IMG/VR virus record: IMGVR_UViG_3300033565_000026
Coordinates: 1-64,000 of that record
Direction: 5' to 3' (one strand)
Origin: a virus
Length of the DNA: 64,000 nt
In this document: positions 1-64,000 of the stretch, piece by piece
Numbering within the stretch: position 1 is the stretch's first letter
Layout of the letters: the number at the start of each line of letters is the position of its first letter
Notes under the pieces: model-generated
Told to the model about the DNA's origin: nothing
Databases searched by the model: none
The model's input: only the letters and a program-made list of their open reading frames with translations
Translations under genes and position numbers: made by a program

Positions 1-28
1 TCCATTGTAGTATATACAGCAAGATAAA
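1..28 (+). promoter_or_regulatory. Repeated promoter-proximal element, copy 1 (TCCATTGTAGTATATACAGCAAGATAAA)
   Basis: The 28-nt string is identical to 5126-5153 and matches 5942-5958 at 16 of 17 positions. Each copy lies 15-60 nt upstream of the first ATG of a + strand gene run. Confidence 0.5.
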
Positions 29-42
29 AGAGGTTGAAAACA

Positions 43-192
43 ATGATAAACTCAAAACTGATTGAAGCTCTAAACAAAATGATAATACACCCTATAATAA
101 GAGATGCCATCGCTCAAGAAGTCAAAAATGGGAATATCACTACTGAAGACCAGCTTAAACAGAAAGTAGAAGAGTATGAAGATGAACTCTGA
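43..192 (+). CDS. Small hypothetical protein (49 aa)
   Basis: ATG at 43 and TGA at 190-192, directly downstream of repeat copy 1. It is below the ORF-track size cut-off and has no recognisable motif. Confidence 0.4.
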   Translation: MINSKLIEALNKMIIHPIIRDAIAQEVKNGNITTEDQLKQKVEEYEDEL

Positions 193-207
193 GAAATTGG
201 TGAAAAG

Positions 208-1524
208 ATGAGTGGGAAAAAGGTATATCTCGATAAAAAAGTAGATCAAGCGTTAGAAGAACGTCTTCATTTAATCTTTGAAGATTTTGATAATATTAGC
301 GTTTCTTTTTCAGGCGGGAAAGATAGTGGTGTCCTCCTTAATGCAGTTCTTGATTACAAAAGAACACATGGATACCCTCAGAAAATAGCAGTGTTCCATA
401 AGGACTACGAAGCACAATACACTAAAACAACAGAATATGTAACTCGGATGTTCGAGAACAATATTGATGATATAGAACCATATTGGTTCTGTGTCCCCAT
501 GACTGTAAACTGTTCGGTTTCAATGCATCAGTTAACCTGGACTCCCTGGAATCCTGTTGAAAAAGATCTATGGGTAAGACCAATGCCAGATATTCCTTAT
601 GTGATTTCATTAGAACATAACAACATTCCGCCATTTTACAAAATGGCAATGAATGACGAAGCTCTTTACGAAGCATATGGTAAATGGTATGCAAAGACGC
701 ACCCAGGTAAATCAATCGTACTGCTCGGACTTAGAGCCGATGAATCACTTAATAGATATTCAGCCATCACTAACGAGTACAAAGTATTATATAAAAACCA
801 ACACTGGACACGAACAGCAGGTAAGGATTACTATGTAGGGAGTCCGATTTATGATTTTGACGTTCAAGATGTTTGGGTAATGAATGGAAAAAGGAATTAC
901 GATTATAATAAATTATATGATTTATATGCAAAAGCAGGTTTAACTCTAGCTCAAATGAGGGTCGCTAGTCCGTATCATATAAGCGGAAGAGCTACACTTA
1001 ATTTATACAGAATAATTGATCCTGAAATATGGGCTAGACTTGTAGGAAGAGCGCAGGGAGTTAACTTTTCGGCTATCTATGGAGGGACTAAAGCATTAGG
1101 ATTCAGAGAAACAAAGCTTCCTAAAGGGCATACGTGGGAAAGCTACACGAAAATGCTATTATCCACACTTCCAGAGGATACAAGAAATCATTATATTAGA
1201 ATTTTTAAAGTTTCGATAAAAGTATGGACTGAGAAAGGAGCAGTAGTAGACGATGAAGCAATCAAAGAACTGGAATCTTTGAAATATCCAATTGAAGTAG
1301 TCGGAACTTCTACAAGATCAAAACTGAAAAAGAATGATGTAAAGTTCGGAAATATACCGGATGACACTGACAACATTAAAAGTACAATAGATATCCCATC
1401 ATGGAAAAGAATGGCATTTACTATAATAAAAAATGATCATGTTTGTAAAAGTATGGGATTTGCACCTACCAAAGAACAGAGTGAAAGGGCAAAGATGATT
1501 ATTGAAAAATACAGAGGGATCTAA
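208..1524 (+). CDS. PAPS-reductase / PP-loop family protein, IbrA-like (paralog 1)
   Basis: 438 aa with the PP-loop motif SFSGGKDSGV near the N-terminus. The C-terminal block HTWESY..PSWKRM..IKNDHVCKSMGF is shared with the paralog at 2873-4123. A ParB-like gene follows immediately, as in IbrA/IbrB pairs. Confidence 0.8.
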   Translation: MSGKKVYLDKKVDQALEERLHLIFEDFDNISVSFSGGKDSGVLLNAVLDYKRTHGYPQKIAVFHKDYEAQYTKTTEYVTRMFENNIDDIEPYWFCVPMTVNCSVSMHQLTWTPWNPVEKDLWVRPMPDIPYVISLEHNNIPPFYKMAMNDEALYEAYGKWYAKTHPGKSIVLLGLRADESLNRYSAITNEYKVLYKNQHWTRTAGKDYYVGSPIYDFDVQDVWVMNGKRNYDYNKLYDLYAKAGLTLAQMRVASPYHISGRATLNLYRIIDPEIWARLVGRAQGVNFSAIYGGTKALGFRETKLPKGHTWESYTKMLLSTLPEDTRNHYIRIFKVSIKVWTEKGAVVDDEAIKELESLKYPIEVVGTSTRSKLKKNDVKFGNIPDDTDNIKSTIDIPSWKRMAFTIIKNDHVCKSMGFAPTKEQSERAKMIIEKYRGI

Positions 1525-2499
1525 ATGGAACTAATAGAGAAAATGATGGATTTGGTTTTAGAAGTCGAAAAACTTGATTTATATGACCGTGTTGAATTCA
1601 TAAACGAAGCTAAGAGACTACTACACAAAATAAGCCCTCTAAAGAACGAACCTGTTGATGTGGTTCAATGGGTAAAAAGTTATGATGTCGTAGCTAATGA
1701 TTATAATCCTAATCGTGTTGCACCCCCCGAAATGAAGTTACTTGAACTCTCTATAAAAGAAGATGGATACACTCAGCCGATTGTAACATACTATGATGAA
1801 GCAAAAGGGAGATACATAATTGTAGATGGATTCCACAGGTCAAGAGTGGGGCAGGAAGTTTCGGAGATCAATAAACGTGTAGACGGGTATCTCCCTATTG
1901 TAGTGATTGATAAGCCCATCGGCGATAGAATTGCATCTACGATAAGGCACAATCGTGCAAGAGGCACACATGACATTGATTTAATGAGTGATCTTGTAGC
2001 AGAACTTCACAGACTTGGAAAAACCGATCACTGGATAGCTAAAAATCTCGGAATGGATGCGGATGAAGTAATGAGACTAAAACAGATAGGAGGGCTTGCT
2101 GACCTATTTAGAGATAAGGATTTTAGTAGATCTTGGGATGTAGAAGAGTGTGTGGATATAAAAGACGAAATCGAAGAATTAAAAATGGACATCCTGATAA
2201 AAGATGGAAAGGCAAAAATTACAGAATCACAACTTGAAGACATTGTAAGAGCGTGGGATCCAGAAAAAGATTCAGTCGGTGAACTTAGAGATGCATTTGA
2301 AGCATGGGGGAGTTTTAAGAACGCTTTTGAAATACCAAGTTTGGAAGAAGCTATAGTACATCTGCCAATTTCTAATGAATTTGAAGAATTTATCGAGAAC
2401 ATGTCAGTTAAAAAGAGGAAATCCATAGTTACCTGTGATAATGACGGGTTCTGTTTAATGGAAGAAGGAACTGAGATAAAACATATTTCAGAGATTTAA
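1525..2499 (+). CDS. ParB/sulfiredoxin-like nuclease-domain protein, IbrB-like
   Basis: 324 aa with the ParB-type motifs IVDGFHRSRV and TIRHNRARG. The ATG abuts the upstream stop (TAAATG). Confidence 0.7.
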   Translation: MELIEKMMDLVLEVEKLDLYDRVEFINEAKRLLHKISPLKNEPVDVVQWVKSYDVVANDYNPNRVAPPEMKLLELSIKEDGYTQPIVTYYDEAKGRYIIVDGFHRSRVGQEVSEINKRVDGYLPIVVIDKPIGDRIASTIRHNRARGTHDIDLMSDLVAELHRLGKTDHWIAKNLGMDADEVMRLKQIGGLADLFRDKDFSRSWDVEECVDIKDEIEELKMDILIKDGKAKITESQLEDIVRAWDPEKDSVGELRDAFEAWGSFKNAFEIPSLEEAIVHLPISNEFEEFIENMSVKKRKSIVTCDNDGFCLMEEGTEIKHISEI

Positions 2500-2511
2500 G
2501 ATGGAGGGTAA

Positions 2512-2937
2512 ATGAAAAGAATTTACCACCCTTATACTTTATGGGAAGAATATGGAGCTGGAATGTGGAGATCAGTTTCGAAGGAAGATGAAGAAAGTTA
2601 TATACAAAAGGCTATAGAATTTACTGGAAATTATGAATTATATGGAAAATGGATGTTAAAAGTTATAGAGACGTGGAAATATTCATGTGAACATAATCTT
2701 ACAGATACAAGCATTAATAGACAGGCGTGGGTAGGTCACGCAGCATGTTGTTTAGCGATTGGATGCCCTGAACACATCACAAGAAGGGCGTGGCACTTTC
2801 TCACACAAGAACAGCAAGATAAAGCAAATAAAAAAGCTGATGAAGCTATATTAAGATGGGAGAACAAACAAAATGAAAAAATACCTCAAGGAAAATGTAT
2901 TAGAAGCAGCACAAAACAGGGTATCCTGGGCATTTGA
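2512..2937 (+). CDS. Hypothetical protein, Trp/Cys-rich
   Basis: 141 aa, preceded by GGAGGG, and containing HAACCLAIGCPEH. It sits between the ParB-like gene and the second PAPS reductase and overlaps the next gene by 65 nt. Confidence 0.55.
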   Translation: MKRIYHPYTLWEEYGAGMWRSVSKEDEESYIQKAIEFTGNYELYGKWMLKVIETWKYSCEHNLTDTSINRQAWVGHAACCLAIGCPEHITRRAWHFLTQEQQDKANKKADEAILRWENKQNEKIPQGKCIRSSTKQGILGI

Positions 2938-4123
2938 TTCATTTGAAAGGATTTATGTTTCGTTTTCAGGTGGAAAGGACAGCACCGTATTAACTCATCT
3001 TGTAATGGAAGAAGCAATAAAAAGGAACCGGAAAGTGGGATTAATGTTTATTGATTGGGAATGTCAATATAATCTCACTATCCAGCATGTATCAGATATC
3101 TTCGAGCTATATAAAGATATCATTGTCCCATATTGGATATCAATCCCTCTTAGAACTGTTAATGGATGTTCACAATTTGAACCTGAGTGGACATGTTGGG
3201 ATGAAAATAAAAAAGAGTTATGGATAAGGAATAAACCTAAAAATTCAATAAAAAAAGGATCAATCTTTCCATTTTTTTATGAGGGAATAACTTTTGAAGA
3301 GTTCACTCCCAAATTTACAGAGTGGTACTCGGAAGGAAAAACATGTTGTAATTTTATAGGTATCCGTGCGCAAGAGTCGTATAATAGATTTAGAGCAGTT
3401 ACAAAAAATAAAGAATTTGGATATACCCATATAACCAAAATAACTGATAACTGTTATAGTGCGTACCCTCTTTATGATTGGGAAACAGAAGATATCTGGA
3501 CTTATTACGCAAAAACGGATAAGATTTACAATAAAGTGTATGACAGGATGTATAAGGCAGGTTTAACTATTCATCAGATGCGGATAGATGAACCTTTTGG
3601 ATGCACTCAGAGAAAAGGGCTGTGGTTATATCAAGTTATTGAGCCGAATACGTGGCGCAAGATGGTTTTAAGAGTAGCCGGAGCAAACACCGGAGCATTA
3701 TATTCAAAGGAACACGGCAACATCTTAGGAAATTATAAAGTTACGTTACCAAAAAATCATACGTGGAAAAGTTTTGCTAGTCTATTATTGGATACAATGC
3801 CAGATAAAACGAGTGAACATTATAAAAATAAAATATCTACATATTGTATTTCCTGGCAGAAAAGAGGTTATCCTGAAGGAATTCCAGAAGAAGCAGATTT
3901 AAAATTTGAATCTATGGGAAAAGCACCGAGTTGGAGGCAAATAGTAAAAACATTGCTAAAAAACGATTATTGGTGTATTGGGTTAGGGTTCTCACCCTCA
4001 CGAACAAGAGAATATAGAAAATGTATGAATCATTTGGATAATGTATCTCCTTACATGAGGTATAATCATGAAACAAACGCAAATACAAACATTTCACAGT
4101 TCTGCGAAACCCCCGCTTCCTAA
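2873..4123 (+). CDS. PAPS-reductase / PP-loop family protein, IbrA-like (paralog 2)
   Basis: 416 aa with SFSGGKDSTVL at the same offset as paralog 1. It shares the HTWKSF..PSWRQI..LKNDYWCIGLGF C-terminal block. Confidence 0.8.
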   Translation: MKKYLKENVLEAAQNRVSWAFDSFERIYVSFSGGKDSTVLTHLVMEEAIKRNRKVGLMFIDWECQYNLTIQHVSDIFELYKDIIVPYWISIPLRTVNGCSQFEPEWTCWDENKKELWIRNKPKNSIKKGSIFPFFYEGITFEEFTPKFTEWYSEGKTCCNFIGIRAQESYNRFRAVTKNKEFGYTHITKITDNCYSAYPLYDWETEDIWTYYAKTDKIYNKVYDRMYKAGLTIHQMRIDEPFGCTQRKGLWLYQVIEPNTWRKMVLRVAGANTGALYSKEHGNILGNYKVTLPKNHTWKSFASLLLDTMPDKTSEHYKNKISTYCISWQKRGYPEGIPEEADLKFESMGKAPSWRQIVKTLLKNDYWCIGLGFSPSRTREYRKCMNHLDNVSPYMRYNHETNANTNISQFCETPAS

Positions 4124-4751
4124 AGGGTATTCTCTATCTCATATACTCACATATCGTAAATGTGAGTATAAATTCTTACTTTCTTTTATTTATAAAGTTA
4201 AAGTTGAGACTAAATATAAACCATTGTTGGAAGGCTCAAATGTCCATGAACTTATCTCAAAAAGAGAATTTATATCAGAGAATAAAGATACACAAAAACT
4301 ATTAGATGTTGCCTATAATTTCTTACAGAATATGCCGGAAAATCCAGTTTTTGAAACAGATTATACTGATAAGAATAACCCTGGAACTTTTAAAGGAAAG
4401 GTGTTTGATGTGCCGTTCTTAGCAACATTTGATGTTCATTGGACAGAAGGAATCGGAGTAGATTGGAAAACGAGTGAACAGAAAGAGAAGTATCACGGAG
4501 AGTATGAGATCCAGGCGTATCTCCTGAATGAATTATTCAAACAGAAATACGGATATCAACTGAAAAAATTCTATTTTGTATTTTTGAAAGATGGATCAAC
4601 ATATCAAGCTCAGTCAATCTATAAGAATGCAGTAAGAACAAGAACCGAAACTAAAATTAAGAATGTATTAGACGGAATAAAACGCCTAGAATTCAAAAAG
4701 AAAATGTCTTTTGCTTGTGAATGGTGCGATTATCAAGGGATGTGTATATAA
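4068..4751 (+). CDS. Cas4/RecB-like PD-(D/E)XK nuclease with a 4-Cys cluster
   Basis: 227 aa. It has an N-terminal Cys (YRKCEYKF), FDVHW..VDWKT (D..DxK), QAYLL, and a C-terminal CEWCDYQGMC (Cx2Cx5C). Confidence 0.7.
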   Translation: MKQTQIQTFHSSAKPPLPKGYSLSHILTYRKCEYKFLLSFIYKVKVETKYKPLLEGSNVHELISKREFISENKDTQKLLDVAYNFLQNMPENPVFETDYTDKNNPGTFKGKVFDVPFLATFDVHWTEGIGVDWKTSEQKEKYHGEYEIQAYLLNELFKQKYGYQLKKFYFVFLKDGSTYQAQSIYKNAVRTRTETKIKNVLDGIKRLEFKKKMSFACEWCDYQGMCI

Positions 4752-4870
4752 TGGAACCTAATCTAAAAACATGCTGGAAATGTGGGGAAGAAACTACATT
4801 TCATATTTATAGAACCAGAACTGGAGAATTCAGAACGTGTGAAAAATGCGAGGAGGAATTAAATAGATGA
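4751..4870 (+). CDS. Small zinc-ribbon protein (39 aa)
   Basis: CWKC..CEKC. The ATG overlaps the upstream TAA (ATAATG) and the stop overlaps the next start (ATGA). Confidence 0.5.
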   Translation: MEPNLKTCWKCGEETTFHIYRTRTGEFRTCEKCEEELNR

Positions 4871-5076
4871 AACCGCCAGCCGAAAAATCACAGTCTGGAA
4901 GATGGGATCAGGAACCTAAAGAAAAATGTCCAGTTTGTGGGCTATACATGTATAAACAATCTTCTCGAAAAATGATTGATGGGAAGAATGGATGGATACC
5001 TACCTCCTGGTTATGCAGGAAATGTGGTCACATGGAGATATATAAAGATGGGTTTGAGGCTGTGAGAATTGATTAA
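4867..5076 (+). CDS. Zinc-ribbon protein
   Basis: 69 aa with CPVCG..CRKCGH. The start is ATGA-coupled to the upstream ORF. Confidence 0.6.
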   Translation: MKPPAEKSQSGRWDQEPKEKCPVCGLYMYKQSSRKMIDGKNGWIPTSWLCRKCGHMEIYKDGFEAVRID

Positions 5077-5083
5077 TTTACTA

Positions 5084-5090
5084 TTTTTTT
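5084..5090 (+). terminator. Oligo-T tract after the first gene run
   Basis: A T7 run follows the TAA of 4867-5076. The same TTTTTTTGCTG string recurs at 5901-5911. Archaeal terminators are typically oligo-T tracts. Confidence 0.4.
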
Positions 5091-5125
5091 GCTGTTGACA
5101 AGCGATAACTATAAATATTATAAGT

Positions 5126-5153
5126 TCCATTGTAGTATATACAGCAAGATAAA
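5126..5153 (+). promoter_or_regulatory. Repeated promoter-proximal element, copy 2
   Basis: Identical to 1-28 and preceded by the TATA-like CTATAAATATTATAA. Relative to copy 1 there is a 16-nt internal duplication (TAAGGACTAAGATAAA) before the AGAGGCTGAAAATAATG start region. Confidence 0.5.
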
Positions 5154-5183
5154 TAAGGACTAAGATAAAAGAGGCTGAAAATA

Positions 5184-5594
5184 ATGGTGTCAATAAACGG
5201 AATACAGCTTAAAAATGTCAAAACTCAGAAAGACGGTGGATTCAGTTCTTCAATATACATGGATGGAAAGAGAATTGGGGAAACCGCAGAAGGAACTGGA
5301 ATAAACTTTGAAATTAAACCACAGTTCAAACCAGAATTTGAGAAGAGAATCCAGAATGTAGAAAGTTTTGTCAAGCAGTATTTTGATTTAATTATGATTG
5401 AGAAAAAATATACTGAAGCTGCAAAAAAATATTCAAAACAGCAGATTATAATGGTAGCTGCATACAAAAAAGAAGATTATGCTGGAAGGATTTACACGGC
5501 ACTTGAAAAATTTATACCAGAAATAATCAAAACTGAAAAATCAAACAAGTGTCAAGTTAAAATATTCAGAAATCTTTCAGATTTTAACTTTTAA
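5184..5594 (+). CDS. Hypothetical protein
   Basis: 136 aa ORF downstream of repeat copy 2, with no motif recognised. Confidence 0.6.
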   Translation: MVSINGIQLKNVKTQKDGGFSSSIYMDGKRIGETAEGTGINFEIKPQFKPEFEKRIQNVESFVKQYFDLIMIEKKYTEAAKKYSKQQIIMVAAYKKEDYAGRIYTALEKFIPEIIKTEKSNKCQVKIFRNLSDFNF

Positions 5595-5609
5595 ATTTTT
5601 GGTGATAAA

Positions 5610-5897
5610 ATGAACTCCGATCAACTTATATCCATAATCAAAAACTGGAACGCAGAAAATCAATCCGTATACATCCTGAAAGAAGCATTTGAAGCATACG
5701 GGAAATCATCTGAAGAACTCTGTGAAGATGACGAAATATGGGTTCCAATCTGTGAAATAGACTGGGCTGGAAAGTATGCAGAAATCTCCTTCGATACTCC
5801 ATTCATGGAGAGAAATAACATTATGACTATTGATTTTGAAGGTAATTGTTTTTGTTATGATTTCTCAATTAAAAATATTTCAACTCTTTTAAAATAA
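5610..5897 (+). CDS. Hypothetical acidic protein
   Basis: 95 aa, preceded by GGTGAT at SD distance. Confidence 0.6.
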   Translation: MNSDQLISIIKNWNAENQSVYILKEAFEAYGKSSEELCEDDEIWVPICEIDWAGKYAEISFDTPFMERNNIMTIDFEGNCFCYDFSIKNISTLLK

Positions 5898-5941
5898 TAC
5901 TTTTTTTGCTGATTACTACAGTTAATTATTTATATGATTAG

Positions 5942-5958
5942 TTCTATTGTAGTATATA
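5942..5958 (+). promoter_or_regulatory. Repeated promoter-proximal element, copy 3 (partial)
   Basis: TTCTATTGTAGTATATA matches copies 1 and 2 at 16 of 17 positions. It is preceded by TTTTTTTGCTG and the TATA-like TTATTTATATGA, as for copy 2. Confidence 0.45.
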
Positions 5959-5971
5959 GGAGCTAATCACA

Positions 5972-6142
5972 ATGGTAAGCGCAAAGAAAGAATACAGATT
6001 ATGGGCATGTCTCAATAACATCACATCTATAATTGAAGTATCTGAATGCTGTAAAGCTTTTGGATTAAGCCAGGATGAAGAAGACAGGGCAATGAGTCTT
6101 TGGGATCACAAGAGAACAATGAGAAGAGTCAGGAGAGCTTAA
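5972..6142 (+). CDS. Small hypothetical protein (56 aa)
   Basis: The ATG lies 9 nt after the GGAG of TAGGAGCTAATCACA. TAA is at 6140-6142 and the next gene starts at 6144. Below the ORF-track cut-off. Confidence 0.5.
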   Translation: MVSAKKEYRLWACLNNITSIIEVSECCKAFGLSQDEEDRAMSLWDHKRTMRRVRRA

Positions 6143-6143
6143 A

Positions 6144-6440
6144 ATGGTTCTTGACTTCACCTTTTTTAATGATTTAAGGAATGCTGAAAAATCAGAATAT
6201 CTCGAAGTTGCAAATAAACACAAACTTTCCCCTCATGATCGTGTTAAAGTTGCAGGTATCTTGAAAGAAGGGAAATTAGAAGAGGAATGGTTTAATCAGC
6301 TTTATGTAATGTGTAAGGGGTGCGGACTTCTTAGGAGCAATGTTATCCTTGAAAAATATCAGATTAAAGAAGACGGAATTGAGGGAAGAATTTTTAAGAG
6401 ATGGGAGGAAGAGGGGAATAGAGGGGAGGGGAATAATTGA
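6144..6440 (+). CDS. Hypothetical protein
   Basis: 98 aa with a Gly/Glu/Arg-rich tail and no motif. Confidence 0.55.
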   Translation: MVLDFTFFNDLRNAEKSEYLEVANKHKLSPHDRVKVAGILKEGKLEEEWFNQLYVMCKGCGLLRSNVILEKYQIKEDGIEGRIFKRWEEEGNRGEGNN

Positions 6441-6645
6441 AGAGGTGCTTAAATTGATTAAAAACTGTAAAAACTGTATCTTCTGGGATCAATTAACCCG
6501 AAATGTAATTTATGGAGAATGTAAATTATATAATAATTTAACTAAAAATGAAGTTAAATATCAAGGAGATTGCTGTTCTGGATGGATTGAAAAAGGTAGT
6601 CTTCCTCCTATTTGTGAAATTGAACTTATAGATAATTTGTGGTGA
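6340..6645 (+). CDS. Small Cys-rich protein (CxxCxFW type); start uncertain
   Basis: The track ORF overlaps 6144-6440 by 100 nt. A GTG at 6445, preceded by GAGGGGAGGGG, would give about 66 aa. CKNCIFW..GECK..CCSGW resembles CTSCKFW..GICV..TCGDY of 15436-15606. Confidence 0.5.
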   Translation: MLSLKNIRLKKTELREEFLRDGRKRGIEGRGIIEEVLKLIKNCKNCIFWDQLTRNVIYGECKLYNNLTKNEVKYQGDCCSGWIEKGSLPPICEIELIDNLW

Positions 6646-6749
6646 ATTATTATTCTTTTTAATTTTATATAATTTTTAAGGGAGTAGTAAGTTATATATA
6701 CTATTAGTTACTTATTACGTAGTAATACGTATTGTATTGAGGTAACTTT

Positions 6750-7520
6750 ATGACAGGTGAGAAAAATAGATACAAAACACATGAACAGTTATGGAAGTTA
6801 GAGGATGGAGATTTAAGCACCCCGCAGCATGATGAGTTAGTTTTGCAACTGCTAAATCATAAAAATTGTTTTAAATTACTAAGTTTTGTTTCTCATATAA
6901 GTGAGTGGGAAATATCAGAGGAGTATCCCAATATTATCTCAAAAGAATTAGTAGAAGCCGTTAAGTATAATGAAACAAATGACGAAATTTTACTTAAAGA
7001 GATGATTTATAACGAATTTAATATGAATACGTTCCCTATTATAAAAAGTGAAGTTCCTGTTACAACAGGAAATAATAAATTTATAATTGGATATATAGAT
7101 GTACAATTTGTAATACCAATAGAAGCTATATGGGAAGTGGATTCCGGAATTAAAAATAGTAATATTTTCGGAGAATACAAAATATTCAAAAAAATAATAG
7201 CACACAACAACCCTTTAAAAATACAATATACTTTAAAATATGATTCTTATTCTTCTGGATATATCTCATATGTAGATAGATCATTAACAGAATTTGGAGA
7301 GAAAAAAGACATAAAATGGACAAAACAGATATTGATAAATATTGAAGTAAAACCCAAAATTAAAAGTTTTGGTGAAACATTAAGACAAATTAATACATAC
7401 AGGGAATGCAATCCAAATGCGTTATATATTTTGTATTCACCAGATGCTAGATTTAAAGACGCTTTTGAAACCCAAGGAGTCAAACTAATCACTCCAAACG
7501 ATATAGGGATTAATATATAA
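6750..7520 (+). CDS. Hypothetical protein, possible PD-(D/E)XK-like fold
   Basis: 256 aa, preceded by GAGGTAAC. GYIDVQF followed much later by INIEVKPK gives a weak D..ExK pattern. The functional call is speculative. Confidence 0.35.
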   Translation: MTGEKNRYKTHEQLWKLEDGDLSTPQHDELVLQLLNHKNCFKLLSFVSHISEWEISEEYPNIISKELVEAVKYNETNDEILLKEMIYNEFNMNTFPIIKSEVPVTTGNNKFIIGYIDVQFVIPIEAIWEVDSGIKNSNIFGEYKIFKKIIAHNNPLKIQYTLKYDSYSSGYISYVDRSLTEFGEKKDIKWTKQILINIEVKPKIKSFGETLRQINTYRECNPNALYILYSPDARFKDAFETQGVKLITPNDIGINI

Positions 7521-7601
7521 TCCCTTTTTTACATGTAAGTAAGTTTTAAATACTTATTCGTTTAATTACGTATTAATACTAATTTAGAGAGAGTGTGATA
7601 A

Positions 7602-7754
7602 ATGCCACCAAAAGGATGGAAAGATATTCCATTAAGAGAAGAAGATTTTCAAGTTATAGAGAAGTTCGCTCAAGACAATGATCTTAAAAATGGTGCGGCA
7701 GTAAAAAGAGCGTTTAAAATTGCCTTTGGGCTAGATTTCCCTAAACATTGCTAA
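7602..7754 (+). CDS. Small ribbon-helix-helix-like protein (50 aa)
   Basis: ATG after GAGAGAGTG. The pattern KDIPLREEDFQVIEKFAQ..AAVKRAFKIAFG fits a strand-helix-helix layout. Below the track cut-off. Confidence 0.4.
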   Translation: MPPKGWKDIPLREEDFQVIEKFAQDNDLKNGAAVKRAFKIAFGLDFPKHC

Positions 7755-7810
7755 AGCATAACTCTAAATAAAATAAACTATATAAAATTGATAATTCGGA
7801 GCTAACATCA

Positions 7811-7885
7811 GTGTATACTTTTTCTTTAAATATCAAACCCTCTACCGGAGGGAGGCAATGTACGAAGAAGAGGCGGGAAAGATGA
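7811..7885 (+). CDS. Possible 24-codon leader ORF
   Basis: A GTG lies 9 nt after the GGAG of TCGGAGCTAA (7796-7805). Its TGA (7883-7885) overlaps, as ATGA, an in-frame Met (7882) of the 7858-8463 ORF. Confidence 0.3.
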   Translation: MYTFSLNIKPSTGGRQCTKKRRER

Positions 7886-8463
7886 TACCTATGATTAAAC
7901 CCGCTAATCCTAAAGTACAGGAGTTCTTGGCGTTATTACAAGATCCTGAAGTCTACGGAGTTTTTAAAGGGTTAGTCATACAATGTTTAACTGATCCAGA
8001 TTGTCTTGTTTTAAAGAGAATTCACAACATAGAATGTCATTTGGGAGTGGATGACGATTATTGTTTATGGGAGGACTCCCTTCAAGAAGACAAAGAAGTA
8101 ATGATGACTATTCCACAGCAGTTTTCTCTTTTATCTGATCGTATTAATGATACGTCAATCCCTGTTCTTCGGGAGTCAATTCTAATTACTGCAAATGAAA
8201 CGGAAGTCAGGGCAAGACTTCTACGTGACAAGCTCGCAACAATCCCTTATCAAAACGGTAAAAAGTTTATGTTAGGAACGGATGTTCAAAAGTTCCTCCT
8301 ACATGAGATTATAGAAGAACATAGAGCCAAAGAGAAGGGGGTAAGACAGATTGCAGCAGATGTAATGAAAAAGACAGTTGAACAATTTCCTAATGAAGTT
8401 AAGATGAGAAAAAACGAGAAAAAAAGAAACGTTATAGAATATATAGAAAGGTTTTACGATTAA
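7858..8463 (+). CDS. Hypothetical protein
   Basis: 201 aa. GGAGGGAGG precedes ATG 7858. An alternative coupled start is at 7882. Confidence 0.65.
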   Translation: MYEEEAGKMIPMIKPANPKVQEFLALLQDPEVYGVFKGLVIQCLTDPDCLVLKRIHNIECHLGVDDDYCLWEDSLQEDKEVMMTIPQQFSLLSDRINDTSIPVLRESILITANETEVRARLLRDKLATIPYQNGKKFMLGTDVQKFLLHEIIEEHRAKEKGVRQIAADVMKKTVEQFPNEVKMRKNEKKRNVIEYIERFYD

Positions 8464-8478
8464 AGGTGTAAGTTGCAG

Positions 8479-8763
8479 CTTACAAGATTGTAAGTTTGTG
8501 TAAGGACTTACTTACAAGATGACGAGTTTCAAAGGGAGAAAAAAGAATGACTTGAGGTAAAATGTAAAGGAAATAGAAAGACTTAAAAAATAAAGAAGAA
8601 AACTTGACTAAAAATATCGTTTAACTTCTTTAAATTATATAGATAAAATAACACGAATAGAGATAAGTATAACACAATTTCATGTTTTAGATTAGTAAGG
8701 TTAAAGTAATCCGCTTACAGAAATTCTAATTCTTGTAAGTAAGAACTTACAAGAACTTACAAG
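8479..8763. repeat. Two clusters of CTTACAAG/CTTGTAAG repeats flanking an AT-rich spacer
   Basis: Copies lie at 8479-8486, 8488-8494 (inverted, 7-nt TTGTAAG), 8511-8518, 8713-8720 (variant), 8732-8739 (inverted), 8746-8753 and 8756-8763. The last two form the tandem AAGAACTTAC AAGAACTTAC. A spacer of about 190 bp is very AT-rich. Confidence 0.7.
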
Positions 8764-8781
8764 AAAAAGGGGTGAAAATCT

Positions 8782-9087
8782 GTGAAATTGTTAAGTATTG
8801 ATACGAACAAATATGATTTATTGCCTGAGCAATTTAAAGTAAAGAGAAGCAAATTATTTTTAAAGTTAGTTATGGTTCTTGAAAATGAAATATTTCATAA
8901 TCCTGATAAAATCAGAGAATTCTTAGACATTCATATGATAGAGGAAGATTTTGAGTATATGTCAATTGAAGAATTAATTCTATTAAGATGTCAAGGGTTC
9001 CTTGATAACTCTAAAATATATGATTTATTCCCTGAAGAGTTTGATTATCTTGAAGGAATACCTGTTTTAATGTGGGATCAGTTATAA
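8782..9087 (+). CDS. Hypothetical protein
   Basis: 101 aa, with a GTG start after GGGGTGAAAATC. No motif. Confidence 0.5.
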   Translation: MKLLSIDTNKYDLLPEQFKVKRSKLFLKLVMVLENEIFHNPDKIREFLDIHMIEEDFEYMSIEELILLRCQGFLDNSKIYDLFPEEFDYLEGIPVLMWDQL

Positions 9088-9104
9088 TTATCGGAGCTAA
9101 AACA

Positions 9105-9341
9105 ATGTCTTTACAGAACACAACAAAAGAAGAGTACATAGAATTAGGAAAAAAACTTAAAGAATTAAAGAGACTTAATGAAGAGGTTAAAATCAAACTC
9201 TCAAAAGTTTGCGGAAGAAACTATCCTGAAAGAGTATTACCCTGCAAACTTGACTTTGATGAGATTGCCCTGACTCTCGAAGGTAAAATGAACAGGGACT
9301 ATCCTGATTCAAAAGCCGAATCAATGAAAATCTTTTTTTGA
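9105..9341 (+). CDS. Hypothetical coiled-coil protein
   Basis: The ATG lies 8 nt after the GGAG of TCGGAGCTAA (9091-9100). The track ORF (9072) extends upstream through the motif. Confidence 0.6.
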   Translation: MSLQNTTKEEYIELGKKLKELKRLNEEVKIKLSKVCGRNYPERVLPCKLDFDEIALTLEGKMNRDYPDSKAESMKIFF

Positions 9342-9350
9342 GGCGTCAAT

Positions 9351-9716
9351 ATGTTACTCTCTGATAGCGTAGCGTGTCTTTTACAAGTGCCTCCTGTCCC
9401 TACTCTCAAATCTATTCAAGAAAAGATTGATCCTGATTATTTCCTTGAATTAAAAGAACATTTGCAGTTGAACATTGAATATAGAAAAGAGAGAAAAGAG
9501 TTCTATAAGCTTCATCCTTCTTGGTGCATATACAGAGCTAGAGATGAATTTGCACGTCAATATATCGAAACATTCCACCGAGATATAGAATTCTTTGTTA
9601 AAGCTCATCCTGATCTTTCTATTGAAGAGAGTACAAGAGCATTCTGTCAAAAATGGAGAGGTTACGCTAATTTGTATGGTGAAGAATTTGTCAGGAGAGC
9701 GATAACACGACTTTAA
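9351..9716 (+). CDS. Hypothetical protein
   Basis: 121 aa ORF with no motif. Confidence 0.6.
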   Translation: MLLSDSVACLLQVPPVPTLKSIQEKIDPDYFLELKEHLQLNIEYRKERKEFYKLHPSWCIYRARDEFARQYIETFHRDIEFFVKAHPDLSIEESTRAFCQKWRGYANLYGEEFVRRAITRL

Positions 9717-10024
9717 AAAACTCACCTCAACATTCTAATTTATTATTCAAAATTAAGTATCCTGGCAAAGAAGCATACACATTTCCCACAGGAATAACGC
9801 ATAATTCCCCATGTATGGATCTCTCTCTCAGAAAACAACCTCTCAGAATGGGAACAAAAAGAGAAGAAATAGATAGAGATGAGAAAATAGACGAGGAATT
9901 AATCTAAGGGGTTTTAAGCGATTTAAAATTAAGTTAATACAAATACATTACCCATAAGAAAATAACTTAACTATACGCTTTAAACAGCGTACACAACTAT
10001 TCTAAAAAGATCGGAGCTAACAAT

Positions 10025-10258
10025 ATGATAGAAAACATCTCAGATTCACAAGAAAAAATATTCAAACTAAATATAAAAGAAGCAATGGGACTTTCAAAAG
10101 TTCAAAACGTAAATAGAAAATGTAAATCATGTAATAAACCATTCGCGCTTATGGGCATTCTCCCAGGTCAGAAGGTAATCTGTCCTGAATGTGGTGCGTC
10201 TTATCTTGTGAAGTATGAAATCTCATTTAAGGCCGTGCTGGAAGGGCTGGAAGCATGA
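10025..10258 (+). CDS. Zinc-ribbon protein
   Basis: 77 aa with CKSCNKPF..CPECGASY. The ATG lies 8 nt after the GGAG of TCGGAGCTAA (10011-10020). Confidence 0.65.
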   Translation: MIENISDSQEKIFKLNIKEAMGLSKVQNVNRKCKSCNKPFALMGILPGQKVICPECGASYLVKYEISFKAVLEGLEA

Positions 10259-10668
10259 AAACATGTAACCATTGCCATCAAGAATTAGACGAATCCCAAT
10301 TCAACAAATGGAAAAATAATCCGGATGGCTCAGGACTCGCAAAACGTTGCCGTGAGTGTTCCCATGAATTGAATAAGAAATACCATCTTAAACATTTTAC
10401 TGAAATACAGGAAAAGAGGAAGGAATATTTTAAGGAACGCTACACTCAGAAAGTGCGAAAGCCTCATGTAAAGCACAAGCCACATAAGAAAACTCCTTTT
10501 GTGCCACCTGCTAATTCATCTCTAGTACGTTGTAAATGTTGGCATCCAATCTATATTCTACCAGGGCAAAGGTCTGTATTATGTGAAAAATGCAGGAATA
10601 CACTAAAAATATTAAATGTACCCAAGAGTAACAGGCACAGATCAGGGATTATCTTGAGGGTGATATGA
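10255..10668 (+). CDS. Basic zinc-ribbon protein
   Basis: 137 aa. The N-terminal CNHCHQELDESQF..DGSG..KRCRECS resembles the N-terminus of 12836-13624. A second Cys pair reads CKCW..CEKC. The start overlaps the upstream stop. Confidence 0.6.
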   Translation: MKTCNHCHQELDESQFNKWKNNPDGSGLAKRCRECSHELNKKYHLKHFTEIQEKRKEYFKERYTQKVRKPHVKHKPHKKTPFVPPANSSLVRCKCWHPIYILPGQRSVLCEKCRNTLKILNVPKSNRHRSGIILRVI

Positions 10669-10862
10669 TGTATGAAACTCCTTCTCTCATTTACTCTTTT
10701 TTAGAGTCACATCCTAAGATATACAAAGCGAAGATAGCTAAGAAATTAAGGTTGAGTAAACCAACTGTATATAAAGCTTTGAAGATATTGGAAGGAGAAG
10801 GTAAGATTGATTATTTGAGAGACGAGAATAGGATTTATGTAAGATTGAGACAAAAAAATTAA
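10665..10862 (+). CDS. Winged-helix DNA-binding protein
   Basis: 65 aa. KIAKKLRLSKPTVYKALKILEGEGKI is a typical HTH recognition segment. Confidence 0.6.
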   Translation: MMYETPSLIYSFLESHPKIYKAKIAKKLRLSKPTVYKALKILEGEGKIDYLRDENRIYVRLRQKN

Positions 10863-10917
10863 ATATAGTTAACTCTATATTATTTTTATATACTATTTTT
10901 CTAAAAAAGGTTATCTT

Positions 10918-11343
10918 ATGGCAGTCCAGAAAAAAAAGAAGCAACAAAAAAAGGTCATAAACTATCAAGTATGGAACTGGACTCCAAAACGCAAACAAGC
11001 TGCAATAATGATGTCCACAGGCTTAAAATCACAAACAGAAATAGCCGCTGAGTTGAGTATTGCAGAAGAAACCGTGTCCAGGTGGAAACAGTATCCAGAT
11101 TTTATGAGAGAAGTTGAACGCCTCACATTCCAACAAGAAAACGCAACGAGAGCAGGAATTGTACGTCAAGCTCTTAAAGCTATGAATGTTAAAAAGAATC
11201 ATGTCGCTGAAGACAGAAGCACTTTTTTAGATTATTTAGAATTTATTGTCAAAATTATTCCTCCTGATATTAAAGAGGACAATGATAAACTGAAATCATT
11301 GACGGATGCCATTATGAGTAGTGCAAAAATGATAGGAAAATAA
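10918..11343 (+). CDS. terS: Terminase small subunit (HTH type)
   Basis: 141 aa with a basic N-terminus and the HTH segment TEIAAELSIAEETVSRWK. It lies immediately upstream of the large terminase (TAAATG junction). Confidence 0.6.
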   Translation: MAVQKKKKQQKKVINYQVWNWTPKRKQAAIMMSTGLKSQTEIAAELSIAEETVSRWKQYPDFMREVERLTFQQENATRAGIVRQALKAMNVKKNHVAEDRSTFLDYLEFIVKIIPPDIKEDNDKLKSLTDAIMSSAKMIGK

Positions 11344-12621
11344 ATGGTCTTCACTCCTGGCATTTTCTCCGAAAAACAAATTGACGTAATGGCTAACTGC
11401 ACAGCCACAATAAACTTTTTAGAAGGTGCTGTCCGATCAGGTAAAACCATTGCTTCTATTATTGCATTTGTTAATCTCGTTTTGAATGGTCCCTCTGGTA
11501 ATGTCCTCCTAATTGGAAAAACAGATACCACCCTTTATAGGAATATCCTGCAACCCATTGAGGAAATATATGGATCTACTAATTTTAAGTTTAGCAGGGG
11601 TTCCCGGGAAGGTATGATTTTTGGGAGAAAGTTTTACACTGCTGGAGCCAATGACGAGAGAGCATATACAAAAATTCAAGGGTTAACTCTCGCACTTGCT
11701 TATGGCGATGAAGTTGCAGCATGGCCTGAATCCTTCTTCCAGATGTTAATATCTCGATTATCTGAGCCAGGAGCACGCTTTATAGGGTCCTTGAATCCTG
11801 AAGGTCCTTATCATTGGCTTAAAACTAAATTCCTAGATAGAGAAAACGAACTATCTTTGAAATCCTGGCATTTTACTCTTGAAGATAACCAGAATTTAGA
11901 GCCGGCTTACGTTGAGAATTTGAAGAAATTTTACACGGGATTATTTTATCGAAGGTACATTTTAGGGGAATGGTGTTTAGCAGAGGGGACTGTATATGAT
12001 ATGTTCGATGAATCTCTACATGTAAAAGAGGTAACTAATGATATATGGAGAAATATAATAATCAAACATATATCTGTGGACTACGGGACCTCAAATCCAA
12101 CAGTTTTCCAACTGTGGGGCAACGATGGAAGAACACGTTACCTAAAAAAAGAATATTACTATGATTCAAGGGCAAAAGGAAGACAAAAAACTGATGCTGA
12201 GTACGCACAAGATTTAATTAATTTCATTGGTTCAGAAGATATTCAATCGGTAATTGTAGATCCATCGGCAGCCTCTTTTAAATTGGAATTATCTAAACGT
12301 GGGTTATATGTGATTGATGCTGATAATAACGTGTTAGACGGGATTAGAGATGTATCCAATGAACTCTCTCAGGGTAAGATATGGATTGACCCCTCTTGCA
12401 TCAATTTAATTCAAGAAATGGGCGCTTACATATGGGATACACGGGCAGGAGAAAGAGGGGAAGATAAACCAATGAAACAGTATGACCATTCAGAAGATGC
12501 CGCCCGTTATTATATACGTACAATTCCGGTGTACTATTACGAATCAGATTTCAATGAAAAAACAGATAATTATAATTCTCCTTTGGATTATCGGGGAGTT
12601 TATGAAAGCAGTTACTATTGA
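11344..12621 (+). CDS. terL: Terminase large subunit
   Basis: 425 aa with Walker A GAVRSGKT and Walker B-like LAYGDEVA. Nuclease-half acidic motifs are SVDYG and DHSEDAARYY. Size and layout match PBSX-type terminases. Confidence 0.85.
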   Translation: MVFTPGIFSEKQIDVMANCTATINFLEGAVRSGKTIASIIAFVNLVLNGPSGNVLLIGKTDTTLYRNILQPIEEIYGSTNFKFSRGSREGMIFGRKFYTAGANDERAYTKIQGLTLALAYGDEVAAWPESFFQMLISRLSEPGARFIGSLNPEGPYHWLKTKFLDRENELSLKSWHFTLEDNQNLEPAYVENLKKFYTGLFYRRYILGEWCLAEGTVYDMFDESLHVKEVTNDIWRNIIIKHISVDYGTSNPTVFQLWGNDGRTRYLKKEYYYDSRAKGRQKTDAEYAQDLINFIGSEDIQSVIVDPSAASFKLELSKRGLYVIDADNNVLDGIRDVSNELSQGKIWIDPSCINLIQEMGAYIWDTRAGERGEDKPMKQYDHSEDAARYYIRTIPVYYYESDFNEKTDNYNSPLDYRGVYESSYY

Positions 12622-12674
12622 CTCTTTTTAACTCACAGTTAAGTATATGTATGATATGCTCTATATACATATAC

Positions 12675-12824
12675 ATGGTAAAAATACAACAGAATAATCA
12701 AACATTAGCTCTTTTTGTACAGATTCCTAAAGCAATTGCTACAGCTAAAAGCTTGAAGAAAGGACAAGAAGTTGACTTTTTGATTGATGAAAAAGGAAGA
12801 ATCGTTCTTGATATCAAAAAATGA
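12675..12824 (+). CDS. AbrB/SpoVT-like small DNA-binding protein
   Basis: The internal ATG at 12675 gives 49 aa. ALFVQIPKAIA..LKKGQEVDFLIDEKGRIVLDI fits the swapped-hairpin pattern. Confidence 0.45.
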   Translation: MVKIQQNNQTLALFVQIPKAIATAKSLKKGQEVDFLIDEKGRIVLDIKK

Positions 12825-12835
12825 AGGTGTCGTAA

Positions 12836-13624
12836 ATGGCACAAAAAACATTAGAGGATTTCGTTGATTTGTCAGAAAATCAAAAAAAATGCTCAATCTG
12901 TAATGAATTTAAGCCACTAGATAAATTTTGTAAGGATAAACACAGACCAGACGGAAAAGCTACAAAATGCAAAGACTGTGTTAAAATTTATAATGAAATG
13001 ACTCGTGAAAGAAGGCACAGATTAAGAAGAGAAAATCCTGAAAAATATAGAAACAACGAACGAAATTATTATACATCTCATATCGAATCGTGTAAAGCTT
13101 CAAGAAAGAGATATTATGAGTTGAACAGAGAAAGCGCAATAGAATATAAAAAGAAATATTATCAAGATAACAGGGATAAATTCATAAATATACAGAGAAG
13201 GTATTACAACACACATCGAAAAGAGTGTATCTTAAAATCTAAAATATATACACAAGAAAACATAGAGAAGGTAAAACAGAGAAGAAACGATTGGGCAAAA
13301 TCTTCAAGTGGGAAAGTTATAACACGTCTTCATAGGCTCCGCCATATCCTCAAATCTAGAAATCCAATAAATGAATACTTCTTAGATTCCCATTATCATC
13401 ATATAATGTGCTATTCAAACAGGACAATAGAAAACGACATCGGGATATACATACCATCTAACATCCACAAATCTATATGGCATAACAGTAAAACAGGACA
13501 AAACATGGACAAAATAAATAAACTAGCAATCGAATGGTATATTTCAACATGTGAAAATCCAGAAGAAGGATTAAAAAAGATAGGATTTAATTCAATAAGT
13601 GAATTTAAGGATAGATATCCTTAA
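12836..13624 (+). CDS. Putative HNH endonuclease with N-terminal zinc ribbon and basic RxYY repeats
   Basis: 262 aa. The N-terminus reads CSICNEFKPLDKF..DGKATKCKDC. The centre has tandem R-x-YY/KKYY repeats. The C-terminal HYHHI..N..SNIHKSIWHN is HNH-like. An HNH gene next to terminase is a common phage arrangement. Confidence 0.5.
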   Translation: MAQKTLEDFVDLSENQKKCSICNEFKPLDKFCKDKHRPDGKATKCKDCVKIYNEMTRERRHRLRRENPEKYRNNERNYYTSHIESCKASRKRYYELNRESAIEYKKKYYQDNRDKFINIQRRYYNTHRKECILKSKIYTQENIEKVKQRRNDWAKSSSGKVITRLHRLRHILKSRNPINEYFLDSHYHHIMCYSNRTIENDIGIYIPSNIHKSIWHNSKTGQNMDKINKLAIEWYISTCENPEEGLKKIGFNSISEFKDRYP

Positions 13625-13625
13625 C

Positions 13626-13634
13626 TTTTTTTTT
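13626..13634 (+). terminator. Oligo-T tract
   Basis: A T9 run lies immediately after the TAA of 12836-13624. Confidence 0.4.
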
Positions 13635-13640
13635 AAATTA

Positions 13641-13691
13641 GAAAACTACTCCTCTCTCGATTACAGAGGAGTTTATGAAGGAAATTATTAA
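13641..13691 (+). pseudogene. Relic 3' end of a second, diverged large-terminase allele
   Basis: It translates to ENYSSLDYRGVYEGNY-stop, against DNYNSPLDYRGVYESSYY-stop at the end of terL (12565-12621). Differences include synonymous codons (L ttg/ctc, R cgg/aga, Y tat/tac). There is no upstream ORF. Confidence 0.6.
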
Positions 13692-13826
13692 TATAATAAC
13701 ACTATTTTACACATATCTGATTGTGATCTATGGGTTTACCCTCCCCCATCTATTTTTTATATTATTATTTTCTATCTACATCCTGAGCCCAATTAAACAC
13801 CGCCGGAACACAAGAGAGGTAATACT

Positions 13827-14231
13827 ATGATAACTGCATATGATGTTTCTGCCGATCTTCTAATAAAAAACGTATCGCAACACTTGAAAATCGAAATTGA
13901 ACCGCCCACATGGGCATTTCATGTTAAAACAGGTCAACACAAAGAATTACAACCCGTTCAGCCGGATTGGTGGTATATTCGTTGTGCGTCAATCCTGAGA
14001 AAAATATATTTTCACGGTCCAATCGGAACGGAGAGGCTAAGATCTGCTTATGGTGGAAAAATAGATAACGGTGTAAAACCTGCACATCATGTTAAGGGCA
14101 GTGGGTCTATTGCTCGCAAGGCAGTCCAACAGCTTGAATCTGTTGGGTATCTTGAAAAATGTAGAGATGGTAGAAGAATTAGTGTGAAGGGTAGGAGTTT
14201 TTTAGATAGAATTGCTTTTGAGGCTGTTTAA
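13827..14231 (+). CDS. rps19e: Ribosomal protein eS19 (S19e)
   Basis: 134 aa. As I recall archaeal S19e, it is colinear with that family over the whole length: [55 protein letters not shown]. It has an SD (GAGAGGTAAT) and its own hairpin plus T-run. None of the usual ribosomal-operon neighbours are present. Confidence 0.85.
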
Positions 14232-14245
14232 GCCTCATCTTTTTT
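14220..14245 (+). terminator. Hairpin plus T-run after rps19e
   Basis: GAGGCT-GTTTA-AGCCTC overlaps the stop codon and is followed by TCTTTTTT. Confidence 0.45.
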
Positions 14246-14253
14246 CAACATCT

Positions 14254-14520
14254 TCATAAAATCAATCTCACATTAACCTTTTCATACAACCCGTCCCACA
14301 TTGACCCTATATACTCAATCCCATCATAAACAGGATAAATAGTATCGTGGATATAGTACCAAGGGGATTTAAAATCTGATACAATCGAATCGTTTGATAC
14401 TGCAATTTCTCCGGTGTAACTATTAAACATGTATTTAAATTGTTTTTTGCGTGCAATTTTTACTATTCTATTAGGATTACCTATATTTATTGTTTGTATT
14501 TCTAGTCCTATGTTTTCCAT
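14254..14520 (-). CDS. Hypothetical protein
   Basis: 88 aa, preceded by AAGGAGTG. The N-terminus MENIG resembles that of the neighbouring 14528-14674 ORF (MENIR). Confidence 0.55.
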   Translation of the reverse strand: MENIGLEIQTINIGNPNRIVKIARKKQFKYMFNSYTGEIAVSNDSIVSDFKSPWYYIHDTIYPVYDGIEYIGSMWDGLYEKVNVRLIL

Positions 14521-14527
14521 GTGTTAT

Positions 14528-14674
14528 TCACTCCTTCTTTCCTTCTCTATAAAAACAATCCCCTGATTTTGGGGGTTCTATATCCTTTAATTGGGAATTA
14601 GGCGTATATCCAGCACTTAATCCTAGTTTTTGGATCAGAATGTTTTGAGTGTTATCTACTCTAATGTTTTCCAT
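14528..14674 (-). CDS. Small hypothetical protein (48 aa)
   Basis: ATG at 14674 and TGA at 14528-14530. Below the track cut-off. Confidence 0.35.
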   Translation of the reverse strand: MENIRVDNTQNILIQKLGLSAGYTPNSQLKDIEPPKSGDCFYREGKKE

Positions 14675-14692
14675 GCTTTATTCCTCATTCAA

Positions 14693-14902
14693 TCATCTAT
14701 ATTCTTCAGGTAGTGAACTTTTCAAAATCTCAATCATATACTCTTTAGCTTCCTTACCCATATTCTGAATCACGTTTTTAAACTCTTCACTGTTATCAAT
14801 ATAAATTCCCTGCATTGCAGAAAGTGCGCCTTCGTTGTTTATTCTCATTGCTTCGCAAATTAGTTTCTGATCTTCTTGTGTGAATTCGGTAAATTGTTTC
14901 AT
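14693..14902 (-). CDS. Hypothetical protein
   Basis: The internal ATG at 14902 is preceded by AGGAGAACTAAAACA, a variant of the leader motif. This start also removes the overlap with 14907-15098. Confidence 0.55.
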   Translation of the reverse strand: MKQFTEFTQEDQKLICEAMRINNEGALSAMQGIYIDNSEEFKNVIQNMGKEAKEYMIEILKSSLPEEYR

Positions 14903-14906
14903 TGTT

Positions 14907-15098
14907 TTAGTTCTCCTGTGCATTATTTTCATATTTTTCTAATTTCAATTTTAATTTCTCGTTCTCTTCTGTTAATTTGTCATTTTCTGCCATAATTAGC
15001 CTTATTATAGTATCGTCTGTAGGATTTCCATACTTCGTTCCTCTGTTTCGTAAGTCCTTTACGGTAAATTCATTTATCCTAATCTGTTTTAGTGACAC
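14907..15098 (-). CDS. Small DNA-binding-like protein with a leucine-zipper tail
   Basis: 63 aa with a GTG start. The ..DDTIIRLIMAENDKLTEENEKLKLKLEK tail is similar to that of 39811-40050. It is divergent from repeat A. Confidence 0.45.
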   Translation of the reverse strand: MSLKQIRINEFTVKDLRNRGTKYGNPTDDTIIRLIMAENDKLTEENEKLKLKLEKYENNAQEN

Positions 15099-15163
15099 AG
15101 ACAGTAATTAGTTTCATTATATTTAAATGTTACTACTCGTAACTCACAGAGTTACTAATGGTA

Positions 15164-15244
15164 ACAAGTTATTTATACTACTTCTTACATATAGAATAGT
15201 ACACAAGGGCGAAATGCCCTGATATATAAAGGAGATAATAAATT
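15164..15244 (+). promoter_or_regulatory. Duplicated promoter/5'UTR module, copy A
   Basis: About 80 nt that align with 29241-29324 at roughly 85-90 percent identity. It has a TATA-like ATTTATACTAC, a conserved hairpin GGGC-GAAAT-GCCC, then GGAGA and the ATG. Confidence 0.6.
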
Positions 15245-15412
15245 ATGACCGATTGGGATCTTGAGAACGAAATCATAGACAATGATGAAATGGATTATAT
15301 TGATTTTTGTGCAGAATGCGATGAGCTTTCAGATTGGCAGAAAGACAAACTTCAGGGGATTGAAGAAATGAAACTTTCCGGTAAAATGGATAAAACCGGA
15401 AAGTTCAATTAA
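15245..15412 (+). CDS. Small acidic protein (55 aa)
   Basis: ATG after AAGGAGATAATAAATT, and TAA at 15410-15412. Below the track cut-off. Confidence 0.45.
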   Translation: MTDWDLENEIIDNDEMDYIDFCAECDELSDWQKDKLQGIEEMKLSGKMDKTGKFN

Positions 15413-15435
15413 TTTTTTTAAAAAGGTGAATAAAC

Positions 15436-15606
15436 ATGGCTCCCTGGAATACATATTTTAGAACTTGTACAAGTTGTAAATTCTGGAAGAGAAATCTTGC
15501 TAACAGAAACGGTATCTGTGTTATAGGGGTGTTTCCTGCTCCGATGATGGAGTATGAAACATGTGGTGATTATACACCAGTTAAAAAATATGGAAGTATT
15601 GAATAA
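15436..15606 (+). CDS. Small Cys-rich protein (CxxCxFW type, 56 aa)
   Basis: ATG after AAAGGTGAATAAAC. CTSCKFW..GICV..TCGDY is paralogous in pattern to the 6445-6645 ORF. Confidence 0.5.
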   Translation: MAPWNTYFRTCTSCKFWKRNLANRNGICVIGVFPAPMMEYETCGDYTPVKKYGSIE

Positions 15607-15623
15607 ACAGTTAAAAAAATAAG

Positions 15624-15824
15624 ATGTTTATGAAACTAATAACAAGAACACTAACAACCTCAACTATCTTAATCCTCTTCTATTACATAAACAAAGAAGA
15701 GGCACTTTTAAAAGGAGTTGAGGTTAACAGTTTCTTTTTAGGCGTTTTTATGGCTGTTATTGTTTTTGCAGGAATTGATTATCTTTATGTTTTTGAAGAG
15801 AAAGATAAGAGGAGGATTGATTAA
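15624..15824 (+). CDS. Small membrane protein
   Basis: 66 aa with two hydrophobic segments. Confidence 0.5.
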   Translation: MFMKLITRTLTTSTILILFYYINKEEALLKGVEVNSFFLGVFMAVIVFAGIDYLYVFEEKDKRRID

Positions 15825-15953
15825 ATGCAAGAATCTAAACAATGTATATTATGCCATGAAAACAGCGTAGAGTATGACAGATTTCGAGATCCAGAAAGCA
15901 AAAGAATAGTTATAATCTGTAAAAAGTGTCAAAATGTTTTAAACGAGGACTGA
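15825..15953 (+). CDS. Small zinc-ribbon protein (42 aa)
   Basis: CILC..CKKC, preceded by GGAGGATTGATTAA. Confidence 0.4.
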   Translation: MQESKQCILCHENSVEYDRFRDPESKRIVIICKKCQNVLNED

Positions 15954-16044
15954 TTAAAATGATCTTCGATCTATGTTTAATCATCTTCTCCCTTGTCTGT
16001 TTTTATATTGCCCTGGTAATGGGGTATCCAAAGGAGTTGAGGAA

Positions 16045-16332
16045 ATGAACGAAACTGAGATAGATACTTATCCTACTGAAAAACAGATGAAAGCAATTCA
16101 AAAACTTGAAGCTGCCTTAAAAGAGTGTAAAAAAGAGAATGTTGTTTTTCATGTGGTTTTGGAAACTGTACACACATTCAATGGAAATTATGTGTCGTCA
16201 ATTGATGATGAAAAAAGAGACGATGGTGTTTATATACCCCATGTGAGGAATTATACATTTAGTGCGCCAAGGGATATGCAATCGTGGGCTGATGATGCTC
16301 ATTATGTTCATTTTAAGAAGGTAAAAAAATGA
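16045..16332 (+). CDS. Hypothetical protein
   Basis: The internal ATG at 16045 is preceded by AAGGAGTTGAGGAA. The longer track start (15973) encodes only hydrophobic residues. Confidence 0.55.
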   Translation: MNETEIDTYPTEKQMKAIQKLEAALKECKKENVVFHVVLETVHTFNGNYVSSIDDEKRDDGVYIPHVRNYTFSAPRDMQSWADDAHYVHFKKVKK

Positions 16333-16608
16333 CAGATAAAATATTCCTCTTTATAGCTCTCGTCTGTGTTGTGAAAATATGTGAGATGGTCTTATGACTC
16401 CCTTACAGGCTCAAGGTTCAATTATCTGTGTCGTTGTGGCTCTTATTGTTACAATCATTGTGACGGTGATTTGTGAAAGGTTAGGGATAGGATGTAGACG
16501 GTTTTAAGTTGGATTTCTTTTTTTGAAAAACGCTTTTTTTTACTTAATTGTAATTGACTGTTTTTATAAATGTTAATCTTTTGATACACGGTATAGTATT
16601 CTATGTTA

Positions 16609-16714
16609 TATTGAATTGCCAATGTAACTTTATTTTTTACATGATGTTTAAACATCTGTTCTTACATTGGCAATCAAAACCGGTAGTTATATATACGTTC
16701 ATTGGCAATTAATG
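16609..16714. repeat. ORB-like repeats upstream of orc1/cdc6 (3 copies)
   Basis: 16609-16628 is inverted; 16661-16678 and 16697-16714 are direct. All share the core ACATTGGCAAT of the consensus GTTACATTGGCAATTGAATA. Confidence 0.65.
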
Positions 16715-16740
16715 TATAATTAATAATTGCAGGTGAAAAC

Positions 16741-17970
16741 GTGGAATTATCAAGGAAAATAAGCCAATTCTATTCTAAACCCTCGGTGTTCAGAGACAAA
16801 GACGTATTAAAAAAAGGGCATCATCCACAGTCATTAGATGAAGTCCTTCACAGAGATGAAGTAATTAATAAATATGTAACTGTTTTACAGGAAGCTATCA
16901 AAGGGAAAGTTCCAGATAACCTGTTTATATATGGAACATTTGGAACTGGAAAAACGATGTTAGCGAGATTGATTACGTCTGAGATAGCTATGGCCGCAGA
17001 ACAGTTAGGAAATAGTGTAATTCCAATTTATATCTATTGCGAAACTGTGAGTGCTCCAAGCCCTCTAATGCAGTTTATTAATCAATCTATCATAGAAAAA
17101 CTACATGGAGTTAATAAACTTGTAGGAATATCGAAAGCCAAAAACTTTGATTATTTTTATGAATTGGTAGAAGAGGCAAAAGTGCCAATTATACTTATTT
17201 TTGATGAAATTGACAAACTCAAAGAACCTGACATTATAAATCAAATTTCGAGAATAAAGGAGTGTGGATTTACAAAACGCAATGTTTGTATTATCGGAAT
17301 AACCAACGACACTAATTTTTATAATAATCTTAATGGAAGGACAAAAAGCATAATAGGACAGAATGAATTATTTGTGCCTCCTTATGATGCGGATGAGCTT
17401 ATAGATATCTTGAATTTACGAGCTAAACAGGCATTTATAAACGACTCATTAGATGAAGTTGTAATTCCCCTATGTGCTGCTTTTGGTGCTCAAGAGAATG
17501 GGGATGCTAGGACAGCAATAGATCTACTCAGGACAGCCGGTGACCTCGCAGATCAAAGAGATAGTAGGATAGTAGAAGAATGTGACGTGAGAGCCGCAAA
17601 AGGCGGGATGGAATTAAACAGACAGCTTGAAGTTGTAAAAGGCTTGCCCACTCAAACAAAAAGCGTTCTTTTGGCATGTCTCTTAAAATATAAGAAAACT
17701 GGAAATGCATTAGAGACTAATGAGGTATATCCAATATACTCAAAAATATGCGAGATAACTTCATTAGATCCCGTTAAAACGAGGAGATTTAATGATTACA
17801 TAGGGGAATTAAACACACTAGGAATTATGTCCGTAAACAAGATCTCAAGAGGGAGGAAGAAAGGAGTTTACAACGCAATCAGACTGCTTGTAGAAACAGA
17901 TTCATTAGAAGAGATTATATTGCAGGATGATAGGTTTGAAGGATTTAGAAGAGGGAAAGATGAACTCTGA
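16741..17970 (+). CDS. cdc6: Orc1/Cdc6 replication initiator
   Basis: 409 aa with a GTG start after AGGTGAAAAC. It has Walker A GTFGTGKT, Walker B ILIFDEID and sensor-like GITND. The GDARTAIDLLR motif and a C-terminal winged-helix segment are typical of archaeal Orc1/Cdc6. Confidence 0.9.
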   Translation: MELSRKISQFYSKPSVFRDKDVLKKGHHPQSLDEVLHRDEVINKYVTVLQEAIKGKVPDNLFIYGTFGTGKTMLARLITSEIAMAAEQLGNSVIPIYIYCETVSAPSPLMQFINQSIIEKLHGVNKLVGISKAKNFDYFYELVEEAKVPIILIFDEIDKLKEPDIINQISRIKECGFTKRNVCIIGITNDTNFYNNLNGRTKSIIGQNELFVPPYDADELIDILNLRAKQAFINDSLDEVVIPLCAAFGAQENGDARTAIDLLRTAGDLADQRDSRIVEECDVRAAKGGMELNRQLEVVKGLPTQTKSVLLACLLKYKKTGNALETNEVYPIYSKICEITSLDPVKTRRFNDYIGELNTLGIMSVNKISRGRKKGVYNAIRLLVETDSLEEIILQDDRFEGFRRGKDEL

Positions 17971-17982
17971 GGGATATACATA

Positions 17983-18217
17983 TATTCAATTGCCAATGTA
18001 ACCAAGAAACTACTTGAGTGCTCTAAAAATAAAAAGCATTTAGCTTAATAATAAAAAAGCATTGTGACTTAATATGAAAGTTATACTATATATACTTAAC
18101 TATTACAAAATAAAATGTGTATTTCCAATAAATAAAATTTAATGTTACATTGGCAATTGAATAACTAAATAACTAGGGTTAATATGTTTATGGCTGTTAC
18201 ATTGGCAATTGAATAAC
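17983..18217. repeat. ORB-like repeats and AT-rich putative unwinding region downstream of orc1/cdc6
   Basis: An inverted copy lies at 17983-18002. Two identical direct copies, GTTACATTGGCAATTGAATAAC, lie at 18144-18165 and 18196-18217. About 140 bp of very AT-rich DNA separates the inverted and direct copies. Confidence 0.65.
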
Positions 18218-18232
18218 TATAAAGGTGAATCT

Positions 18233-18421
18233 ATGGAAGAGGGAAACCGGATTGAAATAATAAAAAGTGCATTATATGAGTTATCTAAAACGCATACGAG
18301 AATCACTTTACAGCAGGTAAAAGAGAAGTCTGGTATAGATAATCCTGAAAGTGAAATTGAAGTTCTCAGGAAGAAAGGAGTTATCTTACAGATGAAGTCT
18401 GGAGACTTTAGATGGGTTTAA
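18233..18421 (+). CDS. Small winged-helix-like protein
   Basis: ATG after AAAGGTGAATCT. The track start (18209) lies inside an ORB copy. RITLQQVKEKSGI..VLRKKGVI is HTH-like. Confidence 0.5.
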   Translation: MEEGNRIEIIKSALYELSKTHTRITLQQVKEKSGIDNPESEIEVLRKKGVILQMKSGDFRWV

Positions 18422-18527
18422 ACCCGTCATGTTCTCTCATTTTCATATTAATAAATTCGAATTAAATAATATGAAATTCTCTTGTTATTGTTTTTAAAAA
18501 GAGTAAATAAAAAAAGAGAAAAACGGA

Positions 18528-18914
18528 TTAATTAAAAACAGCTTTCTTTTCTTCCATTATTGCAATCTTCTGAGATAAATCAGATGATCCCTTATACTCT
18601 GCGATTACTACCTTATTGCAGGCTTCCAGATAAGCCTCAAAAGCTTCCTTCTGTTCTCCATAATTCCTGTTTGACCAATTCCCTTGAAGTCTGAGTTGAT
18701 AATTAATATCTTCGGCAGCTTCCTTTGATGGGTTCTCTATCAGATCCTGCATCATTGCATTAACTTCTGATACTCTAATATTAATTTCCTGAGTATAAGG
18801 ATCTATGGGCTCGTTGTGTATCTCAGAAACCGTATATCCTCCAGTTGCTCCAATTAGCATGAGTGCAACAACTGTATAAATCTCCCTCTGGAATCTCTCA
18901 AATATATAATTCAT
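18528..18914 (-). CDS. Membrane-anchored protein (last gene of the VirB4 cluster)
   Basis: 128 aa, preceded by GAGGAGTG, with a single N-terminal hydrophobic helix (VVALMLIGATGGY). Confidence 0.55.
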   Translation of the reverse strand: MNYIFERFQREIYTVVALMLIGATGGYTVSEIHNEPIDPYTQEINIRVSEVNAMMQDLIENPSKEAAEDINYQLRLQGNWSNRNYGEQKEAFEAYLEACNKVVIAEYKGSSDLSQKIAIMEEKKAVFN

Positions 18915-18917
18915 AAT

Positions 18918-19139
18918 TCACTCCTCAATAAAAACCCTTATCTGTTTCCCTTCTGTTCCAACTGGAAACCTAATTGATACATACCTTGATTCTGGAATTA
19001 TTATTGGTTCCCCTTCTCTTTCTCCCTGGGTTCTTGTGTACTCCCTCCATTTTGAGCGAAAAAGGAGATAAGCCTCACCAAGTCCCTGAATAATATTTAA
19101 TTCTTTTTTATTCTCAGATGATAAATTTTTATAAGACAT
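18918..19139 (-). CDS. Hypothetical protein
   Basis: 73 aa ORF lying 3 nt upstream of the next gene. Confidence 0.5.
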   Translation of the reverse strand: MSYKNLSSENKKELNIIQGLGEAYLLFRSKWREYTRTQGEREGEPIIIPESRYVSIRFPVGTEGKQIRVFIEE

Positions 19140-19276
19140 GAAACCTCAACAATATTTTATAAAGTGTACTTTCTATTTATACTTTGTTTCCACGAAACTA
19201 TGTGTACGTTGTCGAATTTGGTGGTTTCAACCTACCACATTTGACAGGTACATGTAGTAACCAGAAAAACGGAGGA

Positions 19277-21880
19277 TTAATAAACCTCCATTTGATCTGC
19301 AACCGTTTCAAACCGATCTGAATTTACGGTTTCACGGTTTTGTAATTCATCTCTAATGAGTTCTAATTTACGAAGGAGTTTACCCCCCTGTGGAACCACA
19401 TAACAAGCAGCCCTAGACTTTAACATCTCGGTACATGTTGCACCTGCTCCGGTGAAAATAATATTCTTATAACCGGCATCCTCTGCACGGTCTTTCTTTT
19501 CATCGAAGTCTAATGTTCCATGTGTGTCTTGCCCTTCAAATTCCAGGCATCCAGAGTTATCAGGATCAATTAAGTTTCCATTCAGGCCTACTTCTCCCCA
19601 TGTAATATCGGCTAAATCATTGTGGTGGATCTGGAGGTTAGGGAAACAGCCCCACTGTTTCATTTTTCCGTATATAGCACATACAGCGCAGTAATGTTTC
19701 CAGCCCTCAACGCCTATTAAGTCCTGCTTTTTCTTCCCGTTCTTCGTTGTTCCCTCTACTTTCTTCACCTTCGAGGACTTCACCCATGCACTAATAGAAC
19801 CCGAACCGAAAGGATCAGTCGGATTATAATTTGCATATGCAGAAAGGTCTGCTTTACTAAAGTTTTCTACCCAGTAATCTATAAAGAATTCCTCGGTTTC
19901 TACGAAATCACGGAGAGTTTCTTCAATGATTAAACCGCTTTGAGTTGACGCTTTTTTAACGGTCATTTTGTTCTTTCCTAAGAGGGCATCTTCTACCATA
20001 TCCTCTAAAACTACATCCATATTTATTGCATAAGGATGTTTTAAGAAAAGACATATGCCCCGCCCTTCCTCCAGCAGCCTCTCCCTATGTTCTTCCTTGA
20101 GGCTGAACACTTTATTAAACATATCAATTACAGAGTCCTTTAAGTTGCAGAGCAGGAATATGTTTGAACAGTTTGCTTTGATGAAATTAAGAGTATCAAT
20201 TCCGATCCCTTCGGGATCCTGTGTTGCAAAGATTGTAGTAATGAACGCACTCCTTGATTCTCGGAACATCTTTTCAATAAAAGGCTTTAGATTGTCTATT
20301 TTAAGGAGTTTAGCGCCTTCATCGAAAAATACATCTGTCCTTCTCTGTTCTACGTCCTCGGAGGAAAAGAACCGAGTGTTAATTATGCCCATCATAAGCA
20401 CGCTAAAGGCGTTCTGGAGGTTCAAAGATAGAGCAGATATATCTAATATAAGAAGGTCGTTATCAAGCTCTGGCGCGTTGTGGTTGTCTATCCAGTTAAG
20501 AGCGCATCCCTCAGTAGCTTCTATTGTGTCATATAAGAGAGCATTTAATGTAGGGTTAAATTTTGCAGTATTCAGGCCATCAATATAAGAATACCATTCT
20601 CCGAAGGAAGGCCATTCATCAGGATCAGCCCACTTATCAAGGTTTATTGCTCTTCCTTTCTTATCAACAAGTTCATGTTTTCGGTAAAGGTCCGCGAGAG
20701 TTTTTATAAACATTCCTTTTTTACGGCCTTTGAATGAGAGTCCAATCCATCCAGCCATAAAGCCTTTCAGGGTTTCATAGTGGTCTAATAGAGCTTTATC
20801 GTATGAATCCTGAGACGTACCCATCGTTTTAGGGTCATAAAATACCTGAAATGGATTAAAAGCATATTCAGGCATTCTAAGATGTTTCCCTTCAAACACA
20901 TTACAGAAGTTCTTATAATCAGTCCCTCCGCTTTTTTCATCTTTTGGCTGGAGGATAATAACCCTATGTCCTTTTGCCAAAGCTCTTGCCGCCCAAGTAC
21001 ATTCAAAAACCGTTTTACCGCTTCCGGTTTTCCCCATTATAAAGCTATGTCCCGCATCCTCTAAATTAAAATCCACTTTTACGGGTTTTCCAGTATCATC
21101 AATTCCAAGAATTATTCCGTCTTCAGGATATTGAGGATTAATAGCTCTGAGGGGCATCATTTTTGAAACTGTTTTCCCTGCAGTTGGTTGCAGTACATCA
21201 GGATCTATAAAGTTCGTTGGAAGGATGGATTTTATAACTCTTAATTGTCCATGCCTGGGGATTTCATATCTTATACCGCACTCTTCAAGAGTTCCTATGA
21301 TAGTATCAATAAGGGAATCAACATCTTTTTGAGTTTTCCCAAAAACCGCAGCGCATAACCCATAATTATAATAGTGATCTCTTCCATGAAATACGTTAGC
21401 TGTTGCCTTCTGTAATTCCTGGCCGTTCAGGCTGTTATACTGAGAGTTGATAGTCTGCTGTTCCCCGTTCTTCTGTTGCTCTTTTGACTGTTCAGTCTTT
21501 TCAATGGACTTCCCTAACATCTCAGCTTCTACGAGTGGATTGAGAGGAACCATTATATGCCCATAAATTATAGCAGCGTTTTCAGTTGCCGATATTTTAA
21601 TTAATTCGTCAACTGCTTTATCTGAAAAATCTTCATCATACCCCTTTCTTATATCCTGTCTCTTCGTTGTTTTCCCTATAATGAGAGCTTGCCCCCACAT
21701 CTTATTTACTTTTACATACCATCCATCCTTCGTGGCTTCGATGTCAGCAGGACACGCTAAAAATGAAAGGGTTTGAGTTCTCGCGGTCTTCCGGTCTAAC
21801 TGCTCTTTCTCCATCTGTTTTATTTCTCTCTCAACCTTCCAGCATTTCAATTTGTAATAGTTATTTAAAAAGAAATTCAC
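19277..21880 (-). CDS. VirB4/TrbE-like secretion ATPase with a C-terminal nuclease-like extension
   Basis: 867 aa. An N-terminal domain of about 270 aa precedes Walker A FIMGKTGSGKT, followed by VFFDEGAKLL and TTIFATQDP. The C-terminal 200 aa or so (EGWKHY..DLADITW..CLEFEGQ) shows a weak E..D..ExE/Q PD-(D/E)XK-like pattern. Membrane-protein genes are co-oriented upstream. Confidence 0.6.
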   Translation of the reverse strand: MNFFLNNYYKLKCWKVEREIKQMEKEQLDRKTARTQTLSFLACPADIEATKDGWYVKVNKMWGQALIIGKTTKRQDIRKGYDEDFSDKAVDELIKISATENAAIIYGHIMVPLNPLVEAEMLGKSIEKTEQSKEQQKNGEQQTINSQYNSLNGQELQKATANVFHGRDHYYNYGLCAAVFGKTQKDVDSLIDTIIGTLEECGIRYEIPRHGQLRVIKSILPTNFIDPDVLQPTAGKTVSKMMPLRAINPQYPEDGIILGIDDTGKPVKVDFNLEDAGHSFIMGKTGSGKTVFECTWAARALAKGHRVIILQPKDEKSGGTDYKNFCNVFEGKHLRMPEYAFNPFQVFYDPKTMGTSQDSYDKALLDHYETLKGFMAGWIGLSFKGRKKGMFIKTLADLYRKHELVDKKGRAINLDKWADPDEWPSFGEWYSYIDGLNTAKFNPTLNALLYDTIEATEGCALNWIDNHNAPELDNDLLILDISALSLNLQNAFSVLMMGIINTRFFSSEDVEQRRTDVFFDEGAKLLKIDNLKPFIEKMFRESRSAFITTIFATQDPEGIGIDTLNFIKANCSNIFLLCNLKDSVIDMFNKVFSLKEEHRERLLEEGRGICLFLKHPYAINMDVVLEDMVEDALLGKNKMTVKKASTQSGLIIEETLRDFVETEEFFIDYWVENFSKADLSAYANYNPTDPFGSGSISAWVKSSKVKKVEGTTKNGKKKQDLIGVEGWKHYCAVCAIYGKMKQWGCFPNLQIHHNDLADITWGEVGLNGNLIDPDNSGCLEFEGQDTHGTLDFDEKKDRAEDAGYKNIIFTGAGATCTEMLKSRAACYVVPQGGKLLRKLELIRDELQNRETVNSDRFETVADQMEVY

Positions 21881-22750
21881 TTAAACCACCCCATATATTT
21901 TTTTACCTGTTAACATACCCTGATAAATATCAATCATATCCTGATGCTCTTTTACTATAACGGTTTTAACTCCTCTTTTGCCTAATAACTTAAAATATCT
22001 GTTAACTACTCTATCCATTTCCTTCTGAGCTTTCCCCTTAAAAGCAGTATAAGGAAGCCCGATATAAATTAAAGTGGTTCTGTCTACCATTCCGGTTTTT
22101 TGGGAAAACTTCTTTTTCATACTGAGGAGTTCCGCCTTTCTTACAGGTGTTAATTTTGGCTGTTTTAGAAGCTCGTCAATGTCATTAAGAATGAATCTTG
22201 GGTCAATCCCTGTCATCATAATTGTTTTTTGATAACAGCCTTTAGGTAAAGCCCGAAATGCCCTTCTGAAGTTCTCGTTCATTGTATCCCTATCTATTTC
22301 AGGGGGGGATACTGCAATAGCTGTAAATCCAAAGTTTCCGTAGTATTCTCTTGTATTAGGACACGCAAACTCACTTAATCCGGTTGCTTCGTCAATTTCT
22401 TTCCAGGGGATATGATCTAATACCTGTTTATCGGTTGCTTTTTCACTGAATTTACTAAGGGTTTCATATCCTCGCTTCTCTCTTCTGTGAAACCTGAACT
22501 TTCTAAGGTTATGAGCAAGGGTTTCTTCATCCCTTGCAAATATCCCGTATGTTGCAACCGTCCCACATAATACTAAGGTGCTCGGTATCCATAACGGGTG
22601 AGGATATGAAAACAAAGAGAACGAGGCGGAGCCAACCCCTAGAATAATCGCTCCACCTATAGCGGTTATGCGTTCCCATGAATAGCCATTGGTAAATGGA
22701 TCTTTGACTGGCGATATAATTTGAGCTTGAAGCGAAACGTCTTTTGTCAT
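21881..22750 (-). CDS. Two-TM membrane protein with a cytoplasmic domain (VirB3-like position)
   Basis: 289 aa with an N-terminal hydrophobic hairpin (AIGGAIILGVGSASFSLF / STLVLCGTVATYGIFA). Its stop abuts the VirB4-like start. Confidence 0.45.
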   Translation of the reverse strand: MTKDVSLQAQIISPVKDPFTNGYSWERITAIGGAIILGVGSASFSLFSYPHPLWIPSTLVLCGTVATYGIFARDEETLAHNLRKFRFHRREKRGYETLSKFSEKATDKQVLDHIPWKEIDEATGLSEFACPNTREYYGNFGFTAIAVSPPEIDRDTMNENFRRAFRALPKGCYQKTIMMTGIDPRFILNDIDELLKQPKLTPVRKAELLSMKKKFSQKTGMVDRTTLIYIGLPYTAFKGKAQKEMDRVVNRYFKLLGKRGVKTVIVKEHQDMIDIYQGMLTGKKIYGVV

Positions 22751-22754
22751 CTTA

Positions 22755-23843
22755 TTACCTCGAAATTTTTATTACAATTCTATTTATCAATATTTTAGGG
22801 ACTTTATATGCAATAATAAGAATAAGAAAATCTGCTGCAACTGCTGCTATTATTCCAGGCAACACATAAGCCCAATTATCTTTTGAATTCCCTAACTGAA
22901 CACCAAACGATACAAAATAAAGTGTTATTATATCCATAAATACGAGTAAAATAAAGTAAAAATTAACAAATCCCCATGTTTTAATTGCCAATTTAAGTGA
23001 TATAAAAATAGCTTGCAATGCAAGAATCCCGCATAATATAAATGTCAACGATACAATAAAATAAATTCCATATTCCCCAATCAGTTTTTGAAAATTGTTA
23101 AAATACCACGCAATTCTTGTAATTACATAAGTGGGCATAGAATCAGAAGATGTGTTGATAGAGTCTACCATCGCAGTAGTCATCCCTAGAACCAACACAT
23201 TTCTGATTTTTACAATTCCTTTAATAAAATAATATTGAACAGCGGGACCGGCTAATATGCCAACCCATATTGTATACAATGCCTTAAAATCAAAATAAGA
23301 TTCTTCTCCCGAAAACGCATCTTGAATCTTCCCGATTAACTGAGGTGTAGTGTGTTGCCCTACAAAAACCCAATAAGCTAAACATATAAGAATTACAGCA
23401 CAAAGATAATATGTTCTACCCGTTTTAGCAAGACAGTCTCTTATGAAAGGTGGCTCAAACACATCTAGTTCTTTAGAATATAAAGAATATTGTAATTGCC
23501 TAGAACCCGTTATAGTTTCTTCCACACCAGCAGAAGCAAGCTTAAAACCTCCTTCCTGAAATTCATCAGCTATTGAATAGGGAAGCTCCATTAATGCATT
23601 AAGAATCATGGCTTCCCCTGCTTTTGTGTTTGAATCATCTTCCTTTTTTGGCGTTTCTTTTGGTTCTTCTTTGTCCTGGCTCTTATCCGATGAATCAATA
23701 TCATCCGGTATGTGAGCCTGTTTTTCTTTTGGGATCACATTACCGCTTTTGTCTTTGATTACAGGACTATGAGTTTCTAATGCATCCGCACTAAAAGGAA
23801 GAAGAAGGAGGATGAATATTACTAACAGGTTCGTAAACTTCAT
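22755..23843 (-). CDS. Polytopic membrane protein with a signal peptide (VirB6-like position)
   Basis: 362 aa. It has an N-terminal signal-like helix, an acidic/Lys-rich spacer, and then at least 5 hydrophobic helices. Confidence 0.45.
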   Translation of the reverse strand: MKFTNLLVIFILLLLPFSADALETHSPVIKDKSGNVIPKEKQAHIPDDIDSSDKSQDKEEPKETPKKEDDSNTKAGEAMILNALMELPYSIADEFQEGGFKLASAGVEETITGSRQLQYSLYSKELDVFEPPFIRDCLAKTGRTYYLCAVILICLAYWVFVGQHTTPQLIGKIQDAFSGEESYFDFKALYTIWVGILAGPAVQYYFIKGIVKIRNVLVLGMTTAMVDSINTSSDSMPTYVITRIAWYFNNFQKLIGEYGIYFIVSLTFILCGILALQAIFISLKLAIKTWGFVNFYFILLVFMDIITLYFVSFGVQLGNSKDNWAYVLPGIIAAVAADFLILIIAYKVPKILINRIVIKISR

Positions 23844-23852
23844 GTTTCCCCC

Positions 23853-24347
23853 TTAAAATACGCTAGTTGTTCCTAAATATTTCATAAGAGCTAATGCTAG
23901 AAGGAACCCACAGAATCCAAGAAATACAAAGCCCATCCAGTTTCTACCCTTCAACATGGTTTCCCATTTGCCCCAAATACTCCCCCACCCTATTCTCCCG
24001 TTGTTTACTGCGAATGATATCAGAGTAATTATTACAGATATCCCGATAGCACAGCCAACAACCAACAGAATTGATTTCTCGGCAGGTGGAATACTCATAA
24101 GGTAGTTTACGCCAGTAACCGGAGCCATTAGCAGTTTATTGAATCCGTTTGAATCTGTATTTAATTCATTAGTTTCTACCTCTTCATCAATATTTTTTGA
24201 AGATCCTGTTATTTCAGAATCCCTGCTTTCAACTACATTTCCATCCTTATCAAGAATTACAGGTTTGTTGTCTCCGTCTGCTGCCAGTGAAGGCACAACC
24301 ATTGAGCAAATCAGTATTAACCCGATTAAAATTGGTATTGTTTTCAT
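23853..24347 (-). CDS. Small secreted/membrane protein with two C-terminal helices (pilin-like layout)
   Basis: 164 aa. A signal peptide is followed by two hydrophobic helices separated by a short loop, the layout of VirB2/TrbC pilins. This is similarity of layout only. Confidence 0.3.
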   Translation of the reverse strand: MKTIPILIGLILICSMVVPSLAADGDNKPVILDKDGNVVESRDSEITGSSKNIDEEVETNELNTDSNGFNKLLMAPVTGVNYLMSIPPAEKSILLVVGCAIGISVIITLISFAVNNGRIGWGSIWGKWETMLKGRNWMGFVFLGFCGFLLALALMKYLGTTSVF

Positions 24348-24441
24348 ATATACACCTTGTAAAAATATACTTTCTATATATACAAAGTGTACTTACTATT
24401 AAAATTTATTGGTCAATTTTGAAAGTACAAAAAAAAGAGAA

Positions 24442-26256
24442 TTAGAAAGTAAATCTCAAAACATACAAACAGTATATAAAACAGATAAGTAAAATAACGG
24501 CAGCGTATTTGATTATTGGCTTAAATAACCCCTTATGTGGTTCAATTACTTTAATATCCATCGTAGGTTTAAAGCTGCCTTCGGGAGTGTTGCAGGTTAT
24601 TTTTATTTCATCAGGATCTACAAGGCCATCTAAATGAAAAGAATCTCCTGAGTGATATATTTCCCCTTCCCACAATGAACAGTTTGTATATATTACCGAT
24701 CTTCCCTGTTTTTCTCCAATCATAAGAGTGTGGAGTCCATTTTCCCCCTCAACTGATACTTCAACGCTTGTAAGCCCGTTAGAAGGTATATTGATAAGCG
24801 TATAAGGGTTACTATAATTATATTGTTCAATCGTTCCGGTGGCCTCCAACTGGCTTGCATCAACTCCAGAAGGTAAGATTATAGTATCATTCTCCTCTGC
24901 CTGCTCTACGAAATCCATTTTAAAAATATCAAAGATATTATCAAATTCTGTTGCTGATTGATCGGCCTCTTCTATCTCCTTATCTGAGAGAGGTTCAAAC
25001 CCGCCTGGAACATCCATTTCTGACGGCACAACTTCAGGACAACTCCACTCTTTACCGTTCCATGACCAACCCGAAGGGGTGCTCTGCTCTTTTGGATTTA
25101 TAAATATATCAGAATCAGAGAGCTTGCAGCCGTAAACGTTCCCCCCTACGTTATTATAATAACAGTTTTGAGAGCTTTCAACCTCTTGTTTTGAGATTGT
25201 ATTCTCAACTCCGAACCCTCCCTTTCCGGTTAGTTGGCTCGGTTTCGCGTTAGTGAATATATTAGCTGTTAGTTCTGCATCTGCGTATGTAGCCCATCCA
25301 GAATTAACAGCAAAAAAAACAACTGAGCCTCGGTAACATGAATCAAAAACGTTATTTTCAATTTTTGTATTATCATAACCGGAAGCAATTATTCCCCCTA
25401 CCCATGAAATACGATTATCCCCGCAATTCATAAAGAGATTATGATGCAACCATAACTCTTCATTACCTGAAGCTTTTCCAACCAACCAAAGCCCAGGACA
25501 GCAGGAAGATAATATAACATTTCCACAGACTTCTATATCTTCCATTGTACCTGTGTCATGCTGTATCTGGATAGCTGGACCTGCATCTCTCGGACCTTCC
25601 CACGAAATGATATTATTATAGATTCTTGCATGATTAACGTCTAAGAGTCTACACGCTGAATTAACAAGAGTCTTGATATTGTTGTGATGTACTTTAATAC
25701 CTGAAGATCTGAGAGCGAAGAAAACGTCATGTCCTCCCATTTCTCCGGTATTATACGAGAATTCTATGTTTTTGCAGCCGGATAGTCTCAGCCCATCCCC
25801 TAAATTATCATTAAAAGCGCATTTCGTAACCTTAATATTCTCACAATTTATTAAATATATAAAAGTCCCTATCTGGTTTCCATACGCTTTTTTGCCGCTC
25901 TGCTCAGGATGATTCGGGTTTGAATATCGAAGTGCGTACTTCTGATGATCCTGATTCCCCTCAAATCTAATCCCTGATATATTAATATTCTTTTGAGTTT
26001 TACCTGAGATCATAGGGATATTTTGAGGGATGCCGCATTCATCAGCGAACTTAAAAATAGTGCCTTTCTGCCCGCGTAATTCAATATTAGAAGGAAGTTC
26101 AAAAGAATTACTTATAGAGTATGTTTTAGCTTCCAATTCTATTATTTTATTACCATCTCCGCATAAACGAACAATTTCTTTTTCATCTCCTGCAAGAGCA
26201 TGACCCGATAACAAACATAATACTAATATTATAATAAAAGATCTTCTTAAATGCAT
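24442..26256 (-). CDS. Secreted right-handed beta-helix protein with a C-terminal membrane anchor
   Basis: 604 aa with a signal peptide and a C-terminal hydrophobic helix (AAVILLICFIYCLYVL). It has repeated N-x-I/V..N/G beta-helix turns and GDGLRLSG..MGGHDVFF. It is clearly paralogous to 31943-33298. Confidence 0.65.
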   Translation of the reverse strand: MHLRRSFIIILVLCLLSGHALAGDEKEIVRLCGDGNKIIELEAKTYSISNSFELPSNIELRGQKGTIFKFADECGIPQNIPMISGKTQKNINISGIRFEGNQDHQKYALRYSNPNHPEQSGKKAYGNQIGTFIYLINCENIKVTKCAFNDNLGDGLRLSGCKNIEFSYNTGEMGGHDVFFALRSSGIKVHHNNIKTLVNSACRLLDVNHARIYNNIISWEGPRDAGPAIQIQHDTGTMEDIEVCGNVILSSCCPGLWLVGKASGNEELWLHHNLFMNCGDNRISWVGGIIASGYDNTKIENNVFDSCYRGSVVFFAVNSGWATYADAELTANIFTNAKPSQLTGKGGFGVENTISKQEVESSQNCYYNNVGGNVYGCKLSDSDIFINPKEQSTPSGWSWNGKEWSCPEVVPSEMDVPGGFEPLSDKEIEEADQSATEFDNIFDIFKMDFVEQAEENDTIILPSGVDASQLEATGTIEQYNYSNPYTLINIPSNGLTSVEVSVEGENGLHTLMIGEKQGRSVIYTNCSLWEGEIYHSGDSFHLDGLVDPDEIKITCNTPEGSFKPTMDIKVIEPHKGLFKPIIKYAAVILLICFIYCLYVLRFTF

Positions 26257-26329
26257 AAAATTAATATAGATGTTATGAGTAATAAAGTTTACTTATTATT
26301 TAAAGTAAGTAAACTTTTATGAGGTAATT

Positions 26330-26929
26330 ATGAAAAGTATAACAACCGGACTTATCCTTATCTGCCTCCTCACAGGAATGGCAGGGATGGCAACAGCAGA
26401 AACAGAAAACAAAGACCTCCTCACAGAAGGACAACTTGACGCTTTTATCGCTTCCCTCCCACATGAAGCAGGATTCGTTAATACTGCCTCTGAGAAATCA
26501 GTAAGCACAAATCCACAAGAAAAATACGACATTTGGAAAGATTCAGATGGGCAGAAGTATATAAGTTTCTATTTTTCCTCTGATTCTGCAAGAGGATATG
26601 GAAGTAAGTATTACAGTGATTCTGGAAGCTATCTAGGATCGGTTTGTAACCTGAAACTTGATTTTGTTGAGGGATACAAAGGAGAAGAAATAAAAGAAGA
26701 AGTTAAAGAGGATATCAAAGAAGAAACAGTAAAGGAAGATGTTAAAGAAGAAGTAGAAGAGAAGGAAGAGAAAGAAGAGGAAAACGAAGAGGATTATAAA
26801 GTAATCACTAAAGAATCAAAAAAATATAAAATTGAAATTAGACTTACCGAAGACGAAATTGAAGAATTGACCATGAAGGATAAGCTGAGAATCATAAATG
26901 AATTATTTTCAGCATTGAAGATGGGATAA
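26330..26929 (+). CDS. Secreted protein with an acidic E/K low-complexity tract
   Basis: 199 aa with a signal-like N-terminus and EEVKEDIKEETVKEDVKEEVEEKEEKEEENEED. Confidence 0.6.
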   Translation: MKSITTGLILICLLTGMAGMATAETENKDLLTEGQLDAFIASLPHEAGFVNTASEKSVSTNPQEKYDIWKDSDGQKYISFYFSSDSARGYGSKYYSDSGSYLGSVCNLKLDFVEGYKGEEIKEEVKEDIKEETVKEDVKEEVEEKEEKEEENEEDYKVITKESKKYKIEIRLTEDEIEELTMKDKLRIINELFSALKMG

Positions 26930-26955
26930 TCCCATCTTGTTTTTAAGGTGATTAT

Positions 26956-27459
26956 ATGAACATAAAACTTTTAACAGTCATTTTCCTGCTATGTTTTTGT
27001 ATCTGTCCAGTAAATGCAGAGACATATAAACCCGAAATCAATGGAGAACAAATAGAAATTAACGATTTTGGGGGCAAATTAACCTTAGAAAATAATCCAG
27101 GTGCAACAGATCCAACATACGAAGAACTTATGAATTTTATAAAGGAGGATAAAACAAACGAATATCTAGTAATTAATTGTGTTCGTGCATGTGGATGGTA
27201 CTCTCAGACTGCCCATAATAACGCAGAAAAAGAGGGAATCTGTGCAGGTGTTGTCTTGTTAATGCCTGAAGATGGAAGTATTGGGCATGGGTTTTTGATG
27301 ACTCACACACAGGATAAGGGGTTAGTGTATTTCGATTGTATGTATGATGATATGATTGTTGATTTGGGTGAGGGATATAGAGCCACGTCTATCTATAATT
27401 CTGAAGATGTGAGATCGCTTGATAGTATTGAGGACTGCCGGAGTTATTATTTTTGGTGA
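26956..27459 (+). CDS. Secreted protein, possible papain/transglutaminase-like Cys peptidase fold
   Basis: 167 aa with a signal peptide. It carries an ordered C..H..D (CGWYSQTAH, IGHGFLMTH, LVYFD). The functional call is speculative. Confidence 0.35.
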   Translation: MNIKLLTVIFLLCFCICPVNAETYKPEINGEQIEINDFGGKLTLENNPGATDPTYEELMNFIKEDKTNEYLVINCVRACGWYSQTAHNNAEKEGICAGVVLLMPEDGSIGHGFLMTHTQDKGLVYFDCMYDDMIVDLGEGYRATSIYNSEDVRSLDSIEDCRSYYFW

Positions 27460-27809
27460 GTGATTATGAGACACGGTTTCAAAATGAAATGGATGTTTTA
27501 CAGAACATTTTTTAAATTTGCTGTCCTGCTATCGGTTTATTTTGCAGGATATTACCACGTTGTAAGTATATGAGGAACTAAAAATGGGTTAGAAAGTCAG
27601 TTAGTGAGGGATTGAAATGACAAACATCTTTACAGAGTTCGATTTTTTATTATATTCTATTAGTGTAGGAAACCAAAAATTACAGAATGACAAATTAACT
27701 GTAAAAATAAAGTATGATGGGTTAAGGGGTATGGGATTATGAGTATAGAACAATTAAAAGAATTACAGGCGTTGGCTATTTTAAAAAAATAAAAAAGTGT
27801 GGTGTAGAT

Positions 27810-28031
27810 ATGAAAATCCTTGTTTGGGAATGTCAGTGTTGCAGTAATAGAGCGTGTATATTGCCATTTACAGGTACTAAAAATTCTTGTGGATTTGAAC
27901 GACCTGATTTTTGTATTCAGGATTGTACTTGTGGGACATATCCCTGGAAACTAATTAAAATTGATGAACAACGTATTTTGGACTATTATATAAATGCAAA
28001 TCATAAATGGATAAAGGAGAAAAATAAATGA
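27810..28031 (+). CDS. Cys-rich small protein
   Basis: 73 aa with 9 Cys in the first 45 residues (CQCCSNRAC..C..CIQDCTC). Confidence 0.5.
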   Translation: MKILVWECQCCSNRACILPFTGTKNSCGFERPDFCIQDCTCGTYPWKLIKIDEQRILDYYINANHKWIKEKNK

Positions 28032-28142
28032 TTTCTATATCAAGATGTCCTTTTTGCCTGCTAAAATGGGACTGCGTGCCGTATAAAAAAGGGTATTTCA
28101 AACATGAGGATAGAGATAAAGCTGCATGTATGAGGTGAAATT

Positions 28143-28319
28143 TTGAATAAAGAGTTACTTAAAAAAATTGGGTTTGAAAATGAAGTCAACTTGGCTGAGA
28201 GTGGTAAATGTCCACTGTGTAAAAAAGAAGTTGGAAAATTTAGAGACTCGGCATCGAAGATGGAGTATCGCATTTCTGGTATGTGTCAAGTCTGTCAAGA
28301 TAAAATTTTTGGGAGATGA
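28143..28319 (+). CDS. Small zinc-binding protein (58 aa)
   Basis: TTG start 5 nt after AGGTGA. It has CPLC..CQVC and TGA at 28317-28319. It explains the region better than the antisense track ORF 28061-28273. Confidence 0.4.
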   Translation: MNKELLKKIGFENEVNLAESGKCPLCKKEVGKFRDSASKMEYRISGMCQVCQDKIFGR

Positions 28320-28425
28320 ATGTGCAATCTCCCTATAACCCCCGAATAAGAGAGATTGCAGTTTATTATGATATGGAAAAACGTTCTTTTTTATATTTGA
28401 ATTATTAAGAAATTGAGGTTATTTT

Positions 28426-28617
28426 ATGTTTTATTACTATGCTGCAGTATATGGGAGAGATAATAAATATCTACCCTTTGGTCATATAGATATGACAGGG
28501 TTTGCGCCTTCAAAAATAGACGCGATTAAAAATTTGAGTATAACTAAGAGGTATATAATACTAAATTTGATAGAGTTAACTGAAGCTGAATATAATGAAT
28601 ATAGGAGGGAGGAATGA
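28426..28617 (+). CDS. Hypothetical protein
   Basis: 63 aa, preceded by TGAGGTTATTTT. Confidence 0.45.
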   Translation: MFYYYAAVYGRDNKYLPFGHIDMTGFAPSKIDAIKNLSITKRYIILNLIELTEAEYNEYRREE

Positions 28618-28647
28618 ATTATCAACAACATGTAGGAAAGCTTCCCT

Positions 28648-28938
28648 TCACTTCTCTTTTAATTCCTTTAATTTATCCTGCCCTGCTTCCGTAATTACCC
28701 AATAATAAGCAGGATCAAGCTCTTTTTCAATCCTGCATACAAATCCTTCTTTCTCAAGTTTCTGCAATGATTCATTGAACCATTTCAGAGTCGGGATACA
28801 ATATAATGTATTAATTTTACAGAGTTCTTTTTTGATTACGGATGTTTTCTTCTCCCTTGTTTTCAAGAGGACTAAGAGGATTTTATAGGGATCGTAATCC
28901 CTTCTGAATCCTCTGTATCCTTTTTCGCCTGATTTCAT
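28648..28938 (-). CDS. Winged-helix transcription regulator
   Basis: 96 aa. YKILLVLLK..SVIKKEL...LQKLEKEGFV fits a wHTH with a wing. The start is ATGA-coupled to the upstream gene. Confidence 0.55.
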   Translation of the reverse strand: MKSGEKGYRGFRRDYDPYKILLVLLKTREKKTSVIKKELCKINTLYCIPTLKWFNESLQKLEKEGFVCRIEKELDPAYYWVITEAGQDKLKELKEK

Positions 28939-29168
28939 TGATTTAACCTCTTATACTCCTCTCTTAATGCTGAGTATTTGTCAACATGCCCGCAAGGGTT
29001 ATTCCATCCATCAACTATCATCCATCGTGACCCATCATAAGATCTAATTCTAAACGGCTCTCCTCTTCTTTCTCCACACACAGGACATATCCAGGGGAGT
29101 TCTACGGTCATTTTGCAAATACCATCATGTTCTTCTTTTGAAGGAATAATTACAATCTTTGTTTCCAT
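28935..29168 (-). CDS. Zinc-ribbon protein
   Basis: 77 aa with CPVCG..CGH. It is divergent from repeat B. Confidence 0.55.
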   Translation of the reverse strand: METKIVIIPSKEEHDGICKMTVELPWICPVCGERRGEPFRIRSYDGSRWMIVDGWNNPCGHVDKYSALREEYKRLNQ

Positions 29169-29240
29169 CTTAATTACCTCATTGCTTTGTACTACTCTTT
29201 ATACATCTCATTACTTAAATAGTTTGTGTTAGTTGCAACC

Positions 29241-29324
29241 AATACAAGTGTTTAAATACTACTTCTTCCATATAGAGTAGTACACGCGGGTGAAATGCCC
29301 TGAGATATAAGGAGAGATATAAAG
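29241..29324 (+). promoter_or_regulatory. Duplicated promoter/5'UTR module, copy B
   Basis: It aligns with 15164-15244. It has TTTAAATACTAC, the hairpin GGGT-GAAAT-GCCC (the C-G pair of copy A is replaced by a U-G wobble), and GGAGAG before the ATG. Confidence 0.6.
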
Positions 29325-29522
29325 ATGACAACTGAATGCGAAGTAAAATCAATAGCAAAAAACTATAATAATGTAAAAATAATGAGAGAATGTAATCAAA
29401 TATATGTATGTATTGGGGATTTCCCTAAAGAAGATGGTTCATCCAGGATTAACATTAAAACCATGTTTCCCAATGAAATAAGAGAGTGGATTGAACGCGA
29501 ATTGTATGTTAAAAAGAGGTAA
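29325..29522 (+). CDS. Hypothetical protein
   Basis: 65 aa ORF downstream of repeat B. It is not homologous to the gene after repeat A. Confidence 0.5.
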   Translation: MTTECEVKSIAKNYNNVKIMRECNQIYVCIGDFPKEDGSSRINIKTMFPNEIREWIERELYVKKR

Positions 29523-29633
29523 GTATGAGAATATCAAGGCGACTTATATATAAACACTGGAATCCTGTAACATACTGGAAAAACAGAGGATGTATATATA
29601 CATCTGATGAAACCGGATGTAGTTGCGAGAGAA

Positions 29634-30470
29634 TTAAGTCTTAATCACATTATTTTTTAAAATAGCTCCCTGGACACTTATTCCTGGAGACTTACACTTT
29701 TCAATTATATTCTCTTTTATGAGAACATTACTCATTTTTGTATTTAATCCAATTATTCCAGGATAAGGTAAGCCTCTAATCTTATTTCCTTCTATTGTAA
29801 TATCTTTTAAACTCCCTTGTAATTGTAATCCTGTATAACCTCCTCCTGAAGTTACACAAGAATTATAAGAGAACTCTCCTTTATCAACATTATAAAATCT
29901 ACATGAAGAGTTTGTTCTATTTATAAATACAGAATTATATACTGAGATATTAGAGCAATCATAACAATAAATACCGTCATGTCCACACTTATTTACTGTG
30001 ATTCCATCTATGAGAACATTAGAACAGTCATGGAGTAAAACAGCATCATTGCAGCCATTTTTAAAAGTGCAGTCCTCAATAGTTAATCCTGAAACACCTA
30101 TAAAATTACACATATTAAATTGAGATGTGCCTAATTTTACATCTGGATAATAATCTGCTTGACTTCCATCAATGGTAATCCCACTTAGCTTAATATCCTT
30201 TACAGATGCGTTTCTACTCATTAACATTGCTTTTTCTTCTAAGATTGAACATTTAGGATATCCCCATTTAGAAAGCCCTTTAACGAGCTTTAAAATAGCT
30301 CCACCTTGTAAAATAGTATGTGAAGGGAATAATAGAGAATCTTTAATAGAATATATCTGATTTTCTTCTAGCTCAACGACTCCGGCATGACTTAAAGCCT
30401 GGTTCAACTCCTTTGACGTAATGCCTTTGTATGTACGTTTTTTGCCATCATTACCGTGAGCTATTATCAT
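29634..30470 (-). CDS. Beta-helix protein without a signal peptide
   Basis: 278 aa with repeated turns (CNDAVLLHDCSNVLIDGITVNKCGHDGIYCYDCSNISVYNSVF) and no N-terminal hydrophobic segment. Confidence 0.6.
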   Translation of the reverse strand: MIIAHGNDGKKRTYKGITSKELNQALSHAGVVELEENQIYSIKDSLLFPSHTILQGGAILKLVKGLSKWGYPKCSILEEKAMLMSRNASVKDIKLSGITIDGSQADYYPDVKLGTSQFNMCNFIGVSGLTIEDCTFKNGCNDAVLLHDCSNVLIDGITVNKCGHDGIYCYDCSNISVYNSVFINRTNSSCRFYNVDKGEFSYNSCVTSGGGYTGLQLQGSLKDITIEGNKIRGLPYPGIIGLNTKMSNVLIKENIIEKCKSPGISVQGAILKNNVIKT

Positions 30471-30832
30471 TTTTTAATCTCCGTTTTTTCAATATCCTTT
30501 ATATACGGAATTTCCTTTATCATGTGATTATTCAGGTTGATGTACTCCCCTAAAATCATCATAGCTTTATCATAATCTATTGAACCATCTTCTGAAGGAG
30601 CAATACACCTGAGAATATTAATCAAATTATCTGGCTGATTCAGTTTATCGAGTGCGTTCCCGTTCTGCTTTTGAATCGCTTTAGCTTCTTCATAAGTAAC
30701 GCCCATAAGCTTCGTTTTCCATATTTTTATGTATCCTGCTCTTTTTAAATAAGTATATATAGATATTATAATTGTACTTCCCACTCCGATGCAGGTTCCA
30801 ATACTCTCCCCGATTGCGATAATATCATACAA
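30467..30832 (-). CDS. Small membrane protein (holin-like position)
   Basis: 121 aa with an N-terminal helix IGTCIGVGSTIIISIYTYL, preceded by GGTGAGG. Confidence 0.45.
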   Translation of the reverse strand: MYDIIAIGESIGTCIGVGSTIIISIYTYLKRAGYIKIWKTKLMGVTYEEAKAIQKQNGNALDKLNQPDNLINILRCIAPSEDGSIDYDKAMMILGEYINLNNHMIKEIPYIKDIEKTEIKK

Positions 30833-30906
30833 TTTGCCTCACCGCAGAGATTCCCTTATACTGTGCATTAACTCAGCCCATAACGTTTTTAAGTACCGAA
30901 GCATAA

Positions 30907-31194
30907 TTACACCTTATATTTATTCATCAAATATTTGATTTCTGGATCGTTTACAATTCCGATGATTTCATTGATAATTGCTTTCTGTTCTTCCTGTGAA
31001 ATTACACCATCCGAAGAGGCTTTATTAACATTCTGTCCTAATGTTCTTATCTGATTAAGAGCGTTAAGAGCAATTCCAAGACTGTTTAAGGCTCCTTCGA
31101 GCTGTGGTTTATATTTCACTACCAAAAAGCCTAAACTCATTGATCCAACGCCAAGCAATCCGTTTAATCCATAAGAGAATAGTTCTGCATCCAT
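30907..31194 (-). CDS. Small membrane protein (holin-like position)
   Basis: Start set at ATG 31194, which lies 9 nt after the GGAG of TTCGGAGCTAA (31201-31210 on +). The hydrophobic segment is LLGVGSMSLGFLVV. Confidence 0.45.
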   Translation of the reverse strand: MDAELFSYGLNGLLGVGSMSLGFLVVKYKPQLEGALNSLGIALNALNQIRTLGQNVNKASSDGVISQEEQKAIINEIIGIVNDPEIKYLMNKYKV

Positions 31195-31401
31195 GTTTTT
31201 TAGCTCCGAATTTTCCATTTATCACATACGTGATTCTTTCCCACTGACAAACCTGTTACCTCACATAATCCAAACACAAAAAAATCAGAATCTTCTGTAA
31301 ATTCCTTACAATTATAACATTTCTTTTGATTTTTCAAAGAATCAATTCTGGCTATTTCGTCATGCTGTCTATTAATTTCGTATAGGGTGGTTAATAATGT
31401 A

Positions 31402-31941
31402 TTACACGTCTTTCATCAACTCCTTATAGATAGTGACATCATCAGTAGTTAACGTTTTTAGAGAGGTTATTAGTTCATCAGCTTTTGATTCAGATGAACA
31501 TGTAACAACAATAAGAGCGGGAACGTCTGCTTCTGGAAGTTCTTCTTTCGGTTCTTCAATTACTTCTGGCGCTCCTCCAAGATAATTATAGGTAACTTTC
31601 AAATCTTTGAACTTCGCAAAATAAGCAGCGTTAGCCGTTTTTAGATAAGCTCTAATGATAACTCCCTGTCCATTGGAAGAAACATAAGGTATTTTATTAT
31701 AAAATTTTGATACATATTTAGCATCTGAAAACATCCAGGACGCAACCTTTGTTTCTTTCCCTTCAGATTCACAGGAAACCGTCACTGTTGTATAGACTCC
31801 CGCTTTCTGATTGCACAGGTTGACTGAAAAATCAGTTATAGATATTTGGGTATCAGGCTTTCCTTCAAGTGTTATTGTTTTTTTCAGATCGTCACTTAAT
31901 TTTTTTGTTGTGTACTCGGTTGAGTCTGATTCAGTTGTCAT
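31402..31941 (-). CDS. Hypothetical protein
   Basis: 179 aa ORF lying 1 nt downstream of the beta-helix gene. Confidence 0.6.
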   Translation of the reverse strand: MTTESDSTEYTTKKLSDDLKKTITLEGKPDTQISITDFSVNLCNQKAGVYTTVTVSCESEGKETKVASWMFSDAKYVSKFYNKIPYVSSNGQGVIIRAYLKTANAAYFAKFKDLKVTYNYLGGAPEVIEEPKEELPEADVPALIVVTCSSESKADELITSLKTLTTDDVTIYKELMKDV

Positions 31942-31942
31942 A

Positions 31943-33298
31943 TTACCTCCTGTAAATCTTATAATCGGTAGTTAGTGCCTTTGTTAGTTCTGGAAGATGT
32001 CTTTCGAAACAGGAAATTAATACTTTAGTTTCATTATCCATGGTATCAGTAAAACAGCCTAATCCATGGTATCTACATGGACTGTTATCTTGCAGGTGGT
32101 AATCTCCGTTTCCTTTGTACCATGGATCAATATTATATTCGCTCTGAACAGTCACAGCATAATTATTGTTAGTATTACCATGGTAACAATTTTCAGAGCA
32201 TACCACAGTATTTCTATTGCCTGTTAGATTGGCGATTGCTGAACCTGAAGCAGTTCCTTTATAGTTACTTTCTTTCGTGTTAGTTACTATATTTCTTGTT
32301 ACCGTGGATTTTAAGCCTACCAATATACTTGATGTCTGCCAACCAGAAAACACAATTCCATAGCCCATACACTTATCAAAAGTATTATTTTCAATGTTAG
32401 CGTCAAATCCGTCAATACAGATTCCCCCCACATCATCAGTCTTGATGGCAGCAGGCTCAAGCCCACAATTCACGGAAAGGTTATTGTGAATGTTGATATT
32501 GTTCTGCCCCGCCGTACCTATAACCCACATTGCAGGACCAAACGAATCAGAAAGAGAATTCTCAAATACTTCAATATCCTGGCAATTCCAATTTTCAGCA
32601 GTATTTTGCACCTGAATAAGTGGGCCTGTATTTCCTTTCGTGCCTCTTAATTTACAGTTATGGATTCTTCCATTTATAACAGAACGAAAACGGACAGCCG
32701 CATTAACTTCAGTATCAATATCAAGCTCCGAGACATCTACATTTCTCGCACCTGCAACACATACAACGTCATGCCCTCCTCTACTTCCTGTTATTCGCTT
32801 GATAGTGATATCCTGCCCGCCCTCAATGCGGATTCCATCGCCTAGATTATTTCTAAAATCAATATTTTCAAAAGAGCATTTAGAAGAATTTGTATATTTT
32901 ACACTGCCTAACGAACCTAACATAAAAAAATTATGATAGCCTTGCCCCCATTGCTTGGATGCTTCTTTTCCTGAATGTCCGTTCCAGCCAGGTACGAACT
33001 TCTGATAGTCTCTATTCCCTTCAAATTTGAGATTTTTAAATGTTAACTTTTCAGCAGAAGAGGGATTCTTAGGAGCAATAAGAGGGATTTGCAGCCCAAA
33101 GGGTTTTAGAGGTGCATTCTCCATTAGGGTAAACTTACAGCCTTGCCCATCCCATTCAGTATTATTATAAACTCTAATAAGTGAATTGATCTCAATGTCT
33201 GGAGTGTCAAAAATGTATTTAGCTGGAGTATTTCCAATAGAATTTATTAATTTTTGTAGTTTTTGAGAATCATCTATAGTAACGGTTACCGTTTTCAT
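31943..33298 (-). CDS. Beta-helix protein without a signal peptide (paralog of 24442-26256)
   Basis: Start set at ATG 33298, which lies 6 nt after the GGAG of TCGGAGCTATAT. GDGIRIEG..RGGHDVVC..GPLIQVQ..IHNNL aligns with GDGLRLSG..MGGHDVFF..GPAIQIQ..LHHNL. Confidence 0.65.
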   Translation of the reverse strand: MKTVTVTIDDSQKLQKLINSIGNTPAKYIFDTPDIEINSLIRVYNNTEWDGQGCKFTLMENAPLKPFGLQIPLIAPKNPSSAEKLTFKNLKFEGNRDYQKFVPGWNGHSGKEASKQWGQGYHNFFMLGSLGSVKYTNSSKCSFENIDFRNNLGDGIRIEGGQDITIKRITGSRGGHDVVCVAGARNVDVSELDIDTEVNAAVRFRSVINGRIHNCKLRGTKGNTGPLIQVQNTAENWNCQDIEVFENSLSDSFGPAMWVIGTAGQNNINIHNNLSVNCGLEPAAIKTDDVGGICIDGFDANIENNTFDKCMGYGIVFSGWQTSSILVGLKSTVTRNIVTNTKESNYKGTASGSAIANLTGNRNTVVCSENCYHGNTNNNYAVTVQSEYNIDPWYKGNGDYHLQDNSPCRYHGLGCFTDTMDNETKVLISCFERHLPELTKALTTDYKIYRR

Positions 33299-33430
33299 AT
33301 ATAGCTCCGATTTGGGCAACCTTGCCGATAAAGAAAAAGTTGAATATAAAATATAAAGATAAAGATATATTTAGATATATCTAATTAAAAAAGTGAATAA
33401 GTTTTTATAAAAAAGAAGAATTTTAAAAGT

Positions 33431-33604
33431 TTAATCGTCTGTTAAATCTCTATCTTCATTTAAAAAGTCTAAGAAATTCTCCCCAACATTCAATACTTTA
33501 AATGTTTCCTCCTTCAATACATCCAAATCGTACAAAAGAAGGATAATTTCTTTTAAGGCTTGCTCGTTCTCGCAAGGAATAAGGAGGGAAGGAAGGGAAT
33601 TCAT
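33431..33604 (-). CDS. Small acidic protein (57 aa)
   Basis: ATG 33604 overlaps the TGA of the upstream gene (ATGA). TAA is at 33431-33433. Below the track cut-off. Confidence 0.45.
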   Translation of the reverse strand: MNSLPSLLIPCENEQALKEIILLLYDLDVLKEETFKVLNVGENFLDFLNEDRDLTDD

Positions 33605-33969
33605 AATCCTCCAATCGCTAAAACAGCTTTCTCGATCTTCTTAATTTTCTCCATCCGCTCAGCAGACACATACTCGCCTTTATCTTCTCCAAGTACGTCA
33701 GCAACGGATTTAATTTGATAATTCCTAACCATTTCTTCACTAAAGAGCATACGAGGTATTTTCATTCCTTCATCTATTACAGGAAACGCAGGATTTTCAA
33801 GCAGGAATAAAAACTCATTAGTTTCAAAATCAAAATGAACAGTATGTGATATTGTGCCTTCGGGTAGTCTAATTTTATTTATCTTATTCATTTCGCCAAA
33901 CTCTTGAAACAGATTTAAGATTGCTTCTTGAGGGATTGGAAGGATCTTATAGCGGTTGGTTCGTTTCAT
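33601..33969 (-). CDS. Hypothetical protein
   Basis: 122 aa ORF. Confidence 0.6.
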   Translation of the reverse strand: MKRTNRYKILPIPQEAILNLFQEFGEMNKINKIRLPEGTISHTVHFDFETNEFLFLLENPAFPVIDEGMKIPRMLFSEEMVRNYQIKSVADVLGEDKGEYVSAERMEKIKKIEKAVLAIGGL

Positions 33970-33971
33970 TC

Positions 33972-34370
33972 TTACACCTTCCCCACCAAATACTTAACAA
34001 CTCCCTCGCTTATATGATTCCTCTTCCCCACTTCTCCGCATATCTCCCAATCTGAACTTCCTGCATCTCTCATTTCCTTAACTCTCTCAAGAGCAGAATC
34101 ATCAATTAAAAAATACTCGCTCAAATCCTTTCTATGCCCCCATACATCCCCTTCTACAACCTGAATCTTTTGCATAGAAAGGAACAATTGAATAGATTTT
34201 GACATAGATCTTTTGTAAGATTTCGGTATCTGGATTACCTCTAATTTCGGGCATTGCTCTACTATATTAAAAATATCTTTTGAAGATGGTCTATACGCAA
34301 CGTGGATAAGACGTTCAGATGGCAGCACATCGAAAATTTCATTTCGTTTTGAGATTACTCTTATTTTCAT
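33972..34370 (-). CDS. Hypothetical protein
   Basis: 132 aa. The ATG lies 7 nt after the GGAG of TCGGAGCTATACT. Confidence 0.6.
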   Translation of the reverse strand: MKIRVISKRNEIFDVLPSERLIHVAYRPSSKDIFNIVEQCPKLEVIQIPKSYKRSMSKSIQLFLSMQKIQVVEGDVWGHRKDLSEYFLIDDSALERVKEMRDAGSSDWEICGEVGKRNHISEGVVKYLVGKV

Positions 34371-34476
34371 AGTATAGCTCCGATTGTTAAAAATTAACGG
34401 AGTTATATTTTGACTTATTGTATATATTTATTACTGAAAAAAGGAGGGAAGTATAAAAGTTAGGAGATAAAAAAAG

Positions 34477-34620
34477 TTACTTTAAATGTAAAATTTCCCC
34501 GCAATAAGGACAATAAACTCTACCATCTTCTTTTATTTCTACCTTGAAACCTTTGCAGAAATGAGAACCGAAATATTGTTTAGGGCGTTTTTGTGGTTGG
34601 AAATGAGATGTTTGAATCAT
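34477..34620 (-). CDS. Small zinc-ribbon-like protein (47 aa)
   Basis: The ATG lies 8 nt after the GGAG of GCGGAGCTAAAACA. It has C..CPYC. Below the track cut-off. Confidence 0.45.
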   Translation of the reverse strand: MIQTSHFQPQKRPKQYFGSHFCKGFKVEIKEDGRVYCPYCGEILHLK

Positions 34621-34831
34621 TGTTTTAGCTCCGCATTTTTGATATCTGTTAATTATGTATTATTAAATTCAAATTAAATATTAAATAATTCAAATCTCTT
34701 AAATCTCTATTATATTATATCTAAACGAATTTCGTAATTTATTATTTAATTTATTAAATTCGTTTTAGTATAGTATAGTATAGAGTATTATTTTTGAATT
34801 TGATATTAATAAAATGCAAATTAAATATTTA

Positions 34832-35335
34832 TTAATTCAACTTTAAGAAAGATGTTACAGTATCCTTATCCAATCCTTCACTTATCCAGAAGTCTCTTGC
34901 ATACATTTTAGCTTCTTCATATGTCGCAAATTTCAAACCGTCTTTAAGATGCTGTAACCATAACACAGAACACGTCTGCTTTCTCTTCACATTAATTTTA
35001 TATTCTAACAAATGATTCCTTCTTTTTTCTTCAAGCTCACTTACTACTTTATTTACCTCTTCTTCCATTGTCTTATTTTCTTCATATTCTTTTATCATTT
35101 TGCCTAATTGCGAAATCTCTATTTCCATATCTCTTTTTTCTTGTTCCTTCTCTTCTTTCTGTCTTTTAAGTTTCTCTATGGGAGTTTCTTCGCTCTGCAT
35201 CAACACATCTATTGTATCGCGTACCAATTTTGATAAGTCAATATTTTTCTTTAAAATAAAGTCAAAATGTTTACTTTCTATACTAACAGAAGTCGTTTTA
35301 CGATCTTTCAATACTGGTGGTCTGCCTCTTCCCAT
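34832..35335 (-). CDS. Ribbon-helix-helix protein with a coiled-coil tail
   Basis: 167 aa. RGRPPVLKDRKTTSVSIESKHFDFI..LVRDTIDVL fits the RHH pattern, followed by a long E/K-rich helix. Confidence 0.5.
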   Translation of the reverse strand: MGRGRPPVLKDRKTTSVSIESKHFDFILKKNIDLSKLVRDTIDVLMQSEETPIEKLKRQKEEKEQEKRDMEIEISQLGKMIKEYEENKTMEEEVNKVVSELEEKRRNHLLEYKINVKRKQTCSVLWLQHLKDGLKFATYEEAKMYARDFWISEGLDKDTVTSFLKLN

Positions 35336-35469
35336 AGTTACACCTGCTATGAGAACGATAACCTATAAATGCAAAAAAAGACATATTCTAAATTGCAAAC
35401 AAAATATGCTTTTTAAGCTGTTTGGCTTCGGGGATGTTCTCAGCATCCTCGTTGCTTATCGTTCTCGTT

Positions 35470-35658
35470 TTATGCTGTTACGAATTTTCGAAAGTATTTA
35501 GGATATTTCTCTTTAAGCAAATCCTCTAAAACCTCATATTCGAACTTCTCTTCATCAGCTACTATTCTATTTAGTATCTTTTTAGTATCCTTCCTGATAT
35601 TTGCTTTTGTAAATTCATTCTTACTCTTCACGATTTTACCCCTTTTAAAATTGTACAA
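35470..35658 (-). CDS. Small RHH-like protein
   Basis: 62 aa with KANIRKDTKKILNRIV..VLEDLLKEKY. Confidence 0.45.
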   Translation of the reverse strand: MYNFKRGKIVKSKNEFTKANIRKDTKKILNRIVADEEKFEYEVLEDLLKEKYPKYFRKFVTA

Positions 35659-35944
35659 TAGTATAAACGTACTTAATGTATTTAATACTATTTAAATATT
35701 AAAAATTAATATAATAATATGTATGCTTTAGTTTCTTTTGTTGGAGATGGTGTGTCTGTGTATATCTGTTCTTTAGTTGAGTAAAAAACAGTATCAAGAG
35801 ACAACATGTCATTTGTTGGAAAAAAGAAAAATAATGTTTTATTGTTTTCAGTGGTGTCTATCCAGAAACAATGTATTTGTTTTAATGTTTGCTCCTAGTC
35901 TCCATCTCAACACATTTCATGTTTACAGCTTCCTGTATTAATGT

Positions 35945-36598
35945 TTATTCTTCCTCAAACTCATAAATAGTATAATAACAATGACAATGAACATGAGTAG
36001 GAACAGCAGGATAACCATCCATTAAATAGATATTCCCATCCATCTTAATACATGCTCCACAGTTATCATACGCAGGATCTAGATGCCTCTGAACGCTCTT
36101 AACTCCTCCATGTTTCCATGTTCTCATTTTGGCAAAATGTTCATGTATCTTCGTTTCACTCTCAGCAGCAGAAGCAGATCTCAGTTTCTTTGCGGAATCT
36201 TCAAGTTTTAAAAGTTCGGTTTTTAGTTGTTCAGGAGGTAAGCTGAGAATAGTTAACAACTTCTCTTTCGTATCTTCTTTCATGTTATCTATCCAGGGCA
36301 GGAACTCCAAAACTTCTTCATGCTCCTTAATAACAACAACATAAGAACCGCCTTTTTCCCCTAATAACTTCTTATATTTTTCGACCTCTCCTAATGCCTC
36401 AGATTTGATTTTCTCAGCAGGTATGAATACATCATTTAGACCTACTAATTTGCGAGCCTCATTTAGCTCTATAAGAGCTTCATAAGAAGACGATAGCTGA
36501 GTTTTTAGAGCTGCTTTATACAAGATTTCAATGTATGACGCAATGAGTATATCGAGGTTTTCATCAATTTGGTTTTCTTGTTCTTCCTCAGGAGGCAT
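35945..36598 (-). CDS. Minor head (Mu F / SPP1 gp7-like) protein
   Basis: 217 aa. The C-terminal CGACIKMDG..PAVPTHVHCHCYY resembles the conserved end of Mu-F-like head morphogenesis proteins. It lies directly downstream of the portal gene, as in SPP1. Confidence 0.6.
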   Translation of the reverse strand: MPPEEEQENQIDENLDILIASYIEILYKAALKTQLSSSYEALIELNEARKLVGLNDVFIPAEKIKSEALGEVEKYKKLLGEKGGSYVVVIKEHEEVLEFLPWIDNMKEDTKEKLLTILSLPPEQLKTELLKLEDSAKKLRSASAAESETKIHEHFAKMRTWKHGGVKSVQRHLDPAYDNCGACIKMDGNIYLMDGYPAVPTHVHCHCYYTIYEFEEE

Positions 36599-36682
36599 AT
36601 TCTAAAACCTCCATCATGGCAATGAGAAATATAAAAACCAAACCAATTTTTATAAAAACTGATTTTTCGAGATTTGCCATAC

Positions 36683-38101
36683 TCAAACCTCTAATTTTTC
36701 AATAGCTGCAAAACACTTACTCCAAGCGTCATCTAGTTGTTTCTTTGTATCAGCTTCTATTTCTTCTCTTGTGGGCGTAGCACCTTGATTTTGTTTTATG
36801 TCTTCCTGTATTTCTTCATTATCCATTGATTCATCTTTCTGCTGGGAGTTCTCCTGCTGGGAATCATCAAAACCCCATTCTTCCTCACATTTCTTTAAAA
36901 ACACTTCGTCTGCATCCTCAAGCCCAAGCAATTCTCTATATTCATTAACACTCCCCTTCTTGCTTGTCCTGATTTCTACGGCTTTCTTAATATTGATTTC
37001 TTCGTTGTCCTCTTTGATCTGAGGGAGAATAATCTGGACCTTAAAACCGGAATATCCATTCCATTCAAGAACCTGCTGGAAATCATCAATCCAATACTTT
37101 GTAATATGTGAATGCAACGATTGAACGAATGATTTAACAAGTGTCGTTTCCCCTGCCGTAGAGCCTCCGAGCCGGTTAGACTCACCTAATGAAAGGAAAT
37201 CAGAAGGACTATACACTCTAATAATAAGTTTTGTAATCAAATCTATTGTATCAATAGATATCTTAGAAGAGGTAGACTTTGGCTCTACTACAGTTGCACC
37301 CGAAGGCAGGATGAAATGTATAATCCTAGAAAACGACTGAATAGTTTTTGTTAAATAACTCCACGTACTTGTTTTTTGATCGGGCATGATTAAAGGCGTT
37401 TTCTCGCCCATCTGAATAAAAATAGAATTCTCTTTATTATTCGCAAGCATAAGCCCTTCCATGCCGAAATTTAACTTAGGAAGTAACTTATAGAGAGGAT
37501 TTAAAAGGGGGATTCCATCAAGATAATAAGAAGATTTCGAGGATTTTATATGTTCACAGTTCTTTATTTCTTCTGTGAATCCTGTATCCTGTCGAGTTTG
37601 CCAGTAATGTATTGAACCATCCTCATAACGTACTATTCCCTTGAATATGCGACCATATACAGCAGTTCCTGTATAATACTGTCCTGCATTCACGAAGGTA
37701 GTAGGAGGAAGGCAGCGAACTTCTGTTAAAATCTTTTTATTACCAATTTCTTCAACACCTTTCGATTTGAAGAAGCTCCCATAAATAGCCTCATCATCAA
37801 ACTGAATCTGCATTTTTTCATAATAATCTAAAGATTCAGCCATTTGACGAAGCCAGACAGCGATATCTTCTCTGGAGTTGCCTTTTTCATCGAGAACGTT
37901 AAGAATAGGCTCTCCTTGAAAAACAAGATTTTTAATGTTCTCTCTGATTTTGTCAGACATCCAATGATCTTTAAAGCGTTCTATATCTTCTATTTGGATG
38001 TCTTTTACGTCCCAGGGTTTATCGAAATCGAAGTTGGATAATATATATTCTTGCCCTTCGGCTTGAATAGTTGTTTGATTAGCTCCTTTTTTTAATTTCA
38101 T
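36683..38101 (-). CDS. Portal protein
   Basis: 472 aa with an acidic C-terminal tail. Its size and its position immediately upstream of the Mu-F-like gene fit a portal. No sequence motif could be verified by eye. Confidence 0.55.
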   Translation of the reverse strand: MKLKKGANQTTIQAEGQEYILSNFDFDKPWDVKDIQIEDIERFKDHWMSDKIRENIKNLVFQGEPILNVLDEKGNSREDIAVWLRQMAESLDYYEKMQIQFDDEAIYGSFFKSKGVEEIGNKKILTEVRCLPPTTFVNAGQYYTGTAVYGRIFKGIVRYEDGSIHYWQTRQDTGFTEEIKNCEHIKSSKSSYYLDGIPLLNPLYKLLPKLNFGMEGLMLANNKENSIFIQMGEKTPLIMPDQKTSTWSYLTKTIQSFSRIIHFILPSGATVVEPKSTSSKISIDTIDLITKLIIRVYSPSDFLSLGESNRLGGSTAGETTLVKSFVQSLHSHITKYWIDDFQQVLEWNGYSGFKVQIILPQIKEDNEEINIKKAVEIRTSKKGSVNEYRELLGLEDADEVFLKKCEEEWGFDDSQQENSQQKDESMDNEEIQEDIKQNQGATPTREEIEADTKKQLDDAWSKCFAAIEKLEV

Positions 38102-38145
38102 ATGTTAAATTATAGAAGAACATATATAAAAAGTTTTAAAAAAGA

Positions 38146-38316
38146 TTAATTAATTGGAATTATGATAAATTCTTTGCCTTCGTTTTCTAGTTTCATGTTT
38201 AGGATTCCTCTTTTTCCTGCTTTTCCGGTGTAGTAAATTAGGGGTTTATTTGAATTTGCAGAAAAGGAGAGTTCTCCTAGTTTAAGTTCGTGTTTTTCTA
38301 TATTTGGTTGAGTCAT
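38146..38316 (-). CDS. Small hypothetical protein (56 aa)
   Basis: ATG at 38316 and TAA at 38146-38148. Below the track cut-off. Confidence 0.35.
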   Translation of the reverse strand: MTQPNIEKHELKLGELSFSANSNKPLIYYTGKAGKRGILNMKLENEGKEFIIIPIN

Positions 38317-38322
38317 ATAAAA

Positions 38323-38577
38323 TCACAATCCTATTTTTACCCCGTCTTGAATGTCAAAATCAATATTATGTTTTTTAGACGGCACGAACCTGATATTTTC
38401 AGGATACAAAACAGTAACGCGCGCTATTTCTCTTTTCTGAGAGTTATATAAGTGCAGAGTTCCGCTGACGGGGTTAAATGTTGCCCCCCGTACATATCTT
38501 ATAGTCCCTGCACAAATCTCATTAGAATTAATCCTTACCTCTTTCACATTATCAAATATTACTACACTTACTGACAT
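38323..38577 (-). CDS. Hypothetical protein
   Basis: 84 aa, preceded by GAGAGGAGAAC. Confidence 0.55.
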   Translation of the reverse strand: MSVSVVIFDNVKEVRINSNEICAGTIRYVRGATFNPVSGTLHLYNSQKREIARVTVLYPENIRFVPSKKHNIDFDIQDGVKIGL

Positions 38578-38604
38578 AATATGTTCTCCTCTCTAAAAAT
38601 ATTA

Positions 38605-38850
38605 TTATAGAATATCTCTGACTACATACCAAGATATACAAACGTTTAATTTTTCCCGCGCGTGTCTTCCGATGTGTGCAAACATCTGTTTATATCCGAG
38701 TGGAGTTTTAAAATAAAACGTTTTGCCAGTGGATCTACATTTTACATATCCCATGCAGTCTCCGGTTTCAACATATTCAAATAGATTTTTAAATTCGTTC
38801 ATACATTCGTTGTTGTAATCATCCACATCCATTTTAAACACCACTATCAA
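38605..38850 (-). CDS. Hypothetical protein
   Basis: 81 aa ORF. An alternative start is the Met of MDVDDY. Confidence 0.5.
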   Translation of the reverse strand: MIVVFKMDVDDYNNECMNEFKNLFEYVETGDCMGYVKCRSTGKTFYFKTPLGYKQMFAHIGRHAREKLNVCISWYVVRDIL

Positions 38851-38853
38851 AAA

Positions 38854-39066
38854 TTATTTCAGTATATCCACTATCTCTTTTTTATGACCGATTAGCCTAT
38901 GTTCACTCCCTCTATATTTAATATAAGAAGGTATTGTTTCTTCTATAGTGTGTCTTATCACGTCTACGAGTGTGATATTTATCTGTTTCTCCAGCTCGTA
39001 TTTTTCAACAGCATTAAGTTTGTCCCCATTATATTTTTCGAGATGAATATCTAGTTTTATACTCAT
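38854..39066 (-). CDS. Hypothetical protein
   Basis: 70 aa, preceded by GGAGGTAAAATT. Confidence 0.55.
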   Translation of the reverse strand: MSIKLDIHLEKYNGDKLNAVEKYELEKQINITLVDVIRHTIEETIPSYIKYRGSEHRLIGHKKEIVDILK

Positions 39067-39087
39067 AATTTTACCTCCATAAAAAAA

Positions 39088-39330
39088 TTATTTCATTTGA
39101 AAGGTTTGAAGCCTCTCAAAACATTTTTCTGCTGCGTTTTTCTGCACAAAGGATTTAAAAAACTCTTTCGGTTCGACATCTCCAACAATTCTATAATACC
39201 CGAATACTTCATAAACAATTTTTTCTCTAGCTTCGGAGTATCTTTTTGTTAATTGTTTTATTCCTACTTCGATCTGTTTTGTTTCAGGGATCAGATAAAA
39301 ACTTTCTTGTTTCAGGGTTTCAAATTCCAT
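39088..39330 (-). CDS. Hypothetical protein
   Basis: 80 aa, preceded by GGAGCGTAAGACAA. Confidence 0.55.
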   Translation of the reverse strand: MEFETLKQESFYLIPETKQIEVGIKQLTKRYSEAREKIVYEVFGYYRIVGDVEPKEFFKSFVQKNAAEKCFERLQTFQMK

Positions 39331-39571
39331 TTGTCTTACGCTCCTATTTGCTTATTGCATACTATAATACGCACATGTTATATTTATACTTTACTGTGGT
39401 ACTATAAATACAACGACAGAGTGAATATAGATACAGTAATTTTCGCAGAAACAAACATTAAAAAAATAGAGGTTGAACAGGCAGGAGAGAAAGATGATAA
39501 AAGAACCTGCCTGCTGGATGTGAGTCTTGAGATCCAATTAAAACAATGTTAAATTAGTATAAAAAGTTAAT

Positions 39572-39650
39572 CTCTCAGTCACGAATTGAACGTGATCATA
39601 CCCCCTGCCATCTCGGACAGGTGGCCAGTCTGCCATTAGCTTACTGAGAG
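39572..39650 (-). ncRNA. tRNA-like element (non-canonical)
   Basis: On the minus strand there is a perfect 7-bp acceptor-like stem (CTCTCAG/CTGAGAG). A T-arm-like TCACG-TTCAATT-CGTGA directly abuts the 3' acceptor strand. A D-loop-like AATGGCA is present. However, the element is 79 nt, starts with C, the anticodon stem has a mismatch, and loop position 33 is G (UGUCCGA). Confidence 0.25.
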
Positions 39651-39810
39651 TAAAAGTGTGCCTGATTACTCACAGACACCACTGAGTTTGATCCAGTAAC
39701 GGATGACAATAACGAATACTTCTTTAAATTATAAAAATATTTTTAATTTGTTACGGCAAATATTAGTGATATAACAGTGGACTTTATTTATATATCAAAA
39801 GTATTTAATC

Positions 39811-40050
39811 TTATCTCATTTCAGGAGTTTCAACTCTTAACCTACTCTCCAATTCCTCAACCCTTGCCTTATTCTTCTGATTCTCCGCACACTCTTTTAG
39901 GATAAATTTCATTATAGTATCCTGCGTAATTCTCCCATCGGGAAGCTCATCTTCAGGAATCTTAAAACGCCATGACATAAATGTAGTATGCAATTTTTTA
40001 TCTCGTAAAAAAATATGTTTTCCTCTTTTTTGTATAATAGTTTCACTCAT
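39811..40050 (-). CDS. Small DNA-binding-like protein with a coiled-coil tail
   Basis: 79 aa. The ATG lies 8 nt after the GGAG of TTGGAGCTAATCTG. The tail is similar to that of 14907-15098. Confidence 0.55.
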   Translation of the reverse strand: MSETIIQKRGKHIFLRDKKLHTTFMSWRFKIPEDELPDGRITQDTIMKFILKECAENQKNKARVEELESRLRVETPEMR

Positions 40051-40196
40051 CAGATTAGCTCCAATCTTCTATAAGTTTTTGAACATATTTATATATTTGC
40101 ACAAAAACAACAAAAAGAACAAAAAACACAAGCGGAAGAAACTGTTTAAAGAAAAACATTTAAATATATAAACAGCTTTTATTTTTATACGGAGCT

Positions 40197-41219
40197 ATGA
40201 CACCTTTTTTGAGTCAACACGAAGCAATAATCAGCCGTCTCGAATACTTACAAAATAAAGACGGAAAGTTGCATTATTACCCTACTGATGTTTTTCAGAA
40301 ACGGCTTCCTTCATTCAATGATTTAAAAATCATTTATGCGAAGAAACACCCTCCAAAAGGGCTTTACGGCAAACCTCTTGATGAAGTCCTTCAGGAGATT
40401 GAAGGAAAAGTTGTTGGCGAAACGTCAAATTCTTTGATAAATAACACAGGAAGCGACTTTTTAAAGACCGTTTTTAACATCACCGATCCAGACACAGATA
40501 TAAAAATCAAAAACAGAGAGCTTAACCTTTCTTTAGGATTCCGTTACAATGCTCCTGATGTTGGTTCTTTGCTTGATGTGTTTGGCGATCATGTTTTACT
40601 TTATGATAAAGCGTTAGGAATTCCACAAGGAGATCCAGGCGCATTAATTCTAAATCAGGGTTCTCCTGATAGCGAACTTTTAGGCTATTTAGCCGGAAAA
40701 TTCGGAGCTAGTAATATGGTAGATGAACAAAAAAATGAACTCTCGGAAATACTAGGACTCCTGAAAGCAAATCAGGATGAATCTAGTTCTAAAATCATCG
40801 AGAAAGAAACGATGATTCTCAAACTCAATCAAGACGTTGAGAATGGGAAAAATGCTATCCTGAAACTCAATCAGGATCTTGAATCGAAAGATAAGATTAT
40901 TTCTGATTTGCAGGGTGAAATCAACAATCTCAAACAGAAAGCAGTCGATGAAAAGCTCTCTCGCATAAAAGCTAATCAGGAAAACTTCTGGAATGGATTG
41001 CCTGAAGGCATTAAAGAAAAGTTTGCAGGTAGAAAAGCAGAGCTTGAAGACTCTGAACTGTCTTTCAAACTGAATCAGGATATTACAGCCGCCATTCTTG
41101 CAATTCCAAAGCCTGAATTTATGAAAGCGGAAGGCGATACCGCAGTAAAAAACAATCAGGAAACTGATGAAGAAAAAGCAGCAGAAACAGCCTGGAAAGC
41201 TGCAAATGTGAGGCTATAA
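40197..41219 (+). CDS. Scaffolding protein, possibly a prohead protease-scaffold fusion
   Basis: 340 aa. The N-terminal 170 aa or so contain KKHPPKG and NLSLGFRY, resembling the His and Ser-x-Gly-Phe motifs of HK97-type prohead proteases. The C-terminal half is a coiled coil with six K-x-N-Q-D/E repeats. It lies upstream of the decoration-like and capsid genes, as with lambda C/Nu3-D-E. Confidence 0.55.
   Translation: MTPFLSQHEAIISRLEYLQNKDGKLHYYPTDVFQKRLPSFNDLKIIYAKKHPPKGLYGKPLDEVLQEIEGKVVGETSNSLINNTGSDFLKTVFNITDPDTDIKIKNRELNLSLGFRYNAPDVGSLLDVFGDHVLLYDKALGIPQGDPGALILNQGSPDSELLGYLAGKFGASNMVDEQKNELSEILGLLKANQDESSSKIIEKETMILKLNQDVENGKNAILKLNQDLESKDKIISDLQGEINNLKQKAVDEKLSRIKANQENFWNGLPEGIKEKFAGRKAELEDSELSFKLNQDITAAILAIPKPEFMKAEGDTAVKNNQETDEEKAAETAWKAANVRL
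40716..41219 (+). CDS. Nested in-frame scaffold product (internal start)
   Basis: An in-frame ATG at 40716 lies 8 nt after the GGAG of an internal TTCGGAGCTA (40701-40710). This is the same spacing as at other gene starts, and it would express only the coiled-coil half. Confidence 0.45.
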   Translation: MVDEQKNELSEILGLLKANQDESSSKIIEKETMILKLNQDVENGKNAILKLNQDLESKDKIISDLQGEINNLKQKAVDEKLSRIKANQENFWNGLPEGIKEKFAGRKAELEDSELSFKLNQDITAAILAIPKPEFMKAEGDTAVKNNQETDEEKAAETAWKAANVRL

Positions 41220-41220
41220 A

Positions 41221-41841
41221 ATGACTTACAATGCAGGCGATTATACCAACGGAGGCGTAAAACGCACATGTTGGCTTGATGAAGGAGCTATAACCGTTTC
41301 TAGTGCAAGAGGATTGGGGGGAGGCACCGTTCCAACAGTATCAGGTGCCACAGAAATCTCTCTTGGAATGGTAGTTGCACTTTCTACTGATACAGGAAAC
41401 ACATGGGCTAATACCGGCGGTTCTCCCGTTGTTACCAGAATCACAAACGGGACTGACCTGGTGATAGGAGTTATAATCTCTGAACCGGAAGAAATGGAAA
41501 GAAAACCGGCTACTCAGACGATAGCAACGGCAGCCAATAGCATAGCTCTTAGACTTGCTGGAAAATATCTTAGATCTGCTACAGTTTGGTTCCCAAATGT
41601 CACAGCAATGACACAGGCAAAACTCGTATGCGCTAACGCTGGAAACGTCACTCCTGGCACTAAGGAAATCCTCAAACTAGATGTTTCTGAATGTGTTGCA
41701 GGTGGTGGAATTACTGTGAACGATGTAGCAAATAGCGGATCTCCAAATATTGTTTCTATGCATTATCAGGCACAGTCTAGCAGCGCAACACCGTATATCA
41801 TGCTTGCTTTCCTCGGTGGAACTATCATGGGGGCGACTTAA
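41221..41841 (+). CDS. Head structural protein (decoration-like position)
   Basis: 206 aa and Gly/Thr/Ala/Val-rich. It sits between the scaffold and major capsid genes, with a TAAAATG junction. Confidence 0.4.
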   Translation: MTYNAGDYTNGGVKRTCWLDEGAITVSSARGLGGGTVPTVSGATEISLGMVVALSTDTGNTWANTGGSPVVTRITNGTDLVIGVIISEPEEMERKPATQTIATAANSIALRLAGKYLRSATVWFPNVTAMTQAKLVCANAGNVTPGTKEILKLDVSECVAGGGITVNDVANSGSPNIVSMHYQAQSSSATPYIMLAFLGGTIMGAT

Positions 41842-42807
41842 ATGAGCGACTTAAACGATCACCTTACGGGTCCTAATGCCCATTTCCTTAGGAAAAAATT
41901 CTTTGTTCAGAAGATTTTCGAACAGATGGAACCCAACCTTGTATTTACAGGGCTGTTCAACGCTGTTCCTATAGATTCTCGTTCTGTTATCATTACAAAG
42001 GAATCTACAAACAAGGCATCTGATACTAAAAAGGTATGGCCTGCTAAACTCAACGAATCTGCTGATTGGCCTGGAATCTCGATATCTTCAATGACTCAAG
42101 ATTCTGCTATGCTACAGAAGTACGGGTTTGAATTGAGAATAGGAGAAGACTACCTCAAACTCTCAGAAGGAGCAGGAATCATCACCAGGGCAATGGATAG
42201 AGTAGCTTTCTGGATGGCTCAGTTCAGAGAGGCTAAAATCGCAGCAAACTTGATAGCAGACGGAACAGCATTAAGCACAAATTGGGCGCCATCAGCAGTA
42301 TGGAGCGATTCTTCAAATTCCACGCCTCTTCAGGATCTCATTAAATTTAAGAGATCTATGAGAAAGGTTAACAAAGCATTTGCATGTACTGATATATTTG
42401 TCAATACAGCAGATTACAACGATTTGGAATTATGGCTCATTGATACTAACGCAGATCTCGCAAAACGTCAGCTTATCGGGCAAACCACAGTTGGGGAAAA
42501 TTCTGTTTACATCCCTGCACTGAAAGCAACTGTTCATAGGATGGATGAAGGAGTAGATGAAGGTGTAATTCTTGGTATTGATGGAGTTCACCCATTTGCA
42601 ACTTATTATTATTATAATGATGGTAAGTATGGATCACCTTCAGTTGCGTATAACACCAGAGAAGGACAGAAAACAGTACCGGGTCTTGGACTGAATGTTC
42701 ATCAGTATTTCGATGATAACAAAATGGAAATCGTAAATAAACTCTGGTTCGATTTCGTTTTTGCGGTTGAAGATGCAGAAGGAACAATCAACGATTCTGG
42801 AATTTAA
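41842..42807 (+). CDS. Major capsid protein
   Basis: 321 aa. Its position after scaffold and decoration-like genes and its size are typical of HK97-fold/gpE-like capsid proteins. The N-terminal FLRKKFF..P..F segment is reminiscent of gpE-type proteins. Confidence 0.6.
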   Translation: MSDLNDHLTGPNAHFLRKKFFVQKIFEQMEPNLVFTGLFNAVPIDSRSVIITKESTNKASDTKKVWPAKLNESADWPGISISSMTQDSAMLQKYGFELRIGEDYLKLSEGAGIITRAMDRVAFWMAQFREAKIAANLIADGTALSTNWAPSAVWSDSSNSTPLQDLIKFKRSMRKVNKAFACTDIFVNTADYNDLELWLIDTNADLAKRQLIGQTTVGENSVYIPALKATVHRMDEGVDEGVILGIDGVHPFATYYYYNDGKYGSPSVAYNTREGQKTVPGLGLNVHQYFDDNKMEIVNKLWFDFVFAVEDAEGTINDSGI

Positions 42808-42817
42808 GGAGGGGAGC

Positions 42818-43333
42818 ATGACTTATACTTCCCCTTCTCCTAATTTTTTGAAAAATTCGTTAGGTACTGACTCTAGTGTTCTTGCTGGACAGTTTGCACA
42901 GATCGATACAGCCATTGATTCTGCCAAAATACAAATCGTGGATCTCACCGCCTCAATGAATTCAAGTACTTCCTTAGCGGCTAACGGCGTAGATCTGGCA
43001 AGTGGTACAAATCATACATATTATGCCGTGTTTCTGGCTCCCGTAGCCTGTACAATAGTATCAATGGATTCGTATCTCACAGAAGCATATGTGAAGGAAA
43101 CCACAGATGCAAAAATTGAGTTAATTGATAATGCAGGAAGCCCTGTAACCCGCGTAACTTATACACTACCAACAGCAGGTCGAACCGTTAAAAGCATGGT
43201 TTCTACATCTCCTGTTAGCGGAGCTACCGCATCACTAGCAGCAGGTGACATGTTAAACCTAGCAATAACTGAATCTGCTTCTTCAAGTGGAACAGGACAC
43301 GCTAAAGTATTTTTGAGATATACAGTGGATTAA
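42818..43333 (+). CDS. Structural protein of unknown role
   Basis: ATG 42818 follows GGAGGGGAGC. The longer track start overlaps the capsid gene. Confidence 0.5.
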   Translation: MTYTSPSPNFLKNSLGTDSSVLAGQFAQIDTAIDSAKIQIVDLTASMNSSTSLAANGVDLASGTNHTYYAVFLAPVACTIVSMDSYLTEAYVKETTDAKIELIDNAGSPVTRVTYTLPTAGRTVKSMVSTSPVSGATASLAAGDMLNLAITESASSSGTGHAKVFLRYTVD

Positions 43334-43345
43334 TTTTTAGAAAGG

Positions 43346-45793
43346 GTGGGTGGAATGGGCTTTAGAAAAATATTATTTATTTTATTTTTATTATTGTTAT
43401 GTGTTGGTGGTGCTGGAGCATATCAACTTTCTATCCTTAATCCAAATTTCGCAACTCAACCAAACGGGACAGATTGGAGCGAAGTTGGATCAAGCGGTAG
43501 AACCTGGAATCAAACAGACGGATCTAGCGATACATATTCATACGAACTAACCAGAACGTCAACAGATGTAGATTTTTATTCGGGTTATATCCCTGTAAAT
43601 CCATCCACAAACTATTCTCTATCTTATTACTCAAAAAAATATTCTGGGGCTGGATACGACCGGGTATATATACTACAATTTAATGGCACTAATCAGGTCA
43701 CTATGGGGTATAATCAGACCGCAGGATTACATGCATGGGCGCAAAAACATGTAAATTTTACGACTAGCTCAAACGTAAATCAGATAAAAATAAGAGGAGT
43801 ACACGCTACCGATAACGGTATATCACTATTTGATAATTTTGTACTTACAACTCCATCAGATACTACACAATGGGATATATATGACGCTCAGACATTAACT
43901 GGACAAACAAGATATTATAATGCTAATATTACAGTTTATCCAGGCGGTTCATTAACTCTTGTGAATTCAAGTCTTATATTTGATAATACTGTTAGCGGGG
44001 AACACGGTATAAAAGTTCTTAAGGGGAATACAACATCTACAACGGCTGGAAAACTTGTAGTTTCAAATTCAACTATCACAGGCAATTCTAATTATCACAC
44101 TTATATTTGGTCTGAATATTATGAACCTATAGGCTCAAAAACTCCTATAATCCAGGCAGACGATTCTATTTTTGAGTATATGGGAGTTGAAATAACATCC
44201 CCAACGTGGACTGTTGCAAATAACCAATCATGGAGAACAGGAATAGAGATCCATAGCTCAAATCCTTCTACATATTTTGATAACTGCTCAATCAAACACT
44301 GTTACAATGGACTGTGGTTTTCAACGGGTGGGAGTCCTGCAAATGTAACAAATTGTACTATAGACGATATTGAGTCTGCCGCGATAAAAACAAATTCAGT
44401 TGGGCTAAACATCCTAAACAACAATATAAATAATTCAAGATTTTGTGTTTATGCTCAATATACAAATGGTATGAATATAATTAATAATACATTCAGTGCA
44501 GGTTCTAGGGCATCTGGTTCTTATTGTATAGATATTTTAGGCAATCCTAATTTATATGCCGAAATGGATAGATATTTTAATATTTCTAATAATATAATTA
44601 CAGGTGTTCAACGTTCTATAGTCCTCAATGTAGGTACAAGGGACGGACTTGTAAAAAATAACACCATTTCAAACGCCACTGGCGTAGGCGTTGGGATGGG
44701 TGACAAGGCTTATAATATCACAGTCGATGGAAACAGATTTACAGATGTACAGGACGCGGTATTAGCAACATATGAAAATATAACTGTAACTAATAATATT
44801 GTAACAAACCCCTGGATTCCTACAGGCTACACGGCGGCCTTTAGATGCGAAGAGCTACGCAATAGTACATTTTACAATAATACAGTAACTAACGTAGATC
44901 AAACAACTACAAAAGGAATTTATATTTATGATTCTATAAATGTAACTTTTGATAAATGTTCGTTTTCGTCTATGCCTACAGCAATTGATTTACATGCAAA
45001 TAACACTAATATATTTTTCAGAGATACTGTTATTACAGAATCTACCACAGACGTGAATATGGCTGGAACTGAAGAAAACGTTAAATTTTTAAATCCGTCA
45101 TATAATATATCAAAAGTTTCAGTATCAGATACAGGCACGTTCAAATCATATTACTATGCCAACATCTTTGTAAAAAATTTGCTAGATCAACCTGTAAAAA
45201 ATGCGGTAATCGCGTCTAACGAATCCTCGATAGATCAAAACGGTAATACTATAGAATCTGAATTATCAACAGTCGATGGAGATACAACAAATCTTTTTGC
45301 AGTTCTATCAGATGAAAAAACGAGTTCCGCGACTACATCACATACCCCGTTATTGACAGCTACAAAAAACGGAATAAATGACACTGAAACGGCAACACCT
45401 TCTGTTTCTTGGTACTCTTCAGACACAAACTCACTTTCTGGATCTCAGATACCATTGGTACTTGATACATGGGGAGCAGTCCCACCAGTTTCAGCATTTT
45501 CTGCAACTCCTAGAAGCGGTCAAGCATCAACAATTATTTCGTTTACAGATAGTTCATCTGGCGCGGATTCATGGGCATGGGACTTTGAAAATGATGGTTC
45601 GATAGACTCGGTAGAACAAAACCCAACACACGCTTATACTTCAGCAGGAACTAATACAGTCAATTTGACCGTATCAAACGAGTTCGGCAGCGATTCCGAA
45701 GTTAAATCAGAGTATATTACAATTTCAGCCAACTCCGGCACAGATCCTTTAATGTGGCTCGTATGGTGGTTTAAATCTCATAGGTTGTGGTAA
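43346..45793 (+). CDS. Secreted CBM-like / beta-helix / PKD-domain protein, very rich in N-x-S/T sequons
   Basis: 815 aa with an N-terminal hydrophobic signal. It has a jelly-roll-like N-domain and long beta-helix repeats. The C-terminal PKD-like segment reads FSATPRSG..ISFTDSS..WAWDFENDGS..NPTHAYTSAGTNTVNLTVSN. The extreme C-terminus is hydrophobic. Confidence 0.7.
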   Translation: MGGMGFRKILFILFLLLLCVGGAGAYQLSILNPNFATQPNGTDWSEVGSSGRTWNQTDGSSDTYSYELTRTSTDVDFYSGYIPVNPSTNYSLSYYSKKYSGAGYDRVYILQFNGTNQVTMGYNQTAGLHAWAQKHVNFTTSSNVNQIKIRGVHATDNGISLFDNFVLTTPSDTTQWDIYDAQTLTGQTRYYNANITVYPGGSLTLVNSSLIFDNTVSGEHGIKVLKGNTTSTTAGKLVVSNSTITGNSNYHTYIWSEYYEPIGSKTPIIQADDSIFEYMGVEITSPTWTVANNQSWRTGIEIHSSNPSTYFDNCSIKHCYNGLWFSTGGSPANVTNCTIDDIESAAIKTNSVGLNILNNNINNSRFCVYAQYTNGMNIINNTFSAGSRASGSYCIDILGNPNLYAEMDRYFNISNNIITGVQRSIVLNVGTRDGLVKNNTISNATGVGVGMGDKAYNITVDGNRFTDVQDAVLATYENITVTNNIVTNPWIPTGYTAAFRCEELRNSTFYNNTVTNVDQTTTKGIYIYDSINVTFDKCSFSSMPTAIDLHANNTNIFFRDTVITESTTDVNMAGTEENVKFLNPSYNISKVSVSDTGTFKSYYYANIFVKNLLDQPVKNAVIASNESSIDQNGNTIESELSTVDGDTTNLFAVLSDEKTSSATTSHTPLLTATKNGINDTETATPSVSWYSSDTNSLSGSQIPLVLDTWGAVPPVSAFSATPRSGQASTIISFTDSSSGADSWAWDFENDGSIDSVEQNPTHAYTSAGTNTVNLTVSNEFGSDSEVKSEYITISANSGTDPLMWLVWWFKSHRLW

Positions 45794-46401
45794 TCTTGAT
45801 CTTAGGCGAAGTATTCCCGGGTGAAAATGCAGAAATCCTAGTTGAAGCGATAAAAACAGACTACTCAGGAGAAGACATAGACGGCATCACTAATCCAGTT
45901 GTCTATGTAAAACAGTATAAACAGACTGAAGAACTAGCAACCGGAGCTACAGCCGTGTATAACTCGAATATGGGGCAGTATCTTGTAACTATTCCGGCTG
46001 CCTATATTCCCTCTTCTGGAATTTTTGATTTCGTTCTCAAGGGGGATGATATAGCCGATGTCCTCGGAAGGATTCAGGTAAATACGGCATCGGCTCAATT
46101 AACTTCTTTACTCTCAGGGGGTGCAATCGCGGAAAAAGTAATTCCAGCCACAAATTACACATTTGACGCATCAGAAAAAACAATAACACTAACAGGAGAC
46201 TATGCAACAACAACACTAGAACAAATTATAGAAATAAGAAATATCACAAAAGGGAAACTTATAATCTACGATTGTACAAAATCGAGCTCAGAAATAACAA
46301 TAGCAGCCGGTGTAATTTCATATACTGAAGATTTTGCTTATCAAGGAACAGCATTTGAAGATACTGATACACTTCAGATCACAATTAACAAGGTGGAATG
46401 A
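45787..46401 (+). CDS. Structural protein of unknown role
   Basis: 204 aa. The GTG start overlaps the upstream stop. It lies between the capsid and connector genes. Confidence 0.5.
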   Translation: MVILILGEVFPGENAEILVEAIKTDYSGEDIDGITNPVVYVKQYKQTEELATGATAVYNSNMGQYLVTIPAAYIPSSGIFDFVLKGDDIADVLGRIQVNTASAQLTSLLSGGAIAEKVIPATNYTFDASEKTITLTGDYATTTLEQIIEIRNITKGKLIIYDCTKSSSEITIAAGVISYTEDFAYQGTAFEDTDTLQITINKVE

Positions 46402-46844
46402 TGACTCTAGCTGATATCATCGAGTTATATTCAGATATTCGAGTAGGAAGCGCAGCAACGGATGATATCACAGATACACAACTAGCAACGCTCAAAACAA
46501 ATGCGGAAGCACGTTTAAATATTATATTATCAGGGCGAACATTTACAACCTCCGCATATGAAGAATTAACAGCTTATATGGTTCTTCACATCCTGAAATT
46601 AAGACCAGGGAAAGGTGTAATTGTATCTGAAAGTGTAACTGATTCCTCCTGGAAATCTTCAATTAGTACGTCTTCCGCGTGGATGGATGAAATATATTCA
46701 AGAATTGCTGAATATGATTCTAATGTAGGAACAGTTACTGATCTGTCAGAAGAAGCAGATATTGACGGTGTACTGAGAGATGACCATTATATTCCAGGAT
46801 TGAGTGAAGGACATCCAGTTAGATTGCCTCACAGGAGGTACTGA
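46398..46844 (+). CDS. Head-tail connector (gp6-like) protein
   Basis: 148 aa. The call rests on size, position and the N-terminal helix pattern (DITDTQLATLKTNAEARLNIIL). The start overlaps the upstream stop (ATGA). Confidence 0.45.
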   Translation: MMTLADIIELYSDIRVGSAATDDITDTQLATLKTNAEARLNIILSGRTFTTSAYEELTAYMVLHILKLRPGKGVIVSESVTDSSWKSSISTSSAWMDEIYSRIAEYDSNVGTVTDLSEEADIDGVLRDDHYIPGLSEGHPVRLPHRRY

Positions 46845-47174
46845 ATGGACTTTCCTGATACCGTTCAAATCTCTAAATTCTCAAGTGAAGACGTATACGG
46901 AAAACGAACATACCAAACGGCAACCACATCAAAAGCGAATGTTCGCAGTTTCATAAAGAATTTAAAGGATTTTAGAGGAAATGAACTTTTATCTTCCGCT
47001 TGGGTTGCGTTACCGAGAGGGTCTTCGATTGCCTATAATGATAAAATCACTCTTGCAGACGGTTCAACCCCTTACATAGGTTCAATCGCAGAAAGGAAGA
47101 GTCCCGTATCACATCGAATAGAATATATAGAAGTTTATGTTGGAAGGGCTGCACCCGGGGAAGGTTCGTTATGA
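46845..47174 (+). CDS. Head-closure / head-tail adaptor protein
   Basis: 109 aa. TVQISKF..EDVYGKRTY...ANVR and a late ..I..I.. pattern are typical of SPP1 gp16-like proteins. Confidence 0.5.
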   Translation: MDFPDTVQISKFSSEDVYGKRTYQTATTSKANVRSFIKNLKDFRGNELLSSAWVALPRGSSIAYNDKITLADGSTPYIGSIAERKSPVSHRIEYIEVYVGRAAPGEGSL

Positions 47175-47545
47175 CGGCTGCTGAGTGTATTACTAATACT
47201 GCAATAATCTCAAAATTAATGTGGGAAGCAGGAAAAAAAGCAGTCGATGAAACAACACACGAAATATTCCTTATCTCAACTGAGAATTTCTGTCCTGTAG
47301 ACACTGGAGCTTTAAAAGCATCCGCAAAAGAAACAGTAAAAGAAGACTCAGGAGAAGCATACACAAAAGAAATCTCATATGGAAATTCAGAAGTAAACTA
47401 TTCCTGGTGGGTTCACGAACTCCCATATAGACATTATAACCCTCCAAATGCTCAAAACAAGTATCTCGAAGTCCCTCTTAACCTTTACTCTGATAAACTA
47501 CAAAAAAACGTATCAATCGAGGTGAGTGGAGTAATTGACAATTGA
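47171..47545 (+). CDS. HK97 gp10-like neck/tail-completion protein
   Basis: 124 aa. The PVDTGALKAS motif is characteristic of the HK97 gp10 family. Confidence 0.55.
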   Translation: MTAAECITNTAIISKLMWEAGKKAVDETTHEIFLISTENFCPVDTGALKASAKETVKEDSGEAYTKEISYGNSEVNYSWWVHELPYRHYNPPNAQNKYLEVPLNLYSDKLQKNVSIEVSGVIDN

Positions 47546-47918
47546 AACATATCTTACTGATTTATCGACATTCCTACAAACAAATGGAGTGAGTGGTATT
47601 TCAATTGCAGGTTATCACGATTCATCAGGAAATGCCGTGTTTATCACTCCGTACGGAGGGAAAGAGTATGATAAGATAGTATCTGGTGAAATTAACCCGT
47701 ATATGATAGATGTTCAAGTTATCACTAGAAATTCTAGTAATGAAACAGCATACGCTTTATCAATTTCAATTTATAAACTGTTAAGAAATATTTCAAATAG
47801 AATAATTGGAACTACAGAATTTAAATCAATAAAAGCGAAAGCTTCCCCTGCTTTCATTATGAAAACAAATAGCGGGTATTATCAGTATTCAGTTAATTTT
47901 TCAATGTTAATTCAATAA
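47535..47918 (+). CDS. Tail terminator-like protein
   Basis: 127 aa with a TTG start after GAGGTGAGTGGAG. It lies just before the major tail protein gene. Confidence 0.35.
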   Translation: MTIETYLTDLSTFLQTNGVSGISIAGYHDSSGNAVFITPYGGKEYDKIVSGEINPYMIDVQVITRNSSNETAYALSISIYKLLRNISNRIIGTTEFKSIKAKASPAFIMKTNSGYYQYSVNFSMLIQ

Positions 47919-47933
47919 TTCGGAGCTAAAAAC

Positions 47934-48650
47934 ATGACTTATGTGAATTCTCAAGCAACTGTAGCTAGAGGTGTAACTGTAAGTATTACTCCTTCGGGTG
48001 GAGTACTTTCACTAATTGCAGAAATTACAGACGATGGCGTTCCAATGCCTCAAACTTCGGTGGACGATATCGAAGTTACCAATCAAGATTCTGGTGATTG
48101 GAAGGAATACAAAGCCGGAAGAAAAGACGGAGGAGAAACCGAAATCAAAGGAAATGCTGTAGATGGTGATGTTGGTCAAGCAGCTTTGGCAGCAGCAGCC
48201 GCATCAGGGACGACCTGCCTATTCATTACAACGTTCCCGTCTGGATCGTCACAGTCTTTCTATGGAGTTGTAAAAACTTTCGATCATGTAGTAGATGGGC
48301 AAATTCTCAAATTTAGTGCGAAAGTGAAAGTTACAGGTGCTCCTACGTTCTCAACTACAAAGAGTGCGCTTACTGCTCTTTCTGTTACAGGCCAATCTAT
48401 ATTCCCTGTGTTTGCAGGAACCACGTACAAGTATGTCTGTAATGTAGTAGCAGCAACAGAAACAGCAGTAGCTGTTCCCACATGTTCAGGTGCAACAATT
48501 ACCGTCAATGGTACAACTGTCGCAAGTGCTGGAAATGGTTCCGTAACTCTTGGAGCAGCAGGAACACTTACTGAAATTAGCATAGTTGTTAAAGAAACAA
48601 GCAAAGCAGCCGTAGTATACACTATTCAGGTCGCTAGGGCTGCATCATAA
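47934..48650 (+). CDS. Major tail protein with a C-terminal Ig-like domain
   Basis: 238 aa. The ATG lies 8 nt after the GGAG of TCGGAGCTAA. EVTNQDSGDWKEYKAGRKDGGETEIKGN resembles TP901-1-type tail tube proteins. The C-terminal 90 aa or so are a beta-rich Thr/Val/Ala domain. Confidence 0.6.
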   Translation: MTYVNSQATVARGVTVSITPSGGVLSLIAEITDDGVPMPQTSVDDIEVTNQDSGDWKEYKAGRKDGGETEIKGNAVDGDVGQAALAAAAASGTTCLFITTFPSGSSQSFYGVVKTFDHVVDGQILKFSAKVKVTGAPTFSTTKSALTALSVTGQSIFPVFAGTTYKYVCNVVAATETAVAVPTCSGATITVNGTTVASAGNGSVTLGAAGTLTEISIVVKETSKAAVVYTIQVARAAS

Positions 48651-48661
48651 GGGGTGTTAGA

Positions 48662-48991
48662 ATGACTCTAAAAGAAATTCCCCTTATTGGAGAATATGCA
48701 CTCCGCTATGATTGGGCTGGATTTGAAGCAATGATGGAAGCTTTAGAAGCTCCATCTTTTTCAGATTTTGATAAAGGTTTCTCAAAACTTGGTCCTCGAT
48801 CTGTTAGAATGATGGTGTGGGCTGGACTCCTGCACAAATTCCCTCTCTTAAAAAAGGAAGAAGTTGCCGGAATCATAACTTCCTATCTTGAGAATAATTC
48901 TCTTGAATCGCTTACGGCTGTACTAAATAAAGCATTATTAGAAGGAAACATTCTCACAAGTTCAGCAGGTGAAAAAACAGAGGGAAACTAA
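48662..48991 (+). CDS. Tail assembly chaperone (gpG-like)
   Basis: 109 aa and acidic. It lies between the major tail and tape measure genes and carries an A6 slippery run 12 nt before its stop. Confidence 0.6.
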   Translation: MTLKEIPLIGEYALRYDWAGFEAMMEALEAPSFSDFDKGFSKLGPRSVRMMVWAGLLHKFPLLKKEEVAGIITSYLENNSLESLTAVLNKALLEGNILTSSAGEKTEGN

Positions 48992-49335
48992 CTGTTACAG
49001 AACTTATAGAAGACGTTCAAAAAGCATTCTATAAGTTCTGTAAGGTTGACCCTATTTCTTTTTGGAAATATACGCCTGCTGAAACCTCATTAATGATTGA
49101 TGTAGCAATCGAAACGCAAAACGAAGAAACAGATCTTACTTTACATCTTGAAGCTCGCCTTTGTGCTGTCATAATGAATGCCAACGGAGCAAAAACCGAA
49201 AACAGAGAACGTTTTGAAATGAAACACTTTTTACCAGACGAAAGAAGATCAACTCAAAAAATGACTCCTGAACAATATGAATACGCATTGAGGATGAAAA
49301 CGATTTCAGCCGGTGGAACTGTAATTTATCAATAA
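48973..49335 (+). CDS. -1 frame extension of the chaperone (gpT-like part of a G-T fusion)
   Basis: The -1 frame is open from 48973, just after the GAAAAAAC run, through to 49335. Its first ATG is 40 codons in (49093). Confidence 0.5.
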   Translation, partial: KNRGKLTVTELIEDVQKAFYKFCKVDPISFWKYTPAETSLMIDVAIETQNEETDLTLHLEARLCAVIMNANGAKTENRERFEMKHFLPDERRSTQKMTPEQYEYALRMKTISAGGTVIYQ

Positions 49336-49347
49336 CGGTGTTAAAAA

Positions 49348-52017
49348 ATGGCTCAAGAAGTCGGTGGAATATACGCTACAGTCGGCTTAAAAAGTACAAT
49401 CTCTGCCGACCTCTCTAAAATTTCAGCAGGGTTTTCAGCAACACAATCAAAAATATCAGGTATTGCTAGTGGGTTGTCTGGAAGTCTGCAAAAAGGATTC
49501 TCTGGGATTGCCAACGTTACGGGCATAACCACATCGTTAAAATCATTAGAATCAACTTCTAAAAATCTACAATCAAAATTAGGTTTTGCAGGAACGGCAG
49601 CACTAGCCGGAATATCAGCCGGACTTGTAAAAATTGGCTCTGATGCTTCTCAGACATACATGAAATTCGATGACAGCATGAGAAAGGTTTCTGCTGTCAC
49701 TTCTGCAACAGATGAGGAATTTACAGCACTTACAAAAACTGCAAAAACGTTAGGTGCTACTACATCTTTCACGGCTCAGGAATCAGCCGAGGCTATGATA
49801 TTTTTAGGACAGGCCGGATTTAACGCAGGTCAAATCATGGCAGCAATGCCAGCTACTCTGGATCTTGCCAGAGGATCAATGACAGGACTTGCAACAACAG
49901 CAGATATAATGTCTAATATAATGAATGGATTTCAAATCCCTGCCCAAAATACAGCATATGCGGCTGATATCCTGGCAGCAGCAGCCAATAAAACGAATAC
50001 AGACGTAACCGGACTAGGCGAAGCAATGAAATATGCGGCTCCACTGGCTCATCAGATGAAATGGAGCTTAGAAGAGACAGCCGCAGCAGCAGGATTGCTT
50101 TCAAACGCCGGTATTAAATCCAGTATGGCTGGAACTGTAATTAGAAACTCTATTACTCGTCTTATATCCCCCACCAACAAAGTCGTTGGAATCCTGAAAG
50201 GATACGGGTTAACTATCGACATGGTAAACCCCAAAACAAAGAACCTTGCAGATATTCTTGACACATTAACAGCAGCAGGTGTAACGTCTGCTGATATGAT
50301 GGAAATATTCGGGATGCGTGCTGGTCCTGGTATCATGGCTCTATTAAATCAGGGAACTCCTGCTTTGAGAGCAATGACCGCAGAACTGCAAAACAGCGAA
50401 GGGTACGCAAAACAAGCAGCCGAAGAAATGGATAAAGGATTTGGTGGAGCAGTCCGGGAAGCACAAAACGCAATCGAAGCATTACAACTTTCATTAGGTC
50501 AGGCGATTTCTACGGTAGCAACTCCTTTTTTAAGAGCCTTTGCTCTCATCGGGAAAGTTATAGCTGCAATTCCTCAGTCAATTCTAGTTGCAGTCGCGGC
50601 TATGGGTTCATTAGTTGCTGTTGGATTAGCTGTTACAGTTGCATTAGCCGGAGCAGAAATTATAATAGGTGCTCTTACAACAGCAGCAGGACTTTTAGGG
50701 TTAACAATAGGTGCAGCTTCGGGAATAGTTCTTGGTATTGGTGCTCTTGTAGCTGTTCTTTACGAATTGGAAGAAAGGACAGGAGTAATAAGTTATTCTT
50801 GGAGACTCTTAAAAGATTTATTCACAATCACAGCAGACGGTATCAAAAAAGCTGCAATAATACTATGGGATGTTATTGTTAAAGTTGCATCCGGTATTAA
50901 ACAGGCTATAATAGATATGTTTCCTCCTGGCTTTCTTGAAGGTGTTGGAAAAGCAATAGATAAAATTAGTGCTCAATTTTCAAGTATGGGAGACAACATT
51001 CACGAACAAGCGGAAGGGATACGAGACGATAACGAAAAAGCCAAACAGTCAGTAGATGCACTCTCAAACATAGATGCAACCGGAACTAAATCTGAACTAT
51101 CCTCAATGGATACTCTTGTCGGTAGCTTAGGGGGAACAACACAGAGCACGACAGAGGACATGTCAACCCTCCTTAATATGCAAGATGAATCAACAGGGGA
51201 AAGCTTAGATTCAATAAGTTCGGGGCTTACCGATATTTCAGCAACTGGAACAGATGCAAACAGTGTGTTATCTGATACCGGAACCGTTGATTACTCCGCA
51301 ACAATAGACGGAATAAAAAATACAGATAGTACAATGCAGACTGCAAAAAGCACAGCTTCGGATCTTTTTTATATCATTTCTGATGCTGGAAATGTGAGAA
51401 TGGGTGAAACAAACGCTCAACTTGTAAGCATTGATGAAAGCGGGAAACAAACAAATCTAACACTTTCAGAATTGAAGGAAATCGCGTCTGATGCTGGTAA
51501 TACTAGCATGGCAGGAACAATAGGACAGATTGCTCTTGTTGACGCTCAAGGAAAAGCCTCTAATCTCACAACTCAGCAGGCAGTTACTCTTTTACAAAAC
51601 GCAGGAAATCAGCCGATGTCAGGGACTGTAACAGGCTGGACTAATGTATCAACCGCAATAAAAACGGCAGTTGGTGACGTAGGCAAATTTATTACCGTCA
51701 ATGATAGCGTTGTTGAGTCGATAAGCAAGATAGGAGCCGCATATAAAACAACCGCTGCGATGGTTGGAAATGTTTCAGGTTTAGCGGGTAAATGGAATTT
51801 AGACGCAAAATTAGGCACAACTAAAAGTAGTGGAAGTAGTTCTGGAACTGGTACTGTGAAAGTAATTTCGAACCCAAATATGTATACTCAAGGGGAATTG
51901 GACTCAAGAACTCATAATAAAGCACCTTCTACTACTGTAAATGTGGGAACTGTGAACAATTATGGAAACGCTGTAAATCAAACGAAAACTAAACTATCTG
52001 TACTCTCTGGAGGCTAA
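49348..52017 (+). CDS. Tail tape measure protein
   Basis: 889 aa. It has a TP901-type core (TSFTAQESAEAMIFLGQAGF..TTADIMSNIMNGF..LGEAMKYAAP..AAAAGLLSNAGIKSSMAGT), a central hydrophobic Ala/Gly/Val tract, and a Ser/Thr-rich tail. Confidence 0.9.
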   Translation: MAQEVGGIYATVGLKSTISADLSKISAGFSATQSKISGIASGLSGSLQKGFSGIANVTGITTSLKSLESTSKNLQSKLGFAGTAALAGISAGLVKIGSDASQTYMKFDDSMRKVSAVTSATDEEFTALTKTAKTLGATTSFTAQESAEAMIFLGQAGFNAGQIMAAMPATLDLARGSMTGLATTADIMSNIMNGFQIPAQNTAYAADILAAAANKTNTDVTGLGEAMKYAAPLAHQMKWSLEETAAAAGLLSNAGIKSSMAGTVIRNSITRLISPTNKVVGILKGYGLTIDMVNPKTKNLADILDTLTAAGVTSADMMEIFGMRAGPGIMALLNQGTPALRAMTAELQNSEGYAKQAAEEMDKGFGGAVREAQNAIEALQLSLGQAISTVATPFLRAFALIGKVIAAIPQSILVAVAAMGSLVAVGLAVTVALAGAEIIIGALTTAAGLLGLTIGAASGIVLGIGALVAVLYELEERTGVISYSWRLLKDLFTITADGIKKAAIILWDVIVKVASGIKQAIIDMFPPGFLEGVGKAIDKISAQFSSMGDNIHEQAEGIRDDNEKAKQSVDALSNIDATGTKSELSSMDTLVGSLGGTTQSTTEDMSTLLNMQDESTGESLDSISSGLTDISATGTDANSVLSDTGTVDYSATIDGIKNTDSTMQTAKSTASDLFYIISDAGNVRMGETNAQLVSIDESGKQTNLTLSELKEIASDAGNTSMAGTIGQIALVDAQGKASNLTTQQAVTLLQNAGNQPMSGTVTGWTNVSTAIKTAVGDVGKFITVNDSVVESISKIGAAYKTTAAMVGNVSGLAGKWNLDAKLGTTKSSGSSSGTGTVKVISNPNMYTQGELDSRTHNKAPSTTVNVGTVNNYGNAVNQTKTKLSVLSGG

Positions 52018-52020
52018 AAA

Positions 52021-55000
52021 ATGACAGTTCAAACGATTTATGTAACGTATTCCGGGGGGTCAATGGATGGCACTCATTATACGGCAGATGGCACTAATGA
52101 CCAAGACGCTATTAATAGTGCTTTGAATCTTGCAAGTGCCAACCCGGGGTCTACTGTAATAATGCGAGGGCCCCACACATATAATATTAGAGATCAAATC
52201 AAAGTTGGATCATCAACTACATGGACTGCTGAATCAGGAGTAATACTAAAAGTTCCAGATTATGCTTGTGGAGGGAGCGTGACTTATGGAACATCTGGGG
52301 CTTGGTGTGCTTTTCCAGATGGGTCTGGAGTTATTACAAAATTAACTACTACTGTAACGGGCATTGAAATATATGGTTTCGAGATTGACGGAAATTGTCA
52401 GCACCAATATACGAAACTGGGGCTGGCACACGGAACGCCTTCTTCTGCTGGTTCAGGAGTAGAGAGGCTTATTCAATTTCAAGGGAGTTCTGGATATGAG
52501 TGTCAGGATATTAATATCCATGACATGAATATCCATGACGCTTTCGGGGAAGCGTTACAGGTTACATTTTGTAAAAATGTTAGATTTCACGATAATATAT
52601 GCAGTAACCACCAACATGAAGGAGTTTATTATAAAGCAATAACCGGAAGCGGAAACGCAATTTATAACAATTCCATAGCCGGAATAACTAGCGGTTGTAT
52701 TCGTTGTGATTCATGCCAGAATGTCAATATTTATGATAATGACTGTACTTCTTATGATGGACCCAATAATAACGGAGCACCTAAATTTGGTCATTCTGGA
52801 ATGCAGATCGCAAATAACGCTTCTTATTCAATCCTTACAAATAATATTAATGTTTATAATAATACCATTTCAGGTCCGAATGTCGCGGGCATCTGGATGA
52901 ATGATGTCAAGAAGACAGCCGGGACAAATGCACAGACTGTCAATATATATAATAATACAATTAATAATGGATGTGGTTGGGCTTCTTGGGCTTATTGGAG
53001 TGCAGGAATTGGCATTCAGTGGGGTAATGGTCTTACTATAGAATACAATGATTTTGATGGCTGTTACTGTCATACAATATTGATTTATGGAAATATCACG
53101 TCCTCGGCAACTTCTATAAAAATTAATAATAATAATATAAAAAACACTCGTGCTAATAGGGATGGAACTACACCCACTGACGGGAGTACACCTAAATATA
53201 CAACCCCTGTTGGGTATGGGATTTGTAATGTAAAATCCACAACAGTCACGGCTGCCATATCATATACTTATTTTTCCGGAAATCTAAAAGGTCCAATTTA
53301 TCCTACAAATTTAATTCATACTAACGATGTTACTACCCTAAACGGATTAAAACCTGGAACTTCTACAGGTGGAAGTACAGGGGGAGGGAGTACAGGAGGT
53401 GGGACAACTGGAGATGTACTTCCAGAAATTCCCGTCAGGTACATCCCCCAAAATAGAGCAGTTAGAGAATCTTTAGCGGAATATTTCTTAAGAGATTATA
53501 CAGTCTATGACGAAAATAATAGAGAGATTACAGCCTATATAAATCAGTATCCTTTAAGAATTGTAGGATTCTCCAAAAAGACTACTAAAGTGATAGCTTC
53601 AAACAAGCCTCCTGGTATTGATGGCGTAAATTTGGGAGACTTCGGTTTTGAAGGTGGATCTTTTACTGTTACATGTAGGGTAAGCTCCTTAGACGATGCG
53701 TGGCAGCAAATTTCAGCTTGGAAGCGGAGAAGTCCGGCTATTCTTGAGCCTGGTGGAGTTTATTCAGGTTGGTTCCTCTCAGGAATAATGACTACTCCTG
53801 AATCTGATATCAGGTTTAATTCTGAAGAAGTACCCGAAAGAGGGTTTACATATACAGTTCAGTTTGAAACTGATACACCATTTTTTAGAAGTACTACCGA
53901 AAGAATAAGAAGTCGAAAAATAACAAATAGTTTGCAATGGTCTGCTGATGACATATATACAGGAAATCAGTTATCAAATCCTTCTTTAGAATCGTGGCTC
54001 GCGGGAATGGAAGACGTAGCGCCGGATAGATGGAATTATGAAACTGCTGGAATGCAGATGTCAGGAGAAACCGCACATGATGGAGCCAACAGCGTACTAA
54101 TTACAGGAAACGGGACTGATGCAGATAGAGGAAGCTTTTCTCAGCCTGTCAAATTAGAAGCAGGCTTTAGTTATCTTCTATCTGCATATGGTGCGGTTTC
54201 AGGACTCACACAAGGGCAATTAGTTGTTGAGCTTGAAGCAGGCGGAGGGGTTGTATCTCAATTAGTTTGGGATGACGTGATGGATTGGTATCAGCAACAG
54301 ATTATAATCACGCCTTCCCTAAATATGTATGATGCAGTCGTAAGAGTACACCTGATAGGAACCGCTAACGCTGAAGCTCTTGTTTATTGTGACGATATGT
54401 ACTTTGGGAGAATGGCAGATATTGAAATTGCTGCATTAGGGAACAGTATTCAGACACTCGGATATGAAGACGCGATTCCTGATTTTGAAGTGAGTGCGGT
54501 CCAGATGTCGAACGTAACTTCCTCAACTGAAACGGCAGGAGTCCAGGCAACAAATGTAAATAATGGAGCAAGTACGGCAAATTCGTATAGTACAACTTAT
54601 ACAACTTGGAGACTTGTTTTGACTACATCACTTCCTCAACTATCGGGAGGAGGAAAATACAGAATAGATCAAGTTTCGTGTACCCTCGCGGCTTATGTGG
54701 ATACGACTTACAAAGCATATTTAGAGCCTAGGTTATATGCTCCTTCTCTGAATGGAGGAGTAGAGCAGGCATTGGCTACCGGATGGGAAACCACTTCATT
54801 AACAGCCGTTGCTTTTTCTGAGGATATTACAGGCAAGACCTCAGCAAATGAAGCCATTGAAATAAGATGGTATGCAAAAGTTGAAAATAATTCAAATGGA
54901 CATAAAGCAGTCCCTAAATTATTAACCGTCAAATATACACCCCTCACAACATCAACAGCATATAGTTATGTCGCGGGAACTCAAGTAGTGACCACAAGAG

Positions 55001-56052
55001 ATGACGAAGACGCGACAAATGCTACATCTTTCACAGCATTATATACTCAAACTATTCCAGCACTCTCAAATAATGCTACGTGTAGGCTGGATGGATTATC
55101 TGCACAATTAGCTGTTAGTGTTAGCGGGAACACGGCAACTATGCAAGTAACGGCTCAGGCTACGGGCTGGCAGGGAGGGGCTGAAACTGTAATTGTAGGT
55201 CCCTGGGCTGCAACTTCTGTAGATCCGAGTTTTACAACGAAATCATCAGTTAGCAGCCAAACTAATTTTGGGAACGGCCCGGTTACAATAAAATGGTATC
55301 TCAAAAGCACTACTGGGACTGATGCGTCTTGCAGAAATATGACTATTAAATACACCCCGATGATTCCACAGAGCGCACCTGATCTAGATGCCGGAAGCGC
55401 AACTATTTCAATCTATAATGTGGATGATCCAACAGTCGTTCTTGATATGTGTAATACTTTATTACCTAAATGTAAATTCGCAATCAATAGCGATTATTCA
55501 GGCTCTTTTGAAATGTCAGAGGATTTTTCTGATAATCTATACAGTTCTATAATTACAGATAATGGGTCCACAACTCCGGTTTATTCAGCAGCGAATAGAA
55601 CTTTAGAACTTCCAGCAGGATCATATTTAACATATCTTTTTGACACTAAATATTCAGTTACCGGAAAGCCATTTATTCAAGTTTTTGTGGTGTCAGGTAT
55701 CCCTCAGATGTGGATTGCAGACTATGACCCAATAACAAAGGGACCTGTTGAATGGTATGCAGCAGACAGCAACACGGCAACAGCATTAGAGGACACGGCA
55801 ATTTATAGAGAGCTTGATAACGCTGCCAATCTTTCCCTCGCTGGAAAATCAAAATATTTCGTCTGTATAAAACCACCCACGAGTGGAACTTGCACAATCG
55901 GCTCTATTTATCATTATGCTGATCTAGTTACTATGGATGCTCCGAGACCTAAAATTTTCGCAAATGGTGGTGTAAATACTTTTGCAGCGATCTTAAACGG
56001 GAATCCTTGTATCGTCACAATTAGGTATCGGGATACTAACATGGTGATCTAA
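52021..56052 (+). CDS. Giant distal-tail (Dit-like) fusion protein
   Basis: 1343 aa in four parts: an N-terminal beta-helix domain, a GGSTGGGSTGGGTTG linker (53355-53412), a Dit-like segment (YPLRIVGFSKK..LGDFGFEGGSFTVTC) with a CBM-like insertion, and two tandem domains of about 140 aa each. The tandem domains end in IRWYAK..LTVKYTPL and IKWYLK..MTIKYTPM. Confidence 0.6.
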   Translation: MTVQTIYVTYSGGSMDGTHYTADGTNDQDAINSALNLASANPGSTVIMRGPHTYNIRDQIKVGSSTTWTAESGVILKVPDYACGGSVTYGTSGAWCAFPDGSGVITKLTTTVTGIEIYGFEIDGNCQHQYTKLGLAHGTPSSAGSGVERLIQFQGSSGYECQDINIHDMNIHDAFGEALQVTFCKNVRFHDNICSNHQHEGVYYKAITGSGNAIYNNSIAGITSGCIRCDSCQNVNIYDNDCTSYDGPNNNGAPKFGHSGMQIANNASYSILTNNINVYNNTISGPNVAGIWMNDVKKTAGTNAQTVNIYNNTINNGCGWASWAYWSAGIGIQWGNGLTIEYNDFDGCYCHTILIYGNITSSATSIKINNNNIKNTRANRDGTTPTDGSTPKYTTPVGYGICNVKSTTVTAAISYTYFSGNLKGPIYPTNLIHTNDVTTLNGLKPGTSTGGSTGGGSTGGGTTGDVLPEIPVRYIPQNRAVRESLAEYFLRDYTVYDENNREITAYINQYPLRIVGFSKKTTKVIASNKPPGIDGVNLGDFGFEGGSFTVTCRVSSLDDAWQQISAWKRRSPAILEPGGVYSGWFLSGIMTTPESDIRFNSEEVPERGFTYTVQFETDTPFFRSTTERIRSRKITNSLQWSADDIYTGNQLSNPSLESWLAGMEDVAPDRWNYETAGMQMSGETAHDGANSVLITGNGTDADRGSFSQPVKLEAGFSYLLSAYGAVSGLTQGQLVVELEAGGGVVSQLVWDDVMDWYQQQIIITPSLNMYDAVVRVHLIGTANAEALVYCDDMYFGRMADIEIAALGNSIQTLGYEDAIPDFEVSAVQMSNVTSSTETAGVQATNVNNGASTANSYSTTYTTWRLVLTTSLPQLSGGGKYRIDQVSCTLAAYVDTTYKAYLEPRLYAPSLNGGVEQALATGWETTSLTAVAFSEDITGKTSANEAIEIRWYAKVENNSNGHKAVPKLLTVKYTPLTTSTAYSYVAGTQVVTTRDDEDATNATSFTALYTQTIPALSNNATCRLDGLSAQLAVSVSGNTATMQVTAQATGWQGGAETVIVGPWAATSVDPSFTTKSSVSSQTNFGNGPVTIKWYLKSTTGTDASCRNMTIKYTPMIPQSAPDLDAGSATISIYNVDDPTVVLDMCNTLLPKCKFAINSDYSGSFEMSEDFSDNLYSSIITDNGSTTPVYSAANRTLELPAGSYLTYLFDTKYSVTGKPFIQVFVVSGIPQMWIADYDPITKGPVEWYAADSNTATALEDTAIYRELDNAANLSLAGKSKYFVCIKPPTSGTCTIGSIYHYADLVTMDAPRPKIFANGGVNTFAAILNGNPCIVTIRYRDTNMVI

Positions 56053-57185
56053 TGATTTACGAGTTTAACGCCAGGCTCGTAGTTCAGAAAGAGCTTACAG
56101 GGAGCAAATATATCCTGCAAGTAATTTCAGCCAGCACAGAACAAAACTCAACCATACCCACCGCAGAGGTTGAGGTTGTGGCGAATAATGGCTCTATAGA
56201 TTACCTTTCGGATATTGAATTTTTTGATATTGTATGGTTAGAAACCTCAATCCGGTTCTCTCAAAGTGAGAAAATCGTCTGGAAAAAGCTTTTTGAAGGA
56301 AGAATAATATCAAGACGGGAACAATGGGGAACGGGTACAACGGCAACACTGGCATGTATAGGACATGCTTATGAGCCGTCTGTCAGGATAATCCCGGAAG
56401 CTTCCAGCTTTGCAAGTACAACAGACTCAAAAACTATTCTTAATGTTGTTAGGACATACCTTACTAAGTCCGAAATTACCGTTCCTTATGCGGCCACTTT
56501 CAATACAACTTATTCAATTAAAGCATACCAAAAATATATAAAAGACGTAATGGAAGACATGATAGCCATCTCAGGAAATACATATTATTTTGATACAGTT
56601 GTTTATTATAGTGCTGCCAAATTGGTAACAGGTGGAGAAATCCAATATAAGCCAGTTCCTGCATCAGCCACTACTCAATATTCCATCAGAAGCGGTACTC
56701 CTCGCCTTCTTGAAGCACATTTCGAAAGTGACGGAGGAAACGTATGGAATTATATAATACAGTTGGGACAAAAACCCGATGAAAATTCACAATATCAAGC
56801 AATTTCAAGCGATTCAGCATCTATTCTTAGGTATGGATCGAGAGAGCTTGTTAATATTGATACAAGTTTAACTTCCTTTACTATGTGCCAGGGGTTAGCA
56901 GATGGAATTAAACCCATATTAAAAGATCCTGTTGTAACTGGTTCAGCCACATTGTTCTTGACACCTGGAGCTAAGTACAAAGATCTCGTTTCAATTAATA
57001 TAGATAGGATTCAAGTTTCAAACGTGCCTCTTAATGTCGTTTTGAGAGTTGAAAGAGTGAGTCATTCAATTTCAAAAAATTCGTGTACTACTTCCTTAGA
57101 ATTTGGAGTAAGGAAAACACAAGATGACTATACAGCAGAATTTAAGCGCAAAAATAGGATTACTATGAGTCAATTTGTGGAGTGA
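56052..57185 (+). CDS. Tail hub / Tal-like protein
   Basis: 377 aa in the third position after the tape measure (TMP-Dit-Tal order). The start overlaps the upstream stop (TAATG). Confidence 0.35.
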   Translation: MIYEFNARLVVQKELTGSKYILQVISASTEQNSTIPTAEVEVVANNGSIDYLSDIEFFDIVWLETSIRFSQSEKIVWKKLFEGRIISRREQWGTGTTATLACIGHAYEPSVRIIPEASSFASTTDSKTILNVVRTYLTKSEITVPYAATFNTTYSIKAYQKYIKDVMEDMIAISGNTYYFDTVVYYSAAKLVTGGEIQYKPVPASATTQYSIRSGTPRLLEAHFESDGGNVWNYIIQLGQKPDENSQYQAISSDSASILRYGSRELVNIDTSLTSFTMCQGLADGIKPILKDPVVTGSATLFLTPGAKYKDLVSINIDRIQVSNVPLNVVLRVERVSHSISKNSCTTSLEFGVRKTQDDYTAEFKRKNRITMSQFVE

Positions 57186-57189
57186 TAAA

Positions 57190-57690
57190 ATGGGACTAGA
57201 ACAGTATGATTTTTTATATACTCAAGCTCAGACAATGTTAACGAACCTTAATTCTTTACTTGAAGCATTAACGCTTCTTGAGAACAGCAGTACTGGAATA
57301 TCAGAAAGTCTCAGTACATTATCAACCTCTCTTGATTCAGTTGTTGCTCTAATCGGCTCTAATGATCTCGAAGGAGCTAATACCGCAATCGGAGCAATCA
57401 AATTATCAATGAGTACCGTTTCTGTGCCTTCTGAACCGATTACAACAGCAAAAGAAGGAGTAGGGGCTGCAATAGTTCAGGTTAATGAACTTGTGCCTTT
57501 GATTACAGCAGAGGTTGAAAAGTATGTGGATGGAAAAACAACATATAAATATAAATGTTTAGTATGTTCTGCTAACTGTGATCTATCTTTAAAATTTGTA
57601 CCTCTTGATAAATCAATATTAACTACTTGTTTATTAGATAAGAAAAATAGTGCTGATTTTAAGCAGATTAGTGTGGAAGTTACCAATTAA
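57190..57690 (+). CDS. Tail-tip associated protein, unknown function
   Basis: ATG at 57190. It has a helical N-half and a C-terminal Cys pair (CLVCSANC). Confidence 0.45.
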   Translation: MGLEQYDFLYTQAQTMLTNLNSLLEALTLLENSSTGISESLSTLSTSLDSVVALIGSNDLEGANTAIGAIKLSMSTVSVPSEPITTAKEGVGAAIVQVNELVPLITAEVEKYVDGKTTYKYKCLVCSANCDLSLKFVPLDKSILTTCLLDKKNSADFKQISVEVTN

Positions 57691-57728
57691 GATACTTTTA
57701 AATCTTAAACTTCCTTTTTTATCTCCAT

Positions 57729-58400
57729 ATGAAAAAAATAATCCCTCTCTTAATACTCTTTATATTTCTGATAAGCTCGGCATCAGCCGCAACTCTAACA
57801 GTAGGCTCAACGGCTAAATACAAGACTATTCAATCTGCTGTTAATGCAGCCGCTAACGGTGATACAATTTACGTTAACGCCGGAACTTACAACGAACTTG
57901 TAAACGTCAATACAAAAATGCTGACATTTCAAGGGCAAAAAATAGGAACTGTTTACAAGTATCCAAAAGTTAACGGTTTTTCCTTTGGTGTTGGATCTAA
58001 ACCAGGAGAAGCGGGCGCAGGAAATATAAACGGATTCAACGTCACAAAATACGGAATAGATTATCAGCTAATTGGTGGGAATACTGTAAGAAATAATTAT
58101 ATCTATACAAAGGGAGTGTATTGCAGAGGCGCAACCTGCTCAAATAATACAATCATAAATAATAAATTTTATAATTGTGGCATTTCGCTATATGAATCTA
58201 GTCTGAATTCAATAACAGGAAATACAATTTCTAAAGCTTCCGTAGGATTGGGAATGTATGAAGGTTCTTCCTGCACGACAATTACAGGGAATACCTTTTC
58301 GTGTTGTAGTGTTGGGGTTGCATGTTGGGATATTCCATCAATTTTAGTAGGGAATGTGTATAAAGGTAATACTGTAAATATCAAAACTGGAGTTTATTAA
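57729..58400 (+). CDS. Secreted small beta-helix protein
   Basis: 223 aa with the signal peptide MKKIIPLLILFIFLISSASA. It has GDTIYVNAGTY and repeated N-N-x-I/F turns. Confidence 0.6.
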   Translation: MKKIIPLLILFIFLISSASAATLTVGSTAKYKTIQSAVNAAANGDTIYVNAGTYNELVNVNTKMLTFQGQKIGTVYKYPKVNGFSFGVGSKPGEAGAGNINGFNVTKYGIDYQLIGGNTVRNNYIYTKGVYCRGATCSNNTIINNKFYNCGISLYESSLNSITGNTISKASVGLGMYEGSSCTTITGNTFSCCSVGVACWDIPSILVGNVYKGNTVNIKTGVY

Positions 58401-58459
58401 CTCCTTTAATCTTTTTTACATTCGGAATATTTACATATCTGATTCTCCAATCCTTATCT

Positions 58460-58795
58460 ATGCCCTCAAAAAAGATCTCAGTAATCCTAGATTCAGAAAT
58501 AATCAGACAAATAGAAGATACCAATCTAACTCAAACTAAAGCAGTAACAGAAGCATTACAATACTACTTCTCAGAAGATCGAGAGAAGATAACAGAATAC
58601 AAAAATCTGATTTTATCGCAGGAAAAGATGATTATTAGACTAGAGGCTCAGCTATCAGAAATGGGAACACTAAAACAAGAATTAGAGAGGGTGCATGAGG
58701 CACATAATAAACACGTCGTGCAGGTTCAAACGTTGATTAATGATAGGATCTTAAGATTGGAAGATAAAAAGAAGAAATGGTATCGTTTTTGGTGA
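58460..58795 (+). CDS. RHH-like protein with a coiled-coil tail
   Basis: 111 aa. KKISVILDSEIIRQIE..TKAVTEALQYYF is followed by a heptad-rich helix. Confidence 0.45.
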   Translation: MPSKKISVILDSEIIRQIEDTNLTQTKAVTEALQYYFSEDREKITEYKNLILSQEKMIIRLEAQLSEMGTLKQELERVHEAHNKHVVQVQTLINDRILRLEDKKKKWYRFW

Positions 58796-58953
58796 TTAGA
58801 ATAGTATTCTCACAGAGTATATAAGAATATATGCTCCTATAACGAGTGCGAAGATACATTTAATTCCTTCTATTATTTGATTTGTTGTCAGAAATTCACC
58901 CTCTTGTAAGAAGGAGAAAGTTATTTAAAAAGTTAATTGTTTTTCACTCCTCT

Positions 58954-59148
58954 TTATTCTCTATATTCTAATCTCTTACTTCCAGCTATATAAGAATCAA
59001 TAGCCACATACAAAAAAGCTTCACATTCTTCATTATCAATTATTTTTATTTCAGTGTCATCTGATCCTTCGATCGTAGAAATTACATTGTTAATCATATT
59101 TTCAATCGTTTCGATTTGTTCTTTTGATAGTTTAAATAGTTCAGACAT
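58954..59148 (-). CDS. Hypothetical acidic protein
   Basis: 64 aa, preceded by GGAGAGTGAAAAATA. Confidence 0.5.
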   Translation of the reverse strand: MSELFKLSKEQIETIENMINNVISTIEGSDDTEIKIIDNEECEAFLYVAIDSYIAGSKRLEYRE

Positions 59149-59154
59149 TATTTT

Positions 59155-59727
59155 TCACTCTCCTTTTAATATTCCCCATTCCATTAACCGCTTCTCAATA
59201 TCCCGATGCTCGTAATCAGTGAAAGACAAGCTCTGATAGTGCCGGAGGCTTGTAATCGGATCATGTCCCTGGCGAGAATATATCTTAATCTCAGGAATCC
59301 CACTTTCCAGCATCCAGCTTTCAATAGTTTTCCTCGGTGTTTTCGGTCCAATCTTAGGCTCTATACAAGCCTTTCGTGACCATCTTGATAAGTTCCTATT
59401 CCACGAGGTTCTATCAGGCGGTCTTGATCCTTCGGTGAAAGCCTTAAAAAGATACTGAAATGTAGAGGGCAACTTATCAATCGTCCTCTTTACAAGCTTC
59501 TGTTTTACCTTCTGCTGTGCATCAGGTGGGAGGATAATTTGATTTCTTGATTTCGAGTACCATTCAGGATGGTCATGGAGCCTTTGAAGTTCTATATACC
59601 TCATTCCTGTTATTGTGTTCACTTCAAAAATTACTTTCTTTTTTTCAGGGATTGATTGAATAAATTTGTCGTATTCTTCAACCGTTAGAACTTTAGTGCC
59701 GTCTGAGGTTACTAAGCCGTTATCCAT
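59155..59727 (-). CDS. Short tyrosine recombinase (catalytic domain only)
   Basis: 190 aa with ordered R (TGMRYIE), K/R (KTPRKTIESWM), H..R (QGHDPITSLRHY) and Y. There is no N-terminal core-binding domain. It is preceded by AGGAGTTACTAA. Confidence 0.65.
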   Translation of the reverse strand: MDNGLVTSDGTKVLTVEEYDKFIQSIPEKKKVIFEVNTITGMRYIELQRLHDHPEWYSKSRNQIILPPDAQQKVKQKLVKRTIDKLPSTFQYLFKAFTEGSRPPDRTSWNRNLSRWSRKACIEPKIGPKTPRKTIESWMLESGIPEIKIYSRQGHDPITSLRHYQSLSFTDYEHRDIEKRLMEWGILKGE

Positions 59728-60180
59728 TTAGTAACTCCTATTAACTATACTTAATACAATTCCACACCCTAACCCAGAAATAAACTTATAATCTCCATAC
59801 GTCATCCACTCAATAATACTGCTTCTAAAAATGGACTGCATCACAAGCATTATTATGACACATAATATCACACCAAACGTAATTCTTCCAATTCCTTCAA
59901 ATACTCCGATTTTATCACCTCTAAACTTCTATACATACTAAACAGCAACATAATATAAAAAGGTTGCTATTTTTAATTATAAAAATTTTAATATTTTTAC
60001 ATTCAAACATCGGTATATAAACTCTAAATGTGGGAATGTGAAAACAGCATCATTTTATCTTAAAATGTTGCTATCATGTTTTGAAGCTGTTAGTATAGAG
60101 TATGCAGAAATGGTAAATAACTTTAAATAACATTAATTACTATTAACTAACAATAAATAAGATTAGTTAAAGGTGAGTAA

Positions 60181-60516
60181 ATGAGAAACCTAAAATTTAG
60201 AGCATGGGATGAAAAAAATCAGAGAATGATTACTGAGATAGGATTATTTGATTTATCTGACGCAGATGAAAAGTTATCTATTCAAGCGCTTGAAGAATGC
60301 CCGATTATGCAATATACTGGGCTTAAAGATAAGAATGGTGTAGAAATATATGAAGATGATATTCTTTGTGTTCAGTATAATAATATAGGGAATATTAAGG
60401 TGAATTTTGAAAATGGTATGTTTAACTGTCGTAAATTCAAGCTTGCAGAATGTGTTGTTATGGGAAACATCCATGAGAATAAATCGCTTAGTTATAAAGA
60501 ATATAATTGTTATTGA
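60181..60516 (+). CDS. YopX-like phage protein
   Basis: 111 aa. KFRAWD..QRMI, MQYTGLKDKNGVEIYEDDI and GNIHEN are the hallmark segments of YopX-family proteins. Confidence 0.7.
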   Translation: MRNLKFRAWDEKNQRMITEIGLFDLSDADEKLSIQALEECPIMQYTGLKDKNGVEIYEDDILCVQYNNIGNIKVNFENGMFNCRKFKLAECVVMGNIHENKSLSYKEYNCY

Positions 60517-60525
60517 GGTGAAAGA

Positions 60526-60672
60526 ATGCCTATAAAATCATACTCAATCCCTCAAAGCATAATAGACCGCCACGAGGAATATAAAAAGAATACACCTGAG
60601 TATAAACAGTTTAATGCTTCTGCTGTAGTTGCAGAGGCACTTGATAAGAAATTAAATGAGGAAGGATATTAA
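60526..60672 (+). CDS. Small RHH-like protein (48 aa)
   Basis: ATG after GAGGTGAAAGA. It has KSYSIPQSIIDRHEEY..AVVAEALDKKL. Below the track cut-off. Confidence 0.4.
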   Translation: MPIKSYSIPQSIIDRHEEYKKNTPEYKQFNASAVVAEALDKKLNEEGY

Positions 60673-60864
60673 ATGTATGAAGTTTTTGAATGTCTTCGAT
60701 GTTGTAATGTATTTAGTATGACAGATGAAGAACGAATTGCATTTTGCAAATCAGGAAGATCAACGATAACGTGTCCTAAATGTGGGTGTTATGGAATTGA
60801 GATATTGACTTGTATCGAGACTAGCAAAATAATAAAAAACGTTAGAAGTATTAATCCTCAATAA
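60673..60864 (+). CDS. Zinc-ribbon protein
   Basis: 63 aa with CLRCC..CPKCGC. Confidence 0.55.
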   Translation: MYEVFECLRCCNVFSMTDEERIAFCKSGRSTITCPKCGCYGIEILTCIETSKIIKNVRSINPQ

Positions 60865-61333
60865 TAAAACATCCTTCCTGCAAAGCATACTTCTCCCCCA
60901 CAAAAACATATCCATTTTTGTTAACTATCCCGGGAACACAAACTTTCTTTTTTGTGACTGCATTAGAAGCTTTCAAGTGCGTTTCTATTGGCTCTTGAAT
61001 AACTTCCTCTTTGATAGTAGTGTCGATTTGTTCAGAAGGCTCTATAATAACCTCTTCTTCCTGCTCAATAATTTCTTCTTGTGATTCTTCTATATCTTCT
61101 TCTGGCTCACTTTTTAACGTTTGATTCTCAAGAGCTTGAGTATAGCCATTATCCTCTTCAATGGGAACCTATTCTATAGTCTCTTCTGTTGTATTATTTG
61201 TTTCATTCGGAGTAGTTACGGTCTCATTAATTACAGTTGAATTATTAATTTCTGGAGTAGTAGCCATTGAAATGATGGCACATACTAAAAAACAAGCAGC
61301 ACCAACAATAAAAAAGTAAGTTAGCTTTTCCAT
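60851..61333 (-). CDS. Signal-peptide protein with an in-frame TAG (codon 55)
   Basis: ATG 61333 follows AAGGTG. The hydrophobic N-terminus is followed by an N-x-T-rich stretch and a TAG at 61169-61171. A further 105 in-frame codons, with no ATG and only late GTG/TTG codons, run to TAA at 60851-60853. I checked this codon by codon. Confidence 0.5.
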
Positions 61334-61356
61334 AAAAACACCTTAAAAAAAGAAAA

Positions 61357-61773
61357 TTAGTTGGTTCTTGTTGAAACCAACTTACCTTGAGAATTATAAA
61401 TTTTTGCTGTTTCACCTTTGCAGGATAAAATTGCTCCGTTTGTACCGAGCGAATAAGCACCTGGGACTTTTCCTGTATAGATCCATATACTCTTGCAGGA
61501 TTTGAGAGTTACAGCAGGAAGATTATAACGAACTTCCTTAGAACACCCTGCGCACTTCAGGCCAACTTTCCATCCCTTTAAATTAACAGGAGAATAAAGT
61601 CCATTAGTGATCTTGATATATTCCTTTCCTGAACATTGCATGTAAGAAACGCATACAGTTTTTGAACACGTTGAACATGATTTACAACTCGATCCTGAAC
61701 ATGCTGCCATAGAAGGAGATACGAAGGACAGCATTAGCATAGCTCCGATTAATAAAATTAGATATTTTTTCAT
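61357..61773 (-). CDS. Secreted Cys-rich protein with a lamin-tail-domain-like segment
   Basis: 138 aa with a signal peptide and CSGSSCKSCSTCSKTVC. EYIKITN..VNLKGWKV..LKSCKSIWIYTG..GETAKIYNSQGKLV fits the LTD pattern. Confidence 0.5.
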   Translation of the reverse strand: MKKYLILLIGAMLMLSFVSPSMAACSGSSCKSCSTCSKTVCVSYMQCSGKEYIKITNGLYSPVNLKGWKVGLKCAGCSKEVRYNLPAVTLKSCKSIWIYTGKVPGAYSLGTNGAILSCKGETAKIYNSQGKLVSTRTN

Positions 61774-61938
61774 ATATCATTACCTCAAAAATAGATATGT
61801 TGTTATATATTAAAATATTTTCGATATTATAATATATACTTATATTATATGTAAAAAGAGTATTTTTAAAAAAAGTAGAAATTTAGGTTTAAGAGTGTAG
61901 CCTTAATGAATCAAAAAGAGTAAGAAACATATAGGCAC

Positions 61939-62172
61939 TTAAAATTTGAATCCATACTCTTCAAGAGGATGCTTTTCTTTTTTAAGTTCCAAGCCTTTAA
62001 TCACTTTCTTAGCTACTCTGAATTCTTTCCTCACTCCCAAATGATAAAAATTTACAGCATTTTGCATGTCTTCAAGAATTAGGACATCTCCGGCGGGTAT
62101 GCCTAAAGAATCGGGTATCTCGAATATTGGCAATTCGTAAATATCGTTAAGTGTGGGTATATTTAGTTTCAT
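61939..62172 (-). CDS. Hypothetical protein
   Basis: 77 aa. The ATG lies 8 nt after the GGAG of TTCGGAGCTAACAAA. Confidence 0.55.
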   Translation of the reverse strand: MKLNIPTLNDIYELPIFEIPDSLGIPAGDVLILEDMQNAVNFYHLGVRKEFRVAKKVIKGLELKKEKHPLEEYGFKF

Positions 62173-62198
62173 TTTGTTAGCTCCGAATTATTTTAAAA

Positions 62199-62540
62199 TT
62201 ATAGTTTAATTATATCTTTAATCTGTTTTAACTTTTCAGTAGACAAGCTATTAAATTTAATTTTAGATATATAATTAAGTAATTCTAATCTTATCCCCGC
62301 TTCTAAAACCTCATCTGTAATCTTAACTAGACAATCACTAATACCCATACTCATTCTTGAATCCCCTCTCGGGAGTCTGCCATCTCTAAACTTCTCAAGA
62401 TATCCAGATACTTTAATTTGGCGAGTAGGAGTTATCTTCTCAATAGTTACTATAGTATATGATTTAGTGCCGTAATAGTTATGTTCTACTGCAACTTTAT
62501 CACCATCTTTTAAAGAGGAGAGCCATTCATTATCTGTCAT
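62199..62540 (-). CDS. Hypothetical protein
   Basis: 113 aa. The start overlaps the upstream stop (TAATG). Confidence 0.55.
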   Translation of the reverse strand: MTDNEWLSSLKDGDKVAVEHNYYGTKSYTIVTIEKITPTRQIKVSGYLEKFRDGRLPRGDSRMSMGISDCLVKITDEVLEAGIRLELLNYISKIKFNSLSTEKLKQIKDIIKL

Positions 62541-62716
62541 TATTCATCCGCCTTCTTTATAAAAAGATATACCTCTCTTCCTGCGTACTCTTCCCCTACT
62601 GCCGGAATTCTCCCTTGAGAATCAACTTTTCCGATAAATCCTTTTGAGAAGGATTCAGGGCGTATGGTAATATCAGGGATTAGAGGGAGATCATTAAGGT
62701 TTTTTCGGCGGGGCAT
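62540..62716 (-). CDS. AbrB/SpoVT-like small protein (58 aa)
   Basis: GKVDSQGRIPAVGEEYAGREVYLFIKK fits the swapped-hairpin pattern. The ATG lies directly after the upstream TAA. Below the track cut-off. Confidence 0.45.
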   Translation of the reverse strand: MPRRKNLNDLPLIPDITIRPESFSKGFIGKVDSQGRIPAVGEEYAGREVYLFIKKADE

Positions 62717-62941
62717 TTAGACCCCCCTTTTCCCATAAGTCGATAATTTAAATTCGATTACAGTATTTTTGAATGCCCTAACTTCATTTTCCATGTTTAC
62801 AATTTGTTCAAGCAGAGAATTATAGCTATTTTTATCATCATCCTCTGGAATTTCATTAATCAAATTTCTAATTTCATCAAGTGAGTTCCTAAGTGAGATT
62901 ACGTCATCTTGTAACAAATCTTTTGAATTTATATCAAACAT
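62717..62941 (-). CDS. Hypothetical helical protein
   Basis: 74 aa, preceded by GAGGTTTAGAA. Confidence 0.5.
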   Translation of the reverse strand: MFDINSKDLLQDDVISLRNSLDEIRNLINEIPEDDDKNSYNSLLEQIVNMENEVRAFKNTVIEFKLSTYGKRGV

Positions 62942-63057
62942 TTCTAAACCTCTTATAACTCAGTATATAGTAATAGATCACATATTATTTAAAGTTTATG
63001 ATCTATTTTGAGTTTAGCCTATTTTAACAATTTAAACAACTCACAAAAAAAAGAAAA

Positions 63058-63468
63058 TCATTCCTTATACTCAACATTCTTACTAATCCAATCCAAATAC
63101 CCAGATTCAAAAGGTTTTCCAGTATATCTATAATATACAATATTAGGATTGACCTTACTGTCCTTTTTCAATAGATACCCTTTTGTGACAAGAGCCTCAA
63201 GAGTCACGGCAATAACTCTTTTAAGCTCACAAACTGGAAACCATCTTCCGTGGTATACTGTATCCAATTCTAATATTTGATTTAATGCCCCCTTCTGTGC
63301 AGCCGTTAATCTCGTTTTACAGTCCTCCTCTACATGGAGGTATGTTTCTTCCTTATCAGTCATATATTTATTTTCCTGCGGTTCTTGATATTCAGAATCC
63401 TTGCATTCTTGACATTGTGTATAGTATGTTAATGTAAAATCGTGATATATATCAAGAATAAAAGTCAA
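63058..63468 (-). CDS. Winged-helix-like protein; start uncertain
   Basis: The track ORF starts at a TTG (63468). ATG 63363 would give 101 aa. ..LNQILELD..CELKRVIAVTLEALVTKGYL is wHTH-like. Confidence 0.45.
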   Translation of the reverse strand: MTFILDIYHDFTLTYYTQCQECKDSEYQEPQENKYMTDKEETYLHVEEDCKTRLTAAQKGALNQILELDTVYHGRWFPVCELKRVIAVTLEALVTKGYLLKKDSKVNPNIVYYRYTGKPFESGYLDWISKNVEYKE

Positions 63469-63633
63469 CCTAAAAAAATATTCTTATTTACATTTTCAGA
63501 AAAATTAATATATCCCTTGAACATTGTAGATTATGGACTTCTAAAGTTTTCAAAAAACAGGCATTTTAAAGACATTATTCTAAAAAACAGTATTCTTCTA
63601 TCAGACACACCCCTTAATTCCAGGTGGCGAGTA

Positions 63634-63724
63634 CAGGAGTGAGAAACCGGCTCGGAGCTAATCGAGTTTGACCGGTCACTCCTGATTACAAGCTCCGAAT
63701 TCTGGTAAACTATGAGCTTGTAAT
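63634..63724. other. Two adjacent long hairpins, each carrying a GGAGCT motif copy
   Basis: Hairpin 1 pairs CAGGAGTGA (63634-63642) with TCACTCCTG (63676-63684), plus inner CCGG/CCGG and CTCG/CGAG pairs around GAGCTAAT. Hairpin 2 pairs ATTACAAGCTC (63685-63695) with GAGCTTGTAAT (63714-63724). A T-rich tract follows. Confidence 0.5.
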
Positions 63725-63899
63725 TCTTATTTTAGTCTTTTCTAATATATATTTTTTTCCTGTTCTAACTTTCTATAAATAGAACATAATTACGAAAGTA
63801 AGATAATTATAAAATTCATTGGTTAACGTTTTTTAAAATAGAAATGGTTGAATGTTTTTAGAGGGGCGAATAAAAAAAGTAAAAAAGAAGGAATTGCAA

Positions 63900-64000
63900 T
63901 CAAGCCATTTCTTCTGCGCTGACTTCTCCTGCTGCAATCATATCTGAGATTGCTCTATTTTTAGCCCTAGTGTGTGCAGTAGTATAGGTATCATGTAAAA
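63900..64000 (-). CDS. 3' end of a gene running off the window
   Basis: The open minus-strand frame ends ..TAHTRAKNRAISDMIAAGEVSAEEMA with TGA at 63900-63902. Function not recognisable. Confidence 0.4.
   Translation of the reverse strand, partial: LHDTYTTAHTRAKNRAISDMIAAGEVSAEEMA

Follow-up and report, generated by a model that had tools for sequence, protein, structure and literature searches.

Ribosomal protein genes have long been regarded as a mark of cells, and the ribosomal proteins known from viruses are mostly of bacterial type and encoded by phages, with few coming from archaeal viruses. The detection of an open reading frame (ORF) for eS19 (ribosomal protein S19e) in a stretch of DNA recorded as viral evokes a number of questions: whether the gene indeed belongs to a virus, how it came to be there, and what a virus could do with a protein whose human counterpart is the product of the main Diamond-Blackfan anaemia gene and is needed for maturation of the small ribosomal subunit. 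These questions were addressed by computational analysis of the whole stretch, which comprises 64,000 nucleotides and is referred to below as the window.

The eS19 gene and its product

The gene and the signals that surround it are the following.

13754 to 13765, plus strand: TATA-box-like, AT-rich stretch TTTTTATATTAT, candidate archaeal promoter of eS19
13814 to 13820, plus strand: Shine-Dalgarno-like GAGAGGT, 6 nt 5' of the ATG, with a presumed function as read from the sequence
13827 to 14231, plus strand: eS19 gene, recognised by PF01090, 9o17_AV, an AlphaFold model and conserved columns
14219 to 14246, plus strand: terminator-like hairpin TGAGGCT-GTTTA-AGCCTCA over the stop codon, then TCTTTTTT, from a terminator scan

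The ORF starts with ATG and encodes 134 amino acids, followed by a stop codon. Its product matches the Pfam family Ribosomal_S19e (PF01090) with an E-value of 7.7e-53 and a score of 178.3 bits, the curated cut-off being 29.4 bits, and the alignment covers positions 1-133 of the 137 in the model; this match is far above chance, and the domain is complete. A sequence search of the PDB matched 74 eS19 sequences, with the protein of the Methanosarcina acetivorans 70S ribosome (9o17_AV, E 8.8e-50) at the top and Pyrococcus and Thermococcus proteins next. The AlphaFold2 model of the viral protein (mean pLDDT 82.4) recovers the eS19 fold, a helical bundle arranged round a central amphipathic helix and accompanied by a beta-hairpin, with a TM score of 0.79 to 9o17_AV, and in a fold search the best 50 listed PDB matches are all eS19 chains (TM 0.74-0.81). 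The original prediction, made from the letters of the DNA, had described an intact, full-length S19e ORF equipped with its own Shine-Dalgarno sequence and terminator, a description with which the profile match, the GAGAGGT motif and the hairpin with its T-rich tract all agree.

Conservation was scored column by column against 119 eS19 homologs. The viral protein keeps 41 of 42 near-invariant columns (at least 90% conserved) as opposed to 47 of the 92 others (Fisher p = 1e-8). Among the residues kept are those of the two conserved basic patches, A and B, that Gregory et al. 2007 defined in RPS19 (PMC2034476), and whose importance is indicated by the fact that charge reversal of basic residues in both of them (R57E, R63E, R102E and R122E) keeps the yeast protein out of pre-40S particles (PMC2034476). 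Patch A (P43, W48, R52, S55, R58) and patch B (R97, K98, Q101, K111, G115, R116) are retained in full, as mapped by hand from Pyrococcus abyssi numbering (Table 2 and text of PMC2034476) through the HMMER alignment with the P. abyssi protein. The net charge of +8 and the pI of 9.7 are typical for the family.

Two traits set the protein apart. It ends straight after the last helix, so that the C-terminal tail of approximately 13 residues (..IPxLxKY), present in all Methanosarcinales eS19 sequences compared, is missing, and the sequence 3' of the stop codon holds no in-frame remnant of it. This tail is typical of the family but does not strictly define it: the commonest extension beyond the viral end is 13 residues, found in 60 of the 119 homologs, while about 6% of the 119 end no more than 3 residues from that point, which argues that the tail is not obligatory. 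In addition, 12 residues of the viral protein have almost no counterpart elsewhere in the family; two of them, N15 and I79, occupy positions where a basic residue is usual.

The flanking signals suggest that the gene could be expressed on its own. The hairpin at its end (14219-14237) has a 7-bp stem, with 5 sites of this kind in the scanned region as against 0.9 expected; a run of nine T residues at 13626-13634, 3' of the preceding gene, suggests separate transcription of eS19, which probably has its own promoter. A sigma-70 promoter scan, which has no meaning in archaea, returned fewer matches than shuffled sequences. A leader or regulatory RNA over 13625-13840 was also considered, and was rejected because the fold is no better than those of shuffles (z = -0.39).

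The viral backbone and the terminase locus

The other features of the window on which the argument depends are listed below.

10918 to 11343, plus strand: small-terminase-like HTH protein, directly 5' of the large terminase (TerL)
11344 to 12621, plus strand: intact large terminase TerL, 425 aa (Pfam Terminase_6N, Terminase_3, Terminase_3C)
12618 to 13624, plus strand: cassette between the end of intact TerL and its relic, with a 68-aa and a 262-aa ORF (PHROG matches)
12836 to 13624, plus strand: 262-aa Zn-ribbon / endonuclease VII-like ORF (PHROG 1035, PHROG 2340)
13641 to 13691, plus strand: relic of the TerL 3' end, 16 codons, with NYSSLDYRGVYEGNY and a stop codon at its end (translation compared with the true TerL C-terminus)
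14254 to 15098, minus strand: four small ORFs convergent on eS19, two of which were scanned and had no family match
16741 to 17970, plus strand: Orc1/Cdc6 replication initiator (Pfam Cdc6_lid, Cdc6_C)
19277 to 21880, minus strand: VirB4/TraG/HerA-like ATPase, 867 aa, a backbone gene common to relatives that brackets the variable region with eS19
40197 to 58400, plus strand: head-tail module, with major capsid protein and tape-measure protein
41842 to 42807, plus strand: HK97-like major capsid protein (PHROG 1650 major head protein at 1.2e-5)
49348 to 52017, plus strand: tape-measure protein (PhageMin_Tail, 9.5e-44)
59155 to 59727: small tyrosine recombinase, 190 aa

The window appears best explained as most of the genome, of approximately 73 kb, of a tailed, HK97-type archaeal virus. 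It holds the genes by which Caudoviricetes-type viruses are recognised, namely a large terminase, an HK97-like major capsid protein and a tape-measure protein; among the genes of a head-tail virus, no portal was recognised. An HK97-like head protein of methanogen Caudoviricetes is a weak match to the capsid protein, and TerL is 46% identical to a phage TerL over 92% of its length. Its relatives on related viral (IMG/VR) and metagenomic contigs are 63-78% identical, and a search of GTDB genomes gave distant matches alone (40-46% identity, on an Iainarchaeum contig and in two bacterial MAGs). No housekeeping genes were recognised among the scanned ORFs of the window, all recognised functions being of virus type; besides those listed above they include PAPS-reductase/DUF3440 paralogs, a ParB-like protein, a PD-(D/E)XK nuclease, and beta-helix/disaggregatase-related proteins. 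A tRNA-Gly called by ARAGORN at 39571-39650 was considered as an attachment site or viral tRNA and set aside, since no tRNA is recognised at this place by Rfam, not even with the threshold relaxed to E <= 1, and relatives carry none.

The same backbone recurs in other contigs. Homologs of the capsid protein (69%) and of TerL (63%) share one IMG/VR contig of 75,260 bp, which is collinear with the window at 6-21 kb and at approximately 32-49 kb; among the individual loci compared, L006 is collinear with window 6-21 kb, and L014, a locus of the 75,260-bp contig, with 31.9-48.6 kb. The two coordinate offsets to this contig, computed by hand, differ by about 74 kb, a value near both its length and that of the contig bearing the exact eS19 protein (72,696 bp), and the contigs therefore look like circularly permuted complete genomes. 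In three loci (L004, L006, L021) the gene order is that of the window: small terminase, TerL, convergent small genes, and the large VirB4/HerA-like ATPase on the minus strand. The genes of 289 and 362 aa that follow the ATPase do so in L004 as well, and the block of ATPase, 289-aa and 362-aa genes downstream of eS19 is common to L004, L005 and L006. The small ORF at 14907-15098 has a conserved counterpart in the corresponding position of the 75-kb relative, and inverted repeats of 31 nt, at 16609-16639 and 18133-18163, lie on either side of Orc1/Cdc6.

The host of this virus is most probably a Methanosarcina-like methanogen, as judged from several of its proteins. Homologs of Orc1/Cdc6 with 73-75% identity occur on Methanosarcina-associated viral contigs that have this backbone too (Orc1, ATPase, beta-helix protein), and one of them, 73% identical, is named from a Methanosarcina sp. 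MAG; two Orc1-bearing contigs (L015, L016) also carry tail genes, and a scan of viral contigs with Orc1 gave no match. The window also contains Disaggr_assoc and DUF1699 domains, which are largely specific to Methanosarcina, and the eS19 proteins nearest to the viral one are those of Methanosarcinaceae.

The sequence that separates TerL from eS19 bears on the history of the gene. The intact TerL ends at 12621 in NYNSPLDYRGVYESSYY and a stop codon, and approximately 1.07 kb further on the relic copies this end: in an ungapped comparison 10 of 18 residues agree, the maximum in 60 shuffles being 8. The stop codon of the relic ends at 13691, exactly 135 nt 5' of the eS19 ATG. Within the intervening cassette, the 262-aa ORF matches PHROG 1035 (endonuclease VII, 1.8e-9) and PHROG 2340 (endonuclease, 1e-8); it has a homolog at a different position in a related contig (L023), and the cassette is not present after TerL in L004, L006 and L021. 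The simplest reading would be that a mobile endonuclease cassette entered the 3' end of TerL and duplicated that end, the 262-aa ORF probably being a mobile gene for an endonuclease and a later arrival than eS19. Since eS19 would have lain 135 nt 3' of TerL before the insertion, it seems to be older in this genome than the cassette; the relic directly upstream ties it to the terminase locus. Within the relic there is a local hairpin (13648-13672), which is not a dedicated element. A 51-aa ORF at 13675-13830, whose end overlaps the eS19 start by ATGA, was weighed as a translationally coupled partner and dropped; it is probably spurious, because it starts inside the relic in another frame and is hydrophobic and of low complexity.

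On a Methanosarcinaceae-type chromosome (L001), whose eS19 shares 95% identity with the Methanosarcina sp. MTP4 protein, the canonical neighbours of rps19e are genes for a dsDNA-binding protein, DUF7411, L31e, eIF6, LX, prefoldin and FtsY. This neighbourhood was seen in L001 and L002, L003 being too short to hold all of it. None of these neighbours is found near 13827-14231 among the called or scanned ORFs. The description of the surroundings in the original prediction, with a terminase relic 135 nt upstream, small genes on the opposite strand downstream and the chromosomal neighbours of rps19e missing, thus stands in every part. So does its view of eS19 as cargo of a mobile element rather than host DNA lying between two elements, because the flanks on either side are parts of a single virus backbone, which other viral contigs share. 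The prediction mentioned neither the intact TerL with its small-terminase-like neighbour nor the two ORFs that lie between TerL and the relic.

Origin and rarity of the gene

The exact protein occurs on a single JGI contig. In a search of 5.8 billion clusters the next best sequences are 63-65% identical, with those of Methanosarcinaceae type on top, and nothing nearer than 65% emerged when 1.84 billion representatives were searched exhaustively with HMMER. A phylogeny, which had been put forward as a check on host derivation, places the viral protein beside Methanosarcinales in a neighbour-joining tree, with weak bootstrap values (the sister group is wholly Methanosarcinales in 7 of 100 replicates) and a terminal branch of 0.30 substitutions per site, the third longest of 120. 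It carries 5 of 21 states diagnostic of Methanosarcinaceae, some of them rare elsewhere. With such bootstrap values and so few diagnostic states, naming a donor by phylogeny proved not to be possible.

The ORF had also been remarked upon as less AT-rich than its surroundings, and it is: its GC content is 40.0%, as against 31-32% in both flanks. The excess is confined to codon positions 1 and 2 (46%). At third positions GC is 27.4%, compared with a mean of 29.9% over the called ORFs of the window and 53% in a Methanosarcinaceae rps19e, and by log-likelihood its codon usage is within the range of the virus (z about -0.75). The high GC content was therefore rejected as a sign of recent capture from a host, since GC3 matches the virus, and the proposed comparison of GC content and codon usage with the flanking DNA gave no compositional mark of such an event. 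The claim that the gene is host-derived accordingly survives as a remote cellular origin and fails as a recent capture, for which the best cellular match of 63-65%, the weak bootstrap and the virus-like silent sites are all unfavourable. Silent sites that are fully virus-like, together with conserved residues that are intact, argue for long residence under purifying selection; eS19 would thus be cellular in its ultimate origin and appears to have long evolved in AT-rich, most likely viral, DNA.

These values also bear on whether the ORF could be a host chromosomal gene caught between two integrated elements, or the product of a chimeric assembly. The only hint of this that the sequence offers is the higher overall GC content of the ORF; its GC3 and codon usage match the virus, the TerL relic lies directly upstream, the backbone formed by both flanks is collinear in an independent viral contig of 75 kb as well as in several of smaller size, and a chimera would have lacked a cellular source, since sequences in cellular genomes reach at most 65% identity. 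Such an origin is hardly credible.

No eS19 was found among the phage and archaeal-virus genomes of INPHARED, the PHROGs families, the viral structures of BFVD (best E 0.087) or the plasmids of PLSDB, and a scan of IMG/VR, for which both the protein and conserved motifs of eS19 served as queries, gave no second viral eS19. Loci related through TerL, 7 from IMG/VR and 42 from metagenomes, all lack it, so that the gene is a singleton among the sampled virus relatives. A search of the full-text literature on eS19 or S19e with viruses found nothing relevant. The suspicion that no virus had been known to carry eS19 is consistent with all of the collections and the literature searched, and as far as these searches reach the gene is the first virus-encoded eS19, adding to the virus-encoded ribosomal proteins already known.

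Being a singleton, the gene could be a neutral passenger, gained by illegitimate recombination near the packaging site and with no role for the virus, and its place in a variable region that adjoins a mobile endonuclease insertion fits this idea as well. We regard it as unlikely, given that fully ameliorated silent sites and intact conserved residues point to long residence under purifying selection, that the Shine-Dalgarno sequence and terminator are intact, and that no known cellular eS19 is more than 65% identical.

With regard to known systems, cellular archaeal eS19 (9o17 chain AV; P. abyssi RPS19, 2v7f) shares with the viral copy its Pfam family, fold, near-invariant residues, patches and basic charge, whereas the viral copy, 60-65% identical, lacks the tail, is encoded by a virus outside the canonical cluster and has AT-rich silent sites. 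Phage-encoded ribosomal proteins include bS21, bL12, bS1, bL9 and others (Mizuno et al. 2019, PMC6375957), in a study where Ribosomal_S19e is one of 106 search profiles; in the available part of the article the term is confined to the profile list, so that no viral S19e match seems to have been reported there (PMC6375957). The phage genes resemble viral eS19 as single accessory genes of tailed dsDNA viruses, with incorporation into host ribosomes as the presumed mechanism, but they are of bacterial type and carried by bacteriophages, while eS19 is a small-subunit head protein specific to archaea and eukaryotes. Archaeal counterparts are L21e in four haloarchaeal hafunaviruses (PMC8651126), bL19 in the Bathyarchaeia virus Kunpengvirus (PMC10541130), and S6e, L15, L15e and L30 in archaeal proviruses (PMC13573593). 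These too are single translation-related accessory genes in an archaeal virus context, although they belong to other families, and to viruses of host groups other than methanogens; those with a stated subunit are mostly large-subunit proteins, the provirus S6e being the small-subunit exception, and the hafunavirus L21e is common to several related viruses whereas viral eS19 is a singleton.

A further case is uL16 on the Methanoperedens plasmid HMp_v5, apparently the only copy of its host, which would depend on the plasmid (PMC9674854). Both genes encode ribosomal proteins on extrachromosomal elements of Methanosarcinales archaea; one element is a plasmid, however, and the other a head-tail virus, for whose host there is no sign that its own copy was lost. 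By analogy with this precedent, a host lineage might have lost its chromosomal rps19e and come to rely on the copy of a persistent or lysogenic element, for which the tyrosine recombinase of 190 aa would allow a temperate or carrier lifestyle and with which the residue set, fully functional by conservation, would agree. Such a relocation seems very improbable: the Methanosarcinaceae-type contigs L001-L003, which were obtained through one close eS19 homolog, carry rps19e in its canonical cluster, the relatives of the virus do without eS19, and the element, with a full head-tail module of lytic type, looks circularly permuted, i.e. packaged.

Possible roles during infection

That the gene is present, intact, viral in its location and composition, and conserved in its residues can be read from the sequence itself, while its expression, the entry of its product into ribosomes and a benefit to the virus are inferred. 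We consider, with a probability of roughly 0.6, that viral eS19 would join the heads of host 30S subunits, there supplementing or replacing host eS19 and keeping or remodelling translation. The virus would carry the gene in the variable region just 3' of its large-terminase gene and make the protein from its own signals during infection; the protein would then bind to the host 30S head in the place that eS19 normally has, in contact with rRNA helices h37-h41 (PMC9249338). The outcome would be that small-subunit assembly and translation continue, or are slightly remodelled, at a time when host gene expression is compromised. That the gene may tune ribosome assembly or translation had already been suggested in the original prediction, and the conservation of its residues makes such a role plausible.

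The missing tail may be given a meaning of its own. A tail-less eS19 could displace the host protein and generate virus-modified ribosomes, for example ones that escape hibernation or shutdown or that favour viral mRNAs. This extension is rather unlikely; were it true, eS19 would be the first archaeal/eukaryotic-specific ribosomal protein used by a virus to reprogram archaeal translation.

The same trait also feeds a different explanation, according to which the protein has been exapted and does not act as a working ribosomal protein, but binds pre-30S particles, rRNA or an eS19-recognising host factor as a dominant-negative form or decoy, either stalling maturation of host ribosomes or distracting a host defence or hibernation factor. 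All of its nearest cellular relatives have the tail that it lacks, and the eS19 tail reaches into rRNA (PMC9249338); the 12 nearly unique residues and the long branch could be read in the same way, and so could the occurrence of the gene as a singleton within a hypervariable region, the kind of place in which one might expect accessory genes or genes for interaction with the host. An antagonist of this kind is possible, if doubtful, as both incorporation patches and 41 of the 42 near-invariant positions are kept, the charge is normal, and about 6% of homologs are tail-less as well.

Incorporation into host 30S heads, the reading preferred here, would add an archaeal/eukaryotic-specific head protein of the small subunit to the list of viral ribosomal proteins, and, Methanosarcina being genetically tractable and its ribosome available as a cryo-EM structure (PDB 9o17), entry of the tail-less protein into ribosomes is directly testable. 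The weight of the case is limited by its coming from a single metagenomic contig, from a gene that is a singleton among its relatives, and from a role proposed on the basis of sequence. It is also of practical concern that a ribosomal protein marker on viral contigs can mislead marker-based binning and estimates of completeness.

Terminase locus and genome layout

Within the window, the large terminase gene (11344) is located approximately 30 kb away from the capsid and tail module (41842), and adjoins Orc1 and the block of the VirB4/TraG/HerA-like ATPase of 867 aa, a layout that is unusual. The same arrangement is found in the 75-kb relative (IMG/VR contig UViG_3300025000_000077), the two contigs being circularly permuted with respect to one another. 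No portal protein was recognised with Pfam or PHROGs.

The last ~16 codons of the terminase gene are present in two copies (12570-12621 and 13641-13691), which flank the following region:

12618-13691: 68-aa ORF and 262-aa Zn-ribbon/endonuclease VII-like ORF

The duplicated end and the ORFs that it encloses look like the trace left when a mobile endonuclease cassette, of homing type, inserted into the 3' end of the terminase gene. A 137-aa ORF at 10255-10668 has an N-terminus with a similar CxxC...CxxC pattern.

Candidate replication and regulatory elements

The following repeats were identified:

16609-16639 and 18133-18163: inverted repeats of 31 nt on either side of the viral Orc1/Cdc6 gene, with 87% complementarity
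15175-15229 and 29256-29310: 55-nt repeat, copies 89% identical
1-33, 5084-5158 and 5901-5958: second promoter-like repeat (…TCCATTGTAGTATATA…), three copies

As candidate origin-recognition boxes, the inverted repeats may show where replication of the virus starts. The 55-nt repeat, which holds a GGGCGAAATGCCC hairpin and TATATAA, lies immediately 5' of plus-strand gene blocks; both it and the three-copy repeat probably serve the virus as shared promoters or regulatory elements.

Contigs L015-L018, which carry the Orc1 homolog P0125, have in common Orc1, an 872-aa ATPase and a beta-helix protein, with tail genes also being visible in L015 and L016. Contigs of this type represent a widespread, Methanosarcina-associated group. 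Since P0125 has entries in 45 collection blocks, on contigs of up to ~52.6 kb, this virus group seems to be common in methanogenic samples.

Other features

ARAGORN predicted an 80-nt tRNA-Gly(TCC) at 39571-39650 (-), but Rfam detected no tRNA there with a cut-off as loose as E <= 1, and none occurs at related viral loci; either the call is false or the element is tRNA-like but very atypical. Further genes are the following:

24442-26256, 29634-30470 and 31943-33319 (-): beta-helix/disaggregatase-related/NosD-like proteins
43346-45793, 52021-56052 and 57729-58400 (+): proteins of the same type
59155-59727 (-): short tyrosine recombinase, 190 aa
208-4123: two paralogous PAPS-reductase + DUF3440 genes, with a ParB-like gene in between
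4068-4751: PD-(D/E)XK nuclease, following these genes

The six beta-helix-type proteins, spread over both strands, could be alternatives to one another in receptor binding or as depolymerases, with the recombinase serving as an integrase or invertase. The PAPS-reductase, ParB-like and nuclease block may be a module for DNA modification or anti-restriction.

Follow-up and report, generated by a model that had tools for sequence, protein, structure and literature searches.

Organization of the locus

The window analysed here is a 64,000-nt stretch of viral DNA (positions 1 to 64,000 of IMG/VR record IMGVR_UViG_3300033565_000026). Between positions 18528 and 26256 it contains seven co-oriented open reading frames on the minus strand, with the boundaries, lengths, topologies and motifs given in an earlier sequence-only reading, which had proposed a VirB4-centred, type IV secretion system (T4SS)-like cluster in a tailed-virus context. 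The minimal spacing described there was also seen, the intergenic gaps from gene 1 to gene 7 being 94, 9, 4, 0, 137 and 3 nt. The features of the cluster, in order of transcription, are as follows:

26284-26317: perfect inverted repeat of 12 nt, AAAGTTTACTTA / TAAGTAAACTTT, located upstream of the operon in divergent, AT-rich intergenic DNA
24442-26256, minus strand: gene 1, beta-helix 'disaggregatase-related' protein, 604 aa
23853-24347, minus strand: gene 2, protein with a signal peptide and a two-helix hairpin, 164 aa
22755-23843, minus strand: gene 3, polytopic membrane protein, 362 aa
21881-22750, minus strand: gene 4, protein with an N-terminal transmembrane (TM) hairpin and a cytoplasmic domain, 289 aa
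19277-21880, minus strand: gene 5, VirB4-family ATPase, 867 aa
19280-19948, minus strand: C-terminal domain of the ATPase, aa 645-867, alpha/beta fold (AlphaFold2 and Foldseek)
18918-19139, minus strand: gene 6, small conserved module protein, 73 aa (homologues in the same position at 8 loci)
18528-18914, minus strand: gene 7, conserved module protein with a weakly hydrophobic N-terminus, 128 aa (homologues in the same position at 9 loci)
18490-18527, minus strand: likely operon terminator, oligo-T tracts directly 3' of the last gene, read from the sequence

The inverted repeat is a candidate operator or promoter element. No GC discontinuity is present at the cluster, and no flanking direct repeats of at least 24 nt were found around it. 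We give about an even chance that all seven genes belong to a single operon for a minimal T4SS-like envelope apparatus of archaeal type.

Virus context and predicted replication origin

The surrounding genes are those of a tailed virus, and the relevant features are listed below:

10918-12621, plus strand: small and large terminase subunits (TerS, TerL), convergent with the module, an arrangement that recurs in related contigs
16609-18215: orc1 origin region, with four copies of a 20-nt repeat, GTTACATTGGCAATTGAATA, flanking orc1/cdc6
16741-17970, plus strand: orc1/cdc6 gene (Pfam Cdc6_lid 7e-25, Cdc6_C 3e-21)
35945-58400: virion module, syntenic with IMG/VR contig UViG_3300025000_000077
35945-38101, minus strand: head-morphogenesis-like and portal-like genes, assigned by size, position and synteny
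within 35945-58400: scaffold-like gene, assigned by size, position and synteny
41842-42807: HK97-type major capsid protein (MCP)
47934-48650: tail tube
49348-52017: tape measure
within 35945-58400: beta-helix tail proteins and tail terminator

PHROG and Pfam searches identified TerS (PHROG, 2.7e-7), TerL (Pfam, 3e-10), the HK97-type MCP (PHROG, 1.2e-5; the capsid protein of a Methanobacteriales virus was also matched) and the tail genes (tail terminator, tail tube and tape measure), bearing out the tailed-virus context of the sequence-only reading. The absence from the window of a VirD4-like coupling ATPase and a relaxase was likewise upheld, neither family being found when about 70 open reading frames of the window were compared with Pfam. 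Precomputed Pfam hits for three related loci also contained no VirD4 or relaxase.

The four matches to GTTACATTGGCAATTGAATA compare with 0.04 expected, and an inverted pair of copies brackets an AT-rich stretch (18003-18143). The region from 16609 to 18215, some 300 bp from the end of the operon, is therefore predicted to be an ORB-like, Orc1-dependent origin of replication. Going beyond the earlier reading, we find that the Orc1 replication origin is linked to the module, Orc1 also accompanying it at three other loci (L013, L016 and L038). With an Orc1-type origin, these viruses would thus be virus-plasmid-like elements. The host of this tailed-virus lineage of about 70-75 kb is probably Methanosarcina, a methane-producing archaeon.

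The central ATPase

The 867-aa protein begins with a VirB4-like domain (aa 1 to about 250), continues with a P-loop domain and ends in a C-terminal domain specific to the family; it carries the motifs GKTGSGKT (Walker A, aa 283-290), FFDEG (Walker B, aa 518-522) and ATQDP (aa 552-556). Its matches in NCBIfam were VirB4_plasma (6.9e-25), conju_CD1110 (1.2e-17), TraC-F (5.8e-14) and VirB4_CagE (3.1e-11), all with scores far below the curated cut-offs of these families; the two best VirB4/TraC models span aa 41-617. For Pfam AAA_10, the protein scored above the model's cut-off. VirB4 was the sole match in a single-sequence search of the PDB, and the ATPase profile matched VirB4 (4ag5) at 2e-20, compared with 2e-3 for a HerA-like protein, 0.015 for FtsK and 0.08 for TrwB. 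By hhalign, the probability was 96.9% against a bacterial CD1110-family VirB4, N-terminal domain included, and 98.7% against a haloarchaeal plasmid ATPase. Judged from these sequence comparisons, the central ATPase belongs to the VirB4 family. A grouping with HerA, FtsK or packaging ATPases had been named beforehand as the result that would speak against this assignment; these types, including terminase, were rejected, since the best profile, PDB and hhalign matches were all to VirB4.

The C-terminal domain (about 220 residues) was modelled confidently by AlphaFold2, with a pLDDT of 87.7 and a pTM of 0.84. Foldseek returned no match below 1e-3 for this model. Among the sub-significant matches, the top PDB entries were MUS81, PspGI, DdmD, FokI, NucS and Hjc, and the named BFVD matches were mostly Mrr-like, restriction endonuclease, VRR-NUC and resolvase proteins, with a best E-value for a nuclease assignment of 0.046-0.067. 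Residues W670, H729, D758, E780 and G832 are invariant, and remain so down to 19% identity. The modelled domain thus resembles restriction-endonuclease-like (PD-(D/E)XK) nucleases, a consistent but sub-significant likeness. The weak PD-(D/E)XK pattern noted earlier is matched by fold hits that are consistently nuclease-like, but these fall below significance and the canonical (D/E)xK lysine is missing from its place, the motif being E-F-E, or E-Y-A in distant members.

Membrane partners

The 164-aa protein starts with a signal peptide that looks cleavable, followed by an acidic linker and, at the C-terminus, a hydrophobic hairpin with a basic loop, the two TM helices lying at 92-110 and 137-155 by hydropathy. 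In the family alignment the hairpin is conserved and an A-x-A site is seen, and no match was found among PDB sequences. By analogy only, this layout resembles that of a VirB2/TedC-like pilin. The 362-aa protein has a signal peptide and about five TM helices (hydropathy), with some 100 aa lying outside the cell, and its family has 71 representatives among 1.84 billion proteins. None of 62 members matched Pfam TrbL/VirB6. Its AlphaFold model was poor (pLDDT 59), and in the Foldseek search TrwI/VirB6 (7o3v_F) first appeared at rank 38 with an E-value of 2.7. By layout, it is a candidate VirB6/CedA/TedA-like channel. The 164-aa and 362-aa proteins have a common N-terminus, comprising the signal peptide and the mature N-terminus (hhalign 95%).

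The stop codon of the 289-aa gene abuts the ATPase start, the VirB3/PrgI position. Of the two TM helices ascribed to this protein, the one at 28-46 is clear, while the second (about 54-72) is weaker and was read by eye. The remaining 210 or so residues form a cytoplasmic domain that is conserved, and 31 homologues were found. The protein had no match in the PDB, and hhalign of its family against a PrgI protein gave a probability of 0.2%. The proposed correspondence of the three proteins to VirB2, VirB6 and VirB3 extends to layout and gene order; for homology, profile searches, AlphaFold with Foldseek, and hhalign against PrgI gave nothing significant.

The wall enzyme

The 604-aa protein matched Pfam Disaggr_assoc (1e-27) and Beta_helix (5e-10), and is a secreted enzyme of the Methanosarcina 'disaggregatase' type with a signal peptide and a C-terminal TM anchor (aa 581-599, hydropathy). 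Across module loci it is conserved only at aa 420-604. Over residues 1-436, its identity with the product of the first module gene in a Methanosarcina sp. metagenome-assembled genome (MAG) is 68.6%, and the N-terminal domains of gene-1 proteins elsewhere best match a tail protein of the window (52021-56052). The sequences thus indicate that loci can exchange the N-terminal catalytic domain (about aa 40-390), with aa 420-604, including the anchor, being module-specific. The VirB1-like hydrolase of the earlier reading stands as a wall-polymer-degrading beta-helix protein; it is a functional analogue, but not a homologue, of the VirB1/PrgK wall hydrolase.

Conservation of the module

The cluster is more than a chance arrangement: at more than 15 independent metagenomic loci the seven genes occur in the same order, with ATPase identities of 44-95%, and a shorter but recognisable version recurs at 23-33% ATPase identity. 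In at least six other viral contigs, very divergent modules (ATPase identity 23-32%) adjoin terminase, portal-like, Mu-F or tail genes. The synteny of TerS-TerL with the module is retained in L039, where TerL is 76% and the ATPase 32% identical, and also in L041/L028 and L038. The viral genome that holds L028/L041 encodes a capsid protein 69% and a portal-like protein 41% identical to those of the window. In L037, the genes immediately before the module encode TerL, a portal-like protein of 585 aa and Phage_Mu_F. In L033, a contig of a Methanosarcina sp. MAG, a 578-aa portal-like protein with Phage_Mu_F lies upstream of the module and genes that are scaffold- and capsid-like by size on its other side; among the head genes of these last two loci, Pfam supports TerL and Phage_Mu_F only, and portal, scaffold and capsid were assigned by size and position. 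A related module in L003/L004 adjoins a plasmid-type 1211-aa primase, on contigs of 11-16 kb in which no viral gene was seen. Between related viruses, the ATPase is far more divergent (23-32% identity) than TerL (63-76%). The window's capsid protein, S19e and the 362-aa protein are all recorded on a single 72,696-bp contig, similar in size to related viral contigs of 75 kb and 73.5 kb. The module is thus a conserved, stable accessory component of the tailed-virus lineage, which the earlier reading had not proposed.

Comparison with known systems

In the Ced (Sulfolobales/Aeropyrum) and Ted (Thermoproteales) systems, CedB/TedB correspond to VirB4, CedA/TedA to VirB6 and CedA1/TedC to VirB2; import of DNA has been demonstrated for Ced and suggested for Ted (Beltran et al. 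2023, PMC9905601). The module similarly would combine an archaeal VirB4 with VirB6-like and VirB2-like proteins, the partners being likened by layout, and has no VirD4 or relaxase. Its pilin-like protein resembles TedC in having a cleavable signal peptide, and the N-terminal region common to the pilin-like and polytopic proteins parallels that reported for CedA and CedA1. In contrast to Ced and Ted, which are encoded by host chromosomes, the module is encoded by a tailed virus, its ATPase has an extra nuclease-like C-terminal domain, and it adds the beta-helix wall enzyme, the 289-aa protein and two small proteins. Furthermore, the ATPase fits bacterial FATA-type VirB4 (6.9e-25, aa 113-617) far better than CedB (8.8e-7, aa 171-299).

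The best profile matches of the ATPase, N-terminal domain included, were to MPF_FATA conjugation systems of monoderm bacteria (pCF10, Tn916, ICEBs1, CD1110 family) and mycoplasma integrative and conjugative elements (ICEs). MPF_FATA systems also have a polytopic VirB6-like protein and a cell-wall hydrolase, and in a Cohnella plasmid locus the small hairpin protein PrgI lies directly upstream of VirB4 and overlaps it, recalling the position of the 289-aa gene. However, the Cohnella locus has VirD4, a relaxase and MobC, all three absent from the module; the module hydrolase is a polysaccharide-active beta-helix protein, not a peptidoglycan hydrolase; and the 289-aa family was negative against PrgI.

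Archaeal conjugative plasmids and ICEs (Sulfolobus pNOB8/pING, thaumarchaeal ICEs, haloarchaeal megaplasmids encoding 'DUF87' VirB4-like ATPases) share with the module a VirB4-like ATPase, membrane partners and the lack of a recognisable relaxase, as well as Orc1/Cdc6 on the same element; a Haloplanus plasmid locus has both the ATPase and Orc1, and its ATPase is the haloarchaeal one matched at 98.7% by hhalign. The composition of thaumarchaeal ICEs has been described (PMC6563490). In most of these elements VirB4 is paired with a VirD4/TraG ATPase (PMC6563490), whereas the module has a single ATPase and its element encodes a complete-looking tailed-virion module that they lack. Virion genes are combined with a plasmid-type replicon or conjugation functions in bacterial phage-plasmids (P1-like), which transfer as virions (PMC12282955), in phage-ICE tandems and in the NitEve-E7 provirus within an ICE. 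Unlike the tandems and NitEve-E6/E7, each an accretion of two elements that can be separated, the T4SS-like operon stays at a syntenic place in the viral genome across deep divergence.

Possible functions

A conserved operon around a conjugation-type VirB4 motor suggests direct cell-to-cell movement of DNA by these viruses, for which no description was found in the literature searched for archaeal viruses. The chances appear evenly balanced that the operon provides the virus with a minimal T4SS-like apparatus by which DNA would pass between neighbouring cells in contact. The tethered enzyme would locally digest a methanochondroitin-like wall polymer, the polytopic and hairpin proteins would form a membrane channel and docking site, and a VirB4 hexamer would drive extraction of the pilin-like subunit and translocation of the substrate. 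The nuclease-like domain of the ATPase might process DNA at the channel, replacing relaxase and coupling protein. Such an apparatus could export the viral episome, which would then have a second way, needing no virions, to spread within cell aggregates, or could import DNA as Ced and Ted may do. To our knowledge, T4SSs without VirD4 serve DNA import or protein secretion and not conjugation. The searches that returned no partner homology, VirD4 or relaxase, and the sub-significant nuclease call, also count against DNA transfer.

Egress or lysis is an unlikely alternative, in which the enzyme and the membrane proteins would breach the Methanosarcina envelope, with the ATPase powering enzyme assembly or secretion. 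The module lies among head-like genes in L033 and L037, a typical late-gene place; if those assignments are right, the operon might be expressed late in the lytic cycle, as would suit egress more than conjugation. Gene 1 encodes a hydrolase of wall polymers, with a catalytic domain matching tail enzymes of the virus itself, and the literature searched describes no tailed Methanosarcina virus and therefore no lysis system for one. Yet we know of no lysis system that uses a VirB4 ATPase, the nuclease-like domain would have no obvious role, and the window's module is a separate operon at least 10 kb from the head genes, beside the replication origin. The module next to a plasmid-type primase, where no viral gene was seen, also argues against egress. 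A T4SS-like machine that does not move DNA, such as a pilus or adhesin, or a secretion device altering the host surface or aggregation (lysogenic conversion), seems distinctly unlikely. The lack of VirD4 and relaxase would suit it, as would the pilin-like subunit and tethered surface enzyme, and one report (PMC12426801) describes a type IV pili-mediated mutualism of two temperate archaeal viruses and their host. Against it, both archaeal VirB4/VirB6/VirB2 systems that have been characterised, Ced and Ted, have a link to DNA transfer, and the conserved nuclease-like domain of the motor, with invariant H/D/E, points to a nucleic-acid substrate.

Membrane defence or superinfection exclusion, in which an FtsK/HerA-superfamily ATPase and a nuclease destroy incoming foreign DNA, is very unlikely. 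Defence systems commonly combine an ATPase with a nuclease, defence genes are frequent in temperate elements, and DdmD is among the fold matches of the C-terminal domain. The defence model mad8 of PADLOC matched the ATPase at 1.8e-16 but covers only its P-loop core (aa 255-614), while VirB4 models score higher and include the N-terminal domain; the other six proteins match no PADLOC model, and a secreted wall-degrading enzyme and a pilin-like protein would be unexpected. The fixed syntenic place of the module across deep divergence is also at odds with defence genes of temperate elements, which tend to turn over faster. The chance insertion of an unrelated conjugative element or plasmid into a provirus, which would be uninformative on the virus, is most improbable. 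Nested archaeal mobile elements are known (NitEve-E7 inside NitEve-E6, PMC6563490), a related module does adjoin a plasmid-type primase, and the greater divergence of the ATPase than of TerL could reflect module exchange. However, this reading is already contradicted by the conserved synteny, three further contigs retaining TerS-TerL with the module and another two having the module next to head genes, and the lack of flanking direct repeats of at least 24 nt and of a GC discontinuity, as well as the single 72,696-bp contig carrying capsid protein, S19e and the 362-aa protein, argues the same way.

The operon and its ATPase

The sequence-only reading had placed at 18528-26256 seven minus-strand genes laid out like a minimal type IV secretion system (T4SS). 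All seven ORFs were found with the positions and lengths it claimed, encoding in order of transcription proteins of 604, 164, 362, 289, 867, 73 and 128 aa, with intergenic gaps of 94, 9, 4, 0, 137 and 3 nt and with oligo-T tracts 3' of the last gene. A hydropathy scan reproduced the topologies proposed for the 604-, 164- and 362-aa proteins; for the 289-aa protein, proposed to have two transmembrane (TM) helices, an N-terminal hairpin was recovered with just its first helix above the hydropathy threshold. A perfect 12-nt inverted repeat enclosing TTTAAATA lies at 26284-26317, in the AT-rich divergent intergenic region 5' of the operon; this region separates the operon from the gene of a secreted acidic 199-aa protein, which also adjoins the module in the related viral locus L039.

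The 867-aa ATPase carries GKTGSGKT (Walker A) at aa 283-290, FFDEG (Walker B) at 518-522 and a third motif at 552-556, with GKT, D520 and E521 invariant across 18 homologues. Its best four NCBIfam matches were all VirB4/TraC models:

aa 113-617, Mbov_0397-type VirB4, 6.9e-25
aa 41-607, CD1110-type VirB4 (conju_CD1110), 1.2e-17
TraC-F, 5.8e-14
VirB4_CagE, 3.1e-11

Every NCBIfam match was far under its curated cut-off (e.g. 86.9 vs 590), and the archaeal CedB and CedD models (27.9 bits vs a cut-off of 700 and 23.1 vs 600, respectively) scored much lower than the VirB4/TraC models. Pfam AAA_10 reached 30.2 bits, above its cut-off of 27.5. When the PDB was searched with the single sequence, the sole match was the VirB4 C-terminal domain 4ag5; a profile of the 18 homologues again gave VirB4 4ag5 (2e-20), followed by HerA-like (2e-3), FtsK (0.015) and TrwB (0.08) entries. 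With hhalign, aa 41-581 aligned to residues 212-713 of an annotated CD1110-family VirB4 with 96.9% probability, and the ATPase matched a haloarchaeal megaplasmid ATPase with 98.7%. A VirB4-type N-terminal domain is present before the ATPase domain, the conju_CD1110 and hhalign alignments both starting at aa 41. VirB4 thus led the profile, PDB and hhalign comparisons, so that the proposed VirB4-type ATPase was upheld, and the grouping with HerA, FtsK or packaging ATPases that had been named beforehand as its refutation was not found. On profile scores the protein appears closer to VirB4 than to HerA, FtsK, VirD4/TrwB or the terminases, and we class it as a distant member of the VirB4 superfamily branch and not of any named subfamily.

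A weak PD-(D/E)XK pattern had also been noticed in the C-terminal domain of the ATPase (aa 645-867), and this stood in part. The AlphaFold2 model of the domain is confident (pLDDT 87.7, pTM 0.84) and has the secondary-structure order H83-99, E115-117, E133-138, H145-158, E162-167. The top Foldseek matches were mostly of the restriction-endonuclease-like fold, but with E values of at least 0.046, and no match below 1e-3 was obtained in two libraries. The top PDB fold matches were MUS81, PspGI, DdmD, FokI, NucS and Hjc, and the named viral ones were mostly Mrr-like, restriction endonuclease, VRR-NUC and resolvase proteins. W670, H729, D758, E780 and G832 show no variation even among sequences as low as 19% identity. 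The fold matches and the invariant D758 and E780 favour the pattern; the canonical lysine does not, the (D/E)xK position two residues after E780 being occupied by E or A, not K, while K795, whose conservation is not strict, sits on the next helix. Judged from the model, the domain is likely nuclease-like, of a predicted PD-(D/E)XK type.

Relatives of the module

The ATPase family is rare: a set of 5.8 billion proteins contained 17 clusters of it, and it is known from metagenomes only. Wherever a locus has enough flanking sequence, the seven genes keep their order, and divergent versions of the module also lie inside other tailed-virus contigs.

Contigs carrying divergent modules (identities to the window proteins)
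L026/L039, IMG/VR UViG_3300025010_001835: TerL 76% identical, ATPase 32%
L025/L028/L041, IMG/VR UViG_3300025000_000077, 75 kb: capsid 69%, portal-like protein 41%, TerL 63%, ATPase 24%
L038, ENA contig, 45 kb: Orc1, YopX, minor tail protein, module and convergent TerL; ATPase ~24%
L037, GCA_024280975.1, 60-kb contig: TerL, 585-aa protein, Phage_Mu_F, then directly the module; ATPase ~23%
L033, Methanosarcina sp. MAG contig, 89 kb: 578-aa protein and Phage_Mu_F upstream; ATPase ~24%
L040, IMG/VR UViG, 73.5 kb: ATPase 24-25%; counted as viral only through its IMG/VR listing, with no virion gene within the 13.9 kb examined

L026/L039 has the same TerS-TerL/module synteny as the window, with the same divergent neighbour gene, and in L028 the homologues of the 362- and 289-aa proteins were supported by hhalign (78% and 91%). 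Elsewhere the module stands beside a plasmid-type 1211-aa primase (the L003/L004 subgroup) or beside Orc1 (L013 and L016). Given these viral, primase-side and Orc1-side loci, the module is best read as an ancient, mobile and fast-evolving cassette common to Methanosarcina-associated elements, and by the same sequence comparisons it is a stable resident of the window's virus lineage.

Single-protein scans with the ATPase, run on IMG/VR and on GTDB genomes, found nothing, and neither did a first IMG/VR profile scan with patterns from the narrow family; it took TerL loci and a broader alignment to bring out the IMG/VR relatives. In GTDB, a profile scan picked up the module at two loci, each on a MAG contig that carries a bacterial label and is probably mis-binned, while a Halobacillus genome gave one match that was weak and partial. 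There was no ATPase relative in a collection of sequenced phages.

Wall enzyme and membrane partners

The 604-aa protein, in the VirB1 position, is a 'disaggregatase-related' beta-helix protein with a signal peptide and a C-terminal anchor. Conservation with the module extends over only its last ~190 residues, which include the anchor. Loci exchange the catalytic part: in the window it is 68.6% identical to the product of the module's first gene in a Methanosarcina sp. MAG, and at other loci it is most like the window's own 1343-aa tail protein. The supposed VirB1-like hydrolase is analogous to VirB1 in function but not homologous to it. Six beta-helix (NosD/disaggregatase-type) proteins are encoded in the window (24442-26256, 29634-30470, 31943-33319, 43346-45793, 52021-56052 and 57729-58400). 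Tail proteins and the module's tethered enzyme seem to swap the catalytic domain, both inside one element and from element to element, a pattern that fits adaptation to the Methanosarcina wall polymer.

For the VirB2, VirB6 and VirB3 positions (the 164-, 362- and 289-aa proteins), the expected order and topology were borne out and homology was not. Profile searches of the PDB with each of the three families gave noise only. In the 164-aa protein, a signal peptide is combined with two hydrophobic helices that a basic loop joins. The layout of the 362-aa protein, a signal peptide with ~5 TM helices, is VirB6-like; the protein's family numbers 71 representatives among 1.84 billion proteins, no TrbL/VirB6 Pfam domain was found in 62 distant members, and its AlphaFold model was poor (pLDDT 59), with TrwI/VirB6 at rank 38 in Foldseek (E 2.7). 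The 289-aa family failed VirB3/PrgI homology (hhalign probability 0.2% with a PrgI protein) and gave 0.3% with the VirB4 N-terminal domain; what it shares with VirB3/PrgI is just its TM hairpin and its place immediately next to VirB4. The 362-aa proteins form a newly defined family, and the 289-aa family is similarly uncharacterised.

The 164-aa (23853-24347) and 362-aa (22755-23843) proteins have a signal peptide and first mature residues in common (consensus VKIIDKDGN; hhalign 95%), which may be a shared export or processing signal. A similar 'AADGDN' N-terminus occurs on a small protein of the very distant L028 module, whose pilin-like protein matched the 164-aa family in hhalign within the signal-peptide region only.

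Viral genome and predicted origin

The tailed-virus context was confirmed by terminase, HK97-type capsid and tail genes, the Caudoviricetes set comprising TerL, TerS, capsid protein, tail terminator, tail tube and tape measure. The main landmarks are:

left end of the window, DUF3440/PAPS-reductase, ParB_N and PD-(D/E)XK genes
10.9-12.6 kb, TerS and TerL
35.9-38.1 kb, minus strand, inferred portal-like and head-morphogenesis-like genes
41842-42807, HK97-type capsid protein
up to 58.4 kb, tail terminator, tail tube, tape measure and beta-helix tail proteins
59155-59727, minus strand, short integrase-like gene
60181-60516, YopX

With TerL at 10.9-12.6 kb and head genes from 35.9 kb, the operon lies between the two. 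GC content does not set the cluster apart, and the capsid protein, the S19e homologue described below and the 362-aa protein are each recorded with one 72,696-bp JGI contig as their longest contig.

Directly 3' of the operon is an orc1/cdc6 gene, around which a 20-nt repeat, GTTACATTGGCAATTGAATA, occurs in four copies (0.04 expected by chance):

16609-16628, 17983-18002, 18144-18163 and 18196-18215, copies of GTTACATTGGCAATTGAATA

An inverted pair of copies brackets an AT-rich 140-bp stretch. Together, orc1 and the repeats have the classic ORB/DUE layout of a predicted origin, which, on a tailed virus, suggests maintenance as a plasmid-like episome.

The claimed absence of a coupling ATPase and a relaxase was sustained: neither VirD4/TraG nor any relaxase family was matched among the ~70 window ORFs scanned or in the precomputed Pfam matches of L033, L037 and L038. 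No oriT could be defined, the sole nearby repeats being the ORB-like copies around orc1, and Rfam gave no match within the window.

Possible function

Two points are established: the operon encodes a VirB4-family motor with membrane and secreted partners in a T4SS-like layout, and the linkage of this module to tailed-virus genomes and to an Orc1 origin is conserved. In composition the closest systems are Ced/Ted, archaeal DNA-transfer systems with VirB4-like, VirB6-like and VirB2-like components and without VirD4 or relaxase (PMC9905601), which the module matches by layout. Because of this equal composition DNA is the most likely substrate, and we hold contact-dependent DNA transfer, whether export or import, to be an about even prospect. 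Unlike Ced/Ted, which are chromosomal and host-encoded, the module sits inside a tailed-virus genome, and its ATPase misses the CedB and CedD cut-offs. FATA-type VirB4 and haloarchaeal plasmid ATPases are closest in ATPase sequence, and phage-plasmids and phage-ICE composites are closest in concept (PMC12282955; PMC6563490). Archaeal conjugative plasmids and ICEs have no recognisable relaxase reported (PMC9905601; PMC6563490). Given the negative tests for VirD4, relaxase and VirB3 homology, the module falls outside every named VirB4 subfamily, outside Ced/Ted and outside the complete conjugative systems.

In bacterial conjugation, DNA processing and coupling are done by the relaxase and VirD4. 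The assembly encoded here would work as a minimal T4SS, wall digestion, channel, pilin and motor being supplied by the operon proteins and DNA processing possibly by the domain fused to the ATPase; this VirB4-nuclease fusion is a testable candidate for relaxase-free DNA processing in archaeal conjugation. A more specific proposal, tentative and on balance doubtful, makes these dual-mode elements, namely temperate tailed viruses that have a plasmid-type Orc1 replicon and would also spread from cell to cell in Methanosarcina aggregates by their own relaxase-free T4SS, the VirB4-fused nuclease domain doing both processing and coupling. If true, the virus would be a conjugative one and would offer a concrete candidate for the step at which DNA is processed in archaeal conjugation.

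Other readings are less probable. The module is placed among head genes in L033 and L037, as might be expected of a part in egress or another late function, a role we consider unlikely; a pilus or secretion apparatus with a substrate other than DNA is about as unlikely. A defence role is improbable: the PADLOC models matched in the ATPase core only, where window positions 19949-21130, the P-loop part alone, hit mad8 of the MADS system (1.8e-16), which we read as a probable cross-hit within the FtsK/HerA/VirB4 superfamily. That the module entered this virus by a chance insertion is hardly credible, as no att-like direct repeats of at least 24 nt were found around the cluster, and accidental insertion was rejected on the recurrence of divergent modules in other tailed-virus contigs.

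Conjugation machinery is taken to define one class of mobile element and the virion a separate one, a boundary that is blurred in Archaea by a virus lineage with a stably retained VirB4-centred apparatus. Full-text literature searches returned no VirB4 or T4SS module described in archaeal tailed viruses or in Methanosarcina viruses, and literature searches no described tailed Methanosarcina virus. An apparatus of this kind may account for virus spread in methanogens that are aggregated and wall-embedded, a group important for methane production, and could yield a gene-transfer tool for Methanosarcina.

Other features of the genome

Between TerL and orc1, at 13827-14231 (plus strand), lies a gene for a 134-aa homologue of the archaeal/eukaryotic ribosomal protein S19e (PF01090, 7.7e-53), possibly a ribosomal protein encoded by the virus. 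Among 15 billion proteins it forms a singleton at 90% identity, and the related contigs L026-L032 lack it.

At 208-4751 (plus strand), two paralogous DUF3440/PAPS-reductase proteins are encoded with a ParB_N protein and a PD-(D/E)XK nuclease, a phage-typical cluster that may have a role in DNA modification. The short (190-aa) tyrosine-recombinase catalytic-domain protein at 59155-59727 (minus strand) may represent an integrase that has been truncated or split; att repeats were not identified.

A 2.1-kb segment (38102-40196) containing a tRNA-Gly(TCC) at 39571-39650 (minus strand) and several small ORFs separates the portal-like from the scaffold-like gene, where the related virus L025 has ~200 bp; the segment reflects either a tRNA borne by the virus or a small insertion. 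The gene at 61357-61773 (minus strand) encodes a secreted, cysteine-rich Lamin-tail-domain (LTD) protein with 84% identity to the product of a gene at 508-852 near the module of contig L001; at the DNA level, the LTD gene aside, the window and L001 have the module alone in common.

Follow-up and report, generated by a model that had tools for sequence, protein, structure and literature searches.

A tailed archaeal virus from a metagenome carries a minus-strand gene of 160 codons that is interrupted, at codon 55, by an in-frame TAG. In our view the best explanation, to which we assign a probability of roughly 0.6, is that this TAG is a neutral singleton that is really read through as pyrrolysine (Pyl) by the host. 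What carries this reading is that the two sides of the codon form one gene, that the part beyond it is conserved as coding sequence, that the TAG occurs in this copy only, and that TAG terminators are avoided throughout the 64,000-nt stretch of DNA that was analysed (the window). The host itself is probably a Pyl-decoding methanogen, as judged from gene content and stop-codon use.

Read directly from the sequence, a single minus-strand frame leads from ATG 61333 through the TAG at 61171-61169 to a TAA at 60853-60851, with 54 sense codons before the TAG and 105 sense codons after it. This agrees with what a first, sequence-only reading had described, namely a good start (AAGGTG, then ATG 61333) and a TAG followed by 105 open codons. 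The GGTG of the ribosome-binding motif is kept at the same place in two related loci, L001 and L003. As that reading also held, the downstream part is devoid of ATG over its 105 codons and its alternative starts come late, the first being TTG 60976 at codon 120, which is preceded by no GGAGG- or GGTG-type motif. In the other two frames of the minus strand, this 105-codon interval contains six and nine stops; the probability of meeting zero stops is about 5e-4, and the remaining 97 gene ends in the window are followed in frame by another stop after a median of 10 codons. A codon-usage score trained on the long ORFs of the window is above zero in the target frame only, with values of 0.285 for the N-terminal half and 0.395 for the C-terminal half. 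The openness of these 105 codons is not a product of chance, low complexity or composition. The T-rich tract directly 3' of the TAA looks like an archaeal oligo-T termination signal and might act as a terminator, and, unlike the TAA, the TAG is followed by no such tract. In the public catalogue, the entry for this gene from the source contig is the 54-aa fragment only. The features of the gene and its surroundings are collected in Table 1.

Table 1. Features of the interrupted gene and its immediate surroundings, in window positions.
Feature	Position	Strand	Remarks
Upstream partner, secreted Cys-rich lamin-tail-domain (LTD) protein	61357..61773	minus	Pfam LTD, E 1.5e-8
9-bp hairpin + oligo-T	61359..61382	minus	Overlaps last LTD codons, just upstream of the ribosome-binding site of the interrupted gene
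AAGGTG ribosome-binding motif	61339..61344	minus	5-nt spacer to ATG 61333-61331
Interrupted (target) gene	60851..61333	minus	160 codons including one in-frame TAG
N-terminal hydrophobic helix, residues 1-24	61262..61333	minus	AlphaFold model and family alignment
Sequon-rich stretch, residues 30-49	61187..61246	minus	Six N-x-S/T sites
In-frame TAG, codon 55	61169..61171	minus	In variable, predicted-disordered linker
Motif YTQALENQTL, 9-18 codons 3' of TAG	61115..61144	minus	Translatable by read-through only
C-terminal small beta domain	60854..60952	minus	Family signature V-x-x-x-G-Y-V-x-V-G...V-x-I
Peptides encoded 3' of TAG			VCVPGIVNK, NGYVFVGEK, YALQEGCFIIED
T-rich tract TTTTTTATTATTTT	60824..60839	minus	Directly 3' of the TAA
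Convergent Zn-ribbon gene	60673..60864	plus	14-nt overlap with 3' end of the read-through ORF

The unity of the gene is clearest from its homologues. A word-indexed homology search with the fused protein gave no match, and an exhaustive HMMER search with the fused product over 1.84 billion representative proteins was required. This search retrieved P0001, a protein of 173 aa whose alignment covers residues 1-160 of the fused product (E 9.6e-27), together with the catalogued 54-aa fragment and weaker full-length relatives. A profile search added four further full-length homologues, which brings the total from the two approaches to eight (P0001, P0004-6 and P0011-14), and tblastn found an uninterrupted homologue in a related virus contig (L008:2246-2824). 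About ten homologues are known, all of them from related metagenomic viruses, 145-212 aa long, uninterrupted and of the same layout, and the family is restricted to a group of tailed archaeal viruses. Both halves of the target are colinear with P0001, the N-terminal half corresponding to its residues 1-49 (47% identity, E 2e-13) and the C-terminal half to its residues 65-173 (47% identity, E 1e-24). In the homologue alignment that the sequence-only reading had called for, no protein ends at the TAG site, and the downstream 105 codons are conserved coding sequence. The two halves are, on this comparison, one gene; both chance openness and a reading as two genes were rejected on the evidence of the homologues, and the claim that the downstream part is not an independent gene holds, since the homologues are all single fused proteins.

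The part beyond the TAG has also been kept under constraint. When the target is compared with the L001 gene by the Nei-Gojobori method, dN/dS comes to 0.25 for the part before the TAG and 0.23 for the part after it. The agreement of these values implies that purifying selection has acted equally on the downstream part for almost the whole time since the two genes diverged. The 105 codons past the TAG contain no further stops or frameshifts, and the signs of a decaying pseudogene (extra lesions, relaxed constraint past the TAG) are absent from them, a picture with which a single, very recent mutation would also be compatible. The gene evolves fast all the same, with 47-57% identity to its homologues as against 82-85% for the neighbouring LTD protein and 85% for the capsid protein, and no homologue with more than 60% identity was found.

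The proteins of this family share a clear plan, in which an N-terminal hydrophobic helix ending in (S/T)-M-A is followed by an invariant N-x-T sequon, a variable linker that is acidic or proline-rich and carries a central E-D-x-Y-x-x-A-x-E-x-Q motif, and a C-terminal beta domain of about 35 residues. In an AlphaFold model computed from a nine-sequence alignment, the target has a helix at residues 2-24 (pLDDT 82-90), a disordered region at residues 30-123 (pLDDT <50) within which the TAG lies, and a C-terminal beta domain at residues 128-159 (pLDDT 79-85) with strands at 128-134 and 153-159. The helix (residues 1-24) and the N-x-T-rich stretch (six sequons in residues 30-49) that the first reading had picked out were thus both recovered; the helix is either a signal anchor or a signal peptide with the conserved (S/T)-M-A motif. 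N31 and T33 are invariant across the family, one further sequon (NQT) lies 3' of the TAG, and in the beta domain the family alignment shows an invariant G141 and a nearly invariant G146. The best-conserved motif of the linker is YTQALENQTL, which differs from P0001 at one residue only, and the segment coding for QALENQTL is identical at 22 of 24 nt. From its predicted layout, the target is best described as a putative secreted or membrane-anchored protein, in which an acidic linker leads to a small beta domain at the C-terminus.

Searches with the target family in Pfam, PHROG(s) and NCBIfam returned no known domain, and Foldseek matched the target model to nothing in the PDB at E <=0.001. Two of the homologues are labelled 'TonB' or 'VirB10-like' by JGI, labels that reflect linker composition only. 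We rejected a TonB_C or VirB10 identity, as neither sequence nor fold similarity of the C-terminal domain was found; the likeness to TonB/VirB10-like envelope-spanning proteins is one of overall layout only (an anchor, a long linker and a small C-terminal domain). Elsewhere in the same gene block, an ORF at 62540-62716 (minus strand) encodes a 58-aa product whose C-terminal part, GKVDSQGRIPAVGEEYAGREVYLFIK, is homologous to the beta domain of the target family (hhalign 91.5%, E 8.7e-7), and the block hence contains two copies of this domain, one of them free and the other attached to a membrane anchor.

The target and the LTD gene form a conserved two-gene cassette: in L001 and L003, an LTD gene whose product is 82-85% identical to that of the window lies directly upstream of the target homologue. 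The hairpin at the end of the LTD gene is kept in both loci (L001:~868-891 and L003:~549-572), and one of its pairs is compensatory, being G-C in the window and A-T in L001 and L003 as a result of synonymous changes. It may be an attenuator or a terminator that sets the ratio of the cassette products. The cassette sits in a minus-strand block of small genes; between it and the structural module lie the integrase and a few plus-strand genes (YopX-like and Zn-ribbon) that form a short block. The plan of the protein, with its anchor or signal helix, sequon cluster, long acidic spacer and small domain at the C-terminus, faintly suggests that the target is a surface or envelope-spanning protein working with the secreted LTD protein and, as a speculation, the cassette may act in surface modification or superinfection exclusion.

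The TAG itself is found in this copy only, and none of the roughly ten homologues has a TAG or any other stop at the site. In the closest homologue, it stands opposite a GAT (Asp) by a protein-guided codon alignment with P0001 and opposite a GAA (Glu) by a DNA alignment; in the homologues, this position of the variable linker is occupied by Asp, Glu or gaps. Because the linker is rich in Glu codons, a TAG could easily originate in one step, for example from GAG. Its absence from the homologues indicates that the site is neither ancestral nor functionally required as a Pyl position; it is a substitution specific to this lineage, within a disordered linker. In itself, the codon's identity is weak evidence: 23 of the 72 one-step nonsense routes in the target lead to TAG (about 30%), so that finding this codon favours tolerance only about threefold. 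By tblastn, no in-frame stop was detected in the homologous genes of related loci, no other convincing internal-TAG gene was seen in the window or in related loci, and the gene, its TAG aside, is intact in an otherwise intact virus genome.

No cis or trans element that would specify read-through was found within the window. The PYLIS-like hairpin that had been proposed as a check is absent: the 126 nt starting from the TAG fold at -13 kcal/mol, as against a mean of -16.6 for shuffled sequences (z +1.17). ARAGORN predicted no tRNA with a CUA anticodon in the window, even under relaxed settings, and there is neither an Rfam tRNA match at E <=1 nor a pylT-like sequence. The window is part of a 72,696-bp JGI metagenome contig, of which about 8.7 kb lies outside it. 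As a separate observation, ARAGORN called an 80-nt tRNA-Gly with a TCC anticodon and a G at position 33 (39571-39650, minus strand), which the Rfam tRNA model does not match even at E <=1 and in which the 3' half (T-arm and acceptor) is tRNA-like and the 5' half is not. This element may be a tRNA remnant or an attachment-site relic between two gene blocks. Relaxed ARAGORN settings added one tRNA-Ala-like call only.

In its use of stop codons, the virus clearly avoids TAG, as the sequence-only reading had noticed. Among the non-overlapping ORFs of 90 aa or more, 61 in all, none ends in TAG, and in a codon-score gene model of 97 genes there are 64 TAA, 33 TGA and 0 TAG stops, the TAG of the target being the sole one in any predicted coding frame (~18,000 codons). 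The binomial probability of 0/97 is 0.011 at 4.5% TAG use and 3.6e-5 at 10%. Out of frame, TAG is common in the same genes (442 and 221 occurrences). For comparison, the median proportion of TAG stops is 5.0% in Pyl+ and 22% in Pyl- archaeal genomes and 4.9% in Pyl+ Methanosarcinaceae (bioRxiv 10.1101/2025.06.11.659114), while values of ~4-5% for Methanosarcina and 1.6% for 'Ca. M. alvus' have been reported (PMC4153887). The window shows the strong depletion of TAG terminators relative to TGA and TAA by which a genome adapted to Pyl decoding is defined. The closest relatives, L001-L004, have no TAG stops, and the more distant and GC-richer L005 (46% GC) has two or three, including two adjacent genes ending in TAG at L005:18109-18956. 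TAG avoidance thus seems to vary within the virus group, perhaps with the host.

The window encodes a large terminase, an HK97-type capsid protein, a tail tube protein and a tape measure protein, as well as a tyrosine integrase, a YopX-like protein, a VirB4-like ATPase and an archaeal Orc1/Cdc6 (16741-17970, plus strand). The main clue to the host comes from six beta-helix proteins (24442-26256, 29634-30470 and 31943-33319 on the minus strand; 43346-45793, 52021-56052 and 57729-58400 on the plus strand). Three of them carry the disaggregatase-related domain PF08480, including a 1343-aa tail-fibre-like protein that follows the tape measure protein. Disaggregatase cleaves methanochondroitin, a polymer unique to Methanosarcina (PMC12369344), and the beta-helix proteins are probably depolymerases for the methanochondroitin layer of Methanosarcina. 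Together, the Orc1/Cdc6, the PF08480 proteins and the TAG avoidance lead us to infer that the host is probably a Pyl-decoding methanogen of the Methanosarcina type.

With the LTD or the disaggregatase-like protein as query, no related locus was retrieved from the collection of genome contigs; related-locus searches of viral and metagenome contigs returned nothing, with no longer relative obtained, and assemblies held no exact matches to the window's own proteins. Relatives of the capsid protein at 53-86% identity come from metagenomes only and have neighbouring genes in common. In a phage database, the DNA gave only a short YopX-like match; at the protein level the terminase resembles those of bacterial phages, the capsid protein has a weak match to a Methanobacteriales virus only, and the disaggregatase-like protein has none. 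Several other features of these genomes deserve mention. In L008, an Orc1/Cdc6 gene (L008:697-1941) adjoins the target-family homologue. A VirB4/TraC-like conjugation-type ATPase of 867 aa (19277-21880, minus strand), which is unusual for a head-tail virus, is kept in this group of tailed archaeal viruses (L004:2-2593 and L005:1423-4044) and lies a few kb from the capsid module in relatives. At 208-4123 (plus strand), a ParB-N-domain protein is flanked by two PAPS-reductase/DUF3440 proteins, and with the PD-(D/E)XK nuclease at 4068-4751 the 208-4751 region looks like a phage-type DNA-modification or recombination module.

How, then, would the interrupted gene be expressed? Pyl insertion is a competition with the release factor that requires no cis element (PMC8211752), an amber codon newly arisen in frame is a stable mutation in such a background (Borrel et al., PMC4153887), and Kivenson et al. 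read singleton internal TAGs as neutral Pyl sites (bioRxiv 10.1101/2024.09.30.615893). By the reading that we prefer, one linker codon would have changed to TAG in this virus alone, probably from GAG or another one-step neighbour. The Pyl-tRNA(CUA) of the putative host would compete with the release factor at every UAG, and a cis element would be unneeded. Pyl would sometimes be inserted, giving the full 160-residue protein with Pyl at position 55, and termination would at other times leave a 54-residue stub. In a linker that tolerates change, the Pyl would most likely be carried along neutrally and have no function of its own. Read-through, the option that the sequence-only reading had found the more interesting, accordingly stands as the most plausible one, although the TAG is unconserved in the roughly ten homologues and the Pyl-decoding host is a putative one.

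Its most serious competitor, which we consider unlikely but by no means negligible, is a fresh pseudogene or an assembly or population variant, in which only the 54-residue stub is made and the conservation of the downstream part is inherited from a recently intact ancestor. The consensus sequence from a metagenome could stand for a variant that is in the minority or defective, and what we observe would be the same if the assembly had captured a defective variant or if a nonsense mutation had arisen very recently. That no homologue has a stop at the site, that a gene evolving this fast may be dispensable, that nearly a third of one-step nonsense routes end in TAG and that a dN/dS value from two diverged sequences says nothing on the timing of a recent event all sit well with it. 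It has to contend, however, with the fact that this is the sole interrupted gene seen and that the interrupting codon is exactly the one that never terminates a gene here, as well as with the lack of a second lesion in the downstream codons. Moreover, if the host decodes Pyl, a fresh TAG would be leaky and not a null allele, which means that the read-through and nonsense-mutation readings overlap. The very recent nonsense mutation that the first reading had listed keeps some probability; chance openness of the downstream frame is excluded by its conserved coding sequence.

The other explanations fare less well. An evolved dual output, in which selection keeps the TAG and the ratio of short to full-length product follows the Pyl supply of the host, with up-regulation on methylamines, has parallels in Methanosarcina acetivorans, where the pyl genes are induced on trimethylamine and rdmS, a gene containing UAG, yields truncated and full-length products, with the truncated one alone appearing when Pyl synthesis is deleted (bioRxiv 10.1101/2025.06.11.659114), and the short form would keep the helix and the sequon stretch. 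We nevertheless find it quite improbable, and nothing was found in support of the regulated short and long forms that the first reading had listed: the TAG is present in no homologue, the linker around it is variable and disordered, no structure of PYLIS type or of any other kind follows it, the 54-aa product would contain no conserved elements except the helix and one sequon, and cleavage at the conserved S/T-M-A, if any, would leave a peptide of about 30 residues. Virus-driven recoding, with a virus-encoded suppressor tRNA reading TAG as a standard amino acid late in infection, would account for the window-wide lack of TAG stops, and about 8.7 kb of the source contig lies beyond the window; it is nonetheless very improbable, as there is a single in-frame TAG, with none in structural or lysis-type genes, and the window yields no CUA tRNA or pylT-like sequence. 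We give next to no credence to two genes, a 54-aa membrane peptide ending at the TAG and a separately initiated downstream protein, even though the in-frame TTG 60976 opens a 41-aa ORF that covers the C-terminal domain. The homologues are all fused, the TTG has no ribosome-binding motif, YTQALENQTL and 65 well-scoring codons would be left between the TAG and the TTG, and a secreted or surface domain would be without its targeting helix.

At the other end of the scale, the virus might have fully adopted the expanded code of its host, ending no gene in TAG and carrying at least one Pyl codon, with the full-length envelope-spanning protein depending on the host's Pyl supply. This is unlikely; were it true, the long-to-short ratio would report the metabolic state of the host to the virus, as methylamines induce the pyl genes, and the target would be the first virus protein containing Pyl and the first virus function gated by the 22nd amino acid. 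If the neutral read-through that we favour were confirmed, the target would be a clear example of a Pyl-containing virus protein, and a large tailed virus would be seen to match its stop-codon use to a methanogen host in which UAG is ambiguous or reassigned; knowledge of the Pyl decoding mechanism would be unchanged. There are practical consequences too: standard gene callers split such genes, and TAG avoidance is usable as a host-prediction signal for uncultured archaeal viruses.

In the methylamine methyltransferases MtmB, MtbB and MttB of methanogens, too, an in-frame UAG is read as Pyl, the residue being conserved, catalytic and located in the active site, and a downstream structure, PYLIS, has been proposed for mtmB. 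The TAG of the target, by contrast, is unconserved, falls within a linker and is followed by no such structure (z = +1.17). TAG-recoded bacteriophages of the genetic code 15 type have many in-frame TAGs, mainly in late genes, and usually a suppressor tRNA of their own. The window likewise combines in-frame TAG with an absence of TAG terminators, but it has one such TAG only and no CUA tRNA.

Closer parallels are found among genes for which Pyl appears to be incidental. In the tRNA-His guanylyltransferase (Thg1) of Methanosarcina (cited in PMC8211752), a lineage-restricted TAG likewise stands where homologues have ordinary residues, and it is tolerated as the host reads UAG as Pyl, with no known role for the Pyl residue. 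Thg1, however, is an essential cellular enzyme in which Pyl has been experimentally confirmed, whereas the target is an accessory viral gene with its site in a disordered linker. In RdmS of M. acetivorans, as proposed here for the target, one mRNA gives a truncated and a Pyl-containing full-length product without a cis signal; the two RdmS products were seen by western blot in wild-type and pylBCD-deletion strains, while those of the target are only predicted. Among viruses, the smacoviruses of Methanomassiliicoccales show an avoidance of the amber codon that mirrors their host and has been used for host prediction (PMC6336856). Their genomes consist of 2.5 kb of ssDNA, with TAG making up 4.25% of the stops and no internal TAG on record; the present virus, by contrast, is a dsDNA tailed virus on a contig of ~73 kb with 0/97 TAG stops and one internal TAG.

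The nearest match is provided by the 'Category 1' internal-TAG genes of Pyl-decoding archaea that Kivenson et al. described for their proposed Genetic Code 34, in a preprint that does not mention viruses (bioRxiv 10.1101/2024.09.30.615893). Against the limits used there, the target has >30% identity on both sides of the TAG in one homologue, an extension of 105 codons (>15 aa) and an overlap of 14 nt (<60 nt). Like these genes, it belongs to a genome without TAG-terminated genes and is a singleton of limited phylogenetic range. The 'Category 1' cases come from cellular genomes with demonstrated pyl genes, some with proteomic support, and include transposases and a casposon, whereas the target belongs to a tailed virus from a metagenome, with a putative host and a predicted Pyl. 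The target thus fits a known pattern, that of an internal-TAG gene in a Pyl context, and not a new mechanism; what it adds is that the pattern is seen in a virus that avoids TAG terminators.
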